Shown piece by piece: positions 1 through 59,265 of a stretch of 59,265 nt of DNA. This stretch comes from Candidatus Saccharibacteria bacterium RIFCSPHIGHO2_12_FULL_47_16b. Lineage in GTDB: Bacteria > Patescibacteriota > Saccharimonadia > Saccharimonadales > UBA10212. Where the stretch lies: assembly GCA_001790525.1 (NCBI GenBank), contig MGCU01000025.1:14576-73840 (forward strand), read 5' to 3'. The notes under the pieces were generated by a model. It worked only from the letters and a program-made list of their open reading frames with translations, made no database searches and was not told where the DNA came from. Both the position numbers and the translations under genes were made by a program. Positions within the stretch are counted from its first letter, which is position 1. The number at the start of each line of letters is the position of its first letter.

Positions 1-282
1 AAAGAGGCCGATAAAATTTCCGAAGTCTTGCTCAAAAAACGTCTAGTTACCTGTGTCAGACAAATGCCAGTCAGCTCGGCCTATTGGTGGAAAGGTAAAA
101 TAGAAAAGAGCGAAGAGGTTTTGCTAATGATGGAAAGCCGCGAGAATTTATTTGACCAAATTGAGCGCGAAGTTGCCAAACTTCATAGTTATGAAACGCC
201 CTCCCTTACAGCAACGCCTGTCAGTCAGATTTCAGCAAGCGCCAAAAAATGGCTGAATGAGGGGTTTAAAAATGCCACCTAA
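1..282 (+). CDS. cutA: Divalent-cation tolerance protein CutA (5' end cut by window edge)
   Basis: Frame 1 is open from nt 1. The translation ...VTCVRQMPVSSAYWWKGKIEKSEEVLLMMES...LHSYETP fits the CutA1 core pattern (S-x-Y-W-W-x-G-x-I ... H-x-Y-E-x-P). Confidence 0.8.
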   Translation, partial: KEADKISEVLLKKRLVTCVRQMPVSSAYWWKGKIEKSEEVLLMMESRENLFDQIEREVAKLHSYETPSLTATPVSQISASAKKWLNEGFKNAT

Positions 283-730
283 CCCACACCACAAACCAAA
301 CTTAGACAGAACTTCTGAAAGGCCTGTAACTTCCGAACTCTCGACCTTGGTCGAGGATATAGTAATGGATATTCCATGGCGATGGGATAGCAAGACGGGT
401 CTGACAGTAAAAACTGGTTATGTTCCTGCTGGTTATTTCAAGCTGCGTAGCCCTAGTGATCATTTTGAGGCGCCAGGAGTTTATTTAGAGCAAACCATGA
501 TCGAGCCGAATCATTTTGAGTACAAGGTACGAATTGTCAACCAACCACATGGTTCTTCTCAACGAATAACTACTTTCAGTTGGGAGGGCGATTCACCTGA
601 CCCCAAGAGAGATGAGGCCAAGATGAATCAGGCAAACCTGATACGGCTACTGCGTGAATGCCAGAAGGGCGTAGGGCTTAACGAGTTGCAGTTTATTGGA
701 GCAACTCGCCGCGGGCCGGGCCGGGACTAG
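257..730 (+). CDS. Hypothetical protein
   Basis: 157-codon ORF filling the cutA-dnaJ gap. No motif recognised and the start is uncertain. Confidence 0.35.
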   Translation: MRGLKMPPNPHHKPNLDRTSERPVTSELSTLVEDIVMDIPWRWDSKTGLTVKTGYVPAGYFKLRSPSDHFEAPGVYLEQTMIEPNHFEYKVRIVNQPHGSSQRITTFSWEGDSPDPKRDEAKMNQANLIRLLRECQKGVGLNELQFIGATRRGPGRD

Positions 731-733
731 CTT

Positions 734-1870
734 ATGGCAAAAAGGGATTATTACGAAATATTGGGGGTGAATAAGTCAGCTAGTGCTGACGAGATTAAAA
801 AAGCTTACCGGCGGTTGGCGGTAGAGCACCATCCGGACCGCGGTGGCAATGAGGAAAAATTCAAAGAAGTCAATGAAGCCTATGAGATCTTAAAAGATAG
901 TTCCAAGCGCCAGCGCTACGACCAGTTCGGCCATGCCGGTGTTGGTACCAGCGCTGCTTCTGACGGAGGATTCGGTGGTTTTGGGCCCTTCGACTTCGCT
1001 CAGGGTAAACAGGAATTTCATTTTGATTTTGGCGATCTAGGTTTGGGCGACATTCTCGGCAGTTTCTTTGGCGGCGGCCCCTCGACAGGCTCGGGGTCCC
1101 GCCGTGCTCGGCGGGGCCGCGACATGGAAACCGATGTGGAAATTTCTTTCGAGGAAGCCGTTTTCGGCACTAAGACCGAGCTCAACCTCAACATGGAAGA
1201 TACCTGCGAGCACTGCAAGGGCACAACCGTTGAGCCGGGCTATGAACTCAAGACCTGCGAAACCTGCAAAGGCTCAGGCCAAGTTACTAACGTCATGCGC
1301 ACGATTTTTGGTAATATCCAACAAGCTGCCCCTTGCCCAAGCTGCAAAGGCAAGGGCAAAATCCCCGAAAAAGCCTGCACCGTCTGCCGCGGCAAAGGCA
1401 CGCATCGCCAACGCCAAACTATTAAACTCAAAGTTCCAGCCGGCATTGATGATGGCGCCACTATTCGCTTGCGGGAACATGGCGAGGCAATTACCGATGG
1501 TCCCAAGGGCGACCTTTACATTAATATCCGCGTCAAGCCGCACAAGCAGTTCACCCGCGAAGGCGACTTGATTCTATCCAACGAGCATATTGGCATAGTT
1601 GAAGCGGCACTGGGCACGGAAATTGATGTTGAAACAGTCGATGGCAAAGTCAAGATGAAGGTGCCGGCCGGCACCAATTCCGGTACTGATTTTAAATTGT
1701 CCGGCCATGGCGTGCCTCACCTGCAAGGCTCCGGCCGCCCCTTCGACAAAGCTCAGGGCAGGGGCGTCCACATCGTCACAGTCATCGTTGATACACCTAC
1801 TAAACTTACCAAAGAACAACAGGAACTCTTATCTCAATTCAAACAAACCAAAAAACGCGGCCTATTTTAA
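734..1870 (+). CDS. dnaJ: Molecular chaperone DnaJ
   Basis: N-terminal J domain (DYYEILGV...HHPDR), a G/F-rich linker, and four CxxCxGxG zinc-finger repeats ([32 protein letters not shown]). Confidence 0.95.
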
Positions 1871-2538
1871 TTATCGAGCAAACGCTCGTCTTGAAAAACC
1901 ACACCTATGCTTCTTAATTGATCTTTACGCGCGGCTTTGTAAGCTAACAAAGAATTATCAGCACGTCTCATAAGATCGCCCGGGAGGTCTCCAGGCATAA
2001 GCATAGCCATACCGACGCCGGCACCTACATATAAATCTTCCGGTAAACCCAACTTTCTTATAGCCGCTTCGGTAATATATTTAACCAAACTCCCAGTTTC
2101 CTCTAAAAGCTGGTCTGAGGAGATTCCCTCAATAGGCCTAAAACCTGGCATAACTAAGCAGAGTTCATCTCCATGAAGTCGAGCAGCCAAATCCCCGTCG
2201 TTTTCAAATAACTTTAGCGTCTCAGCGGCTGTCCGGATGACTTTATTGCCTTCTTGATGATCGAAGTTGTCATTAACCCGCTTAAGCCCATCGATATCGA
2301 CAAAAATGATAGCTATAGGCTCTTGGTTTTGATGAGCGATTTCTACTAATGCCGATAGTTTCTCGTCAAAAGCTCTCCGGTTAGCCAAGCCAGTTAAATC
2401 ATCGGTATAAGCTTTCTTATGACGATCATCAACTAGTTCAAATAACTCATTTCGCTCTTGTACCAATTCCAAAATGCGGCGTAGGGCTTGCCTATGTCTT
2501 GATTCAATATCAGATGAGGTTTTCTCACAAGAGGCCAT
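1867..2538 (-). CDS. GGDEF-domain protein with degenerate active-site motif (HGDEL)
   Basis: [16 protein letters not shown] ... [13 protein letters not shown] ... [12 protein letters not shown] is a diguanylate-cyclase fold. The signature GG(D/E)EF reads HGDEL. A coiled-coil N-terminus is present and no sensor domain. Confidence 0.8.
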
Positions 2539-2645
2539 AGGAAGTATATTATTCTATAAAATGCAGTAATTATCAAGGCAGTTGTGTTTATTAACCGTGC
2601 TTACTAAAATGCTAGTAAATGCATAAACATAACCAAAAGGGCTTT

Positions 2646-2718
2646 ACCCAGCACCTAGTCTCCGAGATTATCCGCCGTTGGCGGATGCGTGCGAAGCACT
2701 CGGAGCTAAGTGCTGGGT
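2646..2718 (+). ncRNA. Long-hairpin element H1 (unclassified structured element)
   Basis: ACCCAGCAC-C-TAG-T-CTCCGAG [32 nt containing CCGCC-GTT-GGCGG] CTCGGAG-CTA-A-GTGCTGGGT, giving about 19 bp of stem. It has the same ACCCA...GGGT ends as H2 and H3. Confidence 0.45.
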
Positions 2719-2830
2719 TTATACCCATGATAATCATGATTATTCTGCTGATTATTGTTTTCTTTTGGTTTGTTTACCGCCGAGTGGCCGGCAGCGGCTA
2801 ACACCTCTTATTGCGCATCCAAATTAGGTT

Positions 2831-2900
2831 ACCCAACGTACCAGAAAGCCTCGGTCCTTTAAGACGAGAATGATTCGTATCATGGCTTTCGGTACGGGGT
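2831..2900 (+). ncRNA. Long-hairpin element H2 (unclassified structured element)
   Basis: ACCC-AA-CGTACC-A-GAAAGCC [33 nt] GGCTTTC-GGTACG-GGGT. It is near-identical in stem and flanks to H3 on the opposite strand, with one compensatory pair change. Confidence 0.55.
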
Positions 2901-2967
2901 TCCGCCTCCCTCTCTCAGCCGAAAAGAAATTCTAGACTTTAGCCCGCGGAGACTTCACAATGAGCTG

Positions 2968-4329
2968 ATGAAAGTCAGCTTTAAGAAGTCACTGAAGTTA
3001 CTGGGCGTTGGCATCAGCCCTTTTTCCAGACTAGGACCACAGCAGTGGTTTGATGATTATAAAATCGCGGCCTATTACGGCTGGGACATTGCCGATCAAG
3101 GCGCTCCAGCGGTTGAATCCTTAGCCAGCCTCGGCATTGAGCTGCCTCGTCTGAATAGTCAAAGCCTACTCAATAACGCTAATTTTCAGCAGCAGCTGGT
3201 AGATGAATATAAAGATCACCACGTTTTAACATACAAGCCGCTTGGTTTAAAGATTCCACCGCCTCTCCAAAAGGCCACTTTTAAACTTTTAGGAACGAAT
3301 CTATCGTGCCCCTTTTATGAAAACAAGGCCTTGTTCCGGCAAGAGTTTGGCAAGCTGTTGCCATTTCCGCCTTTTAAAATTAAAAGGCTGTCCGAAATCG
3401 GGAGCTTGGCTGATATTCAAAGCAGTAGCGAACCACTGATACTTCAGCATGAGACAATGAGCGGCGGTAGAGGCACATTTTTAATTAATCAGGAAAGTGA
3501 CTTGAATGAAGCACTAGGGGTTTTTAGATTAAATCGGCCAAAAAATCCTAAAATTGTTATCTCTCAATATATCGACTCAGCTGCCGAACGAAGCTTGCAA
3601 TGTTGCGTGACCAAATATGACACACTGATTGGTCCGGTGCAAAAGCAGATTGTTAATGCCCCGGAATTACTGAACCCACAAAATCTGGCCACTGAAAAAT
3701 TCACTGGTGCCGAAATTTCTTATGGACTTGGTATGGAGCCGCTGCACAAAGAGATGACAAAGCTCGCCAAAGTCGTTGGCGATAAACTCGCTAGTACAGG
3801 CTACCATGGAATCTTTGGACTGGATTTCCTAGTAGATAAAGCCGGCCACCTATATTTGCTGGAAATCAACCAACGTTTAACTGGCGTGACGCCACTTTTG
3901 ACCATGCTTTATCGACCCACGCAAGATATCCCATTTTTATTACTACACATTCTAGAACTAAGCGGTCTCGATTACACAATAGACGATTTTTCGGTTGACT
4001 TAGTGCCAGCTCAAGGCAGCCTGATGATATTCCATTCTTTATCAACCAACACCGGTCTAATCAAAAAAACTCCAAGTTCGGGGATATATTCGTTTCAATC
4101 TAACGAGCTGTCTTTTATCAAGAGTGGCTATCAATTGAGTCGGGAAGAAAATCAACTTTTAGTTCAAAGAATTGTTCCGCTTGGCACCAAAATTAAGCCT
4201 GGGTCTAAAATTGCAGCGCTCTACAGCAGACAATCGGTTTTGGATCATCGAGACAGTTTAGCTCCAGCCAAATCTTTGATCGATGCTCTTTATAATCAAT
4301 TCGATATCCAGCCGGCACATATTGATTAA
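2968..4329 (+). CDS. ATP-grasp domain protein (unknown ligase)
   Basis: C-terminal half shows the ATP-grasp core (...YHGIFGLDFLVDKAGHLYLLEINQRLTG...). It is the first gene of the cluster with the RimB-like protease and rimK. Confidence 0.7.
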   Translation: MKVSFKKSLKLLGVGISPFSRLGPQQWFDDYKIAAYYGWDIADQGAPAVESLASLGIELPRLNSQSLLNNANFQQQLVDEYKDHHVLTYKPLGLKIPPPLQKATFKLLGTNLSCPFYENKALFRQEFGKLLPFPPFKIKRLSEIGSLADIQSSSEPLILQHETMSGGRGTFLINQESDLNEALGVFRLNRPKNPKIVISQYIDSAAERSLQCCVTKYDTLIGPVQKQIVNAPELLNPQNLATEKFTGAEISYGLGMEPLHKEMTKLAKVVGDKLASTGYHGIFGLDFLVDKAGHLYLLEINQRLTGVTPLLTMLYRPTQDIPFLLLHILELSGLDYTIDDFSVDLVPAQGSLMIFHSLSTNTGLIKKTPSSGIYSFQSNELSFIKSGYQLSREENQLLVQRIVPLGTKIKPGSKIAALYSRQSVLDHRDSLAPAKSLIDALYNQFDIQPAHID

Positions 4330-4359
4330 TGTTGTAAAAGATATTATAATATACTACCT

Positions 4360-4785
4360 ATGAAGAAGTCCAAACTAATTGGTGCTTTTGAAAAGGTCAG
4401 TTTTCCTGACTTTGGACTTTTCAACTTAGTCGCAAAAATTGATACAGGTGCTACTTCTGGCAGTCTCCATGCTACACGGATCAAAAAAATAGTCTTACCC
4501 ACCGGAGAACCAGCTCTTAGCTTCCGTCCTTACGGCAGAAAGCAAGAAGTGGCAGTTAATTCCTTTGTCTTGAAGGACGTCAGGAGCAGTAATGGCATTG
4601 TTTCTAAGCGCTACGTTATCCCAACCACGATTGTTATACGAGAGGTACAGTATCCTATTCAGATCAGCTTGGCTGATCGTTCTTTAATGATGAAGGGAGT
4701 ACTAATTGGCAGACGCTTTTTACGCAGTCACGGTTTTATTGTTGACCCTAAAAAGGGAACGAAGTATCGTTACGAGGTAAAGTAA
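4360..4785 (+). CDS. RimB-like retropepsin-type (putative ATP-dependent zinc protease, PF05618-like) protein
   Basis: AKIDTGATSGSLHA motif (D-T-G aspartic-protease-like), about 140 aa, immediately upstream of rimK as in rimB-rimK pairs. Confidence 0.7.
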   Translation: MKKSKLIGAFEKVSFPDFGLFNLVAKIDTGATSGSLHATRIKKIVLPTGEPALSFRPYGRKQEVAVNSFVLKDVRSSNGIVSKRYVIPTTIVIREVQYPIQISLADRSLMMKGVLIGRRFLRSHGFIVDPKKGTKYRYEVK

Positions 4786-4790
4786 GCATT

Positions 4791-5717
4791 ATGAAAATTG
4801 CTATCTTGTCCAAGGGTCCAGGCAACTATTCGACCAAAAGGCTGAAAGAAGAAGCTATTAAGCGTGGCTACGAAGTCCAGGTTATTAACTACACCCAATG
4901 CGAGGCTAGAATAGAACAAAATAATCCCGTGGTGATTTATGAAGGGCAGATTCTAAGAGGTATTGATGCTATCATCCCACGCATAGCCTCGTCTTTCACG
5001 CGTTATGGCTCAGCCATTGTTCGTCAATTTGAGATGCGGGGCGTGTTCACCACTGCGAGCTCCATTGCCATTGTGCGCTCGCGCGACAAGCTGCGTTCGG
5101 TTCAGATATTATCGCGGGCTGGCATTGATATTCCCAAGACTATTTTTTCAAGAGGCAGACTGAGCGCTGAAGAGATAGAGCGTTTGGTAGAGGAACTTGG
5201 AGGTCCGCCGATTATTATCAAACTGGCCCGTGGTACGCACGGCCGCGGCGTGGTATTGGCCGAAACCAGAAAAGCCGCCAGGTCGGTATTGCAAGGCTTT
5301 TATCTGATGGAAGAAGAAGGCACTAATATCCTGCTGCAGGAATATATTGAAGAAGCCGAGGGTAGCGACATTAGGGCATTTGTGGTCGGCGGTCGGGTAG
5401 TGGCCTCGATGAAGCGCCAGAGCATTAATCTCGAAGAAGAATTTCGCTCCAACTTGCATCAGGGCGGGGAAGGCACGACCATCAAATTGACTGACGGGGA
5501 ACGCAAGGCGGCAATTAAGGCCGCCAGAACCATGGGGCTGGCTATTTGCGGCGTTGATTTAATTCGTAGTAAGCGGGGGCCTTTAGTCCTGGAGGTAAAT
5601 TCCTCGCCCGGTTTTGGGATTGAGCAGGTTACCGGCCGCAACGTGGCTGAAAAAATTATTGACTACGTTGAGCAAAATGCAATGCGGCGTCAAAAAACAG
5701 ACCGCGTCGGCGCTTAA
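4791..5717 (+). CDS. rimK: Ribosomal protein S6--L-glutamate ligase RimK
   Basis: MKIAILS...DAIIPRIASSFTRYGSAIVRQFEMRGVF...SRDKLRS... followed by an ATP-grasp core. Typical RimK length and N-terminus. Confidence 0.9.
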   Translation: MKIAILSKGPGNYSTKRLKEEAIKRGYEVQVINYTQCEARIEQNNPVVIYEGQILRGIDAIIPRIASSFTRYGSAIVRQFEMRGVFTTASSIAIVRSRDKLRSVQILSRAGIDIPKTIFSRGRLSAEEIERLVEELGGPPIIIKLARGTHGRGVVLAETRKAARSVLQGFYLMEEEGTNILLQEYIEEAEGSDIRAFVVGGRVVASMKRQSINLEEEFRSNLHQGGEGTTIKLTDGERKAAIKAARTMGLAICGVDLIRSKRGPLVLEVNSSPGFGIEQVTGRNVAEKIIDYVEQNAMRRQKTDRVGA

Positions 5718-6170
5718 ATGGCAAAGCTCAAGTATTTAATTATTTTTATTTTGCTAGCTGTATCGCTCGTGCTAGCTAACTCTGTTGGTAATTTGTCCTG
5801 CGCCAAAACCTTGGATCACAATCAGACCATTCAGATAAATCAGGCCAATCTTTTTATCCAAAGGGCGGAAAACGAAAAAGACAAACAAAAGGGTCTAGGC
5901 GATAAACCATGCATTGGCCCAAGCGAGGCCATGCTGTTTGTGTTTGATAAACCGGGCAGCTATAGCTTTTGGGCCAAAGATATGCAATTTGCCATTGATA
6001 TCATTTGGCTATCAGCCGACAAAAAAGTTGTCTATCGACAGCTTAACGTACAGCCATCAAGCAACCCGCAGTCATTTACCAATCAGCCGCCGGCCAAGTA
6101 CGTGTTAGAGTTGAATGCCGGCCGAGCCAATTACTTTGGTTTGACCGAAGGCAACCAGCTAAGTTTCTAA
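5718..6170 (+). CDS. DUF192 family protein (secreted or membrane-anchored)
   Basis: N-terminal hydrophobic segment, then MLFVF...SFWAKDMQFAIDIIWL...KYVLELNAG, which matches the DUF192 pattern. ATG overlaps the rimK stop. Confidence 0.75.
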   Translation: MAKLKYLIIFILLAVSLVLANSVGNLSCAKTLDHNQTIQINQANLFIQRAENEKDKQKGLGDKPCIGPSEAMLFVFDKPGSYSFWAKDMQFAIDIIWLSADKKVVYRQLNVQPSSNPQSFTNQPPAKYVLELNAGRANYFGLTEGNQLSF

Positions 6171-6228
6171 CAGCCCAGATAAGACTTCCTATAATTAGAG
6201 GGTATCTGATCCATAATCAGAGAACGCC

Positions 6229-6266
6229 ATGTCCATAATTACGACATATGTCGTAATTATGGACAT
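6229..6266. repeat. 38-bp perfect palindrome P1 (family of four)
   Basis: ATGTCCATAATTACGACAT|ATGTCGTAATTATGGACAT. Pairing extends by GCC/GGC to 6226-6269. Confidence 0.9.
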
Positions 6267-6312
6267 GGCTGCCAAAGCCAGATAGACGGGGCAGGCATGC
6301 TAAAATTGGCGC

Positions 6313-6789
6313 ATGGCCGAAATAATACTATTAATTCTGCTTTTGCTGCCGGCAGCCAGTGTTTATTTTTTGAAAAGCAACGGGGCGATGTTCTTTTTCT
6401 CTGTCTGTGCCGGTTTTGTACTAGTCAGTCTGGCCAGCGCTGACATTGGTAACTTACTGCATCAGACAAACATTAGCTCGATTAGCTCCGACGCCACTAA
6501 TTTAATTCTGGTTTTTGGGCCAAGTTTGCTGACGCTTTTGCTGGTTCGTAATCAACCACGGGGCCAACTGCAGTCCGTTCTCGGTTTGGCAGCCGGACTA
6601 TGCGGAGCCGCACTTATGATATTAATCACCGTGCCCTTTTTAGGCACGGCCTTACCGGACGGTACCTATGATTCAGTAATCTGGAAGTTCCTAAACAATA
6701 ATCAATCTTGGTTAATAACAGCCGGCGCCCTAGCCAGCTTCATCTCGCTATGGTCCAAAGGTTCATTTAAACTGCCGAAACGACATTGA
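6313..6789 (+). CDS. Hypothetical integral membrane protein
   Basis: 158 aa with about four or five hydrophobic spans. No recognisable family. Confidence 0.5.
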   Translation: MAEIILLILLLLPAASVYFLKSNGAMFFFSVCAGFVLVSLASADIGNLLHQTNISSISSDATNLILVFGPSLLTLLLVRNQPRGQLQSVLGLAAGLCGAALMILITVPFLGTALPDGTYDSVIWKFLNNNQSWLITAGALASFISLWSKGSFKLPKRH

Positions 6790-6796
6790 TAACAGA

Positions 6797-6825
6797 TTGA
6801 CTTTTTTGGCGAAAGTCAGATAATC
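6797..6825 (+). promoter_or_regulatory. Sigma-70-type promoter for tRNA-Lys
   Basis: TTGACT-N17-ATAATC, about 47 nt upstream of the tRNA. Confidence 0.45.
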
Positions 6826-6872
6826 TAAGATGTGATTGACGGGCCTTCGAGGCTCGTTTTTAATCGCGACGA

Positions 6873-6948
6873 GGGCCCGTAGCTCAGTTGGTAGAGCAGC
6901 GGCCTTTTAAGCCGCGTGTCGCGGGTTCGAGACCCGCCGGGCCCTCCA
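6873..6948 (+). tRNA. tRNA-Lys (UUU), CCA encoded
   Basis: Cloverleaf by hand: GGGCCCG ta GCTC agttggta GAGC a GCGGC cTTTTaa GCCGC gtgtc GCGGG ttcgaga CCCGC CGGGCCC t CCA. Confidence 0.9.
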
Positions 6949-6955
6949 CTACAGT

Positions 6956-6979
6956 GCCTGACCTTATGTCAGGCTTTTT
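6956..6979 (+). terminator. Rho-independent terminator after tRNA-Lys
   Basis: GCCTGAC-cttat-GTCAGGC followed by TTTTT. Confidence 0.7.
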
Positions 6980-7036
6980 AAGTTAAAAACGTAAGCAGTT
7001 AATTTTTGGCTGTCATTGTGTAATGATTGACAGATT

Positions 7037-8446
7037 ATGAGGCGGTTTCGGCGGACGACGCTGCTGACGGTGGCCTGTCTGGCTGTGCTCGTCGGAATTG
7101 GCCTGGCCAAAATAATTTCCTTTGAACTGCCAATTTGGGGGTTATTGTTTATTGTTTTTTGTTTATCGCTCAGACCAAAAAGAACGATCGTTCTAATATT
7201 AGTGGTCCTTTTCGGTCTGAGCTTAGGCTTGTGGCGCGGCGGAGCGTTCGCGCAAAAACTCGGTCAGATTAAATCCTTAAGTGGTCAGCAAGTGACTATT
7301 CAGGCAATAGCCTCAAGCGATGCCATTTATTCCACTGCCTCGCAGCTAGAGTTCACTGTTAAAAATGTGCAGCTAGCGCCCGACAGTCAGCCGCTGGCCG
7401 GCAGTTTTAAAATCAGCGGCTTTGGCGAGCCAATGATTTACCGTGGCGACCAAGTCCTAATTTCCGGCAAAATTTATCCGATGCGCGGTGCCAATCAAGC
7501 CAGAATAGCTTATGCCCAGCTCGATAAAATTGGCGAGGATAATGCTTTCATGAATCGCTTTACGCGCGATTTCAAGGCCGGCATGTACAGCGCCTTGCCC
7601 GAACCAAATGCTTCGTTTGGTCTTGGTCTTTTAATCGGCCAGCGCAATAATTTGCCAAGCGAATTAACCACTCAATTGATTATGGTTGGACTAGTTCACA
7701 TCGTTGCCGTATCCGGCTATAACTTGACCATTATCATTCGGGCCGTATCACGGTTGGAACTTGGCTCCAAATTTCAGCGTCTGGCAGCTTCATTATTACT
7801 GATAGCCGGCTTTTTACTAATGACCGGCTTTAGTGCCTCAATTGTCAGAGCCTCACTTGTAGCTGTGCTTGGGTTGTGGGCATGGTACTACGGCCGCAAA
7901 TTCAAACCGGTTCTGCTTATCGCTCTGGCGGCAGCTGTTACAGGACTGGCCAATCCTTTTTATGTGTGGGGCGATCTAGGTTGGTACTTGTCATTCTTGG
8001 CCTTCTTTGGGGTGTTGGTGATTGCACCACTAGTTGCTCAAAGATTTAAACGCCGGCCAAAAAATTTGACTATGGTGGTCATTGAAACACTCTGTGCGGA
8101 AATCATGACCCTGCCGCTGATTATGGCAAGCTTCGGTCAATTATCTTTAGTCGCCTTAGTAGCTAACGCTTTAGTAGTGCCGCTGATACCTTTTGCCATG
8201 CTGCTATCCGCCATCGCTGCAGCCGGCGGTATGTGGTTAACACCGGTTGCCGGTTGGCTGGCTTGGCCGGCCAACTTGCTTTTGACTTACATTTTAGACA
8301 TTGCCCACTGGTTTTCGAGCATTCCATCAATCTTTTTGCATCGGTCTATTAGCACCTTTAGCATGCTCGGCTTTTACGGCGCCGTGTTGATATTTGTCTT
8401 GGCTATCCACAAACACCGCAAAAAACCCGCGACTGCTAAAATATAG
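7037..8446 (+). CDS. comEC: ComEC/Rec2 family DNA internalisation channel (short form, no C-terminal metallo-beta-lactamase domain)
   Basis: Polytopic membrane protein with ...GLGLLIGQRNNLPSEL...GLVHIVAVSGYNLTII..., the competence-domain signature. At 469 aa it ends right after the membrane domain. Confidence 0.8.
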   Translation: MRRFRRTTLLTVACLAVLVGIGLAKIISFELPIWGLLFIVFCLSLRPKRTIVLILVVLFGLSLGLWRGGAFAQKLGQIKSLSGQQVTIQAIASSDAIYSTASQLEFTVKNVQLAPDSQPLAGSFKISGFGEPMIYRGDQVLISGKIYPMRGANQARIAYAQLDKIGEDNAFMNRFTRDFKAGMYSALPEPNASFGLGLLIGQRNNLPSELTTQLIMVGLVHIVAVSGYNLTIIIRAVSRLELGSKFQRLAASLLLIAGFLLMTGFSASIVRASLVAVLGLWAWYYGRKFKPVLLIALAAAVTGLANPFYVWGDLGWYLSFLAFFGVLVIAPLVAQRFKRRPKNLTMVVIETLCAEIMTLPLIMASFGQLSLVALVANALVVPLIPFAMLLSAIAAAGGMWLTPVAGWLAWPANLLLTYILDIAHWFSSIPSIFLHRSISTFSMLGFYGAVLIFVLAIHKHRKKPATAKI

Positions 8447-8461
8447 GAGAGAGGAGTCGAG

Positions 8462-9193
8462 GTGTCAGGGCACAGTAAATGGGCCACAATCAAACGAAAA
8501 AAAGGAGTGACGGACGCCAAGCGCGGCGCGCTGTTTACCAAACTTGGTAATCAAATTGCCATTGCCGCTCGCGGCGGCACCGACCCAAACTTAAATTCGG
8601 CATTGGCTATGGTGATTGAAAAAGCCAAAGCTGCCAATATGCCAATGAGCAACATCGAGCGTTCGATTCAGCGCGTTAAAGATAAATCAGCCGCCCAACT
8701 AGAGGAAATTACTTATGAGGGCTATGGGCCGGGCGGTATCGCCGTGATCGTTGAGGTAGCAACCGATAATAAAAATCGGACATATCCCGAAGTTCGACTG
8801 GCTTTTACCAAGCATGGTGGTCATCTGGCTGACCCGGGTAGTGTGGCCTTTCAGTTCGCTCATAAGGGCATAATTCGAGTGAAGGGAACAGGCGAAGACT
8901 TGCAACTTAAGGCTATCGAAGCCGGCGCCGACGATATTTATGAAGAGCCAGAAACCGGCGAAACGGTTATTTATAGCCCTGCCAACGAACTGGCCAAAGT
9001 CCGCTCAGCTTTAATCGAGGCCGGGCTGGAAATTGTTGAGGCCCAGATTGGGTACGAACCAAACGCCATCATCAAAATCGAAGAAGCTGACACCGCCCGC
9101 AAAGTCATCAACTTGATGAACGCTTTGGAAGATATAGAAGAAGCGACCAATACCTATACCAACTTCGACATTCCTGAGGACATTAATATCTGA
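8462..9193 (+). CDS. yebC: YebC/PmpR family transcriptional regulator
   Basis: GTG start after GGAGAGAGGAG. The N-terminus SGHSKWATIKRKKG..DAKRG..FTKL is diagnostic. Confidence 0.9.
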   Translation: MSGHSKWATIKRKKGVTDAKRGALFTKLGNQIAIAARGGTDPNLNSALAMVIEKAKAANMPMSNIERSIQRVKDKSAAQLEEITYEGYGPGGIAVIVEVATDNKNRTYPEVRLAFTKHGGHLADPGSVAFQFAHKGIIRVKGTGEDLQLKAIEAGADDIYEEPETGETVIYSPANELAKVRSALIEAGLEIVEAQIGYEPNAIIKIEEADTARKVINLMNALEDIEEATNTYTNFDIPEDINI

Positions 9194-9206
9194 GTCTAAG
9201 GTTGTT

Positions 9207-9575
9207 ATGATGGAACTGGTGAAAACATTAAAAAAATTTATATTAGTTATTTTCGCACTCAGCCTTTTGACGACTACACTTATCTACTTTAAAACTCCAA
9301 ATTACAGCCTTGACTACGAGTCGATTGGTTGGAATTGCCCCGGGATTCCGTATAGTGTTGGACGGGGGAATTTAAGGGTTGGTTTTCCGATCCATAGCCA
9401 GATCCGAACAGAAATTTATGGAACATGCGGAGAAATTTCCAACAAGTTAAGAGCGAGAGATCTGCTCAGTGTTCTAAAAACTTGGCAGTTCTATGCTGAT
9501 TGGATTTTTTGGAGCTTGCCTCTGTTAGCAGCTGGCTATCTTATCAAGAATCAATATGCGCATAATCGGCATTGA
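9207..9575 (+). CDS. Hypothetical membrane protein
   Basis: 122 aa with N- and C-terminal hydrophobic segments. Overlaps the ruvC start by 20 nt. Confidence 0.4.
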   Translation: MMELVKTLKKFILVIFALSLLTTTLIYFKTPNYSLDYESIGWNCPGIPYSVGRGNLRVGFPIHSQIRTEIYGTCGEISNKLRARDLLSVLKTWQFYADWIFWSLPLLAAGYLIKNQYAHNRH

Positions 9576-10035
9576 TCCCGGCACCGGTTTACTGGGTTTT
9601 GGCATTATTGAGGTTGCCAAAAATGGCAAGCTGATGCTCGTTGACGGCGGTGTCATCCGGACACCGCAAAAAGAAGACGATGCCCAGCGTCTGGCCATTA
9701 TTTTTGATGAACTTTCCGAAATTATTGCTGGAACCAAACCAGCCGAAATGGCGGTTGAAAAACTGTACTTTGCCCAAAACGTCACCACCGCCATGGCGGT
9801 AGCTCAAGCCCGCGGTGTAGCCATAGTCGCCGGCAAGCAAGCTGGACTTGAAATTTCTGAATATACACCGTTACAGATTAAACAAGCGCTTACAGGCTAT
9901 GGCCGAGCCGACAAAAAACAAATCCAAGAAATGGTACGCGTTCTGCTGGGTTTAAAAGTAGTACCCAAACCTGATGACTGCGCCGACGCCCTCGCTTGCG
10001 CCATCACACACGCCATGACCCATCAACAAAAATAG
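9556..10035 (+). CDS. ruvC: Holliday junction resolvase RuvC
   Basis: MRIIGIDPGTGLLGFGIIE... and a C-terminal ...PDDCADALACAITH motif. Confidence 0.9.
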   Translation: MRIIGIDPGTGLLGFGIIEVAKNGKLMLVDGGVIRTPQKEDDAQRLAIIFDELSEIIAGTKPAEMAVEKLYFAQNVTTAMAVAQARGVAIVAGKQAGLEISEYTPLQIKQALTGYGRADKKQIQEMVRVLLGLKVVPKPDDCADALACAITHAMTHQQK

Positions 10036-10059
10036 CCATTCCAAGGAGGCTCCTTGGAA
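10036..10059. repeat. Left flanking hairpin of the Y1-transposase unit
   Basis: CCAT-TCCAAGGAG-g-CTCCTTGGA-A (TCCAAGGAG pairs with CTCCTTGGA). Starts at the first nt after the ruvC stop. Confidence 0.85.
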
Positions 10060-10671
10060 TTATGTGTCCGCTAGCTGAGATTTTACTTCATCAATGACAC
10101 GTTTATGATCTTCATAATTGGCAACAAAACTTTGGTAATCATCCCCTTCAAAAAGATCCAGTATCCGCTGAGGATTTAACCAACCAGCACTTCTAGTTTC
10201 TAAATAGTAGGGAAGGCTTGACCACTCATATTGTCTGTAATTAGGAGGGTTTAAATGAAGGTAACGCGATATGTGTTGCAGATACTCATCCCTGGTAATG
10301 AGAGAAGCTTTAAATCGATCTTGAAAGAGAGGGCCTGAACGACTGTATTTTTTATTAAAGAAACCTGTATAAGAAGTACAGAGACCACTAAGAAGTCTCG
10401 TCATAGCTCTTGAATCTTTTTGATACAGCAGAAGATGGAAATGATTTGGCATGAGACAGAATGCTGACAACTCTATTCTCTTATGCAGCCATTCGTATTC
10501 TCTTCCTTTATTATCCTTGACTGGTGTTTTATCAAGATACCTTTTCAATAAACTAAGAAATACTGCATAGTCTCTATCTTGTAAAAAAATCCTTCGCTTA
10601 TTAACACCACGGTTATAGACGTGATAGAAACTATCCTCAAGATAAATTTTCTCGAGATTGCGACTTGGCAT
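10060..10671 (-). CDS. IS200-like / REP-associated tyrosine transposase (Y1, HUH) family protein
   Basis: FYHVYNRGVNKRRIF ... FCLMPNHFHLLLYQ (HUH motif = HFH) ... GPLFQDRFKAS ... ISRYLHLNP (catalytic Tyr region). Confidence 0.8.
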   Translation of the reverse strand: MPSRNLEKIYLEDSFYHVYNRGVNKRRIFLQDRDYAVFLSLLKRYLDKTPVKDNKGREYEWLHKRIELSAFCLMPNHFHLLLYQKDSRAMTRLLSGLCTSYTGFFNKKYSRSGPLFQDRFKASLITRDEYLQHISRYLHLNPPNYRQYEWSSLPYYLETRSAGWLNPQRILDLFEGDDYQSFVANYEDHKRVIDEVKSQLADT

Positions 10672-10696
10672 AGAAGAATTTTAAACCATATTCCCC

Positions 10697-10720
10697 ACCA
10701 TTCCAAGGAGGCTCCTTGGA
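10697..10720. repeat. Right flanking hairpin of the Y1-transposase unit
   Basis: Identical 24-mer CCATTCCAAGGAGGCTCCTTGGAA. Confidence 0.85.
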
Positions 10721-10747
10721 AACAGGATTTGATGGGATAATAGAATA

Positions 10748-11320
10748 ATGATTGTTACATTGGAAGGTACGATTGCCGAAAAAATCGGACAGGCCGTAAT
10801 TTTGGATGTTGGCGGTGTGGGTTATGGTCTGCTGGTCAGTTTCGAAGATTTTGGGGCTCTAAAAGTCGGTGCTAAAGCCAAACTTTACGTTCATGAATCA
10901 ATTCGCGATAATGCTTTTGATTTATTTGGTTTCAGAACCGAAGAATCAAAAAGACTATTTGAGCAATTGTTGTCAGTTAAAGGTATTGGCCCGAGGATGG
11001 CACTAGCAATTTTAAGCGTTGCCTCAATCGAGCACGTCCGCCAGGCGATAGCCGGTGGCGACGTTAAGTTCATTTCACAGGCCAAAGGCGTCGGCCGTAA
11101 AGCCGCCGAACGCGTAGTAGTTGACCTGAAAGATAAGGTTGGTTTGCCGGCTGCCGAGCAAGCCACCGAATTTTTAACGACCATGGCTGATCCGGGTGAT
11201 GAAGCCTTGCAAGGCCTAGTGGCGCTGGGCTACTCTGTCCAAGATGCCGCCGAAGCCCTCAAAAAAGTTGATAAAAAACTGCCGGCCGCCGAGCGCATCA
11301 AACAAGCCCTTAAAGCTTAA
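10748..11320 (+). CDS. ruvA: Holliday junction branch migration protein RuvA
   Basis: MIVTLEGTI...GVGYGLLVS... then helix-hairpin-helix (LLSVKGIGPRMALAIL, AKGVGRKAAERVV) and the C-terminal domain III. Confidence 0.9.
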   Translation: MIVTLEGTIAEKIGQAVILDVGGVGYGLLVSFEDFGALKVGAKAKLYVHESIRDNAFDLFGFRTEESKRLFEQLLSVKGIGPRMALAILSVASIEHVRQAIAGGDVKFISQAKGVGRKAAERVVVDLKDKVGLPAAEQATEFLTTMADPGDEALQGLVALGYSVQDAAEALKKVDKKLPAAERIKQALKA

Positions 11321-11405
11321 GCTTGCTATATTAAAGCGGTTTTGGTAACTTAGTCACAACGTGTTACAAATCATGCGCAAGTATTGGCCTATGACCAAGG
11401 AGGTT

Positions 11406-11434
11406 TACCGCCCCGCAAGGAGCGGTATTTTTTT
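11406..11434 (+). promoter_or_regulatory. Terminator-like hairpin plus U-run abutting the carA start (candidate attenuator / SD-sequestering leader)
   Basis: TACCGCCC-cgcaa-GG(a)GCGGTA followed by TTTTTTT, ending 3 nt before the carA ATG. The only AAGGAG (11417-11422) lies inside the hairpin. Confidence 0.45.
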
Positions 11435-11436
11435 AT

Positions 11437-12468
11437 ATGGCCCAAACTAAACTCATTCTGGCCGACGGCAAAAGTTTTGCAGGCGTGGAAGCCAGCAAGA
11501 TAAAAAAAGGACGACCCGGCGAGGTCGTCTTTAATACCGGCATGACCGGCTATGTTGAGTCGTTAACCGACCCGTCCTACGCCGGCCAAATCTTAGTCTT
11601 TACCTATCCCTTGATTGGCAATTACGGTGCTCAAAGTCAAAAAAATTGGGAGTCGCAAAAAATTCATGTAACCGGGGTGGTAGTTAGCGAGTTGTCACCG
11701 GATTGGTCTCATGCTGATAGCCAGCAGTCATTAATTAGCTGGTTGAATGAACAGAACGTACCGATTATTTCCGGTGTTGATACTCGAGCTTTGACTAAAC
11801 ACCTGCGGACGCGCGGCGTCATGAACGGTGTCATCGGCGGTAAGCTAAATGATCTAAGAGGTTATTTTTATAGAACACCAAAGGTTCTGCCGACCGAGCC
11901 AAAAATCTATAATCCCAAACAAAAGAAAACAGTGGTTCTAGTAGATTGCGGCGCCAAGGAAAACATATTGCGTTCGCTGGTTAATCTCGGCTTAACCGTC
12001 AAGCGTGTGCCCAGCGGTTATGATTTTACAAATGAAGATTACGACGGTGTGGTCATATCCAACGGCCCGGGCGATCCAACCGATTATCCCGAAGCGATTA
12101 ATATCATTAAGAAACTGCTTAAGCAGAGCAAACCTGTTTTTGGTATTTGTCTTGGCATTCAATTGATGTCACTGGCCGTTGGCGCCAAAACTTATAAGCT
12201 CAAATTTGGTCACCGCGGCCACAACCAGCCAGTCAAAAACTTTGATACAGATAAATGCTATATCACCAGTCAAAATCATGGCTATGCGGTTGATGCCAAA
12301 AGTCTGCCGGCTGGCTGGCGGGTAACATATAAGAACCTCAACGACGATTCGGTGGAGGGCATTGTGCATAAATTCAAACCTTTCTTTGCTGTCCAATTCC
12401 ATCCGGAAGCCACGCCCGGCCCGACCGATAGCGCCTGGTTGTTTAACAAATTCCGGGAGCTACTATGA
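11437..12468 (+). CDS. carA: Carbamoyl-phosphate synthase small (glutaminase) subunit
   Basis: ...GEVVFNTGMTGYVESLTDPSYAGQILVFTYPLIGNYG..., GATase catalytic GICLGIQL, and HGYAV / FAVQFHPEA. Confidence 0.93.
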   Translation: MAQTKLILADGKSFAGVEASKIKKGRPGEVVFNTGMTGYVESLTDPSYAGQILVFTYPLIGNYGAQSQKNWESQKIHVTGVVVSELSPDWSHADSQQSLISWLNEQNVPIISGVDTRALTKHLRTRGVMNGVIGGKLNDLRGYFYRTPKVLPTEPKIYNPKQKKTVVLVDCGAKENILRSLVNLGLTVKRVPSGYDFTNEDYDGVVISNGPGDPTDYPEAINIIKKLLKQSKPVFGICLGIQLMSLAVGAKTYKLKFGHRGHNQPVKNFDTDKCYITSQNHGYAVDAKSLPAGWRVTYKNLNDDSVEGIVHKFKPFFAVQFHPEATPGPTDSAWLFNKFRELL

Positions 12469-12486
12469 CCGAACACATACATCAAT

Positions 12487-12524
12487 ATGTCCAGAAAAAG
12501 AACATATGTCGTAATTATGGACAT
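12487..12524. repeat. 38-bp palindrome family copy P2 (left arm degenerate)
   Basis: ATGTCCAGAAAAAGAACAT|ATGTCGTAATTATGGACAT. The right half is identical to P1. Lies in the carA-carB spacer. Confidence 0.8.
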
Positions 12525-12544
12525 GGGTTTTGGGAAACTGAGCG

Positions 12545-15500
12545 ATGAGTAGTTTGAAGCTTAAAAAAGTTTTGGTCCTGGGCTCGGGCGGTCTCAAAAT
12601 TGGCCAAGCCGGTGAATTCGATTATTCCGGCTCGCAAGCCATTAAGGCTCTCAAACAAGAAGGCTTGCAGACTGTCTTAGTTAATCCAAATATTGCTACG
12701 GTTCAGACAGATGCCGATATGGCCGATCGAGTTTACTTCCAACCGCTGCGTGCCGATGTGGTTTCTAAAGTCATTGCCCGCGAAAAACCGGATGCCATTG
12801 CCTTAAGCTTCGGCGGCCAGACAGCTCTAAATCTCGGCTTGGAATTGGCGGAATCTGGCGTACTTAGCAAATACCGAATCAAGGTTCTGGGCACCCCAAT
12901 AAAATCAATCAAAGTAACCGAGGACCGCGATCTTTTTAAAACCGAGCTAGCTAAAGTCGCTGTTAAGACGCCGATAAGTCAGGCGGCTTACAACATTAGT
13001 CAAGCTCTTAGGGCAGCCGCTAAACTCGGCTATCCGGTTATGTTGCGGGCCGGTTACAGCTTGGGCGGACTTGGCTCGGGCAAAATATCTTCGCCAGATG
13101 TTTTGAAACAAAAAGTTCGCGAGGCTCTGAAGGCTGTGCCGCAGGTTCTAATTGAAGAATACTTAGACGGCTGGAAGGAAATCGAATACGAAGTCGTCCG
13201 CGACGGCGCCGGTAACTGTATTACCGTCTGCAACATGGAGAATTTTGATCCAATGGGTATCCACACCGGCGAAAGCATCGTCGTGGCGCCGTCACAGACT
13301 CTCACCAATAGCGAATATCACAGCTTGCGGGGAGTCTCACTCAAAACCATTGAGCAGCTGGGCATAATCGGTGAGTGCAACATCCAATTTGCGCTTAACC
13401 CCAAAAACGGCGATTACCGAGTCATCGAAGTTAATGCTAGACTTTCTCGCTCCAGCGCTTTGGCCTCCAAAGCCACTGGCTATCCACTAGCCTTTGTGGC
13501 CATGAAGCTAGCTCTTGGCTATCGACTGGACGAACTGACCAATTCGGTTACCGGCTCAACCCCGGCTTTTTATGAACCGGCCCTCGATTATCTGGCAGTC
13601 AAAATACCTCGCTGGGATTTATCAAAACTCAAAAGCAGTGACCGAGATATCGGTTCGGAAATGAAAAGCGTTGGCGAGGTTATGGCACTTGGCCGCTCTT
13701 TTCCGGAAGCTTTGCAAAAAGCCGTCCGTATGCTCAACATTGGCGCCGATGGCCTAAGTTCTCATAAATTTAATTTCCAAAATCCAAAAGCCGAAATTTC
13801 AAAGCCAACTGATAGCCGCCTGTTTGCAATTTATGAGTGCCTTAAAGCCGGCTTAACGGCTGAGCAAGTTAGCACTAAGGCAAACATCGATAAATGGTTT
13901 GTGACCCAAATGGCTAGGATTGCCGTTCATGAACAAAAACTTAAAGGCTCCAAGCTCAACCAAGCACTACTTAGGCAGGCCAAGCAACTTGGCTTTTCTG
14001 ATAAAACCATAGCCGCTTTTCAAAAATCCGATGAAGAGTCAATCCGGAGCTTGCGTAAAAAATGGGGCATATTACCGGTCGTTAAACAAATCGATACTCT
14101 GGCCGGTGAGTTTGATGCCCAGACTAATTATTTATATATGACCTATCACGGTAGCGAACATGATATTGAGCCGATGGCCAGCAAGGCTGTAATCACGCTC
14201 GGCTCGGGACCTTATTCGATTGGCTCGTCAGTCGAGTTTGACTGGTGCGCTGTCAATACCGTCAAAACTTTGCAAACCTACAATTTGCCGACCATCATTA
14301 TAAATTCCAATCCGGAAACTGTTTCGACCGATTATGACAACTCCGATCGGCTCTATTTTGAACAGCTAACTTTGGAACGCGTTCGCGACATTGCCGACTT
14401 TGAAAATCACAGCGGTATTATCATTTCGGTCGGCGGCCAAATTGCTAACAACCTGGCTTTGCCGCTCCATCAAGCCGGCTATAAAATTCTTGGCACCTCA
14501 CCACAGTCGGTTGATCGAGCAGAAAATCGCCAAAAGTTTTCCCAAATGCTAGGCCGATTAAGACTTGATCAACCCGAGTGGACGGAAGTTAGTAGCTTAA
14601 GTAAAGCCAAGACGTTCTCCAAGCGGGTTGGATACCCCATTTTGGTACGCCCGTCGTATGTTCTTTCCGGCGGTGCCATGAATGTAGTTCGAACAGAAAG
14701 GGAGTTGAAGGGTTATTTGCATCGTGCAGCTCAACTTTCGCCCGACCATCCGGTGGTTATTTCCAAATTCATCGAGAATGCCAAAGAGTTCGAGATTGAC
14801 GGCGTGGCGGCCAATGGTCAAATTCTCATCTATGCTATTTCCGAGCATATCGAAAACGCTGGCGTTCATTCCGGCGATGCCACTGTGGCCTATCCTGCGC
14901 AAAAACTTTACTTAGAAACCATCCGCCGAGCCAGGCAGATTACCCAAAAGATCGCCGCCGAGCTCAAGATTACCGGCCCATTTAATATTCAGTTTGTGGC
15001 TAAGGATAATGCGATAAAGGTTATCGAGTGTAATGTCCGGGCTTCGCGCTCCTTCCCGTTTGTCTCCAAAGTTGCCAACCATAACTTAATTCAAATTGCC
15101 ACCGAGGCTATGCTGGGAGTCGAAAAGCCGCAAGCCTATCAGACAATGGATCTGGATTACGTAGGTGTCAAAAGCCCGCAGTTTTCCTACAATCGGCTGA
15201 AAGGCGCCGATCCGGTGGCTGGGGTGGAGATGGCCTCAACCGGCGAAGTGGCCTGTCTGGGGGATGACCTGCTGGAAGCCTTTTGGGCGTCGTGGCTGGC
15301 TGCCGATCAAACAGTGCAGGGAAAAAGCTTGTTTCTTAGCATCACCGATGCTTTTAAATCGAAACTACTCGACGAAATAAAGCAACTTTATTCTCAAGGC
15401 TGGCATTTTTATACGACGGCCGGTACGCACGCTTTTTTGACGAGAGAAGGAATTAAGTCCAAACTTTTATATAAAATTGCCGAAAACAAAGAACCGGGCC

Positions 15501-15760
15501 TGGCCTCGGCCATAAATCAAAAGAAGTTTCAACTAGCTATCAATATTCCAACTGGACAAAAAGACCAAAGCGACGGTTACATGATTCGCCGGCTGTGCGT
15601 TGATAACCACTTGGCGTTGGTGACCAATCCGCAAATTGCTAAATATTTGATGATGGCACTGGTAAATATCAAAAACCGTGAAGCAGAACCCAAATCGTGG
15701 CAGGAATTCGTGGCCCGTAAAGAGCAGCCGCTTAACGGCCAAACCACTAAATTACTTTAG
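12545..15760 (+). CDS. carB: Carbamoyl-phosphate synthase large subunit
   Basis: 1071 aa. Duplicated ATP-grasp halves (VLVLGSGGLKIGQAGEFDYSGSQA... and ...ITLGSGPYSIGSSVEFDWCAV...) plus a C-terminal MGS-like domain. Confidence 0.95.
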   Translation: MSSLKLKKVLVLGSGGLKIGQAGEFDYSGSQAIKALKQEGLQTVLVNPNIATVQTDADMADRVYFQPLRADVVSKVIAREKPDAIALSFGGQTALNLGLELAESGVLSKYRIKVLGTPIKSIKVTEDRDLFKTELAKVAVKTPISQAAYNISQALRAAAKLGYPVMLRAGYSLGGLGSGKISSPDVLKQKVREALKAVPQVLIEEYLDGWKEIEYEVVRDGAGNCITVCNMENFDPMGIHTGESIVVAPSQTLTNSEYHSLRGVSLKTIEQLGIIGECNIQFALNPKNGDYRVIEVNARLSRSSALASKATGYPLAFVAMKLALGYRLDELTNSVTGSTPAFYEPALDYLAVKIPRWDLSKLKSSDRDIGSEMKSVGEVMALGRSFPEALQKAVRMLNIGADGLSSHKFNFQNPKAEISKPTDSRLFAIYECLKAGLTAEQVSTKANIDKWFVTQMARIAVHEQKLKGSKLNQALLRQAKQLGFSDKTIAAFQKSDEESIRSLRKKWGILPVVKQIDTLAGEFDAQTNYLYMTYHGSEHDIEPMASKAVITLGSGPYSIGSSVEFDWCAVNTVKTLQTYNLPTIIINSNPETVSTDYDNSDRLYFEQLTLERVRDIADFENHSGIIISVGGQIANNLALPLHQAGYKILGTSPQSVDRAENRQKFSQMLGRLRLDQPEWTEVSSLSKAKTFSKRVGYPILVRPSYVLSGGAMNVVRTERELKGYLHRAAQLSPDHPVVISKFIENAKEFEIDGVAANGQILIYAISEHIENAGVHSGDATVAYPAQKLYLETIRRARQITQKIAAELKITGPFNIQFVAKDNAIKVIECNVRASRSFPFVSKVANHNLIQIATEAMLGVEKPQAYQTMDLDYVGVKSPQFSYNRLKGADPVAGVEMASTGEVACLGDDLLEAFWASWLAADQTVQGKSLFLSITDAFKSKLLDEIKQLYSQGWHFYTTAGTHAFLTREGIKSKLLYKIAENKEPGLASAINQKKFQLAINIPTGQKDQSDGYMIRRLCVDNHLALVTNPQIAKYLMMALVNIKNREAEPKSWQEFVARKEQPLNGQTTKLL

Positions 15761-15815
15761 ATTTAACAACGGTTTTTTGTTTTAACATTCTGGTCCAACA
15801 TTCTAGTTTTATCGA

Positions 15816-15853
15816 ACGTCCATAATTCGAACATATGTCATAATTATGGACAT
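15816..15853. repeat. 38-bp palindrome family copy P3
   Basis: ACGTCCATAATTCGAACAT|ATGTCATAATTATGGACAT, 56 nt downstream of the carB stop. Confidence 0.8.
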
Positions 15854-15899
15854 GTGCGTATCTGTTTTTAGAGAAAGATTTTTGTAGAGATTCGCTAGA

Positions 15900-15928
15900 T
15901 TGTCAAACATAAGCTTTTATGCTAAAAT
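15900..15928 (+). promoter_or_regulatory. Sigma-70-type promoter positioned for a leaderless transcript
   Basis: TTGTCA-N17-TAAAAT, then 7 nt to the ATG at 15936. No SD. Confidence 0.45.
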
Positions 15929-15935
15929 ATAAACA

Positions 15936-16727
15936 ATGTATGAATTGAGCCTTGCTGCCGAGCGGGCCTTTCGAAAACCGTTCAGAAGAGAAAAAATACG
16001 TCCCGACATGCTTCTTTTTAGCGAAGCGCGCTGGCCAGTATTTGCCGGTATCGGTCAAATCGGTCTTGTGCTTGAAATAGCACGGTTTAGAGCTGATAAC
16101 CTACTTGCAGCTGCAGCCGAACCAATAGACTTTGATCCGATCGGCAAGTTTAGCCCAAGGAATAATTTTGTGAAAGCTACAAAAGGTCTATGGGCACCCC
16201 AAAGTACTGCCGAACAGAATCTTGCAGCCCGAAGACTCTGGAATAAGTTAGATGTTGCATCACGTTCCAAAAAAAGACCGCCCCAAACTGCAATAGTTGA
16301 AACTTACAACCAAGCAGTCGGTTTCCACAATAAAACTTTTGATAGCATTTCTATTTTGAATACTGCCTTTTCGCCGGAAGATATAGCATTACCGAGTGCC
16401 GGCTCGATACGCAGGAATCTGCCAGTACAGATTGAGATGACGAAGTATTTAATGGATAGAGAAGCCGTGCAAACTGGCAAGAGATTAGTACCTAACAGAG
16501 AGCCATATTCATTAAGCCAGATACACTGGTTAGAGTGTTTATATTGGGCCAGTGATGAAATGGTAGCCAAGACTTGGTATTACACCAGGGATGCTCGCCT
16601 AAAGGAACTGGCTTTTTGGGATAGAGCGACTGAGAAAGCCAAACAACACCCAGCAATTAAAGCAGTATTGTCCAACCGAAAAACAAACATAAAAGCTAAA
16701 AAACTAAGACTTACTGCTGCAGCCTAA
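15936..16727 (+). CDS. Hypothetical protein (orphan)
   Basis: 263-codon ORF directly behind a promoter. No motif recognised. Confidence 0.5.
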   Translation: MYELSLAAERAFRKPFRREKIRPDMLLFSEARWPVFAGIGQIGLVLEIARFRADNLLAAAAEPIDFDPIGKFSPRNNFVKATKGLWAPQSTAEQNLAARRLWNKLDVASRSKKRPPQTAIVETYNQAVGFHNKTFDSISILNTAFSPEDIALPSAGSIRRNLPVQIEMTKYLMDREAVQTGKRLVPNREPYSLSQIHWLECLYWASDEMVAKTWYYTRDARLKELAFWDRATEKAKQHPAIKAVLSNRKTNIKAKKLRLTAAA

Positions 16728-16751
16728 TTTGGAAGATTATATAATATAGTT

Positions 16752-17141
16752 ATGGTAAGACCAGAAGCACCACAAGCCGAAAGCCCATTCCAGGAGCCGG
16801 GAAAGGTGCCTCTGACTGACTTCCCGGATATCGAAAGAATTGAACCAGCTGCGAGGCCTACGCAAGATAGGCCTAAAATCCCGCCAGCATCGGGACCGGA
16901 GAGACTTTTTCAAGTTGAATCGGCGACGCCAAAACCAATTGCACATCGGTCTGATCCTTATCGGCAAAAACCAAAGACACGGCTCGGTGGTTCTAAACCA
17001 TATCCAGAAGGCCAAGCAACAATTGATAGGCTACCGGTTGAACCCTTAACAGATAATGATAGGCTTATCGGTAGAGAACAATCCGGGACATTTTTAGAAA
17101 AACTCAAGGATAGACTTAGGAACAAGGGCAAGGCTGCCTAA
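16752..17141 (+). CDS. Hypothetical Pro/Lys-rich protein (orphan)
   Basis: 129-codon low-complexity ORF downstream of 15936..16727. Weak support. Confidence 0.35.
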   Translation: MVRPEAPQAESPFQEPGKVPLTDFPDIERIEPAARPTQDRPKIPPASGPERLFQVESATPKPIAHRSDPYRQKPKTRLGGSKPYPEGQATIDRLPVEPLTDNDRLIGREQSGTFLEKLKDRLRNKGKAA

Positions 17142-17591
17142 GAAAGTCAACCTTCTCTTCTTTAGATTTCATTTTGTGTAGGATTTACAACGGTTGGTTC
17201 AGACTTGTTTGACCGACTTGAATAAAATACTTGACTTGTTAAGTATTTAGTTTAAGTTAGAATAGTTTTTTAATTTAAATTTTTTTACGATTGATTACAA
17301 AAATTTTAGGGCCTCTTCCCCGCTATTTTTTTGTATTGCCTTTGAAACGCCATTTTGCTTAACTTTAAGGCATGGCAGAAACAGGAAAACCAAAACTTCC
17401 AGAAGAACATTTTCTCCCCCGTATTTTGCGTCATATGATGCCAAAAACTGTATCTCATGACGCGGCGTGGGGACCGGATAGGCCAAAGTTTAAACCAACT
17501 TTCCCAATGGAATTTGGCGATTCAGAGATGCTTGAAAGATCAAAGCCAAAACAAAACCCTCGCTTTCATCCGGAATCCCGACGAATTGATT

Positions 17592-18329
17592 CTAAGTAAA
17601 CAATAGAATTACCAGGACAATGGCGGTGGCGGCCATGACTTTTTTAACGAATTCGTTGCCCTTTTTGACAGCATAATTAAGACCTAATAGTCCACCGATA
17701 GCCATAGCGCCAATTAATATCCAACCGGCTGGATAGTTAACTTGGCCGCCAAGTGCGAACATCAAAAACTGAATCGGCACGGCTACCAAGCCGACCATCC
17801 GGCGAGTGGAAATAGATTCCAAAGACGACATGCCAAGCAATCCAATGACGATGTAGTTATTTAATAAACTGACGCCAGCACCGAACCCGGCTAGTACTGC
17901 GCCGCCAACAAAGTATGATGCGTAGCCAATGTATTCCGATTTTTTACTAACTTGACGAGTATGTGAAGCAATTTTCCAAGTTAGCAGGCTGGCGACGGCT
18001 ACAACTAAAATCAGTCCGCCGCTAAAAAACTTGACCTGTGAATCAGTTAAATTAAAAGCGAGGAGCGGACCGAGTACGCTAGCAACCGCTGCTATTAAAA
18101 TTAACGGCCGTAAATGGTCCTTACGGACGTGGGGCCGAGCTGACTTGCTAAAAAGTGAGCTGACCACCAGGCCGATCAAGCCCATCTTCAAGGCGCCCAG
18201 GGATTCTATGGGACCTAAGCCGAGGCCTATTAGAACTGGCAGGATGATCAAACCGGCACCGCCGCCGGAGAGTCCAGCCAAAAAGCTAGTAACTAGGCCG
18301 ACCAGGAAAATTATTAGTTCGTCTGGCAC
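17592..18329 (-). CDS. TauE/SafE (DUF81) family anion exporter
   Basis: 245 aa polytopic. The N-terminal GLSGGGAGLIILPVL and repeated half-domain architecture are typical of TauE/SafE. Confidence 0.75.
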   Translation of the reverse strand: MPDELIIFLVGLVTSFLAGLSGGGAGLIILPVLIGLGLGPIESLGALKMGLIGLVVSSLFSKSARPHVRKDHLRPLILIAAVASVLGPLLAFNLTDSQVKFFSGGLILVVAVASLLTWKIASHTRQVSKKSEYIGYASYFVGGAVLAGFGAGVSLLNNYIVIGLLGMSSLESISTRRMVGLVAVPIQFLMFALGGQVNYPAGWILIGAMAIGGLLGLNYAVKKGNEFVKKVMAATAIVLVILLFT

Positions 18330-18332
18330 GGT

Positions 18333-18968
18333 TTATTCCGTGGCGAAGTAGCGGTCACCAAAATCACCAAGGCCGGGCACAATGTAGGCGTTGGCATCAA
18401 GTTTTTCGTCAACCGCAGCGGTGATGATTGGTACTTCTGAGTGGTTTTTTTGCACTCGCTCCAGCCCTTCCGGTGCACAGACAATCGTTACCACCACGAT
18501 TTTTTTGGCGCCGGCCGCTTTAACGATGTTAAGAGCTTCGTCCATCGAGCCGCCGGTGGCCAGCATCGGGTCAACCACGAACACGGCATCATCGGGATTA
18601 ATTTTAGGAATTTTCTCATAGTATTTATCGGCGATGGCGGTTTTTTCGTCGCGCACCAAACCAACGAAGCCGACGGCGATAGATGGCAAAAGTTCATAAG
18701 CAGCACTGAGCATCGAGATACCAGCTCGCAGGATTGGCACGACAATCACGCGGGATTTTAAAGTCTGGCCGTCAAGCGGCGCCAGCGGCGTGTCGATCTT
18801 CAATTTTGCGGTGGTTAGGTCTTTGGCGGCCTCGATTAAAAGCAGCTTAGCCACGATGTCAGCATGCCTCCGGAATTCATCGGCCTTTGTGCGTTTGTCA
18901 CGCAAGATGGTCATAGAGTGTTCGATTAATGGATGCGATACAACTATGACGTTATTTGAATTCACCAC
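18333..18968 (-). CDS. upp: Uracil phosphoribosyltransferase
   Basis: HPLIEHSMTILRDKRT...FR...VVPILRAGISM... and PRPP loop VVDPMLATGGS. Confidence 0.92.
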   Translation of the reverse strand: MVNSNNVIVVSHPLIEHSMTILRDKRTKADEFRRHADIVAKLLLIEAAKDLTTAKLKIDTPLAPLDGQTLKSRVIVVPILRAGISMLSAAYELLPSIAVGFVGLVRDEKTAIADKYYEKIPKINPDDAVFVVDPMLATGGSMDEALNIVKAAGAKKIVVVTIVCAPEGLERVQKNHSEVPIITAAVDEKLDANAYIVPGLGDFGDRYFATE

Positions 18969-19206
18969 TGATTAACCTCTCTTTTTTAGTCTTTGACCAA
19001 TCTTTAATCTGAATTTCTCTTCTTCTTGCTTCAAACTTATTTTTATATGCTTGCGAAACATATACAAGATTAAAAGGTCCTTGCTGTTTGGCAAATTTCG
19101 AACCTTCGCCGGAATTGTGGCGATTTAATCTTGTAACTGGATTTGTAGACATACCAGTATAGAATCTGCCGGTTTTGGCTCTTGCTATGTACACATACCA
19201 ATTCAT
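18952..19206 (-). CDS. GIY-YIG nuclease superfamily protein (small UPF0213-type)
   Basis: WYVYIARAKTGRFYTGMSTNPVTRLNRHNSG...E.QIK.WS..KK. This is the stand-alone GIY-YIG (URI) domain pattern. Confidence 0.8.
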   Translation of the reverse strand: MNWYVYIARAKTGRFYTGMSTNPVTRLNRHNSGEGSKFAKQQGPFNLVYVSQAYKNKFEARRREIQIKDWSKTKKERLISGEFK

Positions 19207-19214
19207 AATGGTTT

Positions 19215-19341
19215 CTCGACTACGCTCGAAATCACTCTCCTCACTTCTAGGGCCTATGGTTTACCACGAGTAAGTTTCGGTTGTGGCCCCTCGACTCCGC
19301 TCGGGGTCACTCGATGCGGCGAATGGCTTGCCACGAGTAAG
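19215..19341. repeat. Tandem duplicated structured unit (about 55-60 nt, two copies) between the GIY-YIG gene and tRNA-Ile2
   Basis: Unit 1 is CTCGACTACGCTCGAAATCACTC...ATGGTTTACCACGAGTAAG. Unit 2 is CTCGACTCCGCTCGGGGTCACTC...ATGGCTTGCCACGAGTAAG. The flanks of the small hairpin differ TTT/AAA versus CCC/GGG. Confidence 0.7.
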
Positions 19342-19366
19342 GCGAATTTATTCGCCGCATCGAGTG
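19308..19366 (-). other. 17-bp perfect hairpin in the 3' trailer of tRNA-Ile2
   Basis: CACTCGATGCGGCGAAT (19308-19324) pairs with ATTCGCCGCATCGAGTG (19350-19366). An alternative short hairpin GGCGAAT-tt-ATTCGCC competes for the same arm. Confidence 0.7.
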
Positions 19367-19440
19367 GTGGGGGAGGCAGGATTCGAACCTGCGACCAAGC
19401 GATTATGAGTCGCCTGCTCTGACCACTGAGCTACTCCCCC
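19365..19440 (-). tRNA. tRNA-Ile2 (CAU, presumed lysidine-modified), CCA encoded
   Basis: GGGGGAG ta GCTC agtggtca GAGC a GGCGA cuCAUaa UCGCU tggtc GCAGG ttcgaat CCTGC CTCCCCC a CCA. The anticodon arm is the one I recall from enterobacterial tRNA-Ile2. Position 1-72 is a normal G-C pair, so it is not an initiator. Confidence 0.75.
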
Positions 19441-19472
19441 GCGTCTACCCCAGTATAAGTTATAATGGCGAT

Positions 19473-19928
19473 GTGCTACAAACAGTCAAAAACTTCTGGA
19501 ACGACCGGCGGCGAAAGCAGATAACCGACCCGCGTAACATCGGGCTTTATATATTTACAGTCATACTCTTGGCGATTGCCTGGAGCACGGTCAAGACTAT
19601 CCAGACTAATTATCAACTCCAGAAGAAGGTGGCTGTTTTGGAGGAACAAAACAAGGTTTTGAAGCTGGAGAATGAGAACGCGGCACTTAAAAATAAGTAC
19701 TTTGAGACCGACCAGTATTTGGAGCTGGCCGCCCGCGAGTTCTTGGGTTTGGCAGCACCGGGCGAAAAAGTTTTGTTGATATCCAAAGAAGTGGCTCTAA
19801 AGCATGTCGATCCAAAATTATTTGAAAAAGCTGTCAGCCAAACCTCGCCAGACAATCGTTCCAAAGTTGTCAAAAATCTACAAGAATGGCGCGACTTCCT
19901 ACTAGGCCGCCGGCTTCTTCAGGATTAA
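19473..19928 (+). CDS. Septum formation initiator (FtsB/DivIC-like) protein
   Basis: N-terminal TM, then the coiled coil LQKKVAVLEEQNKVLKLENENAALKNK and ...YLELAAREFLGLAAPGEKV, typical of DivIC/FtsB. Confidence 0.65.
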   Translation: MLQTVKNFWNDRRRKQITDPRNIGLYIFTVILLAIAWSTVKTIQTNYQLQKKVAVLEEQNKVLKLENENAALKNKYFETDQYLELAAREFLGLAAPGEKVLLISKEVALKHVDPKLFEKAVSQTSPDNRSKVVKNLQEWRDFLLGRRLLQD

Positions 19929-19961
19929 AAAAGCCTCCGAAGAGACTCCTAAGTCTAATTC

Positions 19962-20036
19962 TGGTAGCGGGGGCAGGATTTGCACCTGCGACCTCGTGGT
20001 TATGAGCCACGCGAGCTACTACTGCTCCACCCCGCG
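19962..20036 (-). tRNA. Initiator tRNA-fMet (CAU) with atypical D- and T-loops
   Basis: CGCGGGG tg GAGC agtagta GCTC g CGTGG cuCAUaa CCACG aggtc GCAGG tgcaaat CCTGC CCCCGCT a CCA. The 5' part is nearly identical to E. coli tRNA-fMet and position 1-72 is mismatched (C-U). Confidence 0.8.
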
Positions 20037-20155
20037 TTAAAAATAGGGCTTTTAGCCCAAATCCCGACTACTGATTCTAATCTGTAACCTAAAATATGTC
20101 AATTTGCCATTTTGCTAGTGCTTGCATTTTACTTAAAATGCTATATTTTAGACAT

Positions 20156-20530
20156 ATGAGAAAAGAGATGGCTGGACTTGGTGTGTCGTTGGCTCTACTT
20201 GCAGGCTGTGGTGGAGAAGAAGATAAACCTAAACCAAAACCAGTAAATACGGGAGTGGAAAAAACAGGAGTTAGCATCGATGGATTACACCAGGATAAAG
20301 ATTGGGAACTCGTGTCTATTGCAGGTGTAGGCGAGAGTGAATTAATTCGAGGAGATAAAGATCTTGAGGCAACTTTTCTGCGCTTCAATTTTCGCTTAGG
20401 AGAAACCGCGGTAAGTTGCCTAGTTGCAGTAGATTCTGGTGTAGACTTTCCTAATACTGGTTTTCTAGATCCAAGACTATGTTTTAAAAATGCGAATATT
20501 GAAACACCTTTGACAGCCAACTCTAATTAA
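20156..20530 (+). CDS. Putative lipoprotein
   Basis: MRKEMAGLGVSLALLAGCGG has a lipobox (L-L-A-G-C). I prefer this internal ATG over the track start at 20096. Confidence 0.55.
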   Translation: MRKEMAGLGVSLALLAGCGGEEDKPKPKPVNTGVEKTGVSIDGLHQDKDWELVSIAGVGESELIRGDKDLEATFLRFNFRLGETAVSCLVAVDSGVDFPNTGFLDPRLCFKNANIETPLTANSN

Positions 20531-20544
20531 ACATTTAGGTATAA

Positions 20545-20577
20545 AAAGAAAAGCGCCCAAGACGGGCGCTTTTTTTG
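20545..20577. terminator. Bidirectional rho-independent terminator between convergent genes
   Basis: AGCGCCC-aagac-GGGCGCT flanked by an A-run upstream and T7 downstream. Confidence 0.75.
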
Positions 20578-20590
20578 AAGTCGGCTAAAA

Positions 20591-20845
20591 TTAGCGTTCT
20601 TCGCGAGGGCGGGCTTGGGCAACGCTGATAGAGCGTCCACCTAAGTCCTTGCCATTCATGGCAGCCTCGGCGGCTTTGCCTTCCTCGTCGTTTTCGTACT
20701 CGACGAAGCCAAAGCCCTTGGACCGGCCGCTATCGCGGTCGCGAATGACGACGGCTGAAGCTACAGTGCCATGAGCGGCAAAGGCTTCTTTTAGCTCGTC
20801 ATCGGTGGTGGAAAATGGTAATCCACCTACAAATAGTTTGTACAT
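20591..20845 (-). CDS. RRM-type RNA-binding protein
   Basis: RNP2 KLFVGGL and RNP1 KGFGFVEY. 84 aa single RRM, like cyanobacterial Rbp proteins. Confidence 0.9.
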   Translation of the reverse strand: MYKLFVGGLPFSTTDDELKEAFAAHGTVASAVVIRDRDSGRSKGFGFVEYENDEEGKAAEAAMNGKDLGGRSISVAQARPREER

Positions 20846-21089
20846 TGATTTTCGATTCCTTTACTTAAAATTGGTAGGTACGACCCCTTACAGTCTTGGT
20901 TGGTCGAACTCGATCGGTTCGGTTTGGGCCGCACCTCGAACGTTCTCTCTACAAGAACAGATAAGATCCTAACGCAAGAAGTTAAGCATAAAGCGGATTT
21001 AATTACAACATAATTTTCTTGACAGGAAGATGCTTATGCCTGATGATTGGCGCAGGTACTAAAAGCAAAAACAAAAAAGGAGTAACGTA

Positions 21090-21170
21090 ATGGAACTTAT
21101 CTATGAGGTGGCAACTACGGAAGACCCGCAAGTCTTAGCCGTCGACGAAATACTAGTAGCCGAAGAATAA
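21090..21170 (+). CDS. Candidate 26-aa acidic micro-ORF (MELIYEVATTEDPQVLAVDEILVAEE)
   Basis: AAGGAG sits 7 nt upstream of the ATG and a TTGACA hexamer about 70 nt upstream. No other support. Confidence 0.25.
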   Translation: MELIYEVATTEDPQVLAVDEILVAEE

Positions 21171-21232
21171 AATTCATCAGATCTTATCTGTTTTGCTATA
21201 CTTTTATTGCTGTATTTGTGTATGCCTGACGC

Positions 21233-21271
21233 GGCAGCGTAGCTCAGTTGGTTAGAGCGCGGGACTTTTAC
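21233..21271 (+). pseudogene. Orphan tRNA 5' half (Lys-UUU-like, positions 1-38 only)
   Basis: GGCAGCG ta GCTC agttggtta GAGC g CGGGA cTTTTac, then no complementary anticodon-stem strand, no T-arm and no 3' acceptor. The next tRNA starts 16 nt later. Confidence 0.6.
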
Positions 21272-21286
21272 CCAGCACTTTGGTAC

Positions 21287-21363
21287 GCCAGGGTAGCTCA
21301 GATGGTTAGAGCGCAGGACTCATAAGCCTGAGGTCGCGAGTTCGATCCTCGCCCCTGGTACCA
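21287..21363 (+). tRNA. Elongator tRNA-Met (CAU), CCA encoded
   Basis: GCCAGGG ta GCTC agatggtta GAGC g CAGGA cuCAUaa GCCTG aggtc GCGAG ttcgatc CTCGC CCCTGGT a CCA (G1-U72 wobble, 31-39 A/G mismatch). Confidence 0.75.
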
Positions 21364-21374
21364 GAAGAAACATT

Positions 21375-21698
21375 TTACTGTCCTTGTTCGCTACCTCCGT
21401 ATTCAATAGTTGTTCGTGGCGCATTTGGTAATTGAGTTTTTATTGATTGGAAATAGCGCCTGCAACCCTCGAAGAATACTTGTTCCTCAGGTACCACTGG
21501 TAATGGATCCGTTTTCTCTGGTAATAATCCCCATAAATCCGGGTGGTGCCAGCAAAGATCATGACCACTACTATCACGGTGTGCACGTATACCATTTCGT
21601 AACCTTTTTGCTTCATTGATAAGCTCCTCCCGCGATAAGGAGTCAAGATCTTCATCGATTGGTGTTTGTTCTGCACCAGAGTAATCGGCTTCTTTCAC
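21375..21698 (-). CDS. Hypothetical protein
   Basis: 107 aa. LRNGIRAHRDSSGHDLCWHHPDLWGLLPE looks like a conserved small-protein core that I cannot name. Confidence 0.55.
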   Translation of the reverse strand: MKEADYSGAEQTPIDEDLDSLSREELINEAKRLRNGIRAHRDSSGHDLCWHHPDLWGLLPEKTDPLPVVPEEQVFFEGCRRYFQSIKTQLPNAPRTTIEYGGSEQGQ

Positions 21699-21770
21699 AT
21701 TAATAGTATAAATTATTAAAACGTCAAGTTATAGAGCCATCCAACCACAGACTTGCTAAGATTATAAGCG

Positions 21771-22733
21771 ATGAGAGTGAATATTCCTTGGGGGAAGTAT
21801 ATTTTAGCAGTTTCTGGAGGCGTGGATTCGATGGCCTTATTGCACCTGTTGGTGCAAAAAAACATAGTCACCAGTCAGCAGTCACCAGTCACCAGTCAAA
21901 AAAGGAGACTAGGTACTAAAGACTATAGACTAGCGACTGGCGACTCGACGAGCCTACGGCTCGTCGTGGCGCATTTTAACCATGGAATCAGGGCTGATTC
22001 GGATAAAGATGAAATATTGGTCAGAGATATTGCCAAAGAATATGACCTGCCTTTTGAGGTTGGTTATGGACATTTAGGCTCCAACGCTAGTGAAGATACG
22101 GCCCGCCGGGCTCGTTATCAGTTCCTGGAAGCTGTTCGGCAAAAATATAAGGCCAAGGCCATAATTACGGCCCACCATCAGGATGATCTGATTGAAACGG
22201 CTCTACTTAACATCATCCGCGGCACTAAGCGCAAAGGTTTAAGCGCCATCGCTAGTAACGTTGGTATCCTTCGACCGCTGTTGGACACACCAAAGAAGGA
22301 AATTCTTAAATATGCTCAAAAACACCAGCTTCAATGGCGCGAAGATCCCAGCAACCTCGATACAAAAATCCTGCGTAACTACTTGAGACTTAAAATTATT
22401 CCAAAAATGGACTTACAGCAGCGGCAAAAAATACTGAAAGATATCGATAATGTCGCAAAAATTAATATTGCTGTGGATAGAGAAATTGCGATACTATCTC
22501 AATCAGTAGTTAAAAATGGTAAGATTGAACGATCCAAATTTGCTCTTTTGCCAACAGAGGTAACTCAGGAGTTAGTTGTTTATTGGCTAAGACAACATGA
22601 CATTGCTCAAATTGATAGTCATAGCGTAAGCCGGCTAGCGGTTTTTATTAAGACCGGTAAGCCAGGCACAAATGCATCTGTAAAAGGTACTAGCAAAATC
22701 AAGCTGGAAAAGGATTACGCCCGCTTTGCTTAA
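21771..22733 (+). CDS. tilS: tRNA(Ile)-lysidine synthase TilS
   Basis: PP-loop SGGVDSMALLHLL, then ...VVAHFNHGIRADSD..., ARRARYQFL, ITAHHQDDLIETALLN. Confidence 0.88.
   Translation: MRVNIPWGKYILAVSGGVDSMALLHLLVQKNIVTSQQSPVTSQKRRLGTKDYRLATGDSTSLRLVVAHFNHGIRADSDKDEILVRDIAKEYDLPFEVGYGHLGSNASEDTARRARYQFLEAVRQKYKAKAIITAHHQDDLIETALLNIIRGTKRKGLSAIASNVGILRPLLDTPKKEILKYAQKHQLQWREDPSNLDTKILRNYLRLKIIPKMDLQQRQKILKDIDNVAKINIAVDREIAILSQSVVKNGKIERSKFALLPTEVTQELVVYWLRQHDIAQIDSHSVSRLAVFIKTGKPGTNASVKGTSKIKLEKDYARFA
21864..21947 (+). repeat. In-frame heptanucleotide-periodic array inside tilS (12 units, 84 nt)
   Basis: atagtca|ccagtca|gcagtca|ccagtca|ccagtca|aaaaagg|agactag|gtactaa|agactat|agactag|cgactgg|cgactcg. 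Followed by the 9-bp hairpin CGACGAGCC-tac-GGCTCGTCG (21946-21966). Confidence 0.8.
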
Positions 22734-22760
22734 CAGTTAAATTAGCCTGTTATAATAGCT

Positions 22761-22886
22761 TCAATGCTCAATGCTCAAAGCCCAATGTTAAATGAATGCT
22801 CAAGTAATCAATGCATTAATGAATTGAATCATTGGGTCATTGATAATTCATTGATAATTGATAATTGTGAATTGAAAATTGAAGCG
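22761..22886 (+). repeat. Heptanucleotide-periodic array in the tilS-ftsH spacer (about 18 units)
   Basis: tcaatgc|tcaatgc|tcaaagc|ccaatgt|taaatga|atgctca|agtaatc|aatgcat|taatgaa|ttgaatc|attgggt|cattgat|aattcat|tgataat|tgataat|tgtgaat|tgaaaat|tgaagcg. Confidence 0.7.
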
Positions 22887-22903
22887 AACGGAGTAAGCGC
22901 CTG

Positions 22904-24772
22904 ATGGATGGAAAACAGTTTAAGGTCGGCCCGGGCGGTGGGCCTGACAGACGGAGCCGTTTTAGGAACATCGGTTTTATTGCCCTGTTAATTCTGTTTG
23001 GCATGATTTTTTTTGCGGCTTTTCGACAGCCGACTCAACTAAAGGAAGTACCTTTTTCGCAAGTTATATCTGATGCCAATGCCGGCAAGATCAAATCCAT
23101 AACCATTAATGGCGATGAACTGCAGATAACCCGTCAAAACCAAACCAAGCCGACTGAAAAATCTTTTAAGGAAGGCGGCTCAAGCATTTTTGAGCAGGGC
23201 TTGCAACAGGGTAAGGTGGAGCTGTCCAACAAGCCCGGAGGCGGTGGCAATAGTTTCTGGCTAACCTTGGTGGCGAATGTCTTGCCGGTGATTATTATCG
23301 CCCTGATCTTGATTTTTATGTTCCGCAGCGCCCAAGGCCAAGGGCAGCAGGCTTTGAGCTTTGGCAAGAGCCGGGCCCGGCTTTATGGCACAGAGAAAGG
23401 GAAGGTGACTTTTAAGGATGTCGCCGGCACTCTTGAGGCTAAACAGGACCTTGAGGAAGTAGTGGAATTTTTGAAATACCCCAAGAAGTTTGAGGGGGTA
23501 GGGGCCAAAATTCCAAAAGGTGTGCTGTTGGTTGGTGCGCCGGGAACTGGTAAAACTTTGCTGGCCCGGGCGGTAGCTGGCGAAGCCAATGTGCCTTTCT
23601 TTAGCATCAGTGGTTCGGAATTTGTGGAGATGTTCGTTGGCGTGGGCGCCAGCCGGGTGCGCGATCTGTTTAATAAAGCTAAAAAGAACTCGCCTTGCAT
23701 CATTTTTATAGATGAGATCGACGCTGTTGGCCGTCGCCGAGGCTCTGGGATGGGCGGTGGTCATGATGAACGCGAGCAGACCTTGAATCAGATTCTGGTG
23801 GAAATGGATGGCTTTGAACAGGGTGTGAACATTATTGTGCTGGCGGCCACCAACCGCTCCGATGTACTTGATCCGGCGCTGCTGCGCCCCGGCCGTTTTG
23901 ACCGCAAAGTCACCATCGATCTGCCAGACCGCAAGGACCGTCGGGCCATTTTAGAAACTCACTTTAAAGATAAACCAGTTGGCAAAGACGTCGATTTGGA
24001 AGCTTTGGCCGCCAAAACGGCCGGTTCATCTGGGGCTGATCTAGCTAATATCGCCAACGAGGCAGCCATTATCGCCGCGCGCCAAAATCGCAAAGTTATT
24101 GAGGACGGCGATGTGGTGGCGGCTTTTGAAAAGGTGGCCATTGGGCCAGAGCGCAAAAGCAAGATTTTGAGCGAGAAAGAGAAGGAATTGACGGCTTACC
24201 ACGAGGCCGGCCACGCCGTGGTTGGCCATGTATTGCCGGATAGCGACATGGTCCATAAAGTAACAATTATCCAGCGCGGCCCCACCGGCGGTGTAACCTG
24301 GTTTATTCCACCGGAGGACAAGAGTTATCACAGCATTATCGAATTTAAAGATGTGCTGGCTCGAATGCTGGGTGGCCGGATAGCCGAAGAGCTGGTTTAT
24401 GGGCCGGATAGGGTAACTACCGGGGCTGGTAATGACCTGCAAAAAGCCGCCGAGCTGGCCCGTGATATGGTGGTTAACCAAGGCATGGGCAAGGGCCTGC
24501 GCGACCAAGTATTTCACGTTGATGAGGGAATGATGATCGAACGGCTAGTCCACGAACGCGAATACTCTGATGATACAGCCAAACTGATTGATGATGAGGT
24601 GGAGGGCTTGATTAAAGAAGCCGGCCAGCGAGCTCGGGTGGTTTTGAAGGCCAACATGAAGAAACTTGAAGAGTTGAAAAATGAACTGCTGGCCAAAGAA
24701 ACACTGGAGGCTGAAGAGGTTATCAAAGTCCTCGAGGGCTCGACAATGCCCAAAGAAGCCACACTGTATTAG
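22904..24772 (+). CDS. ftsH: ATP-dependent zinc metalloprotease FtsH
   Basis: Two TM segments, AAA+ Walker [15 protein letters not shown] region, and the HEAGHAV zinc motif. Confidence 0.96.
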
Positions 24773-24830
24773 GGTCTAGGGTTTAGTTTTTTCGACGCTC
24801 TTTTCCCTTAATTTTTGTAAAATAGGGTTA

Positions 24831-25529
24831 ATGGGAATCAAAAAAATTTATGTGGTTGCTTGTTTGCACGGTGATGAGCCGTTTGGTTTGAAAGTTCTAG
24901 CTCATCTAAGACAGGTTGGTGATGAGCGGATAATAAGGCAAGTTGGACATCCGGAAGCCCTAGCCAAACGCAAGGAATTTCTAGAGGCTAATCTCAACCG
25001 TAGTTTTGACCCGGATGCGCCGCCATCAAAAGAAGCCCGAATCGCCAAGCACATCCTAAGAGATATAAAAACCCACCAGCCAGACCTAATCCTTGATATC
25101 CATACAGCCGAGTGCGCGGTCGGCAAAAGCGCTATCATTTGCCAGATTAACAGGCAATGCCTTGATATCGTCAAACGGCTCGGTATGGACTATGTTTTTG
25201 AGAATGTGCCGAGTATCAGCCGTCAAAATTTGGTCGGCCAGAATCCGGATAAGTCAATTATTTTGGAATTTGGCCGCGGCTGGCGATCGGATCAACTGGC
25301 GCTATCAATGGCCCACAAAATCGCCGATCTACTCAAAGATAAGCCTGTGCCTAAGAAAAAACTAAAAGTCTATTCCAAAACGCGTTGTATCGAAAATAAG
25401 GAAGCCGCTGGACTGAAACTCGAGAACTATGTCTTTAATAAGCAACTTGGCGGCTATCCGTATCTTGTGGGCAATAATACTTACACCGAATACGTCGGCT
25501 TCCTCGCCCAAAAAGAAACTTTACTATAA
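24831..25529 (+). CDS. Succinylglutamate desuccinylase/aspartoacylase (AstE/AspA) family zinc hydrolase
   Basis: VVACLHGDEPFG (H-x-x-E zinc site), ...NLNRSF..., ...LDIHT... Family-level call only. Confidence 0.55.
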   Translation: MGIKKIYVVACLHGDEPFGLKVLAHLRQVGDERIIRQVGHPEALAKRKEFLEANLNRSFDPDAPPSKEARIAKHILRDIKTHQPDLILDIHTAECAVGKSAIICQINRQCLDIVKRLGMDYVFENVPSISRQNLVGQNPDKSIILEFGRGWRSDQLALSMAHKIADLLKDKPVPKKKLKVYSKTRCIENKEAAGLKLENYVFNKQLGGYPYLVGNNTYTEYVGFLAQKETLL

Positions 25530-25540
25530 ACTGCTCATGC

Positions 25541-25568
25541 TTGCAAGATAGTGAAAAAGGGGTAAGAT
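25541..25568 (+). promoter_or_regulatory. Sigma-70-type promoter with an extended upstream motif shared with the 32409 promoter
   Basis: CTGCTCATGCTTGCAAGATAG (25531-25551) contains the -35 TTGCAA. N16 spacer, then TAAGAT. AAGGAG lies 5 nt before the ATG at 25596. Confidence 0.45.
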
Positions 25569-25595
25569 ATTAAACTATACAATTAAGGAGTGAAT

Positions 25596-26510
25596 ATGAG
25601 CATTATTAGTAGGAGTCAAGAAGCTGTTGCTTTGGCAGAACATACAGGACAAAGAACAGCTGGCGATCTCACTCGAGAGGCTATAGACGGTGTAATGACC
25701 GATTTAAGTGATGTATTAGCACAGGATAATTTTGTAGGTGATCCCGAAACAGCCCTGGTCCATCATTTTGGCGAAGACGTCTTTACCGACGATGAGTTAG
25801 CTAAACCATACCAAGACTTAATTGCTCGTATCAATGCTCAAGAAAAAGGACTAGTCCCGGTATTAATAGACTCTGCAGATATTGATGAGGTAGGGAATTC
25901 TTTACGTCGTCGAACATCACTTAGCATTATCCACAATGGGGATTTAACATTTTCCTCTAGTAGGGTTCGCCGAGAGGGCGTAAAAATGCATGGTTTTTCA
26001 GACGCAACCGCAGCAGTGACAGACAGCAAACTTGCGATTGTTAGAAATCCCAAAAGTGACCGCGTTGTTTCAGCTATGGTTTTGGAGGGCACTGCTCAGT
26101 TTGATGATAGTTTACTTAGGCCGGGTGATTCACAATTACCAAAATACCCAAGCGTTGAATCGAGCGAAGAACTGGTTTTAAGAGAAACCACTATAGCGGA
26201 TGATGGACACGGTGTTGGCATGCCAAGTGCATATTACTTTACTAATACTTACGATGAAGTCTTGCAGGCTGAAAGAACACCTCAAGTCCTAGTGGGCTGG
26301 GAAGAGATACAAGAAGCACTTCTACGTAGAATTACTGGAGGCGGAGGCGAGCAAGAGGCCTTTCGTATAGATGGGTATTTTGTGCGAGCTCACGATTCCG
26401 GATTGGTTAGTCTAGCTCCTAGTATGCCCGAAAAAGCCCCACATTTAAGTGAGGTCCTGGCTGCGGTACGATCTGTCCGTAATACTATAAGCAGATTTAC
26501 CGAGACATAA
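25596..26510 (+). CDS. Hypothetical protein (orphan, acidic)
   Basis: 304 aa. The ATG preceded by AAGGAG is preferred over the GTG at 25590. No motif recognised. Confidence 0.55.
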   Translation: MSIISRSQEAVALAEHTGQRTAGDLTREAIDGVMTDLSDVLAQDNFVGDPETALVHHFGEDVFTDDELAKPYQDLIARINAQEKGLVPVLIDSADIDEVGNSLRRRTSLSIIHNGDLTFSSSRVRREGVKMHGFSDATAAVTDSKLAIVRNPKSDRVVSAMVLEGTAQFDDSLLRPGDSQLPKYPSVESSEELVLRETTIADDGHGVGMPSAYYFTNTYDEVLQAERTPQVLVGWEEIQEALLRRITGGGGEQEAFRIDGYFVRAHDSGLVSLAPSMPEKAPHLSEVLAAVRSVRNTISRFTET

Positions 26511-26517
26511 TCGTCTT

Positions 26518-28050
26518 TTATTCCCACTCGATGGTGCCGGGGGGTTTGGAGGTGACATCGTAAACCACGCGGTTGATGCCACGAACCTCGCTAACTATCC
26601 GGCCAGAGATTTTTTCGAGCAGTTCGGGTGGCAGTTTGGCCCAATCAGCCGTCATACCATCGTTTGATTCAACAGCTCTAATGGCAACCACTTGCTCGTA
26701 AGTTCGGCCGTCGCCCATCACGCCGACTGATTTGACCGGTAATAAGACGGCAAAATACTGCCACAATTTTTCGTGAGCTTTGGCCTTAATGACCTCTTCG
26801 CGGACGATGGCATCAGCTTGGCGCAGCAGCTCCAATGCTTCAGGCGTAACTTCGCCAATTATCCGTACCGCCAAGCCGGGGCCGGGGAAAGGTTGACGGC
26901 CGGTTATTACATCCGGCAGGCCGAGCGCCTTGCCAATAACTCGGACTTCGTCTTTAAAGAGGTCGCGCAGCGGTTCGAGCAGTTTCAACTTCATTTTTTC
27001 CGGCAAGCCACCGACGTTGTGGTGGGATTTGATGGTTACTGATGGGCCGTGAACTGAAACCGATTCAATTACATCCGGGTAAAGCGTGCCTTGGACTAAA
27101 AATTTAACGTCCTTTATTTTGGCAGCCTCGGCTTCAAAAACCTTGATAAACTCCCGGCCGATGATTTTGCGCTTGGCCTCAGGATCGATAACGCCTTTTA
27201 ACTGATTCAAGAATTGGGCTTTGGCGTCGACTGCTTTAACATTCAGGCCGACACTTTTATAAATCGCCAGAACTTCTTCAAATTCGTCCTGTCTAAGCAA
27301 GCCCGTTTCAACGAAAATGCAGGTTTGGCGCTCACCGATGGCTTGGTTGACTAGAGTGGCGGCTACCGATGAATCAACACCGCCAGACAGGGCACAGACA
27401 ATATTAGCGTCGCCAACCAGTTGTTTAATATTAGCCGTCGTTTCCTCAATGAACGATTTTGAGCTCCAATCAAACCTAAAGCCGCAGGTTTTTAAGAAAG
27501 ATTTAAGGATGTCGCGGCCGTGTTCGGTATGGCTGACCTCGGGATGAAATTGCAGGCCGAAAAGTTTCCGATTGGTATCTTCAACGGCACAGATGATATC
27601 GCCGCTTTTGGCTGTAACCGCAAAACCTTTTGGCACCATGGCCACATGATCGCCGTGGCTCATCCAAGCGCGGCTGCCATCAACTTTGGCTGGTAGTAAA
27701 GTGCTTTTGCCAGTTAGTTTTAGCTTAGCTAGACCGTATTCGCGTTGGTGAGCCGGCGCGACTTTGCCGCCAAGGTTCAGAGCGAACAGCTGCAGGCCAT
27801 AACAGATGCCGAGAATCGGTACTCCCAGTTCAAGCAGTTTTCTATCAAGGCTCGGCGCACCCTTTCCATAAACCGAGTTTGGGCCGCCGGATAATACAAT
27901 TCCCATTGGGTTAAGCTTTTTAATTTCGGCCAGCGGTTTATTAAACGGCAAAATAACACTGTAAACACCTAGTTCGCGGACGCGACGGCCGATTAACTGG
28001 GTGTACTGCGAACCGTAGTCGAGAATGACGAGGGTTTCGTGCTCGCCCAT
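26518..28050 (-). CDS. guaA: GMP synthase (glutamine-hydrolysing)
   Basis: GATase [23 protein letters not shown]...[11 protein letters not shown]-PPase SGGVDSSV, C-terminal ...PPGTIEWE. The start is taken at [13 protein letters not shown] (28050), 4 nt after the guaB stop. Confidence 0.93.
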
Positions 28051-28054
28051 GGCT

Positions 28055-29194
28055 TTAATACAGGTTCCCTCCGGTGTCGGTGATAAACAGGTCATGCGGG
28101 TGGCTTTCGATCAACGAAGCTTGAGTAATCTGGATAAATTTGGCCTTGCGCGCCAGTTCCGGGATAGTTTTAGCGCCAACATAGTACATGCCCGATTGCA
28201 GACCGCCAGTCATCTGGGCAACTATATCTTTGAGTGGTCCATGAAGCGGTACCATACCTTCGACCCCTTCGGCAATTAGGACTTCGCCGCTGTATTTTTT
28301 GCCGTGGAATTCATCTTCCGAGCTAATGGCGATGCCTCGCTTCATCGCGGCTAATGAGCCCATGCCACGGTACTGTTTAAAGTCGTACATTTTTTCGCCT
28401 TTAATAATACTTCTAAAGCGGGCTGGCACGTCCTCTGGCTTAAGATGGACAATTTGGCCTGGCGACTCCTCGGTAGCGGCGAACAACCGCCCCAGCATGA
28501 CTGTGCTGGCACCAGCCGCCAGGGCTTTAGTGATATCGCCGGAATTGATAATGCCGCCATCAGCAATTACTGGAACATTGTGTTTTCTAGCGACTTCGGT
28601 GGCTCCGAAAATGGCTGTAATCTGTGGTACGCCCATGCCGGAAATTATGCGGGTCGAGCAAATGGCGCCCGGGCCCATACCGACCCTTAGGCCGTCGGCA
28701 CCGGCTTTGATTAAACCTTCGGCCCCTTCGGCCGTGGCGACGTTGCCGGCAATTACTGGCAATTTAGGATATTTTCGCTTAATGGCTTTAAGCGCCTGCA
28801 AAACTTGCTTGGAAAAACCGTGGGCCGAATCAATTAAGATAACGTCAACACCGGCTTCAACCAGAGCATTAACCCGGTTCTCATAACCAGCGCTGGAACC
28901 GACGGCTGCACCGACTAGGAGTCCTTGGGACTTAACCTTTTTTACTTCTTTAGCTTGGTTAGCAATTGTCAAATTGCGGTGAATAAAACCAAAGCCGCCC
29001 AGTTTGGCTAGGGCAATGGCTAATTCACTCTCGGTAACAGTATCCATTGGCGAGGAAACCAGCGGAATATCGAGCTTTATATCGCGAGTTAAATTGGTTT
29101 TTAGAGAAATTTCGGATCTAAAAAACCCGGCCTGGCCGGGACTTAGTAGGACGTCGTTGAATGTTAAAGCAAGGGATGCCTTTACCATGTCCAA
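28055..29194 (-). CDS. guaB: IMP dehydrogenase, short form lacking the CBS (Bateman) subdomain
   Basis: [11 protein letters not shown]..., catalytic loop GIGPGSICTTR-like ([11 protein letters not shown]), GGI.NSGDI.KALAAGA. The sequence goes directly from ...[10 protein letters not shown] to GLLVGAAVG with no about-120-aa CBS pair. Confidence 0.9.
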
Positions 29195-29419
29195 TTATAA
29201 CACACATCTCGCACCGCTGTCCTGCCAACCGGCGCAGCCGGCCGCACCGACGGCTCTTGGTACATTACGGCGTCAGAGCCTGTGGTACTCCTTCAACGTA
29301 CTTTCCTGTACGCCTCTAGTAAAGTTCCTCGGCTCTTCCTTGTACTGCACCCAAGTGCGAAATGCGTAGCTATATAAGCAATGGCAACAAACTACTCCTT
29401 GACAGTGTAAAATGTAAAT

Positions 29420-30454
29420 GTGGCAATAGATAGAATCGTGAATACGGCTGGCCCGGATCCAGTCGATGATGTTGAGAAAGAGTTTGAGCAGACGCTTAGA
29501 CCGCGCGACTTTGTTAACTATGTTGGTCAGGAGCGGATTAAGAGAAACTTAAAATTGGCAATTTCGGCTGCCAAAAAACGGGGCGAGCCGATTGATCACA
29601 TTTTGCTTTACGGCCCGCCGGGCCTCGGTAAGACCACCTTAGCAACGGTGGTAGCTAATGAAATGGGCGCCCAGATTAAGGTGACGTCCGGCCCAGCGAT
29701 TGAGCGGGCCGGCGATCTGGCCTCACTTCTAACCAATCTCCAAGATGGCGATATTTTGTTCATTGACGAAATCCATCACCTTAATCGTGTTATCGAAGAG
29801 GTTCTCTATGCCGCCATGGAAGATTTTAAGCTCGACATTATGCTCGGCAAAGGACCAAGTGCCAGAAGTTTGCGTCTCGATCTGCCCAGATTTACGATTA
29901 TTGGTGCCACCACCCGAACCGGCTTACTGGCCGCACCATTGCGTGACCGCTTTGGCATGATTCACCGATTAGAGTTTTATAAGCCCGACGAGATTAAGCA
30001 GATTATCAAACGTTCGGCCGGGATACTGAAAGTAAAAATTGACGACAAGTCCGCCGGCATTTTGGCTCAAAGGGCGCGGCTGACGCCAAGGATTGCCAAC
30101 CGCCTGCTTAAACGAGTCCGCGATTATGCCGATATCAACGGCGACGGCATAATTGATGAAAAGACAGCCTTCAAAGCCCTGGAGCTTTTGGAGATTGACG
30201 AACTGGGCCTAGATCCGGCCGATCGTCAATTTATGGAAGCCATGATAAAGCACTATAAAGGCGGGCCGGTCGGCGTCAACACTATGAGCGCTTTAATTGC
30301 CGAAGAGCGTAGTACGATTGAGGATTTTTATGAACCTTATCTAATGCAAATTGGCCTGCTGGAGCGTACACCGCGCGGCCGCAAAGTTACGCCCAAAGCC
30401 TGGCAACACCTTGGCAAAAAACCTTCCGGCAAAAAACAAGCGGAGCTGCTTTAA
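29420..30454 (+). CDS. ruvB: Holliday junction branch migration DNA helicase RuvB
   Basis: GTG start. LRPRDF..YVGQE..K.NL, Walker [23 protein letters not shown], and the C-terminal winged helix. Confidence 0.94.
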
Positions 30455-30455
30455 G

Positions 30456-31031
30456 ATGCCGCCAAATAAGCCAGCCGATCGCCTGACGTTTAGTACCTCC
30501 GAAGATCTGATGGAGCCGGGCGAGAAACTGCTAATGGTTGTTCGCCGTCACATTATTGGTATGGTGCTTGTCTACCTGGAGGCTTTTATCGGTGTGGTAG
30601 CGATAATCGCCCTCTTTGCCACGGTGGCGCCCCAAACGTTTGAGGACCTATCTAAGCAGGGTAATCGCTGGTTAATTGCCGGCATTGTTTTTGGCCTGGC
30701 CGTGCTGGTCTTCTTTTTATTTGTAGCCACCTATGTTTACCGACTCAATCGACTTTTGATAACTGACCGCAGCTTGGTTCAGATTACTTATAAAACCTTG
30801 TTTATCAGACAAATTGCGCGGCTTAACTTTGAGAACGTCGAGGACGTTAATGCCGAAGAACGGGGCATCCTGCCGACAATTTTTAACTATGGCACGCTGA
30901 CTGTTCAAACCGCCGGGACGCTGGAGAATTTTATCTTCAAATATTGTCCGAATCCCAGCCACTATGCCGACATCATCGTTGAGGCCCGCCGCGAATATCT
31001 GCAAAAATTCAAAGTCCCGCTGCACGAATAA
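30456..31031 (+). CDS. Membrane protein with bacterial PH (bPH_2/YdbT-like) domain
   Basis: The ATG one nt after the ruvB stop is preferred. It has a two-TM hairpin followed by ...LITDRSLVQITYKTLF...NYGTLTVQTAG..., the YdbS/YdbT PH-domain pattern. Confidence 0.55.
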   Translation: MPPNKPADRLTFSTSEDLMEPGEKLLMVVRRHIIGMVLVYLEAFIGVVAIIALFATVAPQTFEDLSKQGNRWLIAGIVFGLAVLVFFLFVATYVYRLNRLLITDRSLVQITYKTLFIRQIARLNFENVEDVNAEERGILPTIFNYGTLTVQTAGTLENFIFKYCPNPSHYADIIVEARREYLQKFKVPLHE

Positions 31032-31049
31032 ACTAGCTATAATACACTT

Positions 31050-32066
31050 ATGGTTAGAAACCAGAGCGGGATTGGGCATCTTGTTTTATTTCTTTTAGTG
31101 TTGGTTGTGGCTGTTGGCGGTCTGATCGGTTTGCGAGTAATCAGTAGCGACAAAAAGTCCGAAAGTAGTTCATCAGCTGCCTCAAGTCAGACCAGTGCAG
31201 ACAAGCAGTCAGGCAAAATAGATAAAATCGACAGCTCCAAACTGGCTTTTGATAAACCGGCGGCCACCAGCGATCCCTTCAACGATAAAAAAGGTCCGTT
31301 TTACCATGATGTTTACGTGGCTAGCTCGACTGACGGAGTACATTTCTCCAATTCTCAGCAGCAGATTATCAGTAAAGCTTCAGTGCCAGATGCTATCAAA
31401 CTGCCTTCCGGCCAGTTGGTAATCTATGCCGTTGATGGCGGCCAGCGATCTGTTTCCGGACTGCTAGTTGCCGTGTCTGAAGATAACGGTAAAACTTGGC
31501 AGGCCGGTTCGCTGCAGGTCAAAACTTCCAGAACTGCCTATAGCGTTGGCGCCGACCCCCAAGTTCTGCTGACTGATGATGGTAAACTAAGGCTTTATTA
31601 TCTGGTTTTTACCGGTCCGCCAACTTCCGGACAACCGCCGGCTTCAGTCAACAAGGTCTATAGCGCTACATCGACTGACGGCATCAACTTTACCGAAGAG
31701 CAGGGAGTCCGTTTTGAATACGCCCAAATCACCGATCCGGATGTGATCAAGATTGGGGCGACTTGGTTCATGTATGCTGCGCAGGGATCAACGCAAATTT
31801 ATGCGACTTCCAGCGACGGCTCGAGTTTCACCTACAAGGGCGTGACTCGCCAAAAGGGCTCGGTCTCCAAAACGGTTGCTCTGTCTGATGGTAAATACCG
31901 ACAGTTTTATTGCGCCGATGGTATTAGCAGCTCGGCGACAGCGGATGGAGTGAGCTGGACAGATGAAGGTGTTAATCTGGCAGTGGCTGGTAAAATCATC
32001 TGCGATCCATCGCCGGTCCAGCTAGCAGCCGACAACTGGCTTTTGGTTTACAAACTCGCCAATTAG
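31050..32066 (+). CDS. Membrane-anchored BNR/Asp-box repeat beta-propeller protein (sialidase/glycosidase-like fold)
   Basis: N-terminal TM and Ser-rich linker. Repeated S-x-D-G-x-x-(F/W) boxes: SSTDGVHFS, SEDNGKTWQ, STDGINFT, SSDGSSFT, TADGVSWT. Confidence 0.6.
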   Translation: MVRNQSGIGHLVLFLLVLVVAVGGLIGLRVISSDKKSESSSSAASSQTSADKQSGKIDKIDSSKLAFDKPAATSDPFNDKKGPFYHDVYVASSTDGVHFSNSQQQIISKASVPDAIKLPSGQLVIYAVDGGQRSVSGLLVAVSEDNGKTWQAGSLQVKTSRTAYSVGADPQVLLTDDGKLRLYYLVFTGPPTSGQPPASVNKVYSATSTDGINFTEEQGVRFEYAQITDPDVIKIGATWFMYAAQGSTQIYATSSDGSSFTYKGVTRQKGSVSKTVALSDGKYRQFYCADGISSSATADGVSWTDEGVNLAVAGKIICDPSPVQLAADNWLLVYKLAN

Positions 32067-32073
32067 CTCATGT

Positions 32074-32101
32074 TTGCTATTAGGCATTGACTTTGTATAA
32101 T
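32074..32101 (+). promoter_or_regulatory. Sigma-70-type promoter positioned for a leaderless transcript
   Basis: TTGCTA-N16-TATAAT, then 8 nt to the ATG at 32110. Confidence 0.4.
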
Positions 32102-32109
32102 TGGCGAAT

Positions 32110-32385
32110 ATGACGCTAGAGATGCCTTTTGGAGAGAACCCTTTTGTCAATCCGGAAGCTGATACTCTAGGTCCCGACGACTGGGGAATCGAGGACTGGC
32201 TTGTTGAAGGACTACCTACAGCTTCAGAGCGGCTAGGATTAATCAAGGGCGGATTAGGACCAACTGGTACAGAAACTACACTTGTGATAGACGAGCGGGT
32301 AAATCGTCCGACAGACAGCCTTAATGAATCAGAGAGAAGAGAAATTACCAAGTTATTGCTATCGAAGATTGAGTTAGGTGGATAA
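32110..32385 (+). CDS. Hypothetical acidic small protein (orphan)
   Basis: The ATG at 32110 is preferred over the TTG at 32101 because of promoter geometry. 91 aa, no motif. Confidence 0.4.
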   Translation: MTLEMPFGENPFVNPEADTLGPDDWGIEDWLVEGLPTASERLGLIKGGLGPTGTETTLVIDERVNRPTDSLNESERREITKLLLSKIELGG

Positions 32386-32408
32386 AGCTTCTTAAGCTCT
32401 GCTCATAC

Positions 32409-32437
32409 TTGCAAAATTAGCCACTAACTTGTATAAT
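32409..32437 (+). promoter_or_regulatory. Near-consensus sigma-70 promoter positioned for a leaderless transcript
   Basis: TTGCAA-N17-TATAAT, then 7 nt to the ATG at 32445. The upstream motif CTGCTCATACTTGCAAAATTAG is shared with 25531. Confidence 0.5.
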
Positions 32438-32444
32438 ATTAACA

Positions 32445-32882
32445 ATGACCAGCCCTGAAGCTTCAATATCCGAACCGCAAGTCCCTGCTTGGGTTGATGA
32501 GTTATATTATCGTCTACTCGACGAAGGACATGCATTTAAGGCAATAGTCATATCGCCGCATCAGCCTGTTAGCCGAAAGCAAAGACAGTATAATGCTGGT
32601 TTATATGATTACGACGGCGAGCCCTTACCATACGCTTCAGAAAGCGATGCGCACTATGCAGAGCAATACAGAAAAATTGTTGATGGCACCATCAAGCTTC
32701 ATGGCGAAGATTTTGTTAAAGTAATCCCATTACCATCAGAATTTAATACCATCGATCCTAAATACCGCCATAGCGAGCATCGTCTATTAATGATCGGATG
32801 CTCTCCTGTCCGCGGGTGGATAGAAAATGCACTTTCAGAGCGCCCCCGCAGCCCCTCGGAAGTACTTAATAACGGTGCCTAA
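32445..32882 (+). CDS. Hypothetical protein (orphan)
   Basis: 145-codon ORF directly behind the promoter. No motif. Confidence 0.5.
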   Translation: MTSPEASISEPQVPAWVDELYYRLLDEGHAFKAIVISPHQPVSRKQRQYNAGLYDYDGEPLPYASESDAHYAEQYRKIVDGTIKLHGEDFVKVIPLPSEFNTIDPKYRHSEHRLLMIGCSPVRGWIENALSERPRSPSEVLNNGA

Positions 32883-32899
32883 AGCCCTAAAATATTACT

Positions 32900-33298
32900 A
32901 TGCCTAGACCACCGGAGTTTGAGGAAGCCTTAGATATCGGGGACCTTTGCGATGATGTCTTTCAGCGCGCCTACGAACTGTACAGAGATGGTAAAGATGT
33001 CATAGACTCCTCTAGTCAGGTCGAAGCCATCCGTCTACAAGTATCTTATACGACAAATAATCTGATTGTCAGTCGCCCGTGCTTAGGTTTTGAGAGTGAT
33101 GTTGCTTATTGGATTGATGCAAGCACTTCCGGTTTTGAGGATGGGCTTTTAGCTCTGTTGGTTGATGATCCGGATACGTTGTTTAAGACTGATTCAGATG
33201 GTATGCTGACAGGCCCAGCGCTGCATCCAGCAGATATCCCAGCAATTTGGGACTTACTGCAAAATGGCGAGATAGTCCCAACCGGTGATAACGTCTAG
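32900..33298 (+). CDS. Hypothetical acidic protein (orphan)
   Basis: 132-codon ORF. TAAAAT lies 6 nt upstream of the ATG and there is no SD. Confidence 0.45.
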   Translation: MPRPPEFEEALDIGDLCDDVFQRAYELYRDGKDVIDSSSQVEAIRLQVSYTTNNLIVSRPCLGFESDVAYWIDASTSGFEDGLLALLVDDPDTLFKTDSDGMLTGPALHPADIPAIWDLLQNGEIVPTGDNV

Positions 33299-33385
33299 TC
33301 AGCGCAGACTGGCTACCCTTTAGCGGATTAAAGCTTACTATAATCGGCCAAACCGGGCTATAATTTACCCAGATTGGAGTTTTGA

Positions 33386-33652
33386 ATGGCAGCAACAGTT
33401 GAAGATAAATTATCGCGGCGGCAGGAACTTGTTCTCTCATTGGTTGAGGAAATGATATTGTCAGCTGTCTCAGCAAGATGCGCTGGTTGCTCTACTGCTA
33501 ATTTCGCACCAAGAAGAATAGGGAGTGCCGTTGCCAGAGATAGGATTTCCCAAGAAACAGCTATTGGTATAGCCAGGCGGTTTAGTGCATGCTCGGGCCT
33601 TGCTAAAGTCGGTGGAGTCGAAATGTGCCACTACCCACCGAGCACTTGCTGA
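33386..33652 (+). CDS. Hypothetical Cys-rich small protein
   Basis: 88 aa with GGAG 8 nt upstream. Contains C-x2-C and three further Cys. Sits directly upstream of the sigma-factor gene. Confidence 0.4.
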   Translation: MAATVEDKLSRRQELVLSLVEEMILSAVSARCAGCSTANFAPRRIGSAVARDRISQETAIGIARRFSACSGLAKVGGVEMCHYPPSTC

Positions 33653-33708
33653 AGACTTATTCTAATGATATAAATTATTTAAGTATTTGTTAAATAAAGA
33701 GGCTGAAA

Positions 33709-34734
33709 GTGACTGAAGCACCTTTACCACGAGAGTCCGGACCGGTGATAGCTGAGCCGATTGGGGCTCAAGTGATTGATATTACCGACCGTTTACGATC
33801 AGATATGCCAGAACAAACGGAATTGGAAGACGTACAATTGAGGGAGCGTCTGGCCTTGGATGGGATAGGCGGATTCCGCGAAGTGCTTACTCTTGATGGA
33901 GCCTCTACCGGACAACTGTTAGCTGTAGTACCAAACTTGCGGGTCATGCTAATGACGTCTCCGCATAACCGAAAGCAGCCGCATTTTGTAAGAAAACAGA
34001 ATTCGGCAGCAGTCTTTTGTCGTGAATATTTGAAATTGAACAGTACCGCCCCAAATGCCGGCCCATCCCTCAAAGAAGGGTTTGATGCAGCCTTTGCCTG
34101 GCTGGACGGTTCGTTAGCACCCACCAGAGCTAGGATTGGCCGAAGATATTTGCCCAATGCTAGGATGGATCATCATGATTTTGACCAAATCCTACGGGAA
34201 TTTATGTTGCAAGAAGCCTTGCCAGAATACGATCCGACTCAAGCCCCGTTTGAGGGCTTCTTTGGAAGCGTAGCATGGAGGAGACTGCAAGATAATGTTG
34301 GTCAAAATATCTCAGCATTATCGACGCCATATGGCTTTCTTAGCAATAATGGTAATTCTGATGATATTAAAAAGGCTAAGGCACGGGCTAAAGAAGTTTA
34401 TTATTTGGATGGTGTCCAAGATTCCAACGGAGATCCTACGGGCCTCTCATTTGAGATTCCGGCTGGAGGTGAGGGAAGGGTAGAAAAGCGGGTTGTTTAT
34501 CAAGAAGGCTTTGGAATAATAAAATCCACATTAGATGACGGTCTTAGCCCTCTTGAAAAAGCAGCCTGGCTAGGCATTTTAAATGGCAAAACTTACGTGC
34601 AAATAGCGATCGAAACGGGCAAGGACGTAAAAGCAGTTGATAATGCTCAGATGCGTGCAATAAGAAAATTAACCAAGGCTTTAGAACAAAGCGGCCACTC
34701 GGCAGAAGACTATCGTTTAACTAAATTCAATTAA
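33709..34734 (+). CDS. Divergent sigma-70-family (ECF-like) sigma factor with long N-terminal extension
   Basis: Region-2-like DFDQILREFMLQEALPEYDPTQAPFEGFFGSVAWRRLQDN. Region-4 HTH LSPLEKAAWLGILNGKTYVQIAIETGKDVKAVDNAQMRAIRKLTKAL. There are about 150 aa before region 2 and an insert between regions 2 and 4. Confidence 0.6.
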   Translation: MTEAPLPRESGPVIAEPIGAQVIDITDRLRSDMPEQTELEDVQLRERLALDGIGGFREVLTLDGASTGQLLAVVPNLRVMLMTSPHNRKQPHFVRKQNSAAVFCREYLKLNSTAPNAGPSLKEGFDAAFAWLDGSLAPTRARIGRRYLPNARMDHHDFDQILREFMLQEALPEYDPTQAPFEGFFGSVAWRRLQDNVGQNISALSTPYGFLSNNGNSDDIKKAKARAKEVYYLDGVQDSNGDPTGLSFEIPAGGEGRVEKRVVYQEGFGIIKSTLDDGLSPLEKAAWLGILNGKTYVQIAIETGKDVKAVDNAQMRAIRKLTKALEQSGHSAEDYRLTKFN

Positions 34735-34756
34735 AAAACAAAAAGAGCACATTATG

Positions 34757-34802
34757 ACCACTCTCGAAAAATTCGGAGTCTAAGCTAGAAATTTCTATCC
34801 CC
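34757..34802 (+). repeat. 45-nt repeat copy A (relic of the 3' end of a DUF3467-like gene plus its downstream sequence)
   Basis: ACCACTCTCGAAAAATTCGGAGTCTAAGCTAGAAATTTCTATCCCC versus 35466-35510, with about 5 mismatches. Only a 9-codon remnant (MTTLEKFGV*) is left. Confidence 0.75.
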
Positions 34803-34816
34803 GTTCAAAAGAAATA

Positions 34817-35146
34817 TTATTTCTTGCGGTGCTTCATGGCGTAAATACCGGCAGCTACAACACCTAGCGCCACCGTTACTGTTATAACTTTATGTTCGCC
34901 TGTTTCTTGGCGTACGTAAGCTAGAAGATGGCCTTCTTTTAGGGCATCTCGGAATCGAACATTATTAATATCAACGCTTCCATGTTCGCCGAGCTCTATT
35001 TCGGCGTTAACCCCCGCCTTAGTCCATTTCCTGAGCCTCCTATCAGCACGTAGTGCCATCGGTTTTCTCATATCAGTTTCGAAACCTTCGCCGGTCAGGT
35101 GCTCGCCAGCTAGAGGTTCAATCGGATCTTGATCCATTGATTCCAC
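34817..35146 (-). CDS. Hypothetical tail-anchored membrane protein (paralog of 35539..35787)
   Basis: 109 aa with a C-terminal TM (VTVALGVVAAGIYAM-KHRKK). The motif VRFRDALKEG is shared with the paralog (IHLRDVLNES). Confidence 0.5.
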   Translation of the reverse strand: MESMDQDPIEPLAGEHLTGEGFETDMRKPMALRADRRLRKWTKAGVNAEIELGEHGSVDINNVRFRDALKEGHLLAYVRQETGEHKVITVTVALGVVAAGIYAMKHRKK

Positions 35147-35248
35147 AAGTGCCGATATTATATCAAAGACTGGTCCTTATGCGGACTTGGACTTCTCCCC
35201 GAACCCAAAAAACAGAGCAAGGTATAATGAAGGTGATAAGGAGGGGAT

Positions 35249-35491
35249 ATGGCGGATAACACTAAGAAGCAGGCGAACATAAACTTTAATCTGAACCCAA
35301 ACCGGACGCCGGTACTCTATGTAGACTCGTACTTGATTAGTAACAACGACCACGCGGTGACTTTCAGCTTTGCCCAAGCGCTGCCGGGCCCGAACCAACA
35401 GAACATCGTCGCCCGAGTGGCCATGACCAAAGCCCAAGCCAAAGACTTTCTAAAGACCATCAACGACCACCTCGAAAAATTCGAAGTCTAA
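35249..35491 (+). CDS. DUF3467-like small protein
   Basis: TATAAT and AAGGAGG lie upstream. ...PVLYVDSYLISNNDHAVTFSFAQ...VARVAMTKAQAKDFLKTINDHL fits my recollection of the DUF3467 pattern. Confidence 0.55.
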   Translation: MADNTKKQANINFNLNPNRTPVLYVDSYLISNNDHAVTFSFAQALPGPNQQNIVARVAMTKAQAKDFLKTINDHLEKFEV

Positions 35492-35510
35492 ACTAGAAAT
35501 TTCTCTCACC
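35466..35510 (+). repeat. 45-nt repeat copy B
   Basis: ACCACCTCGAAAAATTCGAAGTCTAAACTAGAAATTTCTCTCACC. Spans the last 8 codons and stop of the DUF3467-like gene plus 19 nt. Confidence 0.75.
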
Positions 35511-35538
35511 GAACCCCGGCGCTTTTGACGTAATGGGG

Positions 35539-35787
35539 TTAGCGTTCGTGGTAACGGTAGGCAGCGCTGGCGACACCAGCGGCGGTAAGCGTTGCGCCAC
35601 CGAGCAAGAAGTCACGCCCGAGATGTTTATCAGGATTGATCTTCTCGAGTATCAATGCCAGCAGTCTTCCAAAACAATTATTTGGTACTTTGGCGGACTC
35701 ATTCAAGACATCTCTCAAGTGGATGTCCTGTTGGACGACACCGTCTTCTGCCGCTCTAAATCTTTTTATGAATGTTGGTTTTAGCAT
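35539..35787 (-). CDS. Hypothetical tail-anchored membrane protein (paralog of 34817..35146)
   Basis: 82 aa with a C-terminal TM (LLGGATLTAAGVASAAY-RYHER). It has the same position relative to the 45-nt repeat as its paralog. Preferred over the overlapping plus-strand ORFs. Confidence 0.4.
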   Translation of the reverse strand: MLKPTFIKRFRAAEDGVVQQDIHLRDVLNESAKVPNNCFGRLLALILEKINPDKHLGRDFLLGGATLTAAGVASAAYRYHER

Positions 35788-36085
35788 TTACGAGTGCATT
35801 GTAGCACCAAGCGCAAGCCTTTTGAATATATCAAGAAAAATGGCTAGAGCTTCTGGAGTTGGCGCCGCGCCTAATTATGTTGCTAAAGCGAGCCCATATT
35901 TTTACGAACATAAGGAGCTAACCCGAGTAGATGTTGTTTAAAATAGGTGGGCTTGGCCGACTGAAACTGTCTAACGAAGCCAAGTTGCCATAAGGCAAGT
36001 TGGCGAGGAGTTTTTCAGGCGAGCCTATTTTCAATCAACAGATACATCGAGTTGGCGACGCGTCCGGAAAAAGATGGTGCGAGCG

Positions 36086-36433
36086 CTACTCTTGGAAGGG
36101 GTTGTTGCGGGCTTGGTTAAACAGGGCTTGGACTTGCGGACTGTTTTGCTCCAGACTTTGGATTTGCCCGATAGCTTTAGGATCAATTTTTGGCACGGCC
36201 GAAGAAGTTAGGGCTTCATCAACGGCTTCCACTGCCGGCTCGGCACCGGCATAGGAACTAATGCGCCAGACAACAAATAGATAAACAATTGACACAAACA
36301 AAACCGCAGCAAAAACTCCGTGTTTATTGAGAATCGGCCTTAAGCGAGCCGGCACTGCTTTAAGACTCTTAAAGCTGATGTTAATATCCTTTTTCACGAG
36401 GGCTTCCCTCCGTGAAAAAGGATAAATGAACAA
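36086..36433 (-). CDS. Hypothetical single-pass membrane protein, last gene of the pilus operon
   Basis: 115 aa with one TM (VFAAVLFVSIVYLFVVW). Follows pilO on the same strand. Confidence 0.45.
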   Translation of the reverse strand: MFIYPFSRREALVKKDINISFKSLKAVPARLRPILNKHGVFAAVLFVSIVYLFVVWRISSYAGAEPAVEAVDEALTSSAVPKIDPKAIGQIQSLEQNSPQVQALFNQARNNPFQE

Positions 36434-36500
36434 TGATCAATAAACAATAAACTCTTATCAGTTCTTTGCTCTTTGCTCTTTGCTCTTTGATTGTTCATGG
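36431..36500 (-). repeat. Heptanucleotide-periodic array (10 units)
   Basis: caatgat|caataaa|caataaa|ctcttat|cagttct|ttgctct|ttgctct|ttgctct|ttgattg|ttcatgg (plus-strand reading). Confidence 0.75.
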
Positions 36501-37124
36501 CTTGATAAAAATATTTACGGTTATTATAAAGCCGAACTGGCTGCTAGTAGGTGTGACGTTAACAGATGTAATTTGAGCTGTACGCCGGTTGGTCTCGACT
36601 CTCTTTAGAAAATCCAAAAACTTACCATAGGTCACACGTTTATCAGCCGGCGTTTCCGGGTCGGTTTGCGGTGTAATAGTTAAAGAAAGGCTATAAAGGC
36701 CCTTGATACCCTCTACCGGCGTAGCTTGACTGATGGCAGTTGCAGCTTCGACCGCTTTGGCATCGGTGTCCGTTTTTTTGGCGGTCGAGCCAAGACTGCT
36801 GGCCGGAAAGGTTACAGTCTGAAGATTGATGCCGGACTCGTTAGCCATCTGGTAAATGTCCAGCACGGCCTGGGCCTGATTTTTATCGCTCGGCACCACG
36901 GTTTTGGCAACGTCATTAAAATAAGCATACTGCTCAACTTGTTTCTTGGCAGAGGCTAGACTGGTTAGTTGGGCGTTAGCGGTATGACTTTCTAGTTTCA
37001 AATTGACCATTTTTTTACTTTGTTGGCCAATGATATTAAGGCCGCCAAAGACAATCGCCAAAAAGACTATCGAGACAAGAGCCAGTGTGGCAATCAAGAC
37101 AAGGCGCATCCGCGAGCTACTCAT
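36495..37124 (-). CDS. pilO: Type IV pilus assembly protein PilO-like
   Basis: 209 aa with an N-terminal TM, then coiled-coil and ferredoxin-like region. Called by position after pilM-pilN. AGGAGG SD. Confidence 0.6.
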   Translation of the reverse strand: MSSSRMRLVLIATLALVSIVFLAIVFGGLNIIGQQSKKMVNLKLESHTANAQLTSLASAKKQVEQYAYFNDVAKTVVPSDKNQAQAVLDIYQMANESGINLQTVTFPASSLGSTAKKTDTDAKAVEAATAISQATPVEGIKGLYSLSLTITPQTDPETPADKRVTYGKFLDFLKRVETNRRTAQITSVNVTPTSSQFGFIITVNIFIKP

Positions 37125-37147
37125 GGGGCGCCTCCTGTCGTCGGCTT

Positions 37148-37245
37148 AAACTCTAAGCTCGAAGCTCTAAATTCTAAACTTTGATAATTAGTATTTATAA
37201 TTTGGAATTTGTTTAGAAATTCGGATTTAGAAATTAGAATTTGAA
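37148..37245 (-). repeat. Heptanucleotide-periodic array (14 units)
   Basis: aaactct|aagctcg|aagctct|aaattct|aaacttt|gataatt|agtattt|ataattt|ggaattt|gtttaga|aattcgg|atttaga|aattaga|atttgaa. Confidence 0.8.
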
Positions 37246-37261
37246 GTGACGCAGTCATCTT

Positions 37262-37855
37262 CTAGTTTCCTCCTGTGGCGGCGTTAATGAACTGCTTTTT
37301 GGCATCCTTATTAAACAGCGCCTTGAAGGTACCAGTGCAGGCATAAGGACTATCAGTAGTGGTGGTGCAGTTGATGTTAATGATATCGACCTTCTCAAAA
37401 ATGTTATTCTTGGGATCACTTAAATTGACGGCGATTTGGGCTGCCGAGGCATAATCCTTGGCGCCGGCGCTTAAATCGATAGCCCCATCGACTTTGCTCA
37501 AAGTTAGGCTGTTTAGGATAGTGCCACTAGGCATAATTGAGCCAATCTGCTGAATAAGGTCAGAGAAGCGGACCTCTCGGCTAAGCAGCTGGTTGATGAG
37601 CTTGATGTTACCGTTAATCTCCTTAGCTTGAGCCTGCACCTTACTCAAGTTTTGGGTCTCGAGCTGCTTTTTGACCATAGCTATATCGGTCGTCAACTTG
37701 GAATTTTGGTGATTTAAATACAGCCAGCCGCTACCCTCGATGATTAATAACCCAGCCGTGGCTATGATGATTGACATTAACCAGCGAATTAACTTGGCAT
37801 TACCGCGGCCGAGCCGCATGGCTTGGCTATAAGATGGCGGGATGAGATTAATCAT
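37262..37855 (-). CDS. pilN: Type IV pilus assembly protein PilN
   Basis: MINLIPP... N-terminus (the INLLP motif), one TM, and a 4-nt overlap with pilM. Confidence 0.7.
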   Translation of the reverse strand: MINLIPPSYSQAMRLGRGNAKLIRWLMSIIIATAGLLIIEGSGWLYLNHQNSKLTTDIAMVKKQLETQNLSKVQAQAKEINGNIKLINQLLSREVRFSDLIQQIGSIMPSGTILNSLTLSKVDGAIDLSAGAKDYASAAQIAVNLSDPKNNIFEKVDIININCTTTTDSPYACTGTFKALFNKDAKKQFINAATGGN

Positions 37856-38967
37856 TCAAAAATCTCCTTATGGCTCAAGGCTGCTTCGCCGGCCACTGTG
37901 ACATACATCGATTTAGCCAGATCGCTCGGGGATTGAAGATCACCAAAATCAATATGTTTCCAAGGATCTAGCCGCCGGGCCGGCAACTTGAACTCGCCTG
38001 ACAGAAATTCGTTCAGGCCTTTAAGCGTCGCGCCACCGCCAATGGTTATTATCTGGCTAATCTGGCGGTGGCGGGCAGCCGAGCGCTCGTCATAGTAGCG
38101 GATAATCCGCCGCATCTCTTTAACCAAGGCTTCCAAAATCGGTCTGGCTGCCAAGCCAACGCTCGGCATGGCCGAATCAGGCGAGATACCGTGTTGACTT
38201 TTTAGGACGTAGGCTTCGGCCGGGCTGACACCCAGTTGTCTAGCCACCAAAACGGTTACAGTATCCGAACCACCCTGAATGGTCGAATTAACAAACATGG
38301 CCTGATCAAAAACGGCTACGTCAATCGCCACCGATCCAAAGTCTATTAAAATCGAAGCTTCCTCGCGGCCAACATCGGCTAAGCTGAACAGGCGGGCCGA
38401 GGCATTCAAAGTTGGTTCCATGGTAACTGGCTCTAGACCAACCGAATTGAGAAAATTGACATAGCTATCAACCATCTCCTTAGGTGAGGCTACCATCAGT
38501 AGATCAATGCCGTCTTTATCTTGGTGGGAGATATCATAATCAAGGTAGAGTTTATCAACCGGCATGGGGATGTACTGTTCGGCCTCCAGTCGGACAGCTC
38601 CTTCAATCTGTTTTTTATCCATTGGCGGCAGAGCCATCGGCCGACTATAGGTATGGGCGGTCGGAATGGTACAAGCCACCCGGCGGGTAGTAATATTGCC
38701 GACTAATCGTTCGGCGAACAGCTCGTGCATGGCTTTGCCGAGCGCCGCATAATCGACAATTACACCGTTATTGATAGCTTCATTGTGATAGTAATTGCTT
38801 ACCCCATAACCCAATACTTTAGGCAGTTGGCCGTGGTTCCTATCGAGTTGCATGACCTTCATGCTGGAATGACCAATGTCCAAGCCAAACAACGGCTCAT
38901 CGTGGTAGAAGTTAAAGTTGTTGGTGCCCACTTTGTTTATGCTTATCCTTATTCTAGAGTATATCAA
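37852..38967 (-). CDS. pilM: Type IV pilus assembly ATPase-like protein PilM
   Basis: Actin-like fold motifs: LFGLDIGHSSMKVMQL, ...LIDFGSVAIDVAVF..., ...IITIGGGATLKGL. Confidence 0.85.
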   Translation of the reverse strand: MIYSRIRISINKVGTNNFNFYHDEPLFGLDIGHSSMKVMQLDRNHGQLPKVLGYGVSNYYHNEAINNGVIVDYAALGKAMHELFAERLVGNITTRRVACTIPTAHTYSRPMALPPMDKKQIEGAVRLEAEQYIPMPVDKLYLDYDISHQDKDGIDLLMVASPKEMVDSYVNFLNSVGLEPVTMEPTLNASARLFSLADVGREEASILIDFGSVAIDVAVFDQAMFVNSTIQGGSDTVTVLVARQLGVSPAEAYVLKSQHGISPDSAMPSVGLAARPILEALVKEMRRIIRYYDERSAARHRQISQIITIGGGATLKGLNEFLSGEFKLPARRLDPWKHIDFGDLQSPSDLAKSMYVTVAGEAALSHKEIFE

Positions 38968-38968
38968 C

Positions 38969-39031
38969 TCTAGTAATTAGTAACTAGGAACTAGGAAATA
39001 GCTAATTGCTAATTTCTGATTTCTAATTTCT
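38969..39031 (-). repeat. Heptanucleotide-periodic array (9 units)
   Basis: tctagta|attagta|actagga|actagga|aatagct|aattgct|aatttct|gatttct|aatttct. Confidence 0.8.
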
Positions 39032-39035
39032 TTGG

Positions 39036-40427
39036 TTAGTCGAAGACTCGGCGGTAGCCGTTGAGAACCCACGTTGTGCTGGTGCTGCCGCCAGTTGAGG
39101 TGCCGAAAGTGACTGTGGCATTATTCTTAAGCTCGATTGTTTGTCCTATCAAGGCGCCTAGGCTGCCGCTATTATCGACTTTGACTCTCCCCCAGCGTGA
39201 ATAAAAGAGTGTTTCCGGTCCGGAAAAGGAATTTTTTATATGTATAGTTTCTTTGTTACGAGAGTTATATAGATCAACCCCCGTTACATCAGTGCAATCG
39301 GGAGAGCAAGTAGCAGCGCTCCAATAGGCTATAACCTTAAAGCCAACACCCAGGCTGTTGGCGACCAATTTGCTGTCATTTTCAAAGTCATTATGATCAT
39401 CGTCAAGCATGATAACTGGAGGAGTTGTTACCCCCTCGGCCACAATCAATTGGCCCTGATTCTCCATTTCTAGCTTGGTGTTATCAAGCCAAACATCACC
39501 CTCGACGTAAATCTTACAGTTCTTTTCGACATCGACTTCATCCTCGCCACCGCTAACATAATGGATGCGCAGATTGGCTGGCCAGGTTTTTACTATATTG
39601 TTGGTTTCGCAACCGGCTTCGACGTTAGTCATTTCTGCTGTCACGGCAGCTATTTGGGCAGCTCTATCGTGAGGCGGGAACGGCTCAGGCGTAACGCCCG
39701 AGCTGGCTACCAGCCCGGGGTCACTCATACCGGATCCGTCAGTTTGGTTATTGGCCTCGACCGTTCCATAGATGTGGGCGTTGTCATCAATATCAATTGG
39801 TTGGCCGTTTTCGCCGCTGCCGCATAGGCGTGGGTAGGTGACATCAGACGGTACTGGACAATTCTGATGAGCGACATCCAAGTTAACTGGACTAGTGCTT
39901 AAGCCAATTTGGGAACTGTTTCTCATTTCAATTTCACCGTTAACAAAGACATCACCGCCAGTTATCTTGGCGTTGTTACGCATATATAGCCCGCCTTGAC
40001 CGCTAACCACACTGTAAGTGCCAGAACGAACCGGCCTCAAATTGACGCTTAACTTAACGGTTGAGCCAGGCGTGGAGATAGTAATTGGCGAGTACCCTTT
40101 GCCGGTGGCTGTAATGGTTTTATTATCCTCATCAATTGTAGTAACGGTTAAGCTATAGGTGGATTTGATGGCTCCGTCATTATGGAGCTCGACCTCGCCG
40201 CCGCTGCCAGCCCAGTCTTCATCTAGGTTAATTTGTTCCAGCGCATAATCTATGCCGGCATCGGCTGCCAGTTGGGCATGGGTTTGCAGCTGGTCATGCT
40301 TTACACTGCGGAAACTTGTCAGAGAAAGAGTCATGTAGGCGGCAATAATCAAGATCAAGGCCGGCACGGTAATGGTTAAGGCAATTAAAATCTGACCCTT
40401 ATGGTTAATTTTGAAAGTTGTTTTCAT
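39036..40427 (-). CDS. Large PilX-N-type pilus-associated protein
   Basis: N-terminus KGQILIALTITVPALILIIAAYMTL (PilX_N-like anchor without a G/FxxxE cleavage site). 463 aa with a Gly/Asn/Thr-rich beta-helix-like body. Confidence 0.55.
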   Translation of the reverse strand: MKTTFKINHKGQILIALTITVPALILIIAAYMTLSLTSFRSVKHDQLQTHAQLAADAGIDYALEQINLDEDWAGSGGEVELHNDGAIKSTYSLTVTTIDEDNKTITATGKGYSPITISTPGSTVKLSVNLRPVRSGTYSVVSGQGGLYMRNNAKITGGDVFVNGEIEMRNSSQIGLSTSPVNLDVAHQNCPVPSDVTYPRLCGSGENGQPIDIDDNAHIYGTVEANNQTDGSGMSDPGLVASSGVTPEPFPPHDRAAQIAAVTAEMTNVEAGCETNNIVKTWPANLRIHYVSGGEDEVDVEKNCKIYVEGDVWLDNTKLEMENQGQLIVAEGVTTPPVIMLDDDHNDFENDSKLVANSLGVGFKVIAYWSAATCSPDCTDVTGVDLYNSRNKETIHIKNSFSGPETLFYSRWGRVKVDNSGSLGALIGQTIELKNNATVTFGTSTGGSTSTTWVLNGYRRVFD

Positions 40428-41128
40428 TCGACAAGTGGCTCCGAGAATCTATTTCTTAGAGTAACCCTGATGCTATTGTCCAGGGTTAAGGGACTAGCAA
40501 AAGTAGTGCGCTTCATCGATAGATCGATTTTGATGGAGCGGGCCAGCAGCGGGTCGGAGGTTGAGATGCCGTCTTGGTCATAAAAACTAAAGACCATTGA
40601 ATCAACATATTCAGCCAGGATGCTGTCGGCCGGACACTCCGGCGTGGCTATCTCGCTCGGGCAGGAAGTGACAGCAGTATTGCCGGCAGCATTAGGATTA
40701 GCTAGAGTCCGCTTCAAAAGCAGACTACCCGACTTATAATAGACGACCTCATTAATGTAAGGAGTGCCGGTCAAAGGATCGATAATGTATTCGCGGTTAG
40801 CATCTTTGGCCGGTTCGGCGATGACAATCACAAAGTCATCATTGCTAGTGTTCCAGCCGCCCGGCGGCGCATTAGGATCATTGATGGAGTTACTTTGTCT
40901 AACCCCATCGCCGAGGCGCAAGGCCTCAACAGTGTTACGTAGTAAATTTTGGGAATTGACTGTCATATCAATAGCGGCATTGTTTCTGGTGATGGTAAAG
41001 AAGTAGTTAGTCATAGCTGCCAGAAAGGCGATAAATAAAATAGCCGTGACAGTTGTTGCTATGGTCAGTTCCGGTACTGTGTACCCAGCTTGTTTTTGAC
41101 TAGCTAGTTTTTTACGGTTTGCCGACAC
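40424..41128 (-). CDS. Minor (pseudo)pilin with prepilin-type N-terminal domain
   Basis: ...QKQAGYTVPELTIATTVTAILFIAFLAAM has the class III signal G/YTxxE. Confidence 0.7.
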   Translation of the reverse strand: MSANRKKLASQKQAGYTVPELTIATTVTAILFIAFLAAMTNYFFTITRNNAAIDMTVNSQNLLRNTVEALRLGDGVRQSNSINDPNAPPGGWNTSNDDFVIVIAEPAKDANREYIIDPLTGTPYINEVVYYKSGSLLLKRTLANPNAAGNTAVTSCPSEIATPECPADSILAEYVDSMVFSFYDQDGISTSDPLLARSIKIDLSMKRTTFASPLTLDNSIRVTLRNRFSEPLVE

Positions 41129-41600
41129 CTAGTTCTCCTATATAAGTTGTGTAAGCATAGGTTCTGGTTGTGCCTTGATCGTTATAACTTAGGCTAATTT
41201 CAATCTTTTTGAGTCCGCTGCTTGGACTAGAGATTTCCAAATTACCAGTGCGGGGGGCATTCAGATTAGCTGGCAGCTCTGCAGAAATATCAGTTGTGCC
41301 ATCTGCTAGGGTGTTAAAACCGACGTTGCGCAGGGCTTCGACCTTGGCCTCAACATAAGAATTGGCCAATACCAGAGCCCTCACCCTCGGATTTAAGTGC
41401 AAGTAATTACTAATTATGGTACTCATGCTGGTGAGTAAGAGGCCGCCAACGACAATCGCGACTAACAACTCAACAATTGTATAACCCCCAGACACACGGG
41501 GCGCGGTGTCCTGCTGCCCGGCAGAGCCGGTCACTCTGACACCGCTCTTGGCAAATTGCTGTGTCAGCCGCGTGCGAAGCTCACTCAATGTATTACCCAT
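41112..41600 (-). CDS. Minor (pseudo)pilin with an unusually long leader peptide
   Basis: ...PRVSGGYTIVELLVAIVVGGLLL. The cleavage-site Gly is about 38 residues from the only available ATG. Confidence 0.65.
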   Translation of the reverse strand: MGNTLSELRTRLTQQFAKSGVRVTGSAGQQDTAPRVSGGYTIVELLVAIVVGGLLLTSMSTIISNYLHLNPRVRALVLANSYVEAKVEALRNVGFNTLADGTTDISAELPANLNAPRTGNLEISSPSSGLKKIEISLSYNDQGTTRTYAYTTYIGELGVGKP

Positions 41601-41710
41601 ACACCTCGCTCGCTTCTCCTAGCTTCCTTGCACTTTGGACAAGCCCGTGCATCTGGCCTGTATAGTATTACGCTCATGCTTAAGCCTTATTATATCTGGC
41701 TGATAGTGAT

Positions 41711-41744
41711 CAAAAAAGCTCCCGGTTTTGGCCGGGAGCTTTTC
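41711..41744 (-). terminator. Rho-independent terminator after pilA
   Basis: Minus strand: AGCTCCCGG-ccaaaa-CCGGGAGCT followed by TTTTTT, about 20 nt after the pilA stop. Confidence 0.75.
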
Positions 41745-41763
41745 AGCATTCTTTAAGCTAAGT

Positions 41764-42222
41764 TTAAAGCGCTGAGTTTTTGACGAATGTACCGCCAGCT
41801 TCCAGCGTTGCTGTCAGCGTGTAACCGGTACAGTCACCACCGGCACCGTTGTCACAGTTAGCCGGAGTAGCTTCGTATGAGTACACATTGGCTGCTGGCG
41901 AGCTGGCCATGTAGTCGTCATCGGCGTAAGTGCCCTTTGGATCTTTCTGTAACTCAACATCAAGACCCTTCATATTGGCAGTTACCCAATCGCTATCGTT
42001 AAGATTGCCTGGTGTTGGATACTTAGCATTGTCTGCTTGATATTCCTCAAGCTTTTGATAGAGCCCGCCAAGATCGGTTTTACGCTCCGTGTCCCGAGCT
42101 TTCTGCTGGATACCGCTATAGGTGACAATCACTAGCGCTGCTAGTATGCCTATAACCACAATTACGATAAGCAGTTCGACGATTGTAAAACCGCTGGCTC
42201 GTTTTTTATTAAATGAGATCAT
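41764..42222 (-). CDS. pilA: Type IV major pilin
   Basis: MISFNKKRASGFTIVELLIVIVVIGILAALVIVTY is the canonical G/FTxxE prepilin N-terminus. It has its own promoter and terminator. Confidence 0.9.
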   Translation of the reverse strand: MISFNKKRASGFTIVELLIVIVVIGILAALVIVTYSGIQQKARDTERKTDLGGLYQKLEEYQADNAKYPTPGNLNDSDWVTANMKGLDVELQKDPKGTYADDDYMASSPAANVYSYEATPANCDNGAGGDCTGYTLTATLEAGGTFVKNSAL

Positions 42223-42323
42223 TATCCCACCCTTCTTTTATCCGCAATCTGCCTGAGGCAGACGGCGGATTGTCTTATTTGTTAATTAATGATGTGCTAG
42301 AACTTAGCTTGTTCCTAGGTTTG

Positions 42324-42351
42324 ATTATAAGCATAAGCGTACTGATGTCAA
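42324..42351 (-). promoter_or_regulatory. Consensus sigma-70 promoter for pilA
   Basis: Minus strand: TTGACA-N16-TATAAT. It is followed by an about 95-nt leader containing ATCCGC-..-TCTGCC-tca-GGCAGA-..-GCGGAT (42240-42270). Confidence 0.6.
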
Positions 42352-42368
42352 CAATCTATCCACACCGC

Positions 42369-43583
42369 TCAGCCGCCGATGTTTTTACTAAGACTGGATA
42401 TCGGTCCCATAACCGAGGCTGCAATCAAGCCAACTACACCACCCAGCAGAACAATCATTATAGGTTCGATAATCGAAGCCAGTCCGTCAATCACAGCATC
42501 AACCTCTTCTTCGTAAAAATCAGCGACCTTGACTAATATTTCATCAATTTTGCCGGTCTCTTCGCCAACCGCTACCATCTGGCCTACGATTGGCGGAAAG
42601 TAAGCACTGGCCGAAATTTGCTTGCCTAAAGACTGGCCATTTTTAACCGCTTGAGCAACCTTATCAAGCTCAACTTGAATAACTTTATTGCCAACGGCTT
42701 TTCCGGTGACTTCCAAAGCATCAAGTACTGTTACGCCCGAACCCATCAAAGAGGCAAAGGTCCTAGCAAAGCGAGCCACGACGATTTTTAGCAGTACTTT
42801 GCCAAGGATCGGTACACGCAGCAGCAGATGATGCCACCAAAACTTGCCTTTGTCAGTGTGAATGTAGCGTCTAAATAGCCAAATCGCCAAGCCCAGGCCA
42901 AGCAGTATAAAAATGATGTTGTGCTGCATAAAATTACTGGCCGATAACATCGCTCTGGTGTAAACGGGTAGCTGGGCGCCCTCGCCGCCAATACTTTCAA
43001 TAATTTTGCCAATTTTGGGAATTAAAAAGATCATGATGCCAAAAAAGGCCAAAACCGTGATGCACAGAATAACCACCGGGTAGGCCATGGCCGAGTGGAT
43101 TTTATGACGGATGGAAGCATCTTTTTCAACTTGGAGGGACAAGCGCTTAAGGATGTCATCTAAAATGCCGCCGGACTCGCCGGCCCTAACCATGTTGACG
43201 TAAACATCACTAAAAACTTGGGGAAACTTGGCCATGCCTTCAGCCAGCGGCAAACCGCTTTCCACGTCGCGAGTAATCGAAGTAATAACCTGCTTAAAGT
43301 ATTTATTTTCGGTTTGGTCAGTTAGTGTGGTCAGCCCGCGCGGCAGGGGCACACCGGCGCTTATCATAGTTGAAAGCTCACGGGTAAAAACTACCAAATC
43401 CTTAAGCTTAACCTTTTTACCAAAACTGAAACCTCTTTTCGAGGCTTTAGCTTCTTGGATATTAAGTAACTTCAAGCCTTGAGTACGCAATACGTTAATC
43501 GCCGCCTGACGGTTAGCAGCGGCAATTGTGCCATTGGTTTGATGACCTTGCGGGTTTAGCGCAATGTAGGAAAAATCAGCCAA
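42369..43583 (-). CDS. pilC: Type IV pilus platform protein PilC (GspF family)
   Basis: 404 aa with two GspF repeats (...FTRELSTMISAGVPL..., ...FARTFASLMGSGVTVLDAL...). TTG start with AAGGAG 8 nt upstream. Confidence 0.88.
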   Translation of the reverse strand: MADFSYIALNPQGHQTNGTIAAANRQAAINVLRTQGLKLLNIQEAKASKRGFSFGKKVKLKDLVVFTRELSTMISAGVPLPRGLTTLTDQTENKYFKQVITSITRDVESGLPLAEGMAKFPQVFSDVYVNMVRAGESGGILDDILKRLSLQVEKDASIRHKIHSAMAYPVVILCITVLAFFGIMIFLIPKIGKIIESIGGEGAQLPVYTRAMLSASNFMQHNIIFILLGLGLAIWLFRRYIHTDKGKFWWHHLLLRVPILGKVLLKIVVARFARTFASLMGSGVTVLDALEVTGKAVGNKVIQVELDKVAQAVKNGQSLGKQISASAYFPPIVGQMVAVGEETGKIDEILVKVADFYEEEVDAVIDGLASIIEPIMIVLLGGVVGLIAASVMGPISSLSKNIGG

Positions 43584-43600
43584 AGACAGCTCCTTTCGTC

Positions 43601-43698
43601 GCTGTAGTTGCTAGTCGCCAGTCGCTAGTTACTAGTAATTCTGACGGTACTTTCCACACTGATGACTGATGACTAGAGACTAGAGACTGATGTTGAGT
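43601..43698 (-). repeat. Heptanucleotide-periodic array (14 units)
   Basis: gctgtag|ttgctag|tcgccag|tcgctag|ttactag|taattct|gacggta|ctttcca|cactgat|gactgat|gactaga|gactaga|gactgat|gttgagt. Confidence 0.75.
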
Positions 43699-43712
43699 GG
43701 AACGAAACATCT

Positions 43713-45533
43713 TCATCGCTCGATGGTTACGCGCATGACTTCTTCCAGCGTAGTCAGGCCGCGCAGAGACTTAATTAAGCCGTCGGTTTGCATAGTTACC
43801 ATGCCTTCTTTAATTGCCTGGTCCTGAATATCGTCGGCGCTATAACCACCGATAACCAATTTTTGTAAGTCACTAGATATTGATAAGACTTCGTAAATAC
43901 CTAGACGACCGCGCAGACTGGCGCTGCCGCTACTGGCTTTAATACGCCACAACCGCTCAATCGTCGTCTCGGTGGTGGCAGCCTTATCATCCGTTTTGCT
44001 TTTATCACTCGTTCCAGCGCCTTGTAGACTAAGTGATTTCATGGCTTGCAGCTCCAGCTGGTTAATCCGCGCCATATCTTGCTGGTTTTTAATGCCAAAG
44101 CTATCGCGGATGCGGGCTTGAGTATTCATATCTGGCACGTAGCTTTCAATGCTGTCTGGTACCAGCTTGCGGACCAGGCGTTGGCCAACCACGGCTCGGA
44201 CGGTGCTGGCAATCAAGAAGGGCTCAATCCCCATATCAAGTAAACGCGGCAGGCAAGTGGCGGCGTTGTTGGTGTGGAGGGTGCTAAAAACCAAGTGACC
44301 AGTCAAGGCCGCCTGGACCGCCAGGTTGGCAGTTTCGCCATCGCGGATCTCGCCAACCATAATGATGTTGGGGTCTTGTCGCAGTAGCGCCCTAAGGCCG
44401 TTAGCGAAAGTCATGCCGGCTATCGGATTGACTTGAACCTGATTGACGCCGGGAATTTTGTATTCAACAGGATCTTCAACCGTGCTGATGTTGACCGACG
44501 GCTGGTTCAAACGCGACAAGATGCTAAACAGACTAGTGCTTTTACCAGAACCGGTCGGGCCGGTAAATAAAATCATGCCATGCGGCCGGGTTAAGGCATG
44601 CTCCAGCCTGTCTAGCGTGCTGCCCCAAAAGCCCAAATCCTCAAGGGTTGCCGGTTTAGACGATTCGTCAAGGATACGCATGACGACTTTTTCGCCCTCG
44701 ACGATCGGCAGAGTACTAACGCGCAGGGCATACTGGCCGCTGCCAACATTAATTTTAAAGCGGCCATCTTGCGGCGCACGATGTTCATCAATTTTTAAAT
44801 TAGACAAAATCTTAATCCGGCTAACTAGCGCCAGCACGACTTTTTTAGGCAGCCGGTTAGTTTCCCGCAACTGGCCGTCAATTCGATAGCGAACGCTAAC
44901 ATGATCTTCGCGTGGCTCGATGTGAACATCAGAAGCATTTTGTTTAATGGCATCTTCAATAATCAAATTCACGGTCTGGGCAACTGGACTGTCCTCGGCC
45001 ACATCTTCTTCGGTGACTTCCTCTTCGGCCTCGGCTACTCCCGGCACAGCCGAGCTCTGACTGGCAATCACCTCGGTCAGCTCGCTGGATAGGTTTGTGC
45101 GGTATTGGTCCAGCGCCGCTAAGATATTGGAACGAGTAGCTATATAAACTTTGATGTTGGTGCCCAGTTGTTTTTGCAAGAAGTTAATGGCCTGCACATC
45201 GTCGGGGTCTTCCATGGCCAGCAGTTTGGTGCCGTCTTCGGTTACATCAAACAAAACGGCGTTATATTGACGGGCAATATGTTCGGGTATCAGCCGCAGC
45301 ACTTCTTTACGAATATTTTTAGGAATAACTTCTACAAATGGCACCTCAACCCGCGCCGCATAAGCTTGGACAAAGTCTTTTTCAGAAATTAAATTGCTGG
45401 TCAGCACCAAGTCTTGCAGCGGCCGCTTGTCGGTTTTTTGCTGGTCAAGTAAGCCTTTTATTTGGTCTTCTTTGATTTTGCGGTTGGCTTTAAGTAATTC
45501 AACCACCATCGCGTCGTTAATACGCATAAGCAT
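43713..45533 (-). CDS. pilB: Type IV pilus assembly ATPase PilB (GspE family)
   Basis: N-terminal MshEN/GSPII_E_N-like domain, Walker A TGPTGSGKSTS, Asp box, Walker B IIMVGEIRD, His box. Confidence 0.9.
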   Translation of the reverse strand: MLMRINDAMVVELLKANRKIKEDQIKGLLDQQKTDKRPLQDLVLTSNLISEKDFVQAYAARVEVPFVEVIPKNIRKEVLRLIPEHIARQYNAVLFDVTEDGTKLLAMEDPDDVQAINFLQKQLGTNIKVYIATRSNILAALDQYRTNLSSELTEVIASQSSAVPGVAEAEEEVTEEDVAEDSPVAQTVNLIIEDAIKQNASDVHIEPREDHVSVRYRIDGQLRETNRLPKKVVLALVSRIKILSNLKIDEHRAPQDGRFKINVGSGQYALRVSTLPIVEGEKVVMRILDESSKPATLEDLGFWGSTLDRLEHALTRPHGMILFTGPTGSGKSTSLFSILSRLNQPSVNISTVEDPVEYKIPGVNQVQVNPIAGMTFANGLRALLRQDPNIIMVGEIRDGETANLAVQAALTGHLVFSTLHTNNAATCLPRLLDMGIEPFLIASTVRAVVGQRLVRKLVPDSIESYVPDMNTQARIRDSFGIKNQQDMARINQLELQAMKSLSLQGAGTSDKSKTDDKAATTETTIERLWRIKASSGSASLRGRLGIYEVLSISSDLQKLVIGGYSADDIQDQAIKEGMVTMQTDGLIKSLRGLTTLEEVMRVTIER

Positions 45534-45536
45534 AAG

Positions 45537-45561
45537 TATAATCTGTCAGAGCCAGATTATA
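45537..45561. promoter_or_regulatory. Palindrome TATAATCTG-N7-CAGATTATA in the pilB/recA divergent region
   Basis: 9-bp perfect arms. Each arm contains a TATAAT hexamer reading outward-to-inward on its own strand. It lies 4 nt from the pilB ATG. Confidence 0.4.
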
Positions 45562-45651
45562 CTAGTCCCTAGTCGCTAGTCTCTAGTCACTAGAAAAAAC
45601 TGACAACTAAAGACTGATGACTAGTAATGACTGATGACTAGTGACTAATAC
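45561..45651 (+). repeat. Heptanucleotide-periodic array (13 units) upstream of recA
   Basis: actagtc|cctagtc|gctagtc|tctagtc|actagaa|aaaactg|acaacta|aagactg|atgacta|gtaatga|ctgatga|ctagtga|ctaatac. Confidence 0.8.
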
Positions 45652-45739
45652 GCCAGCGGCGGATTGTAAGCTTCAGCAATTTTCTTATCACCAGATGAGT
45701 GGTATAGTTGCTTGCTATACTATGACTAAAGGAGTTACG

Positions 45740-46768
45740 ATGGCAGATAAACCTAAACTTAAAGATGATTCAGCTAAAGCCAAGAGTGGCAAAAACCAGG
45801 CTCTCAAACTGGCGCTTGATCAAATCGAAAAACAGTTTGGTTCCGGCTCGATTATGCGCCTTGGTGACAGCACTAAAACTACTGTCGAAACCATTCCCAC
45901 CGGTAGCTTGAGTTTGGACATAGCTCTCGGCGGCGGTTTGCCTAAAGGCCGAATTATCGAGATTTTTGGTCCGGAGGCCTCCGGCAAAACCACCGTTTGT
46001 TTACATGCCGTGGCCGAAGTCCAAAAAGCCGGCGGCACGGCCGCCTACGTTGACGCCGAGCACGCCCTTGATCCGGCCTATGCCAAAAAGATTGGCGTGG
46101 ACATTGATAATCTTCTACTTTCTCAACCCGATAGCGGCGAACAGGCCTTGGAAGTTGTCGAGACATTAGTCCGGTCTAACGCCGTGGATATCATCGTGGT
46201 TGATTCGGTGGCGGCGCTTGTGCCGCAGGCCGAAATCGAGGGTGACATGGGCGATGCCCAAATGGGTCTGCAAGCTAGGTTGATGAGTCAGGCCATGCGC
46301 AAACTGACCGGCGTTATTAGTCGCACCAAGTGCACAGTCATGTTCGTCAACCAACTGCGCATGAAGATTGGCATTATGTTCGGCAATCCGGAGACGACCA
46401 CCGGCGGCCAGGCCCTGAAGTTTTACTCGTCGGTGCGTATGGACATCCGGCGCATCTCGCAAATAAAAACTGCCGAAGAAGTGATTGGCAGTCGTGTCCG
46501 AGTTAAGGTTGTTAAGAACAAAGTGGCGCCGCCGTTTCGCGAAGCCGAGTTCGACATCATGTACAACGAAGGTATTTCTAAAGCTGGTGATGTCCTGGAT
46601 CTGGCCGCCACTCACGGTGTGGTCGAAAGAAGCGGCGCCTGGTACGAATACAAGGGCGAAAAAATCGCTCAAGGCCGCGAAGCCGCCAAAAAATTCCTGC
46701 GCGCCAACCCCAAAGTCTTTGACAAAATCATCACCGAGACCCGCGCCGCCGCCGAAAAAACCGAGTAG
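45740..46768 (+). CDS. recA: Recombinase RecA
   Basis: The ATG after AAGGAG is preferred (MADKPKLK...). ...[15 protein letters not shown]..., Walker [10 protein letters not shown], ...[17 protein letters not shown]... Confidence 0.95.
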
Positions 46769-46769
46769 T

Positions 46770-47552
46770 ATGCCCATAAACAGAGTTAAAATTGAAACTT
46801 TTCAAGCTGTTATTGGGCCGGGAAGTCGTGGTTTGAGGGTCGCAAGAGGTCTTCAATTAGTCAGAGCATATAGCGATACGGATGTTGGCTATATAGATCC
46901 CTCGCGGATCTTTGATCCAGATCTTCCTGAGCCTGACAATGTAGTACGATTTGCCTCACTGCCTATTACGCACCGCCGACTTAAGATGGAGTGGCGAGGC
47001 GGACGAAGAGGCGAAAAGGAACGCCGTCTAGACTCTTTCAGTATTAACGTCAAGGCAGCGGAATTACCTCAGCATGTCGGTAGATACAAAATGCTACCTA
47101 GTGATCCTGAAGCATCGCCTCAGGGGGCTCTGGTTTCTATCGTCAACTTTCATACTAAGCTGTTTGAAGGTCAGCGAGCCGCCAATCAAGATGGCCGGCG
47201 GATAGATTTATTCAAAGCCGGCCGGCGTGCCGGAGATCCGCTGGTTGACCTAGTCTTTTTAGCTCATGACGAAGAAGCGTATGTTGTTAAAACTGACGAA
47301 CTTGAACCATTCCGACTCACCGCGCTGAAATACCAGACTGATTATGAAAAAGGCCTCAAAATTGACGAATTTGGACCAACTGCCGAAGATCTCGGCGATT
47401 CGACCCCAGAGCCGCCTGATCGGCCTCATCCTCCCAGAGGTGGACCTGATCGTTCTCCAACGATCCCGCTGGCACCCCTTAGGGAGGCAGGAGCTGCCGC
47501 AGAACCAGAAAGGGAGCTGGAGTTTGAAGTCCATCCTCCGCGCCTCATCTAG
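46770..47552 (+). CDS. Hypothetical protein inserted between recA and recX
   Basis: The ATG 1 nt after the recA stop (MPINRVKIETFQ...) is preferred over the track start inside recA. 260 aa with a Pro-rich C-terminus and no motif recognised. Confidence 0.5.
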   Translation: MPINRVKIETFQAVIGPGSRGLRVARGLQLVRAYSDTDVGYIDPSRIFDPDLPEPDNVVRFASLPITHRRLKMEWRGGRRGEKERRLDSFSINVKAAELPQHVGRYKMLPSDPEASPQGALVSIVNFHTKLFEGQRAANQDGRRIDLFKAGRRAGDPLVDLVFLAHDEEAYVVKTDELEPFRLTALKYQTDYEKGLKIDEFGPTAEDLGDSTPEPPDRPHPPRGGPDRSPTIPLAPLREAGAAAEPERELEFEVHPPRLI

Positions 47553-47570
47553 ATTTGTTAGACTTAACAG

Positions 47571-48014
47571 GTGACAGCCACCAACCATGCTTTAACTGGC
47601 GCGGCAATCGCGTTGGCGGTTAAAAGGCCGGAGCTAGCTATCCCATTGGCTTTTGCGTCGCATTTTGCACTCGATGCTATTCCGCACTCTGGCGTGCCGC
47701 CCGGCCAATTCGTTTTTAAAAAGTACTTCAAAATAGTGGCCGTCGATCTAACAATTGCAGCAATTTTAGCTGTGGCATTATTAATAATTTTTAAAGATCA
47801 TTTTTGGCTAGTTTTTAGTTGCATGGCCGTGGCTGCCGGCCCGGACGGGATTTGGTGGTTCTACCGCAAAAACCTGGAGAAAAATGATAAAACCGGTATC
47901 GATCCGATATCTAGGTTCCACTGGTGGATACAATGGAAAGAATTCCAAAAAGGCATATATATTGAACTACTCTGGTTTGGTTTAATGATTTTCTTAATTA
48001 CGCAATTGAAATGA
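47571..48014 (+). CDS. YdjM-like (DUF457) membrane-bound metal-dependent hydrolase family protein
   Basis: GTG start. MTATNHALTGAAIALAV...HFALDAIPH resembles the N-terminal His and LPDIDH-type motif of LexA-regulated YdjM. About four TM segments. Confidence 0.45.
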   Translation: MTATNHALTGAAIALAVKRPELAIPLAFASHFALDAIPHSGVPPGQFVFKKYFKIVAVDLTIAAILAVALLIIFKDHFWLVFSCMAVAAGPDGIWWFYRKNLEKNDKTGIDPISRFHWWIQWKEFQKGIYIELLWFGLMIFLITQLK

Positions 48015-48622
48015 AGATAACGGCTGTCAAAGCACAGGTTAAAAATCCTGAGAGAGTAAGCATTTTTGTAGATGGCAAATACAGTTTTTCGCTAAGTCTT
48101 GACGAACTATTAAAGGAAAAACTAAAAAAAGATGATGAACTTAATGGAGCCGATGTTAAGCGACTCAAAAAACTTTCAGCCGACGGCAAACTACGGGCCA
48201 GGGCAGTGGAATGGGTTTTGAACAGGCCGCGCTCCATCCGCGAATTTAAAGATTACATGTACCGCAAAAAAGCCGAAGCGGAATTCGCGGAAGATTTGAT
48301 CAAGCAATTTTCAGACAGAGGCTATCTGGATGAACAGAAATTTAGCCAATGGCTAATCGAACTTTTAAGCCGGCGCGGCAAAAGCAACCGGGCTATCCGC
48401 TCTGAACTTTTCAAAAAAGGCATCGACAGGGAAATAGTCGAGGAAATAATGAGCCAAGAAGCCAGCGATGAAGTCGGTCGCCTAAGGACAGTGATTGCCA
48501 AAAAGCGCAAACTACCGCGCTATCGTAACGACCTTCAAAAGCTCAAACAGTATTTAGTTGCTCAAGGCTTTAGCTGGGATTTAATCAAAAGCCAACTCGC
48601 CAAAAACGAACCAGAAGAATAG
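48011..48622 (+). CDS. recX: Recombination regulator RecX
   Basis: Three-fold helical repeat pattern: ...VKNPERVSIFVDGKYSFSL..., LSRRGKSNRAIRSELFKKGI..., LVAQGFSWDLI. 4-nt overlap with the upstream gene. Confidence 0.8.
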   Translation: MKITAVKAQVKNPERVSIFVDGKYSFSLSLDELLKEKLKKDDELNGADVKRLKKLSADGKLRARAVEWVLNRPRSIREFKDYMYRKKAEAEFAEDLIKQFSDRGYLDEQKFSQWLIELLSRRGKSNRAIRSELFKKGIDREIVEEIMSQEASDEVGRLRTVIAKKRKLPRYRNDLQKLKQYLVAQGFSWDLIKSQLAKNEPEE

Positions 48623-48627
48623 CCTGC

Positions 48628-49170
48628 CTAGGCGGCTGGGGCGGCTTCGGTGGCTGGCGCCATTTCTTCCTCGGTCACTTTGACGTCAGTGTCTTTGACC
48701 AAAATGTAATGATCGGTGATTTCGATTATCTGCGTGCGGTCGATTATTAATGTATCTTCAGCAGAAAAAAGCTTGGTTAGCGGCCGGGCGACATACAGTT
48801 TAATAACCAGCATGCTATTGGTCTCATACGAATAGTCGCTAACTTTACCGAGCTTGTGTCTTTTGGTTTTTACCTCTTTACCGATCAATTCAAAATGAGA
48901 ATTTAAAACTGGTTTATGCCGGATAAGTTCGTTCGGCGAACTTAGTTCGGACTCATCATTAACCGCTAAACCACTGGGCGTAACTTGCCGCACATCTTCG
49001 ACTAAAAGTATATGCAAAGCGTTAGAACCAGGTGATTTGCACCACCAGCCAAGAACTTTGAGGTTATGCGGATTGAGGATTGGCTCAACCGCTATGGCTA
49101 CTGGTCCGCCCAGCCGCAGACTGATAATTGGTACATTGGTAAGAGATTTGCTTAATTGAAGCATTAGCAT
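48628..49170 (-). CDS. PRC-barrel-like domain protein
   Basis: The start at the ATG preceded by GGAG (MLMLQLSKSL...) is preferred over the track start at 49323. Two PRC-barrel-like segments (e.g. LIGKEVKTKRHKLGKVSDYSYE). Family call is tentative. Confidence 0.45.
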   Translation of the reverse strand: MLMLQLSKSLTNVPIISLRLGGPVAIAVEPILNPHNLKVLGWWCKSPGSNALHILLVEDVRQVTPSGLAVNDESELSSPNELIRHKPVLNSHFELIGKEVKTKRHKLGKVSDYSYETNSMLVIKLYVARPLTKLFSAEDTLIIDRTQIIEITDHYILVKDTDVKVTEEEMAPATEAAPAA

Positions 49171-49323
49171 TATTTTACTCCGTTTTAGGGCGCTAAAGTA
49201 GCCAATTGTTCTCCGGAAAATCTCCCGAGTGCCGGATTCATTCCGCACCCGGCGAGGATAAGAAACCGCGAAGGGGTGTCTTATAAGGCGGAGCGTGAGC
49301 GTAGCCACTATAACCATGAGCAA

Positions 49324-49351
49324 TTGACAGGCGCTAGTACCTGCGGATAAT
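49324..49351 (+). promoter_or_regulatory. Sigma-70-type promoter (near-leaderless)
   Basis: TTGACA-N16-GATAAT, then 9 nt to the ATG at 49361. Confidence 0.5.
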
Positions 49352-49360
49352 TGGATTAAT

Positions 49361-50824
49361 ATGAATAAATATTATATAACAATATTTCTTATGCTTGTTT
49401 GGCTAATGCCAGCTCGGGTCGCGGCACTTGACCCGCCTGCCTTAGCTGTCCCTGCCGGTTTGAGCCTGGCCGAAATCAAAATGACTGGCTCGGAATTTGT
49501 CATGCTTTATAACAACAGCGGCTCGGCGATCAGTGACTTAAGCAAGTACTGGCTATACGTTTTTAATAATCTTAACCCGCTAGCGCCAAATGTCAGTAGT
49601 TCGACCCAGCAATTACCGGCAGTCAGCCTAGGCAATAACCAAACAGTACTGCTATCAGCTAACGGCGGTGCCACTTGTGGAGCAGCCGTTACTAACAAAC
49701 TCAATCTTAGCCTTAATGATTCGGGCGGTTTTTTGGAAGTCGTCCAAGTTAACCTGGTAGGCGGTATCTTGGTTCAGACAGCCGGCGATGCCGTCAGTTG
49801 GAGCAGTGGTGCTAACAGCGCTGCTGGCATGATAAGCAGTGTGCCAAGCAATAGTTCGGCGCCCAATAATGCTTACTATCGCTATCATGACGGCGCGTCA
49901 TATCACTGGCAAAAAGCCGATCAAGATGTAAGTAATCCTTGCCAGCTTAATGTTGTTATCTCGGGCGTGCCTACGCCTGGACCGGTTAATCCCGGTTCGC
50001 CCCTGCCGCCTGGTACACCACCGCCAGCCTCGTTTATTAACAGCCCGGAGACCGGTTATGGCCTAGGCAGTAACCTTGGCCTGGCGGCGGCACTAATTAA
50101 GGAACTATTGCCAAATCCGGCCGAGCCGCAAACCGACAGCGAAGATGAATTCGTTGAGGTTTATAATCCCAATGACGCGGCTTTTGATCTGAGCGGCTAT
50201 AAATTGCAAACCGGCTTAACTAGTCTACGCAACTATACTTTCCCAAACGGCACGATATTGCCGCCAAAGTCATTCACCACTTTTTATTCGGCCGACACTA
50301 ATTTGACGTTATCCAATTCCGGCAGCCAAGTTCGATTAATAGATCCTTCCGGCAATGTTATCAGTCAGTCGGATAGCTATGGTAAGGCCAGCGAAGGTCA
50401 AAGCTGGGCGTTGGCTGACTCAAAGTGGTACTGGACCAAAACTGTTACACCAAATCAGGCTAATGTTATTAACGAAGCAACTACTGCCGGATCGAGCTCG
50501 AACAAACAGTCGTCGACTAATAAGACGAGTAGCGTCGGCCAAGTCAAAGGCGCCTCAACTTCGACCGGCCAGTCTGCCGCCGGTAGACCAGCTGGTTTGC
50601 ATCCGTTAGTGCTTGCCGCCGTAGGTTCAGCCGCGGTAGCATATGCTATATATGAATACCGTCATGACCTGGCAAACCGTCTCTACCAGTTCCGCCGCTA
50701 CCGAGCGACTCGGCGAGCTATTGGGGCAGAATCTCAAACCGCCCATAGTCATCGAACTATCATCCGATTTGGGCGGTGGCAAGACTACCTTCGTGCGCGG
50801 TTTAGCTCGTGGTTTGGGAAGTAA
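49361..50824 (+). CDS. Secreted/anchored protein with two lamin-tail-domain (LTD)-like modules and a C-terminal TM
   Basis: Signal peptide. LSLAEIKMTGSEFVMLYNNS and ELLPNPAEPQTDSEDEFVEVYNPNDAAFDLSGYKL are LTD signatures. Then a Ser/Thr-rich linker, a TM (LVLAAVGSAAVAYAIY) and an Arg-rich tail overlapping tsaE. Confidence 0.65.
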   Translation: MNKYYITIFLMLVWLMPARVAALDPPALAVPAGLSLAEIKMTGSEFVMLYNNSGSAISDLSKYWLYVFNNLNPLAPNVSSSTQQLPAVSLGNNQTVLLSANGGATCGAAVTNKLNLSLNDSGGFLEVVQVNLVGGILVQTAGDAVSWSSGANSAAGMISSVPSNSSAPNNAYYRYHDGASYHWQKADQDVSNPCQLNVVISGVPTPGPVNPGSPLPPGTPPPASFINSPETGYGLGSNLGLAAALIKELLPNPAEPQTDSEDEFVEVYNPNDAAFDLSGYKLQTGLTSLRNYTFPNGTILPPKSFTTFYSADTNLTLSNSGSQVRLIDPSGNVISQSDSYGKASEGQSWALADSKWYWTKTVTPNQANVINEATTAGSSSNKQSSTNKTSSVGQVKGASTSTGQSAAGRPAGLHPLVLAAVGSAAVAYAIYEYRHDLANRLYQFRRYRATRRAIGAESQTAHSHRTIIRFGRWQDYLRARFSSWFGK

Positions 50825-51158
50825 AGACATTGTTACCAGCCCATCATTTACTTTAAATAATGTTTATAAAGCTAAAGCCGGGACTAAAATCCATCACTTT
50901 GATTTTTACCGCCTGGACGATGCCGATGCTATGAGCGCTCAACTGCTTGAATCGCTCAAAGAACGTCAGGTTGTGACCGTGGTGGAGTGGGGAGGTATTG
51001 TCTTAAATGTTTTACCGGAAAGGAGAATAACCGTCGAATTCAAACCGGTTGCCGCGAAAGAGGATGACCGCCAAATCATCTTTCATTACCCGGAGACCAA
51101 AACCAAGATTAATTTATTTAAGAAATTGAAGACGCAGTGGGCCGCCAATCGGCCATGA
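50643..51158 (+). CDS. tsaE: tRNA t6A biosynthesis ATPase TsaE
   Basis: ...T..LGELLGQNL....VIELSSDLGGGKTTFVRGLARGLG...VTSPSF.L...Y.......HFDFYRL. The start could be 50643, 50652 or 50664. Confidence 0.85.
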   Translation: MLYMNTVMTWQTVSTSSAATERLGELLGQNLKPPIVIELSSDLGGGKTTFVRGLARGLGSKDIVTSPSFTLNNVYKAKAGTKIHHFDFYRLDDADAMSAQLLESLKERQVVTVVEWGGIVLNVLPERRITVEFKPVAAKEDDRQIIFHYPETKTKINLFKKLKTQWAANRP

Positions 51159-51547
51159 CCATCCTGACAATTAGAACCGACAAGCCGGAAGCCGAAATAG
51201 GCCTATTTGAAGATTCCAAAAAAATTGATTACAAAAAATGGCCAGCACATAGACAGCTGACCAAAACAATTCACAAGGAACTACGACAAATACTTAACTT
51301 GTTAAGTATTCAATTGAAGGATATAGATGGTATCGTGGTTTTTAAAGGGCCGGGCAGTTTTACCGGACTGCGAATCGGCCTGACGGTAGCCAATTCCTTG
51401 GCCTACGGCGGAGCTATTCCAATTGTAGCCAGCACTGGCAAGAACTGGACCTCGGATGGTATTAGGAAGTTACAGGTCGGCCAAAACGACAAAATCGCGC
51501 TGCCACATTATGGCCGCCCGGCAAACATCACCAAAACCAAGAAATAG
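51155..51547 (+). CDS. tsaB: TsaB-like protein, N-terminal half only (130 aa)
   Basis: ATGA overlap with the tsaE stop. MTILTIRTDKPEAEIGLF...GPGSFTGLRIGLTVANSLA is the TsaB/YeaZ N-domain. The ORF ends where the second ASKHA subdomain would begin. Confidence 0.7.
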   Translation: MTILTIRTDKPEAEIGLFEDSKKIDYKKWPAHRQLTKTIHKELRQILNLLSIQLKDIDGIVVFKGPGSFTGLRIGLTVANSLAYGGAIPIVASTGKNWTSDGIRKLQVGQNDKIALPHYGRPANITKTKK

Positions 51548-51726
51548 ACCAAAAATCGTTTGACCAGCCAACTTTATCGATTTATTATTATGTTAGGATT
51601 TTCTGTTTGGTTGGATAATCCTTTTAGATTTAATCAATTTTGATCGATTTTAGCTCATAGGACTTAACAGACTAAAGAAGTGATAGTGACTGTCTAAAGT
51701 CCTTAGAGCTCGGAACAGGAGGAAGC

Positions 51727-53241
51727 ATGAATGTACTAACTATTGTACTGGCAATAGCCGGACTTATAGTTGGTGGCGGGGGCGGTGTTTATTATGTTCG
51801 TCGCCAAGGCGGTAGGGCCGAAGAAATTGCCAAGAAGGAACTGGCTAAGGCAAAAAAGGAGGCCGAGGAAACAATTGCCAAAGCCAAAGAAGAAGCCGAC
51901 AGGCGGGTTGACGAGGCTCGCAAAGAAGAAACCAAAAGACGCAACGAACTTAAAGAACTGGAACAGAAATTAATAGATCGTCAGGAATCGCTCGATAAAA
52001 AACTTGACGAACTAGACAAGCGTGGCCAAGGTCTGCGGAAAGCCGAAAATGAGGTAGAAGCTCTCAAAAACGAAATTCGTGAGATTCGGGCTAAGGGGCA
52101 GGAAAAACTGGAAAAAATCGCCAAGCTTTCTAAGGCTGAAGCGGCCGAAAAATTAATGCAAATGACCGAACGCGACGTTAAGGAGGATCTCAAAGGCTTA
52201 GTCGTTAAACTCCAAAACGATGCCAAAGAAAATGCCGAAGAAAAATCGGCCATGATTTTGGCTTCAACCATGGAGCGGATGGCTTCCGAAGTTACGGCCG
52301 AGCGGACGGTTGCAGCTGTCAAGCTGGAAGACGAGGAAATGAAGGGCCGGATCATCGGCAAAGAAGGCCGGAATATTCAGGCCCTGCAGCGAGCGACTGG
52401 CGTCGATATTTTGGTTGATGAGACGCCGGGCATGGTGGTGCTTTCCAGTTTCGATCCGGTGCGGCGGGAGATTGCCCGCCAAGCTATGGAAATGCTGCTT
52501 AAAGACGGCCGGGTTCATCCCGGCCGAATTGAGGAAGTTGTAGAAAAAGCCCAAAAACAGGTTCAAAAAGAAGTTGTCCATGCCGGCGAAGATGCCGCCC
52601 GGGAAGTCGGCCTAGTCGGCGTGCCTAAAGAAATTTTGCAACTTTTAGGCGAGCTGAAATACCGCACCAGCTACGGCCAGAATGTGCTTCGTCACAGCAT
52701 TGAGCTAGCCCACTTGGCTGGCGTTTTGGCCGAAGATCTGGGCGCCGATACCAAAACAGCCAAATACGCTGCCCTAACCCACGACCTTGGTAAAGCTTTA
52801 AGTCATAAAGTTGAAGGCAAGCACCACCACATTAGCGGCGAAATGCTGCGTAAGTATGGTGCGCCCGAAGAAGTGGCTTTGGCTGCCGAGCAGCACCATG
52901 ACGATATGGAAGCCACCACGCTGGAGGCTTTGATTGTTCGGGTCTGCGATGCCATTTCTGGCGCTCGCCCCGGTGCCCGCAATATCAGCGCTGAAGGTTT
53001 TGTCGAGCGCATGAAAGACTTGGAAAATACAGCCACCAGTTTCGAAGGCGTTGACAAAGCCTTTGCCATCAGCGCCGGCCGCGAAATTCGGGTCATTGTT
53101 CAGCCAAAAGCGATCGACGATCTGCATGCCATTAGATTAGCTCGTGATATTGCCAACAAAATTGAGTCTACTTTGCAGTATCCGGGAACCATCAAAGTTA
53201 ACGTCATTCGCGAAACCCGAGCCATCGAATACGCCAAGTAG
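51727..53241 (+). CDS. rny: Ribonuclease Y
   Basis: N-terminal TM, long Lys/Glu coiled coil, KH domain (GRIIGKEGRNIQALQRATGVDI), HD domain (LRHSIELAHLAG...THDLGKA). Confidence 0.95.
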   Translation: MNVLTIVLAIAGLIVGGGGGVYYVRRQGGRAEEIAKKELAKAKKEAEETIAKAKEEADRRVDEARKEETKRRNELKELEQKLIDRQESLDKKLDELDKRGQGLRKAENEVEALKNEIREIRAKGQEKLEKIAKLSKAEAAEKLMQMTERDVKEDLKGLVVKLQNDAKENAEEKSAMILASTMERMASEVTAERTVAAVKLEDEEMKGRIIGKEGRNIQALQRATGVDILVDETPGMVVLSSFDPVRREIARQAMEMLLKDGRVHPGRIEEVVEKAQKQVQKEVVHAGEDAAREVGLVGVPKEILQLLGELKYRTSYGQNVLRHSIELAHLAGVLAEDLGADTKTAKYAALTHDLGKALSHKVEGKHHHISGEMLRKYGAPEEVALAAEQHHDDMEATTLEALIVRVCDAISGARPGARNISAEGFVERMKDLENTATSFEGVDKAFAISAGREIRVIVQPKAIDDLHAIRLARDIANKIESTLQYPGTIKVNVIRETRAIEYAK

Positions 53242-53467
53242 CGCTCGCCACCGAAAAATCTTCGGGACGGTTCGCTAAAGCGATGGTCGAGTCTTCGCTT
53301 GCCAAAAGGGAATCTGCGCGCAGAGCAGAGCTTGTGCTCGATTCACCTTTTGTTTCACTAGCCTCTCCCTCGGTTAGCTCAAGTCCCTCAGATTTTGATG
53401 GCTCCTTTAGTAATAGTAATAGCTATTGCGCTTCATCCAAGTTCAGGCTACTTGTATTATTAGAAAG

Positions 53468-54004
53468 ATGAAAACAATTTACTTTGTCCGGCACGGTGAA
53501 AGTGAAGCCAACGCCACCGGATTAGCCGCCGGTAAGGAGCTGAACTCGCCCTTGACCGCGGGTGGACGAGAACAAGCCAAACAAGCCGGGCACGATTTAA
53601 AAAACAAAAATGTTGAACTAATCGTCAGTTCATCTTTAATTCGAGCCCACGAAACTGCCAAAATAATTGCTCAGATCGTCGGCTATGACTTGTCTGAAAT
53701 CGTCATTAGGGATGATTTTATTGAACGGGCTTATGGTATTCATTCAAATAAATCCAATGATGAGTACCTTGAAGCTGCTAGGGCTAACACTTTGCATAAA
53801 AGTGCCGAGACCGCTGAATCAATGTACGATCGTACTGTTAAAGGGCTTGATTGGCTTAAAAAAAGGCCGGAGACCAAAATAGTGTTAGTTAGTCACGGGG
53901 GTATCAGCCGTGTCTTAAGAGTTATGCACCAAAATCTACCGCTGAATCATATGTATATTCTAGATAGAATGTCCAATGCCACAGTTTATGAGTTCGAATT
54001 ATGA
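53468..54004 (+). CDS. Histidine phosphatase (phosphoglycerate mutase-like) family protein
   Basis: MKTIYFVRHGESEAN (RHG motif) ... SSSLIRAHETA ... LVSHGG. Confidence 0.8.
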   Translation: MKTIYFVRHGESEANATGLAAGKELNSPLTAGGREQAKQAGHDLKNKNVELIVSSSLIRAHETAKIIAQIVGYDLSEIVIRDDFIERAYGIHSNKSNDEYLEAARANTLHKSAETAESMYDRTVKGLDWLKKRPETKIVLVSHGGISRVLRVMHQNLPLNHMYILDRMSNATVYEFEL

Positions 54005-54555
54005 AAGCACTTATTCTTCACGGCACCGGTTCTTCTAGCCAGAACGGCTGGTTCCCGTACGTTAAACTCGAACTTGAGAAACTTGGCTATGAAGTTTATG
54101 TCCCTGACCTGCCGGGCGCCGACGCGCCAAACATCGAGCGCTACAATAAGTTTCTGCTTGGCAGTAACTGGGACTTTGGTGACAATTTGATAGTTGGTCA
54201 CTCGTCAGGCTCGGTGGCTATTTTAGGGCTACTTCAGACTTTGCCCAAAAACGTCAAAGTCAGCACGGCTATTTTAGTTGGTACTTTTCGCGGTAATCTC
54301 GGCAGGGAAGATTTGCTAGGAGTAGATGTTAAATTCGATTTTGAGAAGATTAAAAATAAAGCCGAAAAATTTATCGTTGTTCATTCCGATAATGACCCTT
54401 ATTGTCCGCTTGATGGAGCGAAATGGATAGCAGAACAACTCCAAGCCGAGTTCATTTTACTGCCGGGTCAACAACACTTTTCTTCCCACATCGACCCTAA
54501 ATATAAGCGCTTTCCAAAGCTAATCGAAATCATCAAACAAAAGGTATTAGCTTAG
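54001..54555 (+). CDS. Alpha/beta serine hydrolase, YdeN/RBBP9 family
   Basis: ILHGTGSSSQNGWFP...L...GYEVYVPDLP...LIVGHSSG (nucleophile elbow GHSSG) ... HSDNDPYCP. Confidence 0.7.
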   Translation: MKALILHGTGSSSQNGWFPYVKLELEKLGYEVYVPDLPGADAPNIERYNKFLLGSNWDFGDNLIVGHSSGSVAILGLLQTLPKNVKVSTAILVGTFRGNLGREDLLGVDVKFDFEKIKNKAEKFIVVHSDNDPYCPLDGAKWIAEQLQAEFILLPGQQHFSSHIDPKYKRFPKLIEIIKQKVLA

Positions 54556-54571
54556 GTATAATTAATCTGCC

Positions 54572-54648
54572 CGGGGAGTAGCGCAGTCTGGTAGCGCACC
54601 GCGTTTGGGACGCGGGGGTCGCAGGTTCAAATCCTGTCTCCCCGACCA
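54572..54648 (+). tRNA. tRNA-Pro (UGG), CCA encoded
   Basis: CGGGGAG ta GCGC agtctggta GCGC a CCGCG ttTGGga CGCGG gggtc GCAGG ttcaaat CCTGT CTCCCCG a CCA. Confidence 0.88.
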
Positions 54649-54697
54649 CCCTGCTAAGGTATTGATTTTTATCCAAAAAGATGATAAAATCATCTTT

Positions 54698-55834
54698 ATG
54701 TCAAATAGCAATGGATGGGAAAGTCCAGCCTTATTAAATTGCGATCGGCAAATCCTCAAAGAAATCCCGTACCCTCAATGTCTTGATTACGAGATGGTGC
54801 GACGCTGGTCTGAAAACATACCCGTCTTCTCTGATGACCCAGAATTGCCAGAATGGCGGCCCACGCCAGTTATAGAACTCGATCTTTCGACTGAAGGCCT
54901 TGGCCGGGTATTTGTAAAGAATGAGGCTGATAGAATGAGTAACCCAACAGGCACTATTAAGGACCGGGCTGCTTGGGAAATCGCCACCGTCTATCGAGAT
55001 TTTGCGATCAGCCTGATGACTAAAATCCGCGCCGGTTTACTGACTAAAAAAGAGCTGGAAACCATTCCAGTACCTCGGTTCTCGGTCATTACTGCCGGTA
55101 ACGAAGGTCGAGCTTTGGCTAATTGCTTCGAAGTTTATGATTTACCGCCGCCAAAATTACTGATCGGTAATAAAACTAATACCCGGGTATTAGAAAAGCT
55201 TTTAGAATTGCGGGCCGATATTTATTCAGCCGATTTATCACAGCCGCTAGACCCAGAAACAATAAGATTATCAACTAATAATCCCGGCGGCATCGATATA
55301 ACTTCTATTAAGCCGATTGAACCATGGTCAGTTTTTTATGATTGGCATGTTCACGAAGCGTTTAATTTAAGCCCCAACCGAATTTATTTACCATATGGTT
55401 CAGGTAGACTGATGGAAAATTACCTGACATGGCAGGTCAGGTCGGTCCGTAACGAAGTTGAAGGCCGGCGCGACCCTCGACTTAAGGTGCCAATTGCTGA
55501 TGTGGTGACGATTGATATTTTTGGCGCTGAACCTGCAGAAGCCAGCACTATTGCCGATAAGTTATTTGCACCATGCCGGCCTTTCGCTCTCTATACCAAT
55601 GAGGACACATCAACAACGACGCGTTTAGCCTTAGGTGGCGATAGCTCTTCAATCGTTAAAGTTCCAGAACCGGACATAGTCAGTGCCTACGGCCTATTAA
55701 ACGCCTACGGTATACCGGCTGAACCATCAGGCGCAGCCGGGCTAGCACTTTACATTAATCATTTTCAACGTGGCTTGGTCCGACCGGAAGAAAAAGTCCT
55801 CGTAGTTAACACCGGTTTTGGGCTCCAGGCTTAA
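54698..55834 (+). CDS. PLP-dependent enzyme of the tryptophan-synthase-beta superfamily (threonine-synthase-like)
   Basis: The start at the ATG downstream of the tRNA is preferred, since the track start overlaps the t[23 protein letters not shown] has the PLP-lysine motif. ...YLPYGSGRL... Confidence 0.6.
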
Positions 55835-55908
55835 ATAACTATTTTTTGTTGGCTAATTCATAGCACCATTCAAAGTTGATCCTTAGAAACTAATGTTAGT
55901 ATGGGCTT

Positions 55909-56523
55909 ATGCTAAAAACAAAAATTAGGTTTGAGATACCGGCCGAGAAGTGGATTCTTTGGCGTTACGGCCATGGTCGTCTGGCTGATGCCTGGATTAT
56001 AGCTCATGTCGCTACCGGAATTGCCGGCGGCTGGCTTGGCGTAATGAGTGGCTGGCGGTCGGCCGTATTTTTATCATTAGCTATTCTTGTTTATTTTGTG
56101 TACGAACTTTGGGAAGCCTATATTGGCATTGTTGAGGATGTTGAAAATGCCTTAGCCGATGTGGCGGCCGGCGCTCTGGGCACGGTTTTAGTTTTGTGGT
56201 TGGATAAAGTCTTTAATTTCGATTTCGCAAGTGCTGTCGTTTTATTTGTAATATCAACGGTGGCGGCTTTGGCGCTTTTGTTTATCGGCTACCGCGTCTA
56301 TTTAGGTCGAGTGGTTAGGAAAGAAGTTGTCCGGATTTATCCCGATTGGCAGACGCCAAGCGGCCAGACCAAAATTATCAAAGATCAAATTTTATTTTTT
56401 GGCTTGTCTTTGAGCGGTACTTTTGTGCCAATTATTGTTATTGGCTTCGGCACTGCAGCCGGCTGGCTTTGGGCGATTTTGAGCACTGGCTTCATTTTCT
56501 TAGTAAGAGCCCAAGTCAAGTGA
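55909..56523 (+). CDS. Hypothetical integral membrane protein
   Basis: 204 aa with about five hydrophobic spans. Confidence 0.5.
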   Translation: MLKTKIRFEIPAEKWILWRYGHGRLADAWIIAHVATGIAGGWLGVMSGWRSAVFLSLAILVYFVYELWEAYIGIVEDVENALADVAAGALGTVLVLWLDKVFNFDFASAVVLFVISTVAALALLFIGYRVYLGRVVRKEVVRIYPDWQTPSGQTKIIKDQILFFGLSLSGTFVPIIVIGFGTAAGWLWAILSTGFIFLVRAQVK

Positions 56524-56578
56524 AGCGCTCCACGGACTCAAGTCCGTTACTTCAGCTTGGCGGATTTCGGAGCGCGGA

Positions 56579-56647
56579 ACCCCGCACCGAAAGCCAGAAT
56601 TAGCACTGATACCTGAACTAAAGTTCGAGGCTTTCTGGTGCGTGGGT
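56579..56647 (-). ncRNA. Long-hairpin element H3 (same family as H2)
   Basis: Minus strand: TT-ACCC-A-CGCACC-A-GAAAGCC [33 nt] GGCTTTC-GGTGCG-GGGT-TCCGC. Lies 28 nt downstream of the stop of 56675..57511 and is followed by a second hairpin GCGCTCC...GGAGCGC. Confidence 0.55.
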
Positions 56648-56674
56648 AAGCTCACCACTCGCTAAGCTGTAAGA

Positions 56675-57511
56675 TTATTTATTTTGTTGTTTGGCGCGGT
56701 GGTAGAGAGTAGTAGTAAAGACAGTGCTAATAACTCGTAATACAACGTAGCTGGAAACGCCAAGCAGTATTGTAACTATCCAGCCAACGGCCTGGGCGGT
56801 TGGGCCATCAAACCAGTAATTCTCAACCAGTTTTGGTAAAAAACTTAATGAACCCAAAAAAAGTATGCCGGCAAGTGTGCCCAGTCGGATCACGATACTT
56901 TCCTTCCAAAAATGGCCAAGAGTGTCGAGCGAGTGCTTAACGGTGCTGATGACACCACTATGCCCCTCAATAATAGCCGGTGCAATTTGGGCCATACTCA
57001 ATGAAAAAGAACTGGCAATGGCTTCGAGCCCACCGTGAATAGTTTTAAACCGATGGCGCTGAGCAATTAAGCCTAACGGAAAAAAGAAAATAGCCAAAAC
57101 GGCGAATTTAGCGACTCTGAAAAAATGGCGAACCACGAAGCTCACTCCATAAAAGAGTGGTACTGATCTGCCTTCCAGCCTAGCCAGCGTGCTGGCCGAA
57201 ACAGCACAAATAAAAAGTGATGTAATAAATAATGTATAGAAGACAGAGAAAGTAACCAAACCAAGTCGAGGCAGAAAAGTACTTGGAGCTGCCTGAACAA
57301 CCTGGCCGATAATTTGCGGCTGTCCGACATTACGCCACAGCGAGAGCACAAGAGCACTTACCAGCGGTGAAGTTAGCAATATGAAAATTACCGCCAGGTA
57401 AGGGTAAAGAATTATGTGCGGGTCTTTGACGAGTGTTTTAGTTGATTGCTTGACAATCGAGCCGGCACCATGAATTGGCTCCACAAGCTGTCCGAATATG
57501 TTTAATGACAT
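56675..57511 (-). CDS. Hypothetical integral membrane protein
   Basis: 278 aa with about six hydrophobic spans. Confidence 0.5.
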   Translation of the reverse strand: MSLNIFGQLVEPIHGAGSIVKQSTKTLVKDPHIILYPYLAVIFILLTSPLVSALVLSLWRNVGQPQIIGQVVQAAPSTFLPRLGLVTFSVFYTLFITSLFICAVSASTLARLEGRSVPLFYGVSFVVRHFFRVAKFAVLAIFFFPLGLIAQRHRFKTIHGGLEAIASSFSLSMAQIAPAIIEGHSGVISTVKHSLDTLGHFWKESIVIRLGTLAGILFLGSLSFLPKLVENYWFDGPTAQAVGWIVTILLGVSSYVVLRVISTVFTTTLYHRAKQQNK

Positions 57512-57546
57512 GTCCGTTTATCGTAAATTAATCGAACCTTGATAAA

Positions 57547-57623
57547 TGGTCGGGGATGGCGGATTTGAACCGCCGACCTCACCGTCCCGAACGGTGCGCG
57601 CTACCGGGCTGCGCCAATCCCCG
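57547..57623 (-). tRNA. tRNA-Pro (CGG), CCA encoded
   Basis: CGGGGAT tg GCGC agcccggta GCGC g CACCG ttCGGga CGGTG aggtc GGCGG ttcaaat CCGCC ATCCCCG a CCA. Confidence 0.88.
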
Positions 57624-57663
57624 CTTTCATCTGATTTTAACAGAGTAGGATACAATATCGGTA

Positions 57664-58311
57664 ATGCTTGCGTTTGCATTAGTCGTACTTGGAATTTTAG
57701 CAATAGTCGTAGTTGATGAAATTTTATGGCGGGCAAAAATTTTAAAAGGCGAATACAATCGCAAGTTTGTCCATATATCGGTCGGCACGTTTGCGGCCTT
57801 TTGGCCATGGTTACTAAGCTGGCGGCAGATTCAAGTTCTATGTTTGATTTTACTAGCTGGCAGGGTGATAAATCAGATACATACTTTTGTCCACGATAAG
57901 GCTGGTATCATGCGTCGGACATACGGCGAATATTTCTTCCCAATCGGCATTGGCTTATGCGCTTTACTGACCACTAACAAATTATTTTTTGCGCTGGCGG
58001 TCTTAAATATGGCCATTGCTGACGGCCTGGCGGCAGTTATTGGCGAACGTTATGGTAGTCACTTTCGCTACCAAGTTTTTGGCTACACTAAGACGATCAT
58101 TGGCACCATGACCTTTTGGCTATCAGCCCTAAGTATCTTAGGCATAGGACTGTTATTTGTGAGCGATAGTATCAGATTTACGGATTATGGGATTATCTTA
58201 CTGTTTCTGCCACCGATCCTAACAGCCTTGGACAATTTTAGCCTGTTCGGTCTTGATGACATGACGGTGCCAGTTGTGGCGCTGGCAGTTTTGCAATTAG
58301 TTTCCGCCTAG
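57664..58311 (+). CDS. CTP-dependent polyprenol/phytol/dolichol-kinase-like (CdsA superfamily) membrane protein
   Basis: Polytopic. ...YNRKFVHISVGTFAAFWPW... and ...NMAIADGLAAVIGERYG... resemble the cytidylyltransferase-family kinase motifs. Confidence 0.5.
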   Translation: MLAFALVVLGILAIVVVDEILWRAKILKGEYNRKFVHISVGTFAAFWPWLLSWRQIQVLCLILLAGRVINQIHTFVHDKAGIMRRTYGEYFFPIGIGLCALLTTNKLFFALAVLNMAIADGLAAVIGERYGSHFRYQVFGYTKTIIGTMTFWLSALSILGIGLLFVSDSIRFTDYGIILLFLPPILTALDNFSLFGLDDMTVPVVALAVLQLVSA

Positions 58312-58464
58312 GATGTCCACAAAAATAACATATGCCTGCCCCGCACCAAATCCTGAATGGAGAAAAGAATGAATAATTCTATTTCGAAATATCAAGATAT
58401 TGGTGCTGGGGTTAAAAATATGGATACCAAATTTAAGATACAAACCGCTTATTCTATTTAGACC

Positions 58465-58502
58465 GTGTCCACAATTACGACATATGTTGAATTTATGGAC
58501 AC
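58465..58502. repeat. 38-bp palindrome family copy P4 (diverged)
   Basis: GTGTCCACAATTACGACAT|ATGTTGAATTTATGGACAC, between convergent genes. Confidence 0.7.
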
Positions 58503-58529
58503 GCAAGATACATACAGAAATTATGGAGT

Positions 58530-59057
58530 TTAGGCGGCGCCGATCAATATGCCAGCTAGAAAGACTAAACCGCCTCCCACAATCACTTGTAAAACCGACA
58601 ACCAAAAGCGCATTTGGAAGTAGCGATAGCGGATGTAGGCAATGGTGATTAGTTCAATGCCGACAACCAAATAAGCAATGATTAGTGCCACATCAAGATC
58701 TGACATCAAAAACGGCACTGTGTGGAAGATGCCACCCAGAAAAGTCATCAGGCCGATGATGACGCCCCGCCGGAAAGGATGGCCACGACCGGTCAGCCGG
58801 CCATCATCACTTAAACCTTCGGCAAAGGCCATACTAATGGCCGCGCCGATGGCCGCTGACAGGCCGACCAAAAAGGCTATATGTGGATTGCGGGTGGCAA
58901 AGGCGGCCGCAAAAATCGGTGCCAGCGTCGAGACCGAGCCGTCCATCAATCCCGCCAAGGCCGGCTGGACAGTCTGCAATATAAAGCGATTTTGATCTTG
59001 CGATGTTTGCACCTCTCTATTTAGTGGCCACCTGAAAGGGTTAACGCTTCTAGCCAT
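58530..59057 (-). CDS. VIT1/CCC1-family iron/manganese transporter (short form)
   Basis: ...GLMDGSVSTLAPIFAAAFAT...SAAIGAAISMAFAEGLSDDG... and C-terminal TM segments. Confidence 0.7.
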   Translation of the reverse strand: MARSVNPFRWPLNREVQTSQDQNRFILQTVQPALAGLMDGSVSTLAPIFAAAFATRNPHIAFLVGLSAAIGAAISMAFAEGLSDDGRLTGRGHPFRRGVIIGLMTFLGGIFHTVPFLMSDLDVALIIAYLVVGIELITIAYIRYRYFQMRFWLSVLQVIVGGGLVFLAGILIGAA

Positions 59058-59058
59058 A

Positions 59059-59253
59059 TCAACTTTTCCTAGCTCTCATTTTTATACCAACCCAGGCGAA
59101 GAAAATAAAAACCATTGAAAGCAAAAAGGTTATTAAAGCCGTCAAAGCAATAAATGAAACAGGATCGTCGGCCCGGAGCGAGAAGTAGTACCAAATGAGA
59201 GCATGCGGCACCAGAGCAACCGCCGAAACGATAAAATAGGCTGAAAATTTCAT
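59059..59253 (-). CDS. Hypothetical small two-TM membrane protein
   Basis: 64 aa with two hydrophobic helices. Stop lies 2 nt from the downstream gene start. Confidence 0.4.
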   Translation of the reverse strand: MKFSAYFIVSAVALVPHALIWYYFSLRADDPVSFIALTALITFLLSMVFIFFAWVGIKMRARKS

Positions 59254-59265
59254 GGAGGTTAGACC

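Follow-up and report, generated by a model that had tools for sequence, protein, structure and literature searches.

A 59,265-nt stretch of the genome of Candidatus Saccharibacteria bacterium RIFCSPHIGHO2_12_FULL_47_16b (hereafter, the window) carries two long hairpins, H2 and H3, that lie on opposite strands and share nearly all of their stem sequence. The question they raise is what kind of genetic element they represent. A preliminary description of the DNA left three candidates, namely a small structured RNA family, a MITE with terminal inverted repeats, and a hairpin recognized by a recombinase or transposase, and it placed a third hairpin, H1, in the same family. Judged by comparison with related sequences, H2 and H3 are inserted mobile DNA of a known kind and not a new RNA class.

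H2 and H3 as parts of a longer element

Checked against the letters of the window, both hairpins read as originally described: the apical segment is 33 nt in each, the bulged A lies on the same arm, and the sole difference between the stems is a compensated change of T:A to C:G (CGTACC/GGTACG in H2, CGCACC/GGTGCG in H3). The pattern CCAGAAAGCC-N33-GGCTTTCGG has exactly 2 matches in the window, at 2841-2892 (+) and 56587-56638 (-), and 0 in 100 shuffles, and as RNA the hairpins fold far better than shuffled sequences (z -3.9 to -4.8). When H2 and H3 were aligned, similarity ran about 55 nt past the hairpin, to ...GGAG(N2-3)CTTCAC. The hairpin first noticed is therefore only part of the feature, roughly the left 60% of each 126-nt element.

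We built a covariance model of the family (R1) and used it to score the window as well as the genome and metagenome loci described below (designated by L numbers). R1 was significant on both H2 (match span 2827-2960, +) and H3 (56518-56652, -), in agreement with the proposal that they are copies of one repeated element, and found nothing else significant in the window. Across 44 sequences of the family, the pair that differs between H2 and H3 is C:G in 23, U:A in 13 and A:U in 2. The boundaries of H2 were fixed by comparison with empty sites, the segment being exactly absent from the orthologous site in two relatives (L071 and L073), and those of H3 were set by homology to H2 (Table 1). The window also holds a second repeat family, unrelated in sequence to H1-H3, which is a 40-44-nt near-perfect palindrome (GCCATGTCCATAATTACGACAT / ATGTCGTAATTATGGACATGGC).

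Table 1. Positions in the window of H1, of H2 and H3 with their component parts, and of two other features. IP_L and IP_R, left and right subterminal hairpins; P1 and P3, long-range helices; G_L and G_R, guides; C_L and C_R, cleavage sites.
Feature	Position	Strand	Remarks
H1	2648-2724 (about)	+	77-nt three-way hairpin after TTAC 2644-2647; boundaries uncertain by ~3 nt
H2 element	2833-2958	+	126 nt, complete, right hairpin decayed; R1 81.3 bits, E = 3e-19
H2 TTAC target / C_L	2829-2832	+	Flank, not element; abuts the empty-site junction in L071
H2 G_L	2845-2848	+	AAAG, directly 5' of left inner hairpin; read from sequence
H2 IP_L	2849-2868	+	CCTCGGTC-CTTTAA-GACGAG; 6/6 pairs covary across 44 members
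H2 P1 (long hairpin)	2831-2900	+	Arms 2831-2850 and 2884-2900; encloses G_L and IP_L; from folds and outer-pair covariation
H2 P3	2904-2909 with 2948-2953	+	GCCTCC with GGAGAC, one mismatch; from alignments
H2 G_R-like	2926-2929	+	GAAA, inside P3
H2 degenerate right hairpin	2930-2949	+	Inside P3
H2 C_R	2955-2958	+	TCAC, last bases of the element; empty-site junction directly after; conserved at family right end
H3 element	56520-56645	-	126 nt, complete, well preserved; R1 105.7 bits, E = 2e-25
H3 TTAC	56646-56649	-	
H3 G_L	56631-56634	-	AAAG
H3 IP_L	56612-56630	-	
H3 P1 3' arm	56579-56595	-	
H3 P3	56569-56575 with 56525-56531	-	
H3 G_R	56550-56553	-	GAAG
H3 IP_R	56532-56547	-	
H3 C_R	56520-56523	-	TCAC
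RAYT-like Y1 (HUH) gene	10060-10671	-	203 aa, between ruvC and ruvA; Y1_Tnp match
Second-family palindrome	6226-6269, 12487-12526, 15816-15855, 58465-58504		Four intergenic copies

Empty sites and spread of the family

One of the relatives, a member of the Saccharibacteria (L071), encodes an ATP-grasp protein 73% identical to that of the window in the same gene order, and its spacer between the GGDEF and ATP-grasp genes is about 205 nt shorter. With ^ marking the junction, the H2 site reads AGGTTAC^AATTAGCTGATG in this relative, with nothing between, and AGGTTAC^(126 nt)^AATGAGCTGATG in the window; with longer flanks, the two sequences are ...CATCCAAGTTAGGTTAC^AATTAGCTGATGAAAG and ...CATCCAAATTAGGTTAC^(2833-2958)^AATGAGCTGATGAAAG. 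A third copy in the same genome, on the same contig just upstream of the window (L001 1864-1998), gave a comparable result, the relative reading GGCTTTTAC^AACTGAC and the occupied site GGCTTTCAT...(element)...GCGCTTCAC^AACTGAC. As both empty sites read TTAC followed by the right flank, the insertions lie exactly 3' of TTAC and the target was not duplicated. TTAC or a one-base variant precedes most family copies, and R1 found no family copy in 49 kb of the relative. Presence and absence, a check proposed at the outset, was accordingly seen between relatives but not within the population: contigs of the same strain at the neighbour of H3 were all occupied, with no polymorphism among them. The genome fragment holding three copies has a weak GC skew.

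The ends of the element, CCNCGCACC... and ...GGAGCTTCAC, are not inverted repeats. We rejected a MITE of the terminal-inverted-repeat type because the long hairpin has an internal 3' arm, beyond which the element runs a further 55 nt, and neither empty site shows a target duplication.

The family membership of H1 was not supported by R1, which scores it at only 5.5 bits (E = 8). Only the termini are shared: variants such as L056 are similar to H1 in the first ~15 nt (TTAC^CCAGCACCTAG) and in the strand that closes it (GTGCTGGGTTT). Inspection of its sequence found no AAAG with a hairpin, no GAAG with a hairpin and TCAC, and no right-end domain. H1 is absent from the orthologous site in relatives L071 and L073 and folds with z = -7 to -8; no second H1-like copy was found in any fetched locus, and the viral contigs searched contained no copy of H1 or of the H2/H3 family. 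We regard H1 as an insertion as well, probably a derivative of uncertain status that would have kept only the outer stem and termini of the family.

Both complete elements lie close to genes. The end of H3 (the TCA of its TCAC) is also the TGA stop of a convergent membrane-protein ORF at 55909-56523 (+), and the insertion appears to have landed in the 3' end of the gene, which it now terminates. H2, for its part, ends 9 nt upstream of the ATP-grasp start codon. Within 2948-2970, the sequence ATG AGC TGA (2961-2969) makes up a mini-ORF of two codons, with a GGAG from the right end of H2 placed 9 nt before it and with a stop that overlaps the start of the ATP-grasp gene (TGATG); the insertion-free relative has ATT for the mini-ORF's ATG. 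In this position, H2 may influence how the rimK-cluster gene is translated.

Scanning one genome per species with the pattern ACCAGAAAGCC-N25-40-GGCTTTCGGT identified 67 loci, compared with ~4 estimated by chance, and ~57 of these share the full flanks and are family members. Their hosts are mostly Patescibacteria/CPR (Parcubacteria, Saccharibacteria, Woese-, Gottesman-, Chisholm-, Uhr-, Moran- and Kerfeldbacteria); Omnitrophota are also common hosts, and single bins represent Elusimicrobia, Aminicenantes, Planctomycetia and 'Gammaproteobacteria'. A scan of JGI metagenomes added at least 117 matching stretches, and the family model confirmed 76 of the 80 loci examined. The elements are 126-135 nt long. 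Several genomes carry 3-4 near-identical copies each, with unrelated flanks and sharp boundaries (for example L007/L023/L068, L028/L051/L062 and L004/L045); the MAGs under GenBank MHXH01, JACPKF01, JBAZKH01, JAVHRF01 and JAQUOM01 hold such near-identical copies. Relative to genes, copies occur in every orientation; some lie in 5' regions, some between genes that converge, and one apparently within an ORF. There was no recurrent neighbour gene, all-against-all clustering of ORFs at the genome loci yielding only spurious read-through ORFs.

Some loci hold unusual arrangements. A divergent copy (46 bits) at L029 1292-1423 lies in a pheT-like ORF (927-3296, -) whose frame it leaves open. The 12-kb metagenome contig L128 has three copies (1062-1195, 3090-3230 and 10710-10850), two of which belong to a 'retargeted' TTAT/TCAT sub-lineage and two of which closely flank a gene for a TrwB/TraG-like type IV coupling protein. 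Partial copies, either divergent or comprising the right end only, occur 10-100 nt from full copies (L039 1957-2053, L007 7785-7879), and L028 has full copies at 2698-2824 and 3846-3980, ~1 kb from each other on either side of a tRNA gene. Such clustering suggests that the elements, whose ends are TTCAC or TTTAC-like, may attract further insertions, and it echoes the tandem of H1 and H2. A search for autonomous copies through left-end-only matches in 58 genome and 80 metagenome loci returned short decayed copies only (L122, L038/L088, L056).

Helices, guides and cleavage sites

The left half of the family consensus is TTAC ^ CC(N)CGCACC-A-G AAAG [CCNNNN-loop4-NNNNGG] GGATGAAKGG...(variable)...; the centre continues with GGCTTTC-GGTGCGGGG TTYC GCTCC ...(variable, A-rich)..., and the right end is GAAG [CCNNNN-loop4-NNNNGG] AGC(N0-2) T TCAC ^. 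There are 10-11 nt between TTAC and the AAAG that adjoins the left hairpin, and 4-6 nt between the right hairpin, itself adjoining GAAG, and TCAC; an autonomous partner would be expected to lie between TTAC^CCNCGCACCAGAAAGCC... and ...GAAG-hairpin-NNNN-TCAC^. Four helices are formed: P1; IP_L, inside P1; IP_R; and P3, in which bases after P1 pair with bases between IP_R and the right end.

Overall, 93.6% of cells were paired, compared with 80.4% in shuffles, and 164 cells held double changes, compared with 54 in shuffles and 15-41 with a slid partner. The preliminary description had called for compensatory changes beyond the single one separating H2 from H3; they were found across 44 family members, and every pair of IP_L and IP_R has them. 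Within one element, the stems and loops of IP_L and IP_R are alike, as would be expected were both bound by a single protein, and the loops match (TCCT with TCCT, GTAA with GTAA, TTTA with TTGA). The inner P1 stem was fixed by the search pattern, for which reason variation of the left guide was barely sampled, and its compensation is seen in variants found by the model: GAAGGCC/GGCCTTC (L028), and GAAAACC/GGTTTTC and GAAGACC/GGTCTTC (L128). The length of P3 is too variable for column-wise scoring, so its covariation was tabulated by eye. Its forms include GCTCC/GGAGC, GCGCTCC/GGAGCGC, GCCCC/GGGGC, GCCTCC/GGAGGC, GGACTC/GAGTCC, AGTCTC/GAGACT, AGCCTT/AAGGCT, GCACC/GGTGC and GCCTTC/GAAGGC.

When P1 and P3 are both formed, no more than a 4-nt connector (TTYC) separates the two cleavage sites. 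In P1 the AAAG of the left guide is paired with CTTT, and the AC of TTAC is sequestered as well; P1 must therefore open for cleavage, and P1 and the active cleavage conformation are mutually exclusive. Possible roles of P1 and P3 are to bring the ends together, to occlude the guide, or to act at the level of RNA. As single-stranded DNA, H3 folds into P1 and P3 around IP_R (z = -4.9), and from its sequence it looks intact; the whole H2 element folds with z = -2.25. H2 is probably immobile, a fossil, because its IP_R is decayed and its guide carries a G-to-A change (GAAA).

This layout invites comparison with IS608, in which C_L is TTAC, 19 nt 5' of the foot of IP_L, and C_R is TCAA, 10 nt 3' of the foot of IP_R; the guides G_L (AAAG) and G_R (GAAT) lie directly 5' of each hairpin foot, and guide position 1 pairs with cleavage-site position 2, and guide position 2 with cleavage-site position 1 (PMC3201880, PMC5934647). 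We extended this rule by analogy, pairing position 4 with position 4 and leaving position 3 non-canonical. Like IS608, the family inserts 3' of TTAC without duplication; has an identical left guide, AAAG, directly 5' of a subterminal hairpin (PMC5934647); has a right guide 5' of a second, similar hairpin, with C_R 8-10 nt after the foot of IP_R; and follows the same position-by-position rule of guide/cleavage pairing. Unlike IS608, it has neither tnpA nor tnpB and spans only 126-135 nt, its TTAC lies 14-15 nt and not 19 nt from the left hairpin, and its hairpins are mostly perfect. Its right pair is GAAG/TCAC, whereas that of IS608 is GAAT/TCAA, the difference at position 4 being compensated. 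It also has two extra covarying long-range helices, P1 and P3, the former of which buries the left guide.

Natural variation follows the pairing rule. In the metagenome alignment, 90.5% of right-end guide-cleavage cells pair, and the pair of positions 2 and 1 is A:T in 56 and G:C in 6. There were 7 guide-cleavage double changes, compared with 2.1 in shuffles, and 0 of 500 shuffles reached 7. The right guides GGTG and GGAG go with CCAC as C_R (L006, L014, L021, L155, L151, L137, L083, L129 and L128), a combination present in 11 copies from at least two lineages. In L128:10710, G_R GATA accompanies TCAT and G_L AAAA accompanies the left flank TTAT, and in L128:3090 G_L AAGA accompanies the left flank TAAT. 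Exceptions occur in several copies as G:T wobbles or single guide changes, with GAAA, GATA or AAAG as the guide for TCAC; we assume that such code-breaking copies are decayed.

Relation to IS200/IS605 elements and competing explanations

We put a probability of about 80% on H2 and H3 being PATE-like, gene-less miniature derivatives of an IS608-like IS200/IS605 element, mobilized by a Y1 transposase that acts in trans. The assignment is based on the insertion 3' of a specific tetranucleotide, TTAC, without target duplication at two empty sites; on the presence, at both ends and on one strand, of covarying subterminal hairpins that resemble each other, with no terminal inverted repeats; on guides 5' of both hairpin feet that pair with the cleavage sites, double changes included; and on the precedent of PATEs, which are documented gene-less derivatives of IS200/IS605 elements (PMC10055086). 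We infer that a Y1 (HUH) TnpA supplied in trans would move the element as single-stranded DNA, and may do so at present. The transposase would bind the two similar small top-strand hairpins, IP_L and IP_R, while the guides AAAG (left) and GAAG (right) would pair with TTAC, the left flank and target, and with TCAC, the end of the element. Excision would leave the donor resealed, with TTAC joined to the right flank, and integration would follow 3' of another TTAC, leaving neither a duplication nor inverted terminal repeats. P1 and P3 would fold the strand and thereby bring its two ends next to each other. Of the three initial candidates, the recombinase or transposase recognition hairpin came closest to this scheme, but the hairpins recognized would be IP_L and IP_R, and IP_R lies in the part outside the H2/H3 hairpin as first delimited.

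The PATEs of Haloquadratum walsbyi and those of Geobacillus stearothermophilus related to ISGst are likewise short, non-coding and multi-copy, keep only IS200/IS605-type ends and are presumed to be mobilized in trans (PMC10055086; see also PMC3119063). The present family differs from them in its lineage and hosts (CPR/Patescibacteria, Omnitrophota and others), in its very high sequence conservation across phyla, and in showing no sign of an encoded guide RNA. It differs also in its lack of an autonomous partner: neither an autonomous copy nor a cognate tnpA was found within ~4 kb of ~135 copies, and spot checks of L018, L029 and L128 revealed no transposase. As far as Rfam and our literature search show, the family is new as described, and the kind of mobile element is known.

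The IS608 model does not account for the strong conservation and covariation of P1 and P3, which counts against our assignment, as do the missing tnpA near the copies and the guides that break the code. RNA-based explanations draw on the same two helices. In the window, Rfam matches were limited to six tRNAs, and both element sites and a canonical member gave no match at the gathering threshold and only chance-level ones at E<=10, in keeping with the initial impression that no known RNA family corresponds. A free-standing, multi-copy gene family for a small structured RNA, not mobile DNA, would account for the extensive covariation in four helices and for GA-rich junction motifs (GGAUGAAKGG ... 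GAAG) that resemble RNA tertiary motifs, and the lack of an Rfam match can be listed in its support. We nevertheless consider it highly improbable, as it is largely refuted by the precise presence and absence at TTAC in a syntenic relative, and as the covariation of guides with cleavage sites has no RNA rationale. Conservation begins 0-3 nt before the structure, therefore no promoter is shared; promoter and terminator scans at the elements gave no signal, and the variety of orientations and locations, including the apparent insertion within an ORF, also speaks against such a gene. A transcriptional terminator of the intrinsic type was dropped, there being no T-run after the stems, as was an integron attC site, for there is no array and no integrase and the R-box consensus is not matched at both ends. 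The element might instead be mobilized as we propose while P1 and P3 are kept because its transcript works as RNA, whether as an omega-RNA-like scaffold for a TnpB or IscB acting in trans, for which TTAC would be the adjacent motif and the right flank the guide, or as a structured regulatory RNA like the IS200 5' tnpA RNA. Such dual use seems to us improbable, if less so than a free-standing RNA. P1 and P3 covary well beyond the needs of the IS608 DNA mechanism, and G:U pairs exceed A:C mismatches, which would mark the opposite strand, but G:T wobbles fit single-stranded DNA equally. According to PMC10055086, PATEs 'often encode omega RNAs' that act in trans, and the left end of IS200 yields a highly structured small RNA (PMC12594629); both systems offer transposon ends with conserved multi-helix top-strand folds, which the family resembles. 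It differs from them in having neither tnpA nor tnpB linked to it, in matching no Rfam family, and in being known here from DNA sequence. Neither the genes called in the window nor those beside any copy include a TnpB or IscB, no promoter is shared, and 126 nt leaves little room for two transposon ends and a guide scaffold together.

The RAYT-like gene, the only Y1 gene of the window, offers a candidate mobilizer, the elements then being REP-like. Its product matches Y1_Tnp and resembles REP-associated tyrosine transposases, RAYTs are related to IS200/IS605 TnpA (PMC8266576), and the relative L071 lacks both this gene between ruvC and ruvA and the three insertions; the ruvC-ruvA intergenic sequences could not be aligned. 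REPs, too, are repeated extragenic hairpins tied to Y1 HUH enzymes. However, they are single 20-40-nt hairpins usually clustered around a RAYT gene or matching its flanks, whereas the family has two hairpins with guide and cleavage tetranucleotides and precise insertion at TTAC. On either side of the gene stands a 21-nt palindrome of its own (TTCCAAGGAG-S-CTCCTTGGAA, S = G/C; window 10036-10721), and gene, position and palindrome recur at 66-70% identity in three other genomes (L200-L202, Saccharibacteria/Patescibacteria). This flanking sequence (TTCCAAGGAGSCTCCTTGGAA) is unlike IP_L and IP_R, and ~57 kb around the homologues in those genomes holds no family copy; the RAYT-like gene is therefore not supported as the mobilizer. 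In addition, the NCBIfam score of the protein, which belongs to a family of >3400 members, is below the cutoff (39 against 80 bits). We regard mobilization by this protein as very doubtful; to judge from the sequence, the gene seems to encode a Y1 enzyme that has been domesticated, is kept by vertical descent and has a cognate hairpin to itself.

Returning to the IS200/IS605 derivative, we think it unlikely, though somewhat less so than the alternatives above, that P1, by burying the left guide, and P3, by tying the right-end linker to the centre, make the element more than a stripped transposon, namely a single strand that folds by itself and has its own function. It could possibly be a self-synapsing, guide-masking mini-transposon of single-stranded DNA that spreads across phyla on a borrowed transposase, or its transcript could possibly serve CPR and Omnitrophota bacteria in trans, as a regulator or as the scaffold of a guide RNA.

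With more than 130 copies found by R1 or motif, what had been an unexplained 'hairpin RNA' becomes an annotatable mobile element, which should prevent the misannotation of its copies as RNAs and explains small indels between CPR strains. The family carries the DNA-guide code of IS608 into uncultured phyla, and its natural retargeted variants (TTAC to TTAT; TCAC to CCAC or TCAT) corroborate that code outside the model system. The near-identical core shared by Patescibacteria, Omnitrophota, Elusimicrobia and other bins suggests a mobilome common to ultra-small groundwater bacteria.

Follow-up and report, generated by a model that had tools for sequence, protein, structure and literature searches.

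Several described systems resemble, each in part, the repeat that is reported here within tilS, the gene for tRNA-Ile lysidine synthetase (TilS). In quasipalindrome template switching, one arm of an inverted repeat is copied from the other, and the two arms become complementary; mutagenesis of this kind in E. coli is said to have been described by Ripley and by Dutra and Lovett. STRR heptanucleotide repeats were reportedly found by Vioque in 1997 (cited in PMC2858038) inside the cyanobacterial RNase P RNA gene; to our knowledge, there is no description of STRRs forming paired inverted half-arrays, lying in frame within protein genes or carrying flank-derived hairpins. In REP/REPIN-RAYT systems, such as that of E. 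coli TnpA-REP, RAYT genes are accompanied by dispersed cognate hairpins, and REPINs are paired inverted repeats forming long hairpins. Nostoc heptamer repeats are tandem 7-nt repeats of cyanobacteria (bioRxiv 10.1101/2022.06.06.494920). Rickettsia palindromic elements (RPE) are copies of ~150 bp grouped in families, in each of which both the sequence and the peptide are conserved (PMC10969869). A literature search for repeats of heptanucleotide or palindromic type in Saccharibacteria yielded nothing of relevance, and no paper describing the module presented below was found.

The window, that is, the whole stretch of 59,265 nucleotides that was analyzed, comes from a 794-kb Saccharimonadales (TM7, CPR) MAG which is 95% complete. 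The identity of the host gene was established from several sides. The PF01171 match, the N-terminal PP-loop ATP pyrophosphatase domain, covers residues 9-206 of the product, the motif SGGxDS is present as SGGVDS at residues 15-20, and the protein also matches solved TilS proteins at the sequence level. The AlphaFold2 model (mean pLDDT 84.8) matches the TilS structures 2E21, 2E89, 1NI5 and 3A2K with E values of 1e-14 to 1e-19 and TM scores of 0.70-0.76, those for Aquifex TilS (2E21/2E89) being 0.74-0.76. A search of the whole genome returned one match, so that tilS is single-copy. Three tRNA-CAU genes are present and tRNA-Ile occurs only as GAU; given the known role of TilS, lysidine would therefore be needed to read AUA.

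Positions 21864-21947 divide into 12 successive 7-nt words with the register kept throughout, while the codon phase rotates 0, 1, 2 from word to word. The insert lies in frame between SGGVDSMALLHLL and VAHFNHG, which is where a sequence-only reading of this DNA had placed it (after the PP-loop and before the VAHFNHG block), and the letters and coordinates given there for the heptads and for a following 9-bp hairpin were exact and were reproduced in 8 runs. Independent Logan contigs from these runs contain 21700-22200, or large parts of it, with 0 differences, by which an assembly artefact, also considered in that reading, was ruled out. The fraction of matching bases was 0.55 at lag 7 and 0.45 at its multiple lag 14, against 0.13-0.32 at other lags, and AGTCNNNAGTCNNNAGTC was counted 10 times in the window versus 0.00 in 100 shuffles. 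The heptads are imperfect: they differ at 1-3 positions, the longest exact tract is shorter than 3 units, and TRF detected only 21866-21898 (4.7 copies) of the 12-word stretch.

The locus had been described as an 84-nt array of 12 x 7 nt. The 12 words, the register and the frame hold, but the stretch is a palindrome of two inverted half-arrays and not one array. It can be seen that, first, the second half of the heptads complements the first in inverted orientation (AGTC against GACT), the arms 21866-21890 and 21921-21945 being 72% complementary. Secondly, the 12 words together make an imperfect hairpin of 80 nt with unit 6 (AAAAAGG) at its apex. The segment 21855-21975 was folded at -46.8 kcal/mol (z = -6.35). 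The apex was likewise A-rich on the sense strand in the remaining long tilS alleles examined. Genome-wide, noisy automatic hairpin picking with 60-nt flanks gave 57 A versus 46 T at intergenic sites and 13 versus 5 at genic sites, and A-richness on the sense strand is claimed for the tilS alleles only.

Comparison with 12 AGTC-type alleles from other Saccharimonadales led to the recognition of two outer stems, and the heptad palindrome is the middle of a three-hairpin module of 136 nt (21831-21966; Table 1). The array described previously is thus only its middle, with outer stems drawn from the codons of tilS. The layout is X-X'-(CCAGTCA)5-apex-(GACTNNN)6-Y'-Y, in which X represents native codons of helix α1, Y native codons of strand β2, and X' and Y' their inverted copies. 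The first two bases of arm A (21864-21865) belong also to hairpin 0, and the last two of arm B also to hairpin 2. Hairpin 0 is partly decayed in this genome, where the core TTGCACC (21840-21846), tgtt, GGTGCAA (21851-21857) is left, and forms a stem of 12-16 bp in most other AGTC-type alleles; there the codons ATG-xxx-CTT-TTG-CAC-C are followed by an inverted copy translated V-Q-K-x-x. In hairpin 2, the left arm CGACGAGCC lies inside the insert (S-T-S) and the right arm GGCTCGTCG represents the native β2 codons R-L-V-V; across alleles the left arm is translated (D)STS and the right arm x-L-V/I-V.

Table 1. Features of the tilS locus (window positions) and, for segments of it, identity to the relative of the same genus.
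Feature	Positions	Strand	Remark	Identity to same-genus relative
tilS ORF, 320 aa	21771..22733	+	PF01171, E = 4e-47; hosts the insert	
Segment with PP-loop codons	21751-21830			89%
PP-loop codons SGGVDS, conserved upstream anchor	21813..21830	+	near-invariant among 30 orthologues	
Hairpin 0: helix α1 codons (M-A-L-L-H-L), then inverted copy (V-Q-K-N-I)	21831..21865	+	inverted repeat	46%
Arm A: ATAGTCA CCAGTCA GCAGTCA CCAGTCA CCAGTCA	21864..21898	+	five heptads, core AGTC	
A-rich apex AAAAAGG	21899..21905	+	loop in minimum-free-energy fold; encodes part of K-R-R	
Arm B: AGACTAG GTACTAA AGACTAT AGACTAG CGACTGG CGACTCG	21906..21947	+	six heptads, core GACT	
Heptad palindrome	21866-21945			39%
Hairpin 2: CGACGAGCC-tac-GGCTCGTCG	21946..21966	+	perfect 9-bp stem	43%
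Downstream part	21967-22761			77-90%

The outer hairpins show compensatory changes across the 12 alleles. For hairpin 2, 93.9% of cells were paired and two-sided change was found in 5/10 pairs, with a covariation score of 0.388 (slid controls <= 0.086). For hairpin 0 in the AGTC-type alleles, 85.8% of cells were paired, 10/16 pairs had changed on both sides, and the score was 0.391 (slid controls <= 0.107). In neither case did any of 500 shuffles reach the score. Template switching at quasipalindromes would yield two-sided changes of this kind in hairpins 0 and 2, although it is a mechanism known for point-mutation hot spots and not for periodic palindromes of 80 nt.

Compared with the commonest spacing, translation of the module lengthens the turn between α1 and β2 by 29 residues. 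The low-complexity peptide that had been predicted is indeed encoded, and across the insert only the tilS frame is open, each of the five other frames containing 3-4 stops. In the AlphaFold2 model, pLDDT falls under 50 over residues 33-59, which lack secondary structure and lie between helix 18-35 and strand 62-70; the insert is thus modelled as a disordered loop within an otherwise confident TilS fold. Judging by the known fold of PP-loop enzymes, the turn in question would stand at that sheet edge which is opposite to the nucleotide site. The sequence-only reading had held this loop to be normally much shorter, and so it proved for solved TilS proteins: against 34 residues here, Aquifex TilS has ~9 and the E. 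coli and Geobacillus enzymes fewer. The segment is thus lineage-specific.

To what extent the turn varies within the order was seen from ~150 tilS loci recovered from GTDB genomes and metagenomes. At 95 of the ~150 loci the spacing from SGG to the second His is the minimal 28 residues, with a turn of 4 residues. Among 126 distinct TilS sequences, 43 have at least 3 extra residues at the turn and 31 at least 7, while insertions at any other internal site are found in at most 2. The α1-β2 turn is therefore the only internal indel hot spot among the 126 Saccharimonadales TilS. Heptad periodicity marks most of the long inserts, and the majority of the periodic ones form palindromes, but alleles vary in the unit used: AGTC/GACT, AAGCC/AGCT, GAAGG/CTTCATT, CAGGTTA/TAACCT and GTCCAAA/TCGACCT were observed, as well as CAAGAAA, GAGATTA, GCCAAAA, TCAAACT, CTCTACC and GGTTACA. 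One allele has period 8. Several units are continuous with native codons, for example GCC-AAA-A and AAA-CAG-G. The median fold z was -3.6 for long inserts (76% below -2; alleles reach -14.7) versus -0.26 for basal alleles, and the excess folding belongs to the inserts and not to the site.

To follow the history of the inserts, a maximum-likelihood tree was computed from 128 TilS sequences after removal of the insert columns. The insert is absent in 80 of the 128 rows (~63%), and its presence requires at least 29 changes, of which well-supported branches force at least 9. Counted by type, as many changes as rows are required, 7 for AGTC and 10 for AGCT, and well-supported sister pairs (L011/L012, L042/L043 and L096/L152) are discordant for the insert. 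The insert types thus conflict with the gene tree. The only genome of the same genus has an AGCT-type module and not the AGTC type, and identity to it drops within the module (Table 1). The opposite contrast was found between distant lineages. In L093 and L108 the inserts are 96% identical and the rest of the gene 66%; L001 compared with L003, L093 and L108 gave 84-86% and 65-67%, respectively; and the window compared with L084, with which it has the irregular unit GGTACTA in common, gave 73% and 63%. These identities point to common descent of same-type inserts in distant lineages. Within species the insert is stable: in the sister species it is identical in all strains, though these differ elsewhere. 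We read this as modules that would be stably inherited, occasionally gained or lost, and sometimes swapped as a block between lineages; recombination of modules is what we infer from discordance and from identity contrasts over short, low-complexity segments.

Palindromes with a heptad period form a class found throughout the genome, to which the tilS insert belongs. TRF returned 303 period-7 rows in the 794 kb, compared with 74 for period 9, the next non-multiple period. The period-7 rows merge into 256 loci, of which 162 are intergenic, 63 lie at ORF edges and 31 inside long ORFs. In-frame arrays occur in about two dozen housekeeping-like ORFs, most of whose gene names are readings of the sequences; Pfam supports TilS, L1, MnmA, PilD, TruB, Fpg, TsaD and PrmC. 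A ninth ORF counted with the Pfam-confirmed set is methyltransferase-like and has no Pfam hit. Dozens of different heptad units are in use, those of non-AGTC loci being unrelated. About 13 palindromes are of the AGTC type, most with a private short GC-rich hairpin after arm B; what they have in common is only the AGTC/GACT core, the period and the layout, since apexes and flanking hairpins are private to the locus. That the units in tilS are of the same type as those of intergenic arrays was noted from the beginning, and AGTC/GACT heptads do form the intergenic arrays of the window. From this it had been proposed that an intergenic-type repeat invaded tilS and was tolerated. The intergenic type and the tolerance stand, whereas a single invasion is too simple, because many lineages have different palindromes at this same loop, with a distribution at odds with the gene tree.

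The nearest described systems are RPE and the cyanobacterial heptamers, and the module lacks the consensus copies of the former and the fixed units of the latter. Like RPE (PMC10969869), the repeats form hairpins, lie in frame in unrelated housekeeping genes of a reduced genome in many copies, and are translated as an extra peptide compatible with the fold of the host protein; the tilS insert is itself palindromic, hairpin-forming and in frame within an ORF. The parallel with RPE that had been drawn beforehand therefore applies to the outcome, an in-frame hairpin insert modelled as a disordered loop, but does not extend to a long shared consensus. Unlike in RPE, no consensus of ~100-150 nt with conserved peptide families was found: what the loci have in common is limited to a 4-nt core, a 7-nt period and the architecture, units vary from locus to locus and among orthologous alleles, the host gene's own codons supply the outer stems, and one site has been repeatedly hit or replaced across an order. 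Like STRR and Nostoc heptamers, the repeats are tandem 7-nt units dispersed over the genome, mostly intergenic and occasionally in an essential gene. However, STRRs are described as having a few fixed units in heterocystous cyanobacteria, while dozens of units are found here in a member of the Saccharimonadales.

Taken together, we favor, with a probability of roughly 55%, the reading that these are tolerated DNA-level palindromic repeats which are exchanged as cassettes, the module bringing no benefit to the single functional tilS. The module would be a selfish or neutral repeat at the DNA level that does nothing for TilS. It may persist because its turn and the ATP site lie on opposite sides of the Rossmann-type sheet, and survivors would be limited to versions that are in frame, free of stops and hydrophilic. 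Arrays may extend in place by slippage of 7-nt units, and intrastrand template switching may keep the arms and the flank-derived stems complementary. A genome in which MutS (MutS_V), MutL (DNA_mis_repair) and SbcD gave no match in the 95%-complete MAG might provide the setting for both. Homologous recombination would be the simplest route by which whole modules move between lineages, probably with anchors in the codons for SGGVDS and AHFNHG on either side, which are the best-conserved DNA of the gene. Several points count against this reading. We know of no process that prefers 7-nt units. Permissiveness alone predicts inserts in other TilS loops, and none has them, which hints at targeting. 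The compensation in the outer stems, together with inserts better conserved than the enzyme core, would also fit a selected RNA or DNA structure. Finally, the absence of the repair genes is read from an incomplete MAG.

The main rival, which we consider unlikely on balance, sees the palindromes as non-autonomous mobile elements of a MITE- or REPIN-like kind. RAYT-like HUH Y1 enzymes of the genome, acting at hairpins, would make or move them on single-stranded DNA, and the stems X-X' and Y'-Y would be footprints of the Y1 reaction. The genome has three Y1_Tnp (PF01797) genes of ~203 aa, RAYT-like HUH, each bracketed by its own hairpin, and one of them occupies 10060-10671 of the window, with ruvC and ruvA on its two sides; their match to NCBIfam REP_Tyr_transpos, however, is 39 bits, under the 80-bit cut-off. 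As in REP/REPIN-RAYT systems, cognate hairpins (CAAGG-N-CCTTG) are dispersed over the genome, at 23 sites versus 5.1 expected, one being in frame in PrmC, and private hairpins adjoin most heptad arrays. But the tilS hairpins (TTGCACC/GGTGCAA and CGACGAGCC/GGCTCGTCG) differ from those that flank the RAYT-like genes, so that no hairpin is shared between gene and module as it is in REP/REPIN, and the tilS module is heptad-periodic and has no conserved sequence head.

Among 41 relatives, Y1 was found in 8 of the 11 with AGTC arrays and in 6 of the 30 without them (Fisher p = 0.003; within the family, p = 0.002). In sampled genomes, period-7 density per 100 kb was 38, 14, 3, 25, 25, 6 and 22 where Y1 is present and 6, 2.5, 4, 10, 3, 2 and 6.7 where it is not (Mann-Whitney p = 0.025). 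These statistics ignore phylogeny, and there are exceptions: G009 has many arrays and no Y1, and G011 and G029 have Y1 but few arrays. Heptad arrays stand beside a RAYT gene only at the C26 copy, and this is uninformative because there is one array per few hundred intergenic bases. Close pairs of alleles with and without an insert showed no target-site duplication, arrays running into native codons; nor does the tilS insert have conserved ends, or the terminal inverted repeats with a target-site duplication of a mobile element. Units that vary by locus and seem continuous with native codons also speak against such an element. If the link to the RAYT-like genes held, widespread 'domesticated transposases' would gain a visible activity.

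A broader proposal, which we regard as rather doubtful, is that an active process in Saccharibacteria writes hairpin cassettes into DNA, coding sequence included, by a RAYT-like HUH enzyme or by templated repair: the flanks would be copied inverted (X-X', Y'-Y), the gap would be filled with palindromic arrays stepped by 7 nt, and the cassettes would be traded by transformation. If so, essential genes such as tilS would carry interchangeable structured 'alleles' at fixed sites.

Less probable again, and in our view decidedly unlikely, is that the module is a functional nucleic-acid structure in the tilS-ftsH transcript, for example a translational pause, a processing site or an mRNA-stability element, with selection maintaining the pairing of its stems. 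The strong covariation in hairpins 0 and 2, the extreme stability of the fold here and in other alleles, and the recurrence of the same architecture between operon genes would be accounted for, as would inserts that outconserve the gene. However, ~63% of orthologues do without the module and close sisters are discordant for it, unit types and lengths vary freely, and ribosomes must unwind the structure in an essential gene. A search of Rfam with the module gave no family at the gathering score, the best being P37 on the other strand with 27.4 bits versus a 50-bit cut-off.

That the insert is an adaptive protein loop, such as a Lys/Arg-rich arm that contacts tRNA and is selected as a peptide, seems very improbable. 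The apex does always encode basic residues on the sense strand. Nevertheless, the conserved positions track the 7-nt register through all three codon phases, the peptides of the allele types share nothing (QSSVVS..., KSQELKAKS..., VTGDRLQV..., STLYPLPSTL), and the loop, modelled as disordered, is absent in most orthologues. A contingency locus, in which slippage by one unit would toggle tilS off and on, is scarcely credible: gain or loss of a single 7-nt unit would indeed shift the frame, as the sequence-only reading had calculated, 7 not being a multiple of 3, and no mismatch repair genes were detected, but tilS is single-copy and required by three tRNA-CAU genes, uninterrupted identical units are not seen, and no length variant was found in the contigs of 8 runs (contigs hide rare variants that raw reads would show) or in the protein clusters of sister-species strains. 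Two other candidates were rejected, a TRAP- or HutP-like ring that binds the 4-nt core, because cores differ between loci, and telomerase-like templated addition, because units vary within an array.

These results indicate that an ultra-small, repair-poor genome tolerates strongly structured palindromes of 7-nt period in about two dozen core-like ORFs, and that, over an entire order, at least one such site, the tilS turn, has acted as a cassette that can be replaced. With its many alleles and clear empty sites, the tilS loop is a system for studying the origin and survival of palindromes and non-triplet repeats within coding DNA, and the inserts provide natural markers with which to trace lateral exchange between CPR bacteria that are uncultivated. 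As a separate observation, gene callers begin this tilS only at Met21 and thus leave out the catalytic PP-loop motif upstream, which is a caution for annotation.

It can be seen from the comparison of the segment at window positions 21866-21898 with metagenome runs X1-X10 (groundwater and soil) that (AGTCACC)n is matched in hundreds of other contigs whose flanks are unrelated, with a summed word depth of up to thousands. In these communities, therefore, the unit is common in numerous loci or organisms. The insert at an orthologous tilS locus, L038 (about 1560-1680), has a period of 8, not 7 (TAGTCCAC …, then GACTATCC ×3), and retains the AGTC/GACT inverted layout. An AGTC-type heptad palindrome was also observed outside the window, on contig C4 of the source genome (1198-1263), ending a few bases short of where the 16S rRNA gene begins (…TTTTTTGGAGAGTTTGATCCTGGCTCAG).

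On the 5' side of tilS, the stretch at window positions 21176-21750 was mostly unalignable to the same-genus relative, and positions 21289-21363 were aligned to it in inverted orientation. The tilS-ftsH spacer (22761-22886) likewise gave no alignment to that relative, and is occupied by a heptad array with other units, TCAATGC and then TTGATAA.

The public record of the window TilS, P0001 (300 aa), begins at Met21 (window 21831), 3' of the catalytic SGGVDS motif; the motif is regained when the ORF is read from 21771. An identical mis-start is found in the TilS records of the sister species (288 vs 308 aa). A further record, P0002, comes from a 1497-nt ENA contig and shows a TilS of mosaic make-up. 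The N-terminal two thirds of this protein resemble the sister species, including the AGCT-type insert, and its last ~120 residues are identical to the window TilS. Either P0002 is a natural recombinant of the window species and the sister species, or the contig is chimeric.

A RAYT-like gene of the window lies between ruvC and ruvA (see the table), flanked by identical hairpins (TTCCAAGGAGCCTCCTTGGAA) near 10042-10062 and 10704-10724. Its two paralogues elsewhere in the same genome, on contigs C2 and C26, each have a hairpin type of their own, of which ~11 (C2) and ~5 (C26) dispersed copies were found. One copy of the C2 type (ACAAGGACCGTCCTTGAA) lies in frame within PrmC, outside the window (C29:36598), where it encodes the peptide L-Q-G-P-S-L-K; this PrmC gene holds two heptad arrays besides.

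Positions of the RAYT-like gene, its neighbours and the ORF upstream of tilS
Feature	Window positions	Strand	Remarks
RAYT-like HUH Y1 gene, 203 aa	10060-10671	-	PF01797 above cut-off; NCBIfam REP_Tyr_transpos below cut-off
ruvC	9556-10035		neighbour on one side of the RAYT-like gene
ruvA	10748-11320		neighbour on the other side
107-aa ORF	21375-21698	-	within the stretch 5' of tilS

Follow-up and report, generated by a model that had tools for sequence, protein, structure and literature searches.

What are the seven-nucleotide repeats that sit between the genes of this type IV pilus operon, and do they belong to the operon? We analysed a stretch of 59,265 nt (hereafter the window) of Candidatus Saccharibacteria bacterium RIFCSPHIGHO2_12_FULL_47_16b, positions 14,576-73,840 of contig MGCU01000025.1 (GCA_001790525.1); in total, the analysis covered about 75 kb of this genome. 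The operon displayed Pfam matches to T2SSE, T2SSF, N_methyl and PilM_2, and weak ones to PilN and PilO. Its genes and its two array-free junctions are as follows.

36086-45533, minus strand: type IV pilus operon (open reading frames, Pfam, gene calls on strain contigs)
45533-43713, minus strand: pilB
43583-42369, minus strand: pilC
42223-42368, minus strand: pilC to pilin junction, without array (lag-7 z = 2.0; promoter scan; fold)
42222-41764, minus strand: pilin
41601-41763, minus strand: pilin to minor pilin junction, without array (lag-7 z = 1.0; fold; sequence)
41600-39036, minus strand: three overlapping minor pilins
38967-37852, minus strand: pilM
37855-37262, minus strand: pilN
37124-36495, minus strand: pilO
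36397-36086, minus strand: 103-aa gene

Period-7 arrays inside and outside the pilus operon

A sliding lag-k identity scan across the whole window yielded six segments at k = 7 and none at any other k from 4 to 15 (W = 28, at least 78% identity). Under looser settings (W = 21, at least 70%) there were 12 segments at k = 7, amounting to 629 nt, and 0-4 at other periods, except 14. The same arrays were recovered by TRF. Lag-7 identity of each spacer was also tested against 500 dinucleotide shuffles, and all five array-bearing pilus spacers reached p <= 0.002, the floor of this test. The period-7 excess that the earlier note had proposed for these spacers was therefore confirmed (z = 4.8-8.2), and the arrays do not represent low complexity arisen by chance, as the signal is restricted to lag 7 (and 14) and far exceeds the shuffles. 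Nor are they assembly artefacts, because assemblies made independently from several samples and sources gave identical sequences.

36425-36492: array A, pilO to 103-aa gene spacer (lag-7 z = 7.0 for 36434-36494)
37146-37243: array B, pilN to pilO spacer (lag-7 z = 5.8 for 37125-37261)
38969-39033: array C, minor pilin to pilM spacer (lag-7 z = 8.2 for 38968-39035; IR z = 2.6)
43604-43692: array D, pilB to pilC spacer (lag-7 z = 4.8 for 43584-43712; IR z = 4.4)
45560-45650: array E, divergent recA/pilB spacer (lag-7 z = 5.8 for 45534-45640; IR z = 4.5)
22759-22885: array F, tilS to ftsH spacer (lag-7 z = 4.1; IR z = 4.2)
21864-21948, plus strand: array G, in frame within the tilS coding sequence (IR z = 5.0)
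1415-1515 of L184: array in frame within lepA

Two expectations raised for these arrays did not hold. Not every non-overlapping junction of the operon is filled, as the two junctions listed above are without heptads. The first displays a consensus promoter (TTGACA-16-TATAAT, 42351-42324) together with a hairpin in the leader, and the second a GC-rich terminator-like hairpin with a U-tract, 3' of the pilin gene. Within the window, arrays occupy five of the seven pilus junctions versus one of 33 other spacers (Fisher p = 1.8e-4, post hoc). The arrays are also not a property of the pilus operon: others lie within tilS and lepA and adjoin ftsH and dnaK, the lepA array and the one upstream of dnaK lying on the same contig, a short way upstream of the window. 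Since the same type of element occurs within essential genes, the arrays are an unusual repeat class, not a pilus-specific device.

Dyad layout, strain variants and relatives

Most arrays are quasi-palindromes, in which a heptad run is followed by a loop and a run of inverted heptads. Inverted arms are present in all seven window arrays, and the IR score exceeds z = 4 in arrays D-G. Among 20 arrays of relatives, 13 displayed an IR z of at least 2.9. Such arms make an imperfect hairpin possible on either strand, and RNA folding energies showed no consistent preference between sense and antisense. This layout was absent from the earlier reading. The strict register over 60-100 nt described there holds within runs of 21-39 nt and is near-continuous for about 65-70 nt in arrays A and C; it does not hold across D and E, which consist of two arms separated by a non-periodic loop.

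At least four unrelated unit motifs occur within the window. Array A reads, in gene sense, (AAGAGCA)x4 followed by GTTTATT/GATCATT units, and its sense-strand RNA is predicted to form a hairpin of -19.2 kcal/mol that uses G-U pairs (z = -3.6; antisense z = -0.9). On the plus strand, array B consists of an AAACTCT-type run, an ATAATTT-type middle and an inverted TTTAGAA-type run; its inverted arms are 72% complementary over 25 nt and 92% over 13 nt. By hand alignment its arms are about 85% identical (22/26 positions, left arm) to the in-frame lepA array. Array C, in gene sense (AAATTAG)x4 and then (CTANTTN)x4-5, is flanked by a stop codon and a conserved TGnTATACT / AAGGA leader. Array F is composed of (TCAATGC)x3-4, a loop and an inverted CATTGATAAT/AATTGAA run (fold z = -2.9 and -3.2 for the two strands).

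Arrays D, E and G form one AGTC/GACT family. The arms of D span 43604-43640 (CTAGTCG/CCAGTCG units) and 43656-43692 (GACTGAT/GACTAGA units); this array shares 17 identical nucleotides, ACTAGCGACTGGCGACT, with array G and 95% identity across 21 nt with array E. Array E has a left arm of (NCTAGTC)x4-5 (45560-45594), an A-rich loop and a right arm of GACTGAT/GACTAGT units (45606-45650). Its inverted arms of 22-23 nt are 77-78% complementary (RNA fold z = -3.4 and -3.6 for the two strands), and in pilB sense it ends directly 5' of a promoter-like TATAAT (45561-45556). Array G, (AGTCACC)x5, AAAAAA and (GACTNNN)x5-6, encodes about 29 extra residues, placed by alignment between the PP-loop motif SGGVDS and the AHFNHG motif of TilS (fold z = -5.0 and -5.8 for the two strands).

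The tilS site is a hotspot of heptad palindromes across Saccharibacteria: among tilS loci (247 kb), 1070 nt of period-7 segments fell in this small site and 28 nt elsewhere. The motif differs per lineage, with arm pairs AGTC/GACT, AAAAGC/GCTTT, GAATG/CATTC, AGGTT/AACCT and CTAGTAGC/GCTACCAG, and one lineage (L153) has a period of 8. Lineages that carry an insert lie scattered through the tree. Ancestrally, the site is a mini-palindrome, GGCTAAAAAGCC, and its A-run persists in the centre of the array. A gene near tilS encodes an RRM RNA-binding protein. The window also contains a Y1_Tnp gene (IS200-like Y1) flanked by identical palindromes; their sequence, TTCCAAGGAGGCTCCTTGGAA, is unlike any heptad and is confined to those two places.

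A strain contig (L081) aligned with the window over 20,630 nt with no mismatches and a single 7-nt gap in array A, where this natural variant is without one TTGCTCT unit (36463-36469). Slippage, suggested earlier as a possible origin, is supported by this clean unit-number polymorphism between otherwise identical 20.6-kb sequences. Arrays B-G showed no variation across the available, nearly clonal contigs.

In 80 other Saccharibacteria pilus loci (1.49 Mb), period-7 segments amounted to 0.24 nt/kb, versus 10.6 nt/kb in the window. Two relatives (L091, L095) carry arrays at pilus junctions with motifs different from those of the window. In the window and in L091, an array is inserted between the stop codon and the conserved leader at junction C. 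Meanwhile, in L094 the pilMNO genes overlap and junction C measures only 27 nt. The earlier note had taken relatives free of heptad spacers as a sign of chance sequence; L094 is such a relative, yet the arrays are not thereby chance. Its overlapping genes without arrays indicate instead that the arrays are lineage-specific insertions, limited to a small clade and recent. Array C and its L091 orthologue are 93% identical over 56 nt and the flanking genes 64-77%, an excess conservation with a binomial p of about 1e-4 to 2e-3.

Slippage and hairpin-templated copying as a candidate origin

We propose, at a probability of roughly 0.5, that the arrays are heptad quasi-palindromes driven by slippage and hairpins where sites are permissive, and that their effects on pilus gene expression are secondary. 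A repeat-expansion process specific to part of Saccharibacteria would generate them. Replication slippage would gain or lose 7-nt units, a step demonstrated by the one-unit indel, as nothing else differs in 20.6 kb. Intrastrand (hairpin-templated) copying, a step that we infer, would keep the arms symmetric and spread related units between loci, and the stretches common to D and G and to B and lepA support such spread. The arrays would settle where they are tolerated, either in the gap from a stop codon to the following Shine-Dalgarno or upstream of promoters, and also in frame in surface loops of the essential TilS and LepA. Here, arrays would have pried apart pilus cistrons whose counterparts in a relative abut or overlap, leaving the arrays themselves in their present intercistronic or promoter-upstream positions. 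From there they may affect pilus expression through mRNA hairpins, lost translational coupling and unit-number variation. Array C, at least, may later have come under constraint; its conservation above that of its flanks counts against a purely neutral or selfish element. The recurrence of arrays at pilus junctions in three species and the period of 8 in L153 stand against this explanation.

As a class, the STRR heptanucleotide repeats are an apt comparison, as the earlier note proposed, although not the only one: the H. influenzae hmw heptamer hairpin, the TAACTGA repeats and the Rickettsia palindromic elements are closer. TAACTGA repeats occur in Beggiatoaceae, Cyanobacteria and Bacteroidetes, in a study that also summarises Mrazek 2007 on long SSRs (PMC4679880). 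Like the arrays, STRR and TAACTGA repeats are intergenic heptamer tandem repeats, often just 5' of start codons or SD, with mixed heptamers per spacer, 7-nt indels between close strains, shorter repeat-free spacers in relatives and a sporadic phylogenetic distribution (PMC4679880). They differ in being described as direct repeats of defined motifs, and an inverted second arm is not in that description; BOGUAY has 169 direct sets versus one indirect (PMC4679880). The arrays, in contrast, belong to the phylum Saccharibacteria and recur at in-frame hotspots in tilS and lepA. A full-text literature search found no paper joining Saccharibacteria, tandem repeats and intergenic regions.

Regulatory, mobile and protein-binding readings

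By analogy with hmw, the arrays might function as RNA hairpins, intercistronic or in the 5' UTR, by which the relative expression of pilus cistrons is set, with unit number as the tuning device; we consider this possible but doubtful. In hmw, RNase III processes a long 5'-UTR hairpin, one arm of which is a heptamer repeat, and expression is tuned by the number of repeats; this provides a precedent (PMC12721329). The hmw1A/hmw2A repeat (5'-ATCTTTC)n resembles the arrays in its 7-nt unit, its place upstream of surface-structure genes, its long imperfect hairpin arm and its natural unit-number variation (PMC12721329). Array A would be the closest counterpart, since its perfect fourfold run pairs with a U/G-rich right arm in sense RNA only, and it is the sole array varying by unit in nature. 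The conservation of array C above its coding flanks and the enrichment at pilus junctions in three species also favour this reading. However, in hmw a single motif makes up one long, perfect array of at least 11 units, and the right arm is G-rich and not a repeat (PMC12721329), whereas the runs seen here are short and degenerate, heptad periodicity extends to both arms, and many motifs and loci are involved, coding regions included. Most arrays have 2-5 imperfect units, so slippage is expected to be rare, and B-G are invariant across the nearly clonal contigs. Furthermore, the sense strand has no consistent folding advantage, unit changes in the in-frame tilS and lepA copies would frameshift essential genes, and one relative manages without any spacer.

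Less likely still, the arrays could be non-autonomous mobile palindromes, MITE-like or similar to Rickettsia palindromic elements (RPEs), possibly mobilised in trans by a Y1 (IS200-like) transposase. Dispersed paralogues would fit this, as D, E and G share near-identical stretches of 17-21 nt and B resembles the lepA array. RPEs and intragenic MITEs are likewise palindromic, intergenic as well as translated in frame in unrelated housekeeping genes, and RPEs, too, make up families whose copies are dispersed over a reduced genome (PMC10969869). RPEs measure about 150 bp, each family has a consensus sequence and the peptide they encode is conserved (PMC10969869), whereas the arrays span 60-100 nt in 7-nt units with lineage-specific motifs. 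The palindrome-flanked Y1 transposase in the window recalls REP/BIME with RAYT (Y1), which are also short extragenic palindromes at gene junctions. However, the flanking palindrome bears no relation to the heptads and does not occur dispersed through the window, and the arrays are without a conserved GTAG/CGTC-type head, internally periodic and also found within genes. The arrays lack terminal inverted repeats distinct from the array itself as well as target-site duplications, and the loops of paralogues differ while their arms agree. The tilS site is reused with different sequences, some of which (AAAAGCC) look derived from local ancestral sequence, suggesting in-situ growth over insertion.

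We regard as improbable a third reading, in which an oligomeric protein would bind the heptads as a lattice, either on RNA (HutP/TRAP-like) or on DNA, at an operator or UP-element-like site for pilB and pilM. HutP reads (UAGNNNN)x3 on RNA, and TRAP is a further lattice precedent. Consistent with a lattice, units combine a fixed core with variable positions (AGTC+NNN, NCTAGTC), arrays C and E lie directly 5' of -10-like elements, array C is conserved and an RRM protein gene lies near tilS. Against it, one genome holds at least four unrelated units and each lineage others, a diversity that no single specificity would fit; arrays A, B and D lie away from promoters, and those in coding regions are hard to account for. 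Chance low complexity or an assembly artefact, to which short AT-rich spacers might point, has practically no chance of being correct and is refuted by the shuffles, the independent assemblies and the homologous arrays in another species.

Under the proposed slippage and hairpin-templated copying, the arrays would extend the known heptanucleotide repeats (STRR, TAACTGA and the H. influenzae hmw hairpin) and the in-frame palindromic elements of the Rickettsia type.

Heptad arrays of the pilus locus

The host is an uncultivated Candidatus Saccharibacteria whose PilB is 75% identical in the nearest species representative. Its type IV pilus operon is laid out as follows.

Type IV pilus operon and adjacent gene (window positions)
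45740-46768, recA, divergent from pilB
45533-43713, minus strand, pilB
43583-42369, minus strand, pilC
42222-41764, minus strand, pilin
41600-39036, minus strand, three overlapping minor pilins
38967-37262, minus strand, pilM/pilN
37124-36495, minus strand, pilO
36397-36086, minus strand, gene for a 103-aa protein

Five spacers of this locus, here called arrays A to E, had been described in an earlier note as runs of 7-nt units (heptads), and their periodicity proved real. All five reached the p floor of a spacer-wise lag-7 test with 500 dinucleotide shuffles each, while the lag-7 z of about 30 other window spacers was near zero.

Heptad arrays of the window (position, place, lag-7 z against dinucleotide shuffles, arms)
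A, 36425-36492, between pilO and the 103-aa gene, z=7.0
B, 37146-37243, between pilN and pilO, z=5.8, (AAACTCT)n … (TTTAGAA)n
C, 38969-39033, between the last minor pilin and pilM, z=8.2, in gene sense (AAATTAG)n(CTAATTN)n
D, 43604-43692, between pilB and pilC, z=4.8, (CTAGTCG)n … (GACTAGA)n
E, 45560-45650, between recA and pilB, z=5.8, (NCTAGTC)n … (GACTAGT/GACTGAT)n
F, 22759-22885, filling the spacer from tilS to ftsH, z=4.1
G, 21864-21948, plus strand, inside the tilS coding sequence

When lag-k identity was slid over the whole 59 kb, a strict threshold returned six segments at k=7 and none at any other k from 4 to 15; a looser one returned 12 segments (629 nt) at k=7 and 0-4 at other periods, apart from 14. 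Tandem Repeats Finder recovered the same arrays, with 3.6-5 copies and 84-100% match. On inspection, the weaker lag-7 spacers at 56524-56674, 20037-20095, 51548-51726, 2539-2967 and 29195-29419 proved not to be arrays. An assembly artefact is excluded, since the array sequences are base-for-base identical across independent assemblies (ENA, NCBI, JGI and Logan samples). The tetranucleotide CTAG is about 10 times denser inside the arrays because the unit sequence contains it, and it is not avoided genome-wide (observed/expected 1.06).

The claim that every non-overlapping junction of the operon is filled by an array did not hold, as two of the seven are free of heptads. The pilC-pilin junction (42223-42368) carries a perfect TTGACA-16-TATAAT promoter (42324-42351) and a leader hairpin, and the junction between pilin and the minor pilins (41601-41763) carries a strong GC-rich terminator-like hairpin with a U-tract (41700-41735). 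With its own promoter and a U-tract hairpin downstream, the major pilin gene looks like a unit within the operon that is boosted and attenuated on its own. The strict register said to persist for 60-100 nt survived in part: arrays A and C are nearly continuous, the register within arrays spans runs of 21-39 nt, and D and E consist of two arms split by a non-periodic loop rather than of one continuous array.

All arrays of the window combine a left run of heptads, or arm, with a right run whose core is its reverse complement. Scored as ungapped inverted repeats against shuffles, D, E, F and G exceeded z=4 and B and C reached about 2.5; the score of array A as DNA was not significant, and as sense RNA it folds with z=-3.6 by way of G-U pairs. 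Predicted RNA folding of the arrays on both strands gave z from -0.9 to -5.8, with sense-strand hairpins at -0.9 to -5.0. A sense-strand bias, as a sign of selection at the RNA level, was inconsistent, with array A alone having it.

The arrays begin 0-25 nt past the upstream stop codon and finish a few nucleotides short of the next Shine-Dalgarno sequence, except that C and E end just upstream of -10-like elements. At the pilB start, a TATACTT-ATG arrangement is conserved in three species (window 45534-45545; positions 3690-3700 and 3508-3518 of the relatives' contigs L091 and L095), and this TATACTT may be a -10 box positioned for a putatively leaderless pilB mRNA. A terminator function of the arrays is rejected because they have no U-tracts, and no terminator-like site coincides with any of them. 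An Rfam 15 scan of the window at the gathering threshold returned six tRNAs only, with no match to an array.

Insert sites in tilS and lepA

Within the window, arrays occupy 5 of the 7 pilus junctions and one of the 33 other spacers (Fisher p=1.8e-4, a post hoc test). Arrays also occur within coding sequences. Array G is an in-frame part of tilS, where it inserts about 29 extra residues between the SGGVDS motif of the PP-loop and the AHFNHG motif. The 9 kb of contig upstream of the window hold two further arrays, one upstream of dnaK and one in lepA, and no arrays were found in the 6 kb downstream. The lepA array (positions 1415-1515 of L184, on the same contig about 8 kb before the window start) is an in-frame heptad quasi-palindrome encoding an insert of roughly 30 aa in the G domain, between GITIK and IDTPGH.

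A metagenome scan of 80 tilS loci (247 kb) revealed how strongly the signal is concentrated: the short tilS site held 1070 nt of period-7 segments, against 28 nt anywhere else in these loci. In-frame inserts of 4-38 aa occur at this site in about 20 of 75 lineages, another 49 having the 16-aa ancestral form. The inserts are heptad arrays whose arm pair is specific to the lineage (AGTCGTC/GACTATC, AAAAGCC/AGCTTTC, GATTAGA/AATCACA, ACAGGTG/AACCTCT, CTAGTAGC/GCTACCAG and GAATGAA/CATTCCT). One lineage (L153) carries at the tilS site four copies of an 8-nt unit (AACTCGCC) with an inverted left arm, so the period is usually, not always, seven. Inverted arms were significant in 13 of 20 arrays from relatives. 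Insert-bearing lineages are scattered over an approximate tree, some of them sister to insert-free lineages, and this distribution points to probable recurrent gain or loss at the site. In its ancestral form the site is frequently a mini-palindrome (GGCTAAAAAGCC, Ala-Lys-Lys-Pro) whose A-run stays near the array centre. Addition of repeats to both 3' ends of a double-strand break would also result in inverted arms, but this mechanism is disfavoured because the arms enclose the ancestral Lys-Lys A-run instead of leaving it outside.

The lepA site behaves similarly at the protein level: 89 of 120 Saccharibacteria LepA matches have an insert of 34-60 aa instead of 14 aa at the G-domain site, and in three lineages the insert DNA is heptad-periodic. 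The widespread 47-aa LepA insert of Nanosynbacter lacks a lag-7 signal (0.21) and is not counted as an array; Nanosynbacter lyticus is among the species with the longer insert, and its DNA has lost the 7-nt period. Other coding sequences carry shorter runs, namely an in-frame (AGAGTCA)x4 in grpE of a related Saccharibacteria contig (L191, 9158-9199) and, in the window, in-frame heptad runs in comEC (7142-7166, TTATTGT x3.6) and carB (13776-13797, TCCAAAA x3), the latter two with no obvious inverted arm. For tilS on the strain contigs, gene callers chose 21831 as the start (300 aa), losing the PP-loop SGGVDS; homologue alignment supports 21771 (320 aa). A minus-strand gene at 20591-20845, about 1 kb before tilS, encodes an 84-aa protein made up of one RRM_1 domain (E=5e-22), a possible binder of single-stranded RNA. 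Cyanobacteria, themselves carriers of heptamer repeats, typically have RRM proteins too.

Variation among strains, loci and relatives

Slippage changes the unit number of array A. One strain contig and the window align over 20,630 nt, free of mismatches and interrupted by a single 7-nt gap (36463-36469), where one TTGCTCT unit is missing from the perfect four-unit run of array A. The earlier note had listed mutational slippage as a speculative possibility and suggested looking for unit-number polymorphism; this 7-nt indel is the sole difference in 20.6 kb. Only array A varies in the population sampled; no unit-number variants of D, E, F or G were found in 20-odd strain contigs, because the sampled population is nearly clonal.

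Within the genome, D, E and G have a common AGTCNNN/NNNGACT design. D and G match over 17 identical nucleotides, 'variable' positions included, D and E are 95% identical over 21 nt, and the arms of array B and the lepA array are about 85% identical around different loops (hand alignment). Such near-identical paralogous arms lead us to infer that units may move between loci or be homogenised.

A further 80 pilus loci of Saccharibacteria, 1.49 Mb in all, contain 362 nt of period-7 segments. This total is at background, resembles those for periods 4, 5, 8 and 10, and corresponds to a density about 40-fold lower than that of the window. A contig scan for relatives found none above 75% PilB identity; closer ones were found by a PilM protein search. 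L091 (GW2011_GWA2_46_10, 81% PilM identity) has arrays at junctions C and B, and L095 (70%) at junctions D and A. In a third relative (L094, 74% PilM identity) pilM, pilN, pilO and the 103-aa gene overlap, junction C is 27 nt long, and there are zero period-7 segments across 14 kb. Alignment of junction C places the array as an insertion that follows the stop codon and precedes a conserved TGnTATACT…AAGGA leader. The motifs at junctions B, D and A are wholly different between species. Over 56 nt of array C itself, the window and L091 have 93% identity, against 64-77% for the flanking genes (binomial probability about 1e-4 to 2e-3), the strongest hint that an array may be under constraint.

Known repeat systems and the origin of the arrays

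The STRR families of heterocystous cyanobacteria have the motifs CCCCAGT (STRR1), TTGGTCA (STRR2) and CAACAGT (STRR3). The units of the window (NCTAGTC/AGTCNNN, TTCTAAN, AAATTAG, AAGAGCA and TCAATGC) differ from these, and the host is a Candidatus Saccharibacteria. [quoted passage not shown] Heptanucleotide repeats are the commonest long class in bacteria (PMC4679880), and they change by one-unit steps between close strains, as array A does here. In Beggiatoaceae, cyanobacteria and Bacteroidetes, TAACTGA repeats precede start codons, and the STRR and TAACTGA systems display 7-nt indels between close strains and repeat-free spacers in relatives (PMC4679880). The TAACTGA repeats of MacGregor 2015 are direct, forward-oriented and mostly just 5' of start codons (PMC4679880), whereas the window has no TAACTGA runs, GACTGAT being one variant among many and present in both orientations.

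The hmw1A gene of Haemophilus influenzae is preceded by an (ATCTTTC)n run that makes up one arm of a hairpin in the 5' UTR; RNase III cleaves this hairpin, and changes in repeat number depend on it (PMC12721329). Array A looks alike. Across the window arrays, the predicted sense hairpins have no consistent sense advantage. Rickettsia palindromic elements insert in frame into housekeeping genes (PMC10969869). The present palindromes resemble these and intragenic MITEs in lying both in spacers and in frame in tilS, lepA and, in L191, grpE, but they lack a consensus, terminal inverted repeats and target-site duplications; the last were looked for at D, G and lepA, and none were seen. Paralogous arrays have arm units in common and not loops, and the motif at one site varies by lineage. 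These elements unite traits of known systems and go beyond them in two respects: the second arm is inverted and itself heptad-periodic, and certain sites are recurrent hotspots. Our literature search found no paper linking Saccharibacteria with such repeats.

Between ruvC and ruvA lies a minus-strand gene (10060-10671) for an IS200-like Y1 transposase (Pfam Y1_Tnp, E=1.3e-6). The perfect 21-nt palindrome TTCCAAGGAGGCTCCTTGGAA stands on either side of it (10039-10059 and 10701-10721), with no further copy in the window at up to 3 mismatches. The arrangement is similar to REP/RAYT or IS200/IS605 systems. The arrays do not match the flanking palindromes, and the transposase is rejected as their mobiliser because that palindrome is unrelated to the heptads.

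Mutational or selfish repeat expansion at permissive sites fits better than a device purpose-made for pilus operons, because of the variety of motifs, the in-frame copies in essential genes, the absence from a close relative, the growth around a local seed and the one-unit polymorphism. Under such expansion, hairpin-templated copying would keep the arms symmetric and heptad units would spread between loci. There is real room for co-opted regulatory roles of some arrays, since array C is conserved, arrays recur at pilus junctions in three species and array A looks hmw-like. A bolder proposal, which we consider unlikely, is that part of the Saccharibacteria possesses a dedicated hairpin-coupled builder of symmetric 7-nt palindromes that repeatedly hits the same TilS alpha1-beta2 loop, LepA G-domain loop and pilus junctions. 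The arrays would then form an undescribed class of self-propagating or enzyme-made elements, and these epibionts would have recruited A and C for the control of pilus expression.

The arrays are a real feature, and their interest lies mainly in the dyad organisation and in the hotspots at tilS and lepA, less in the pilus association. The arm-by-arm covariation across lineages and the recurrent in-frame heptad palindromes of tilS and lepA, unrelated in sequence, deserve attention as a natural data set on the birth and symmetry upkeep of heptanucleotide repeats. This data set bears on the recent claim that, in H. influenzae, heptamer repeats change through a hairpin and transcription and not by simple polymerase slippage. 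Annotation is affected as well: conserved proteins of candidate-phyla-radiation genomes become longer through such inserts, and gene callers truncated tilS at the array. Type IV pili are central to host attachment and to DNA uptake from hosts in Saccharibacteria; elements that split the pilus cistrons and vary by one unit in nature could therefore tune a key function of the symbiosis.
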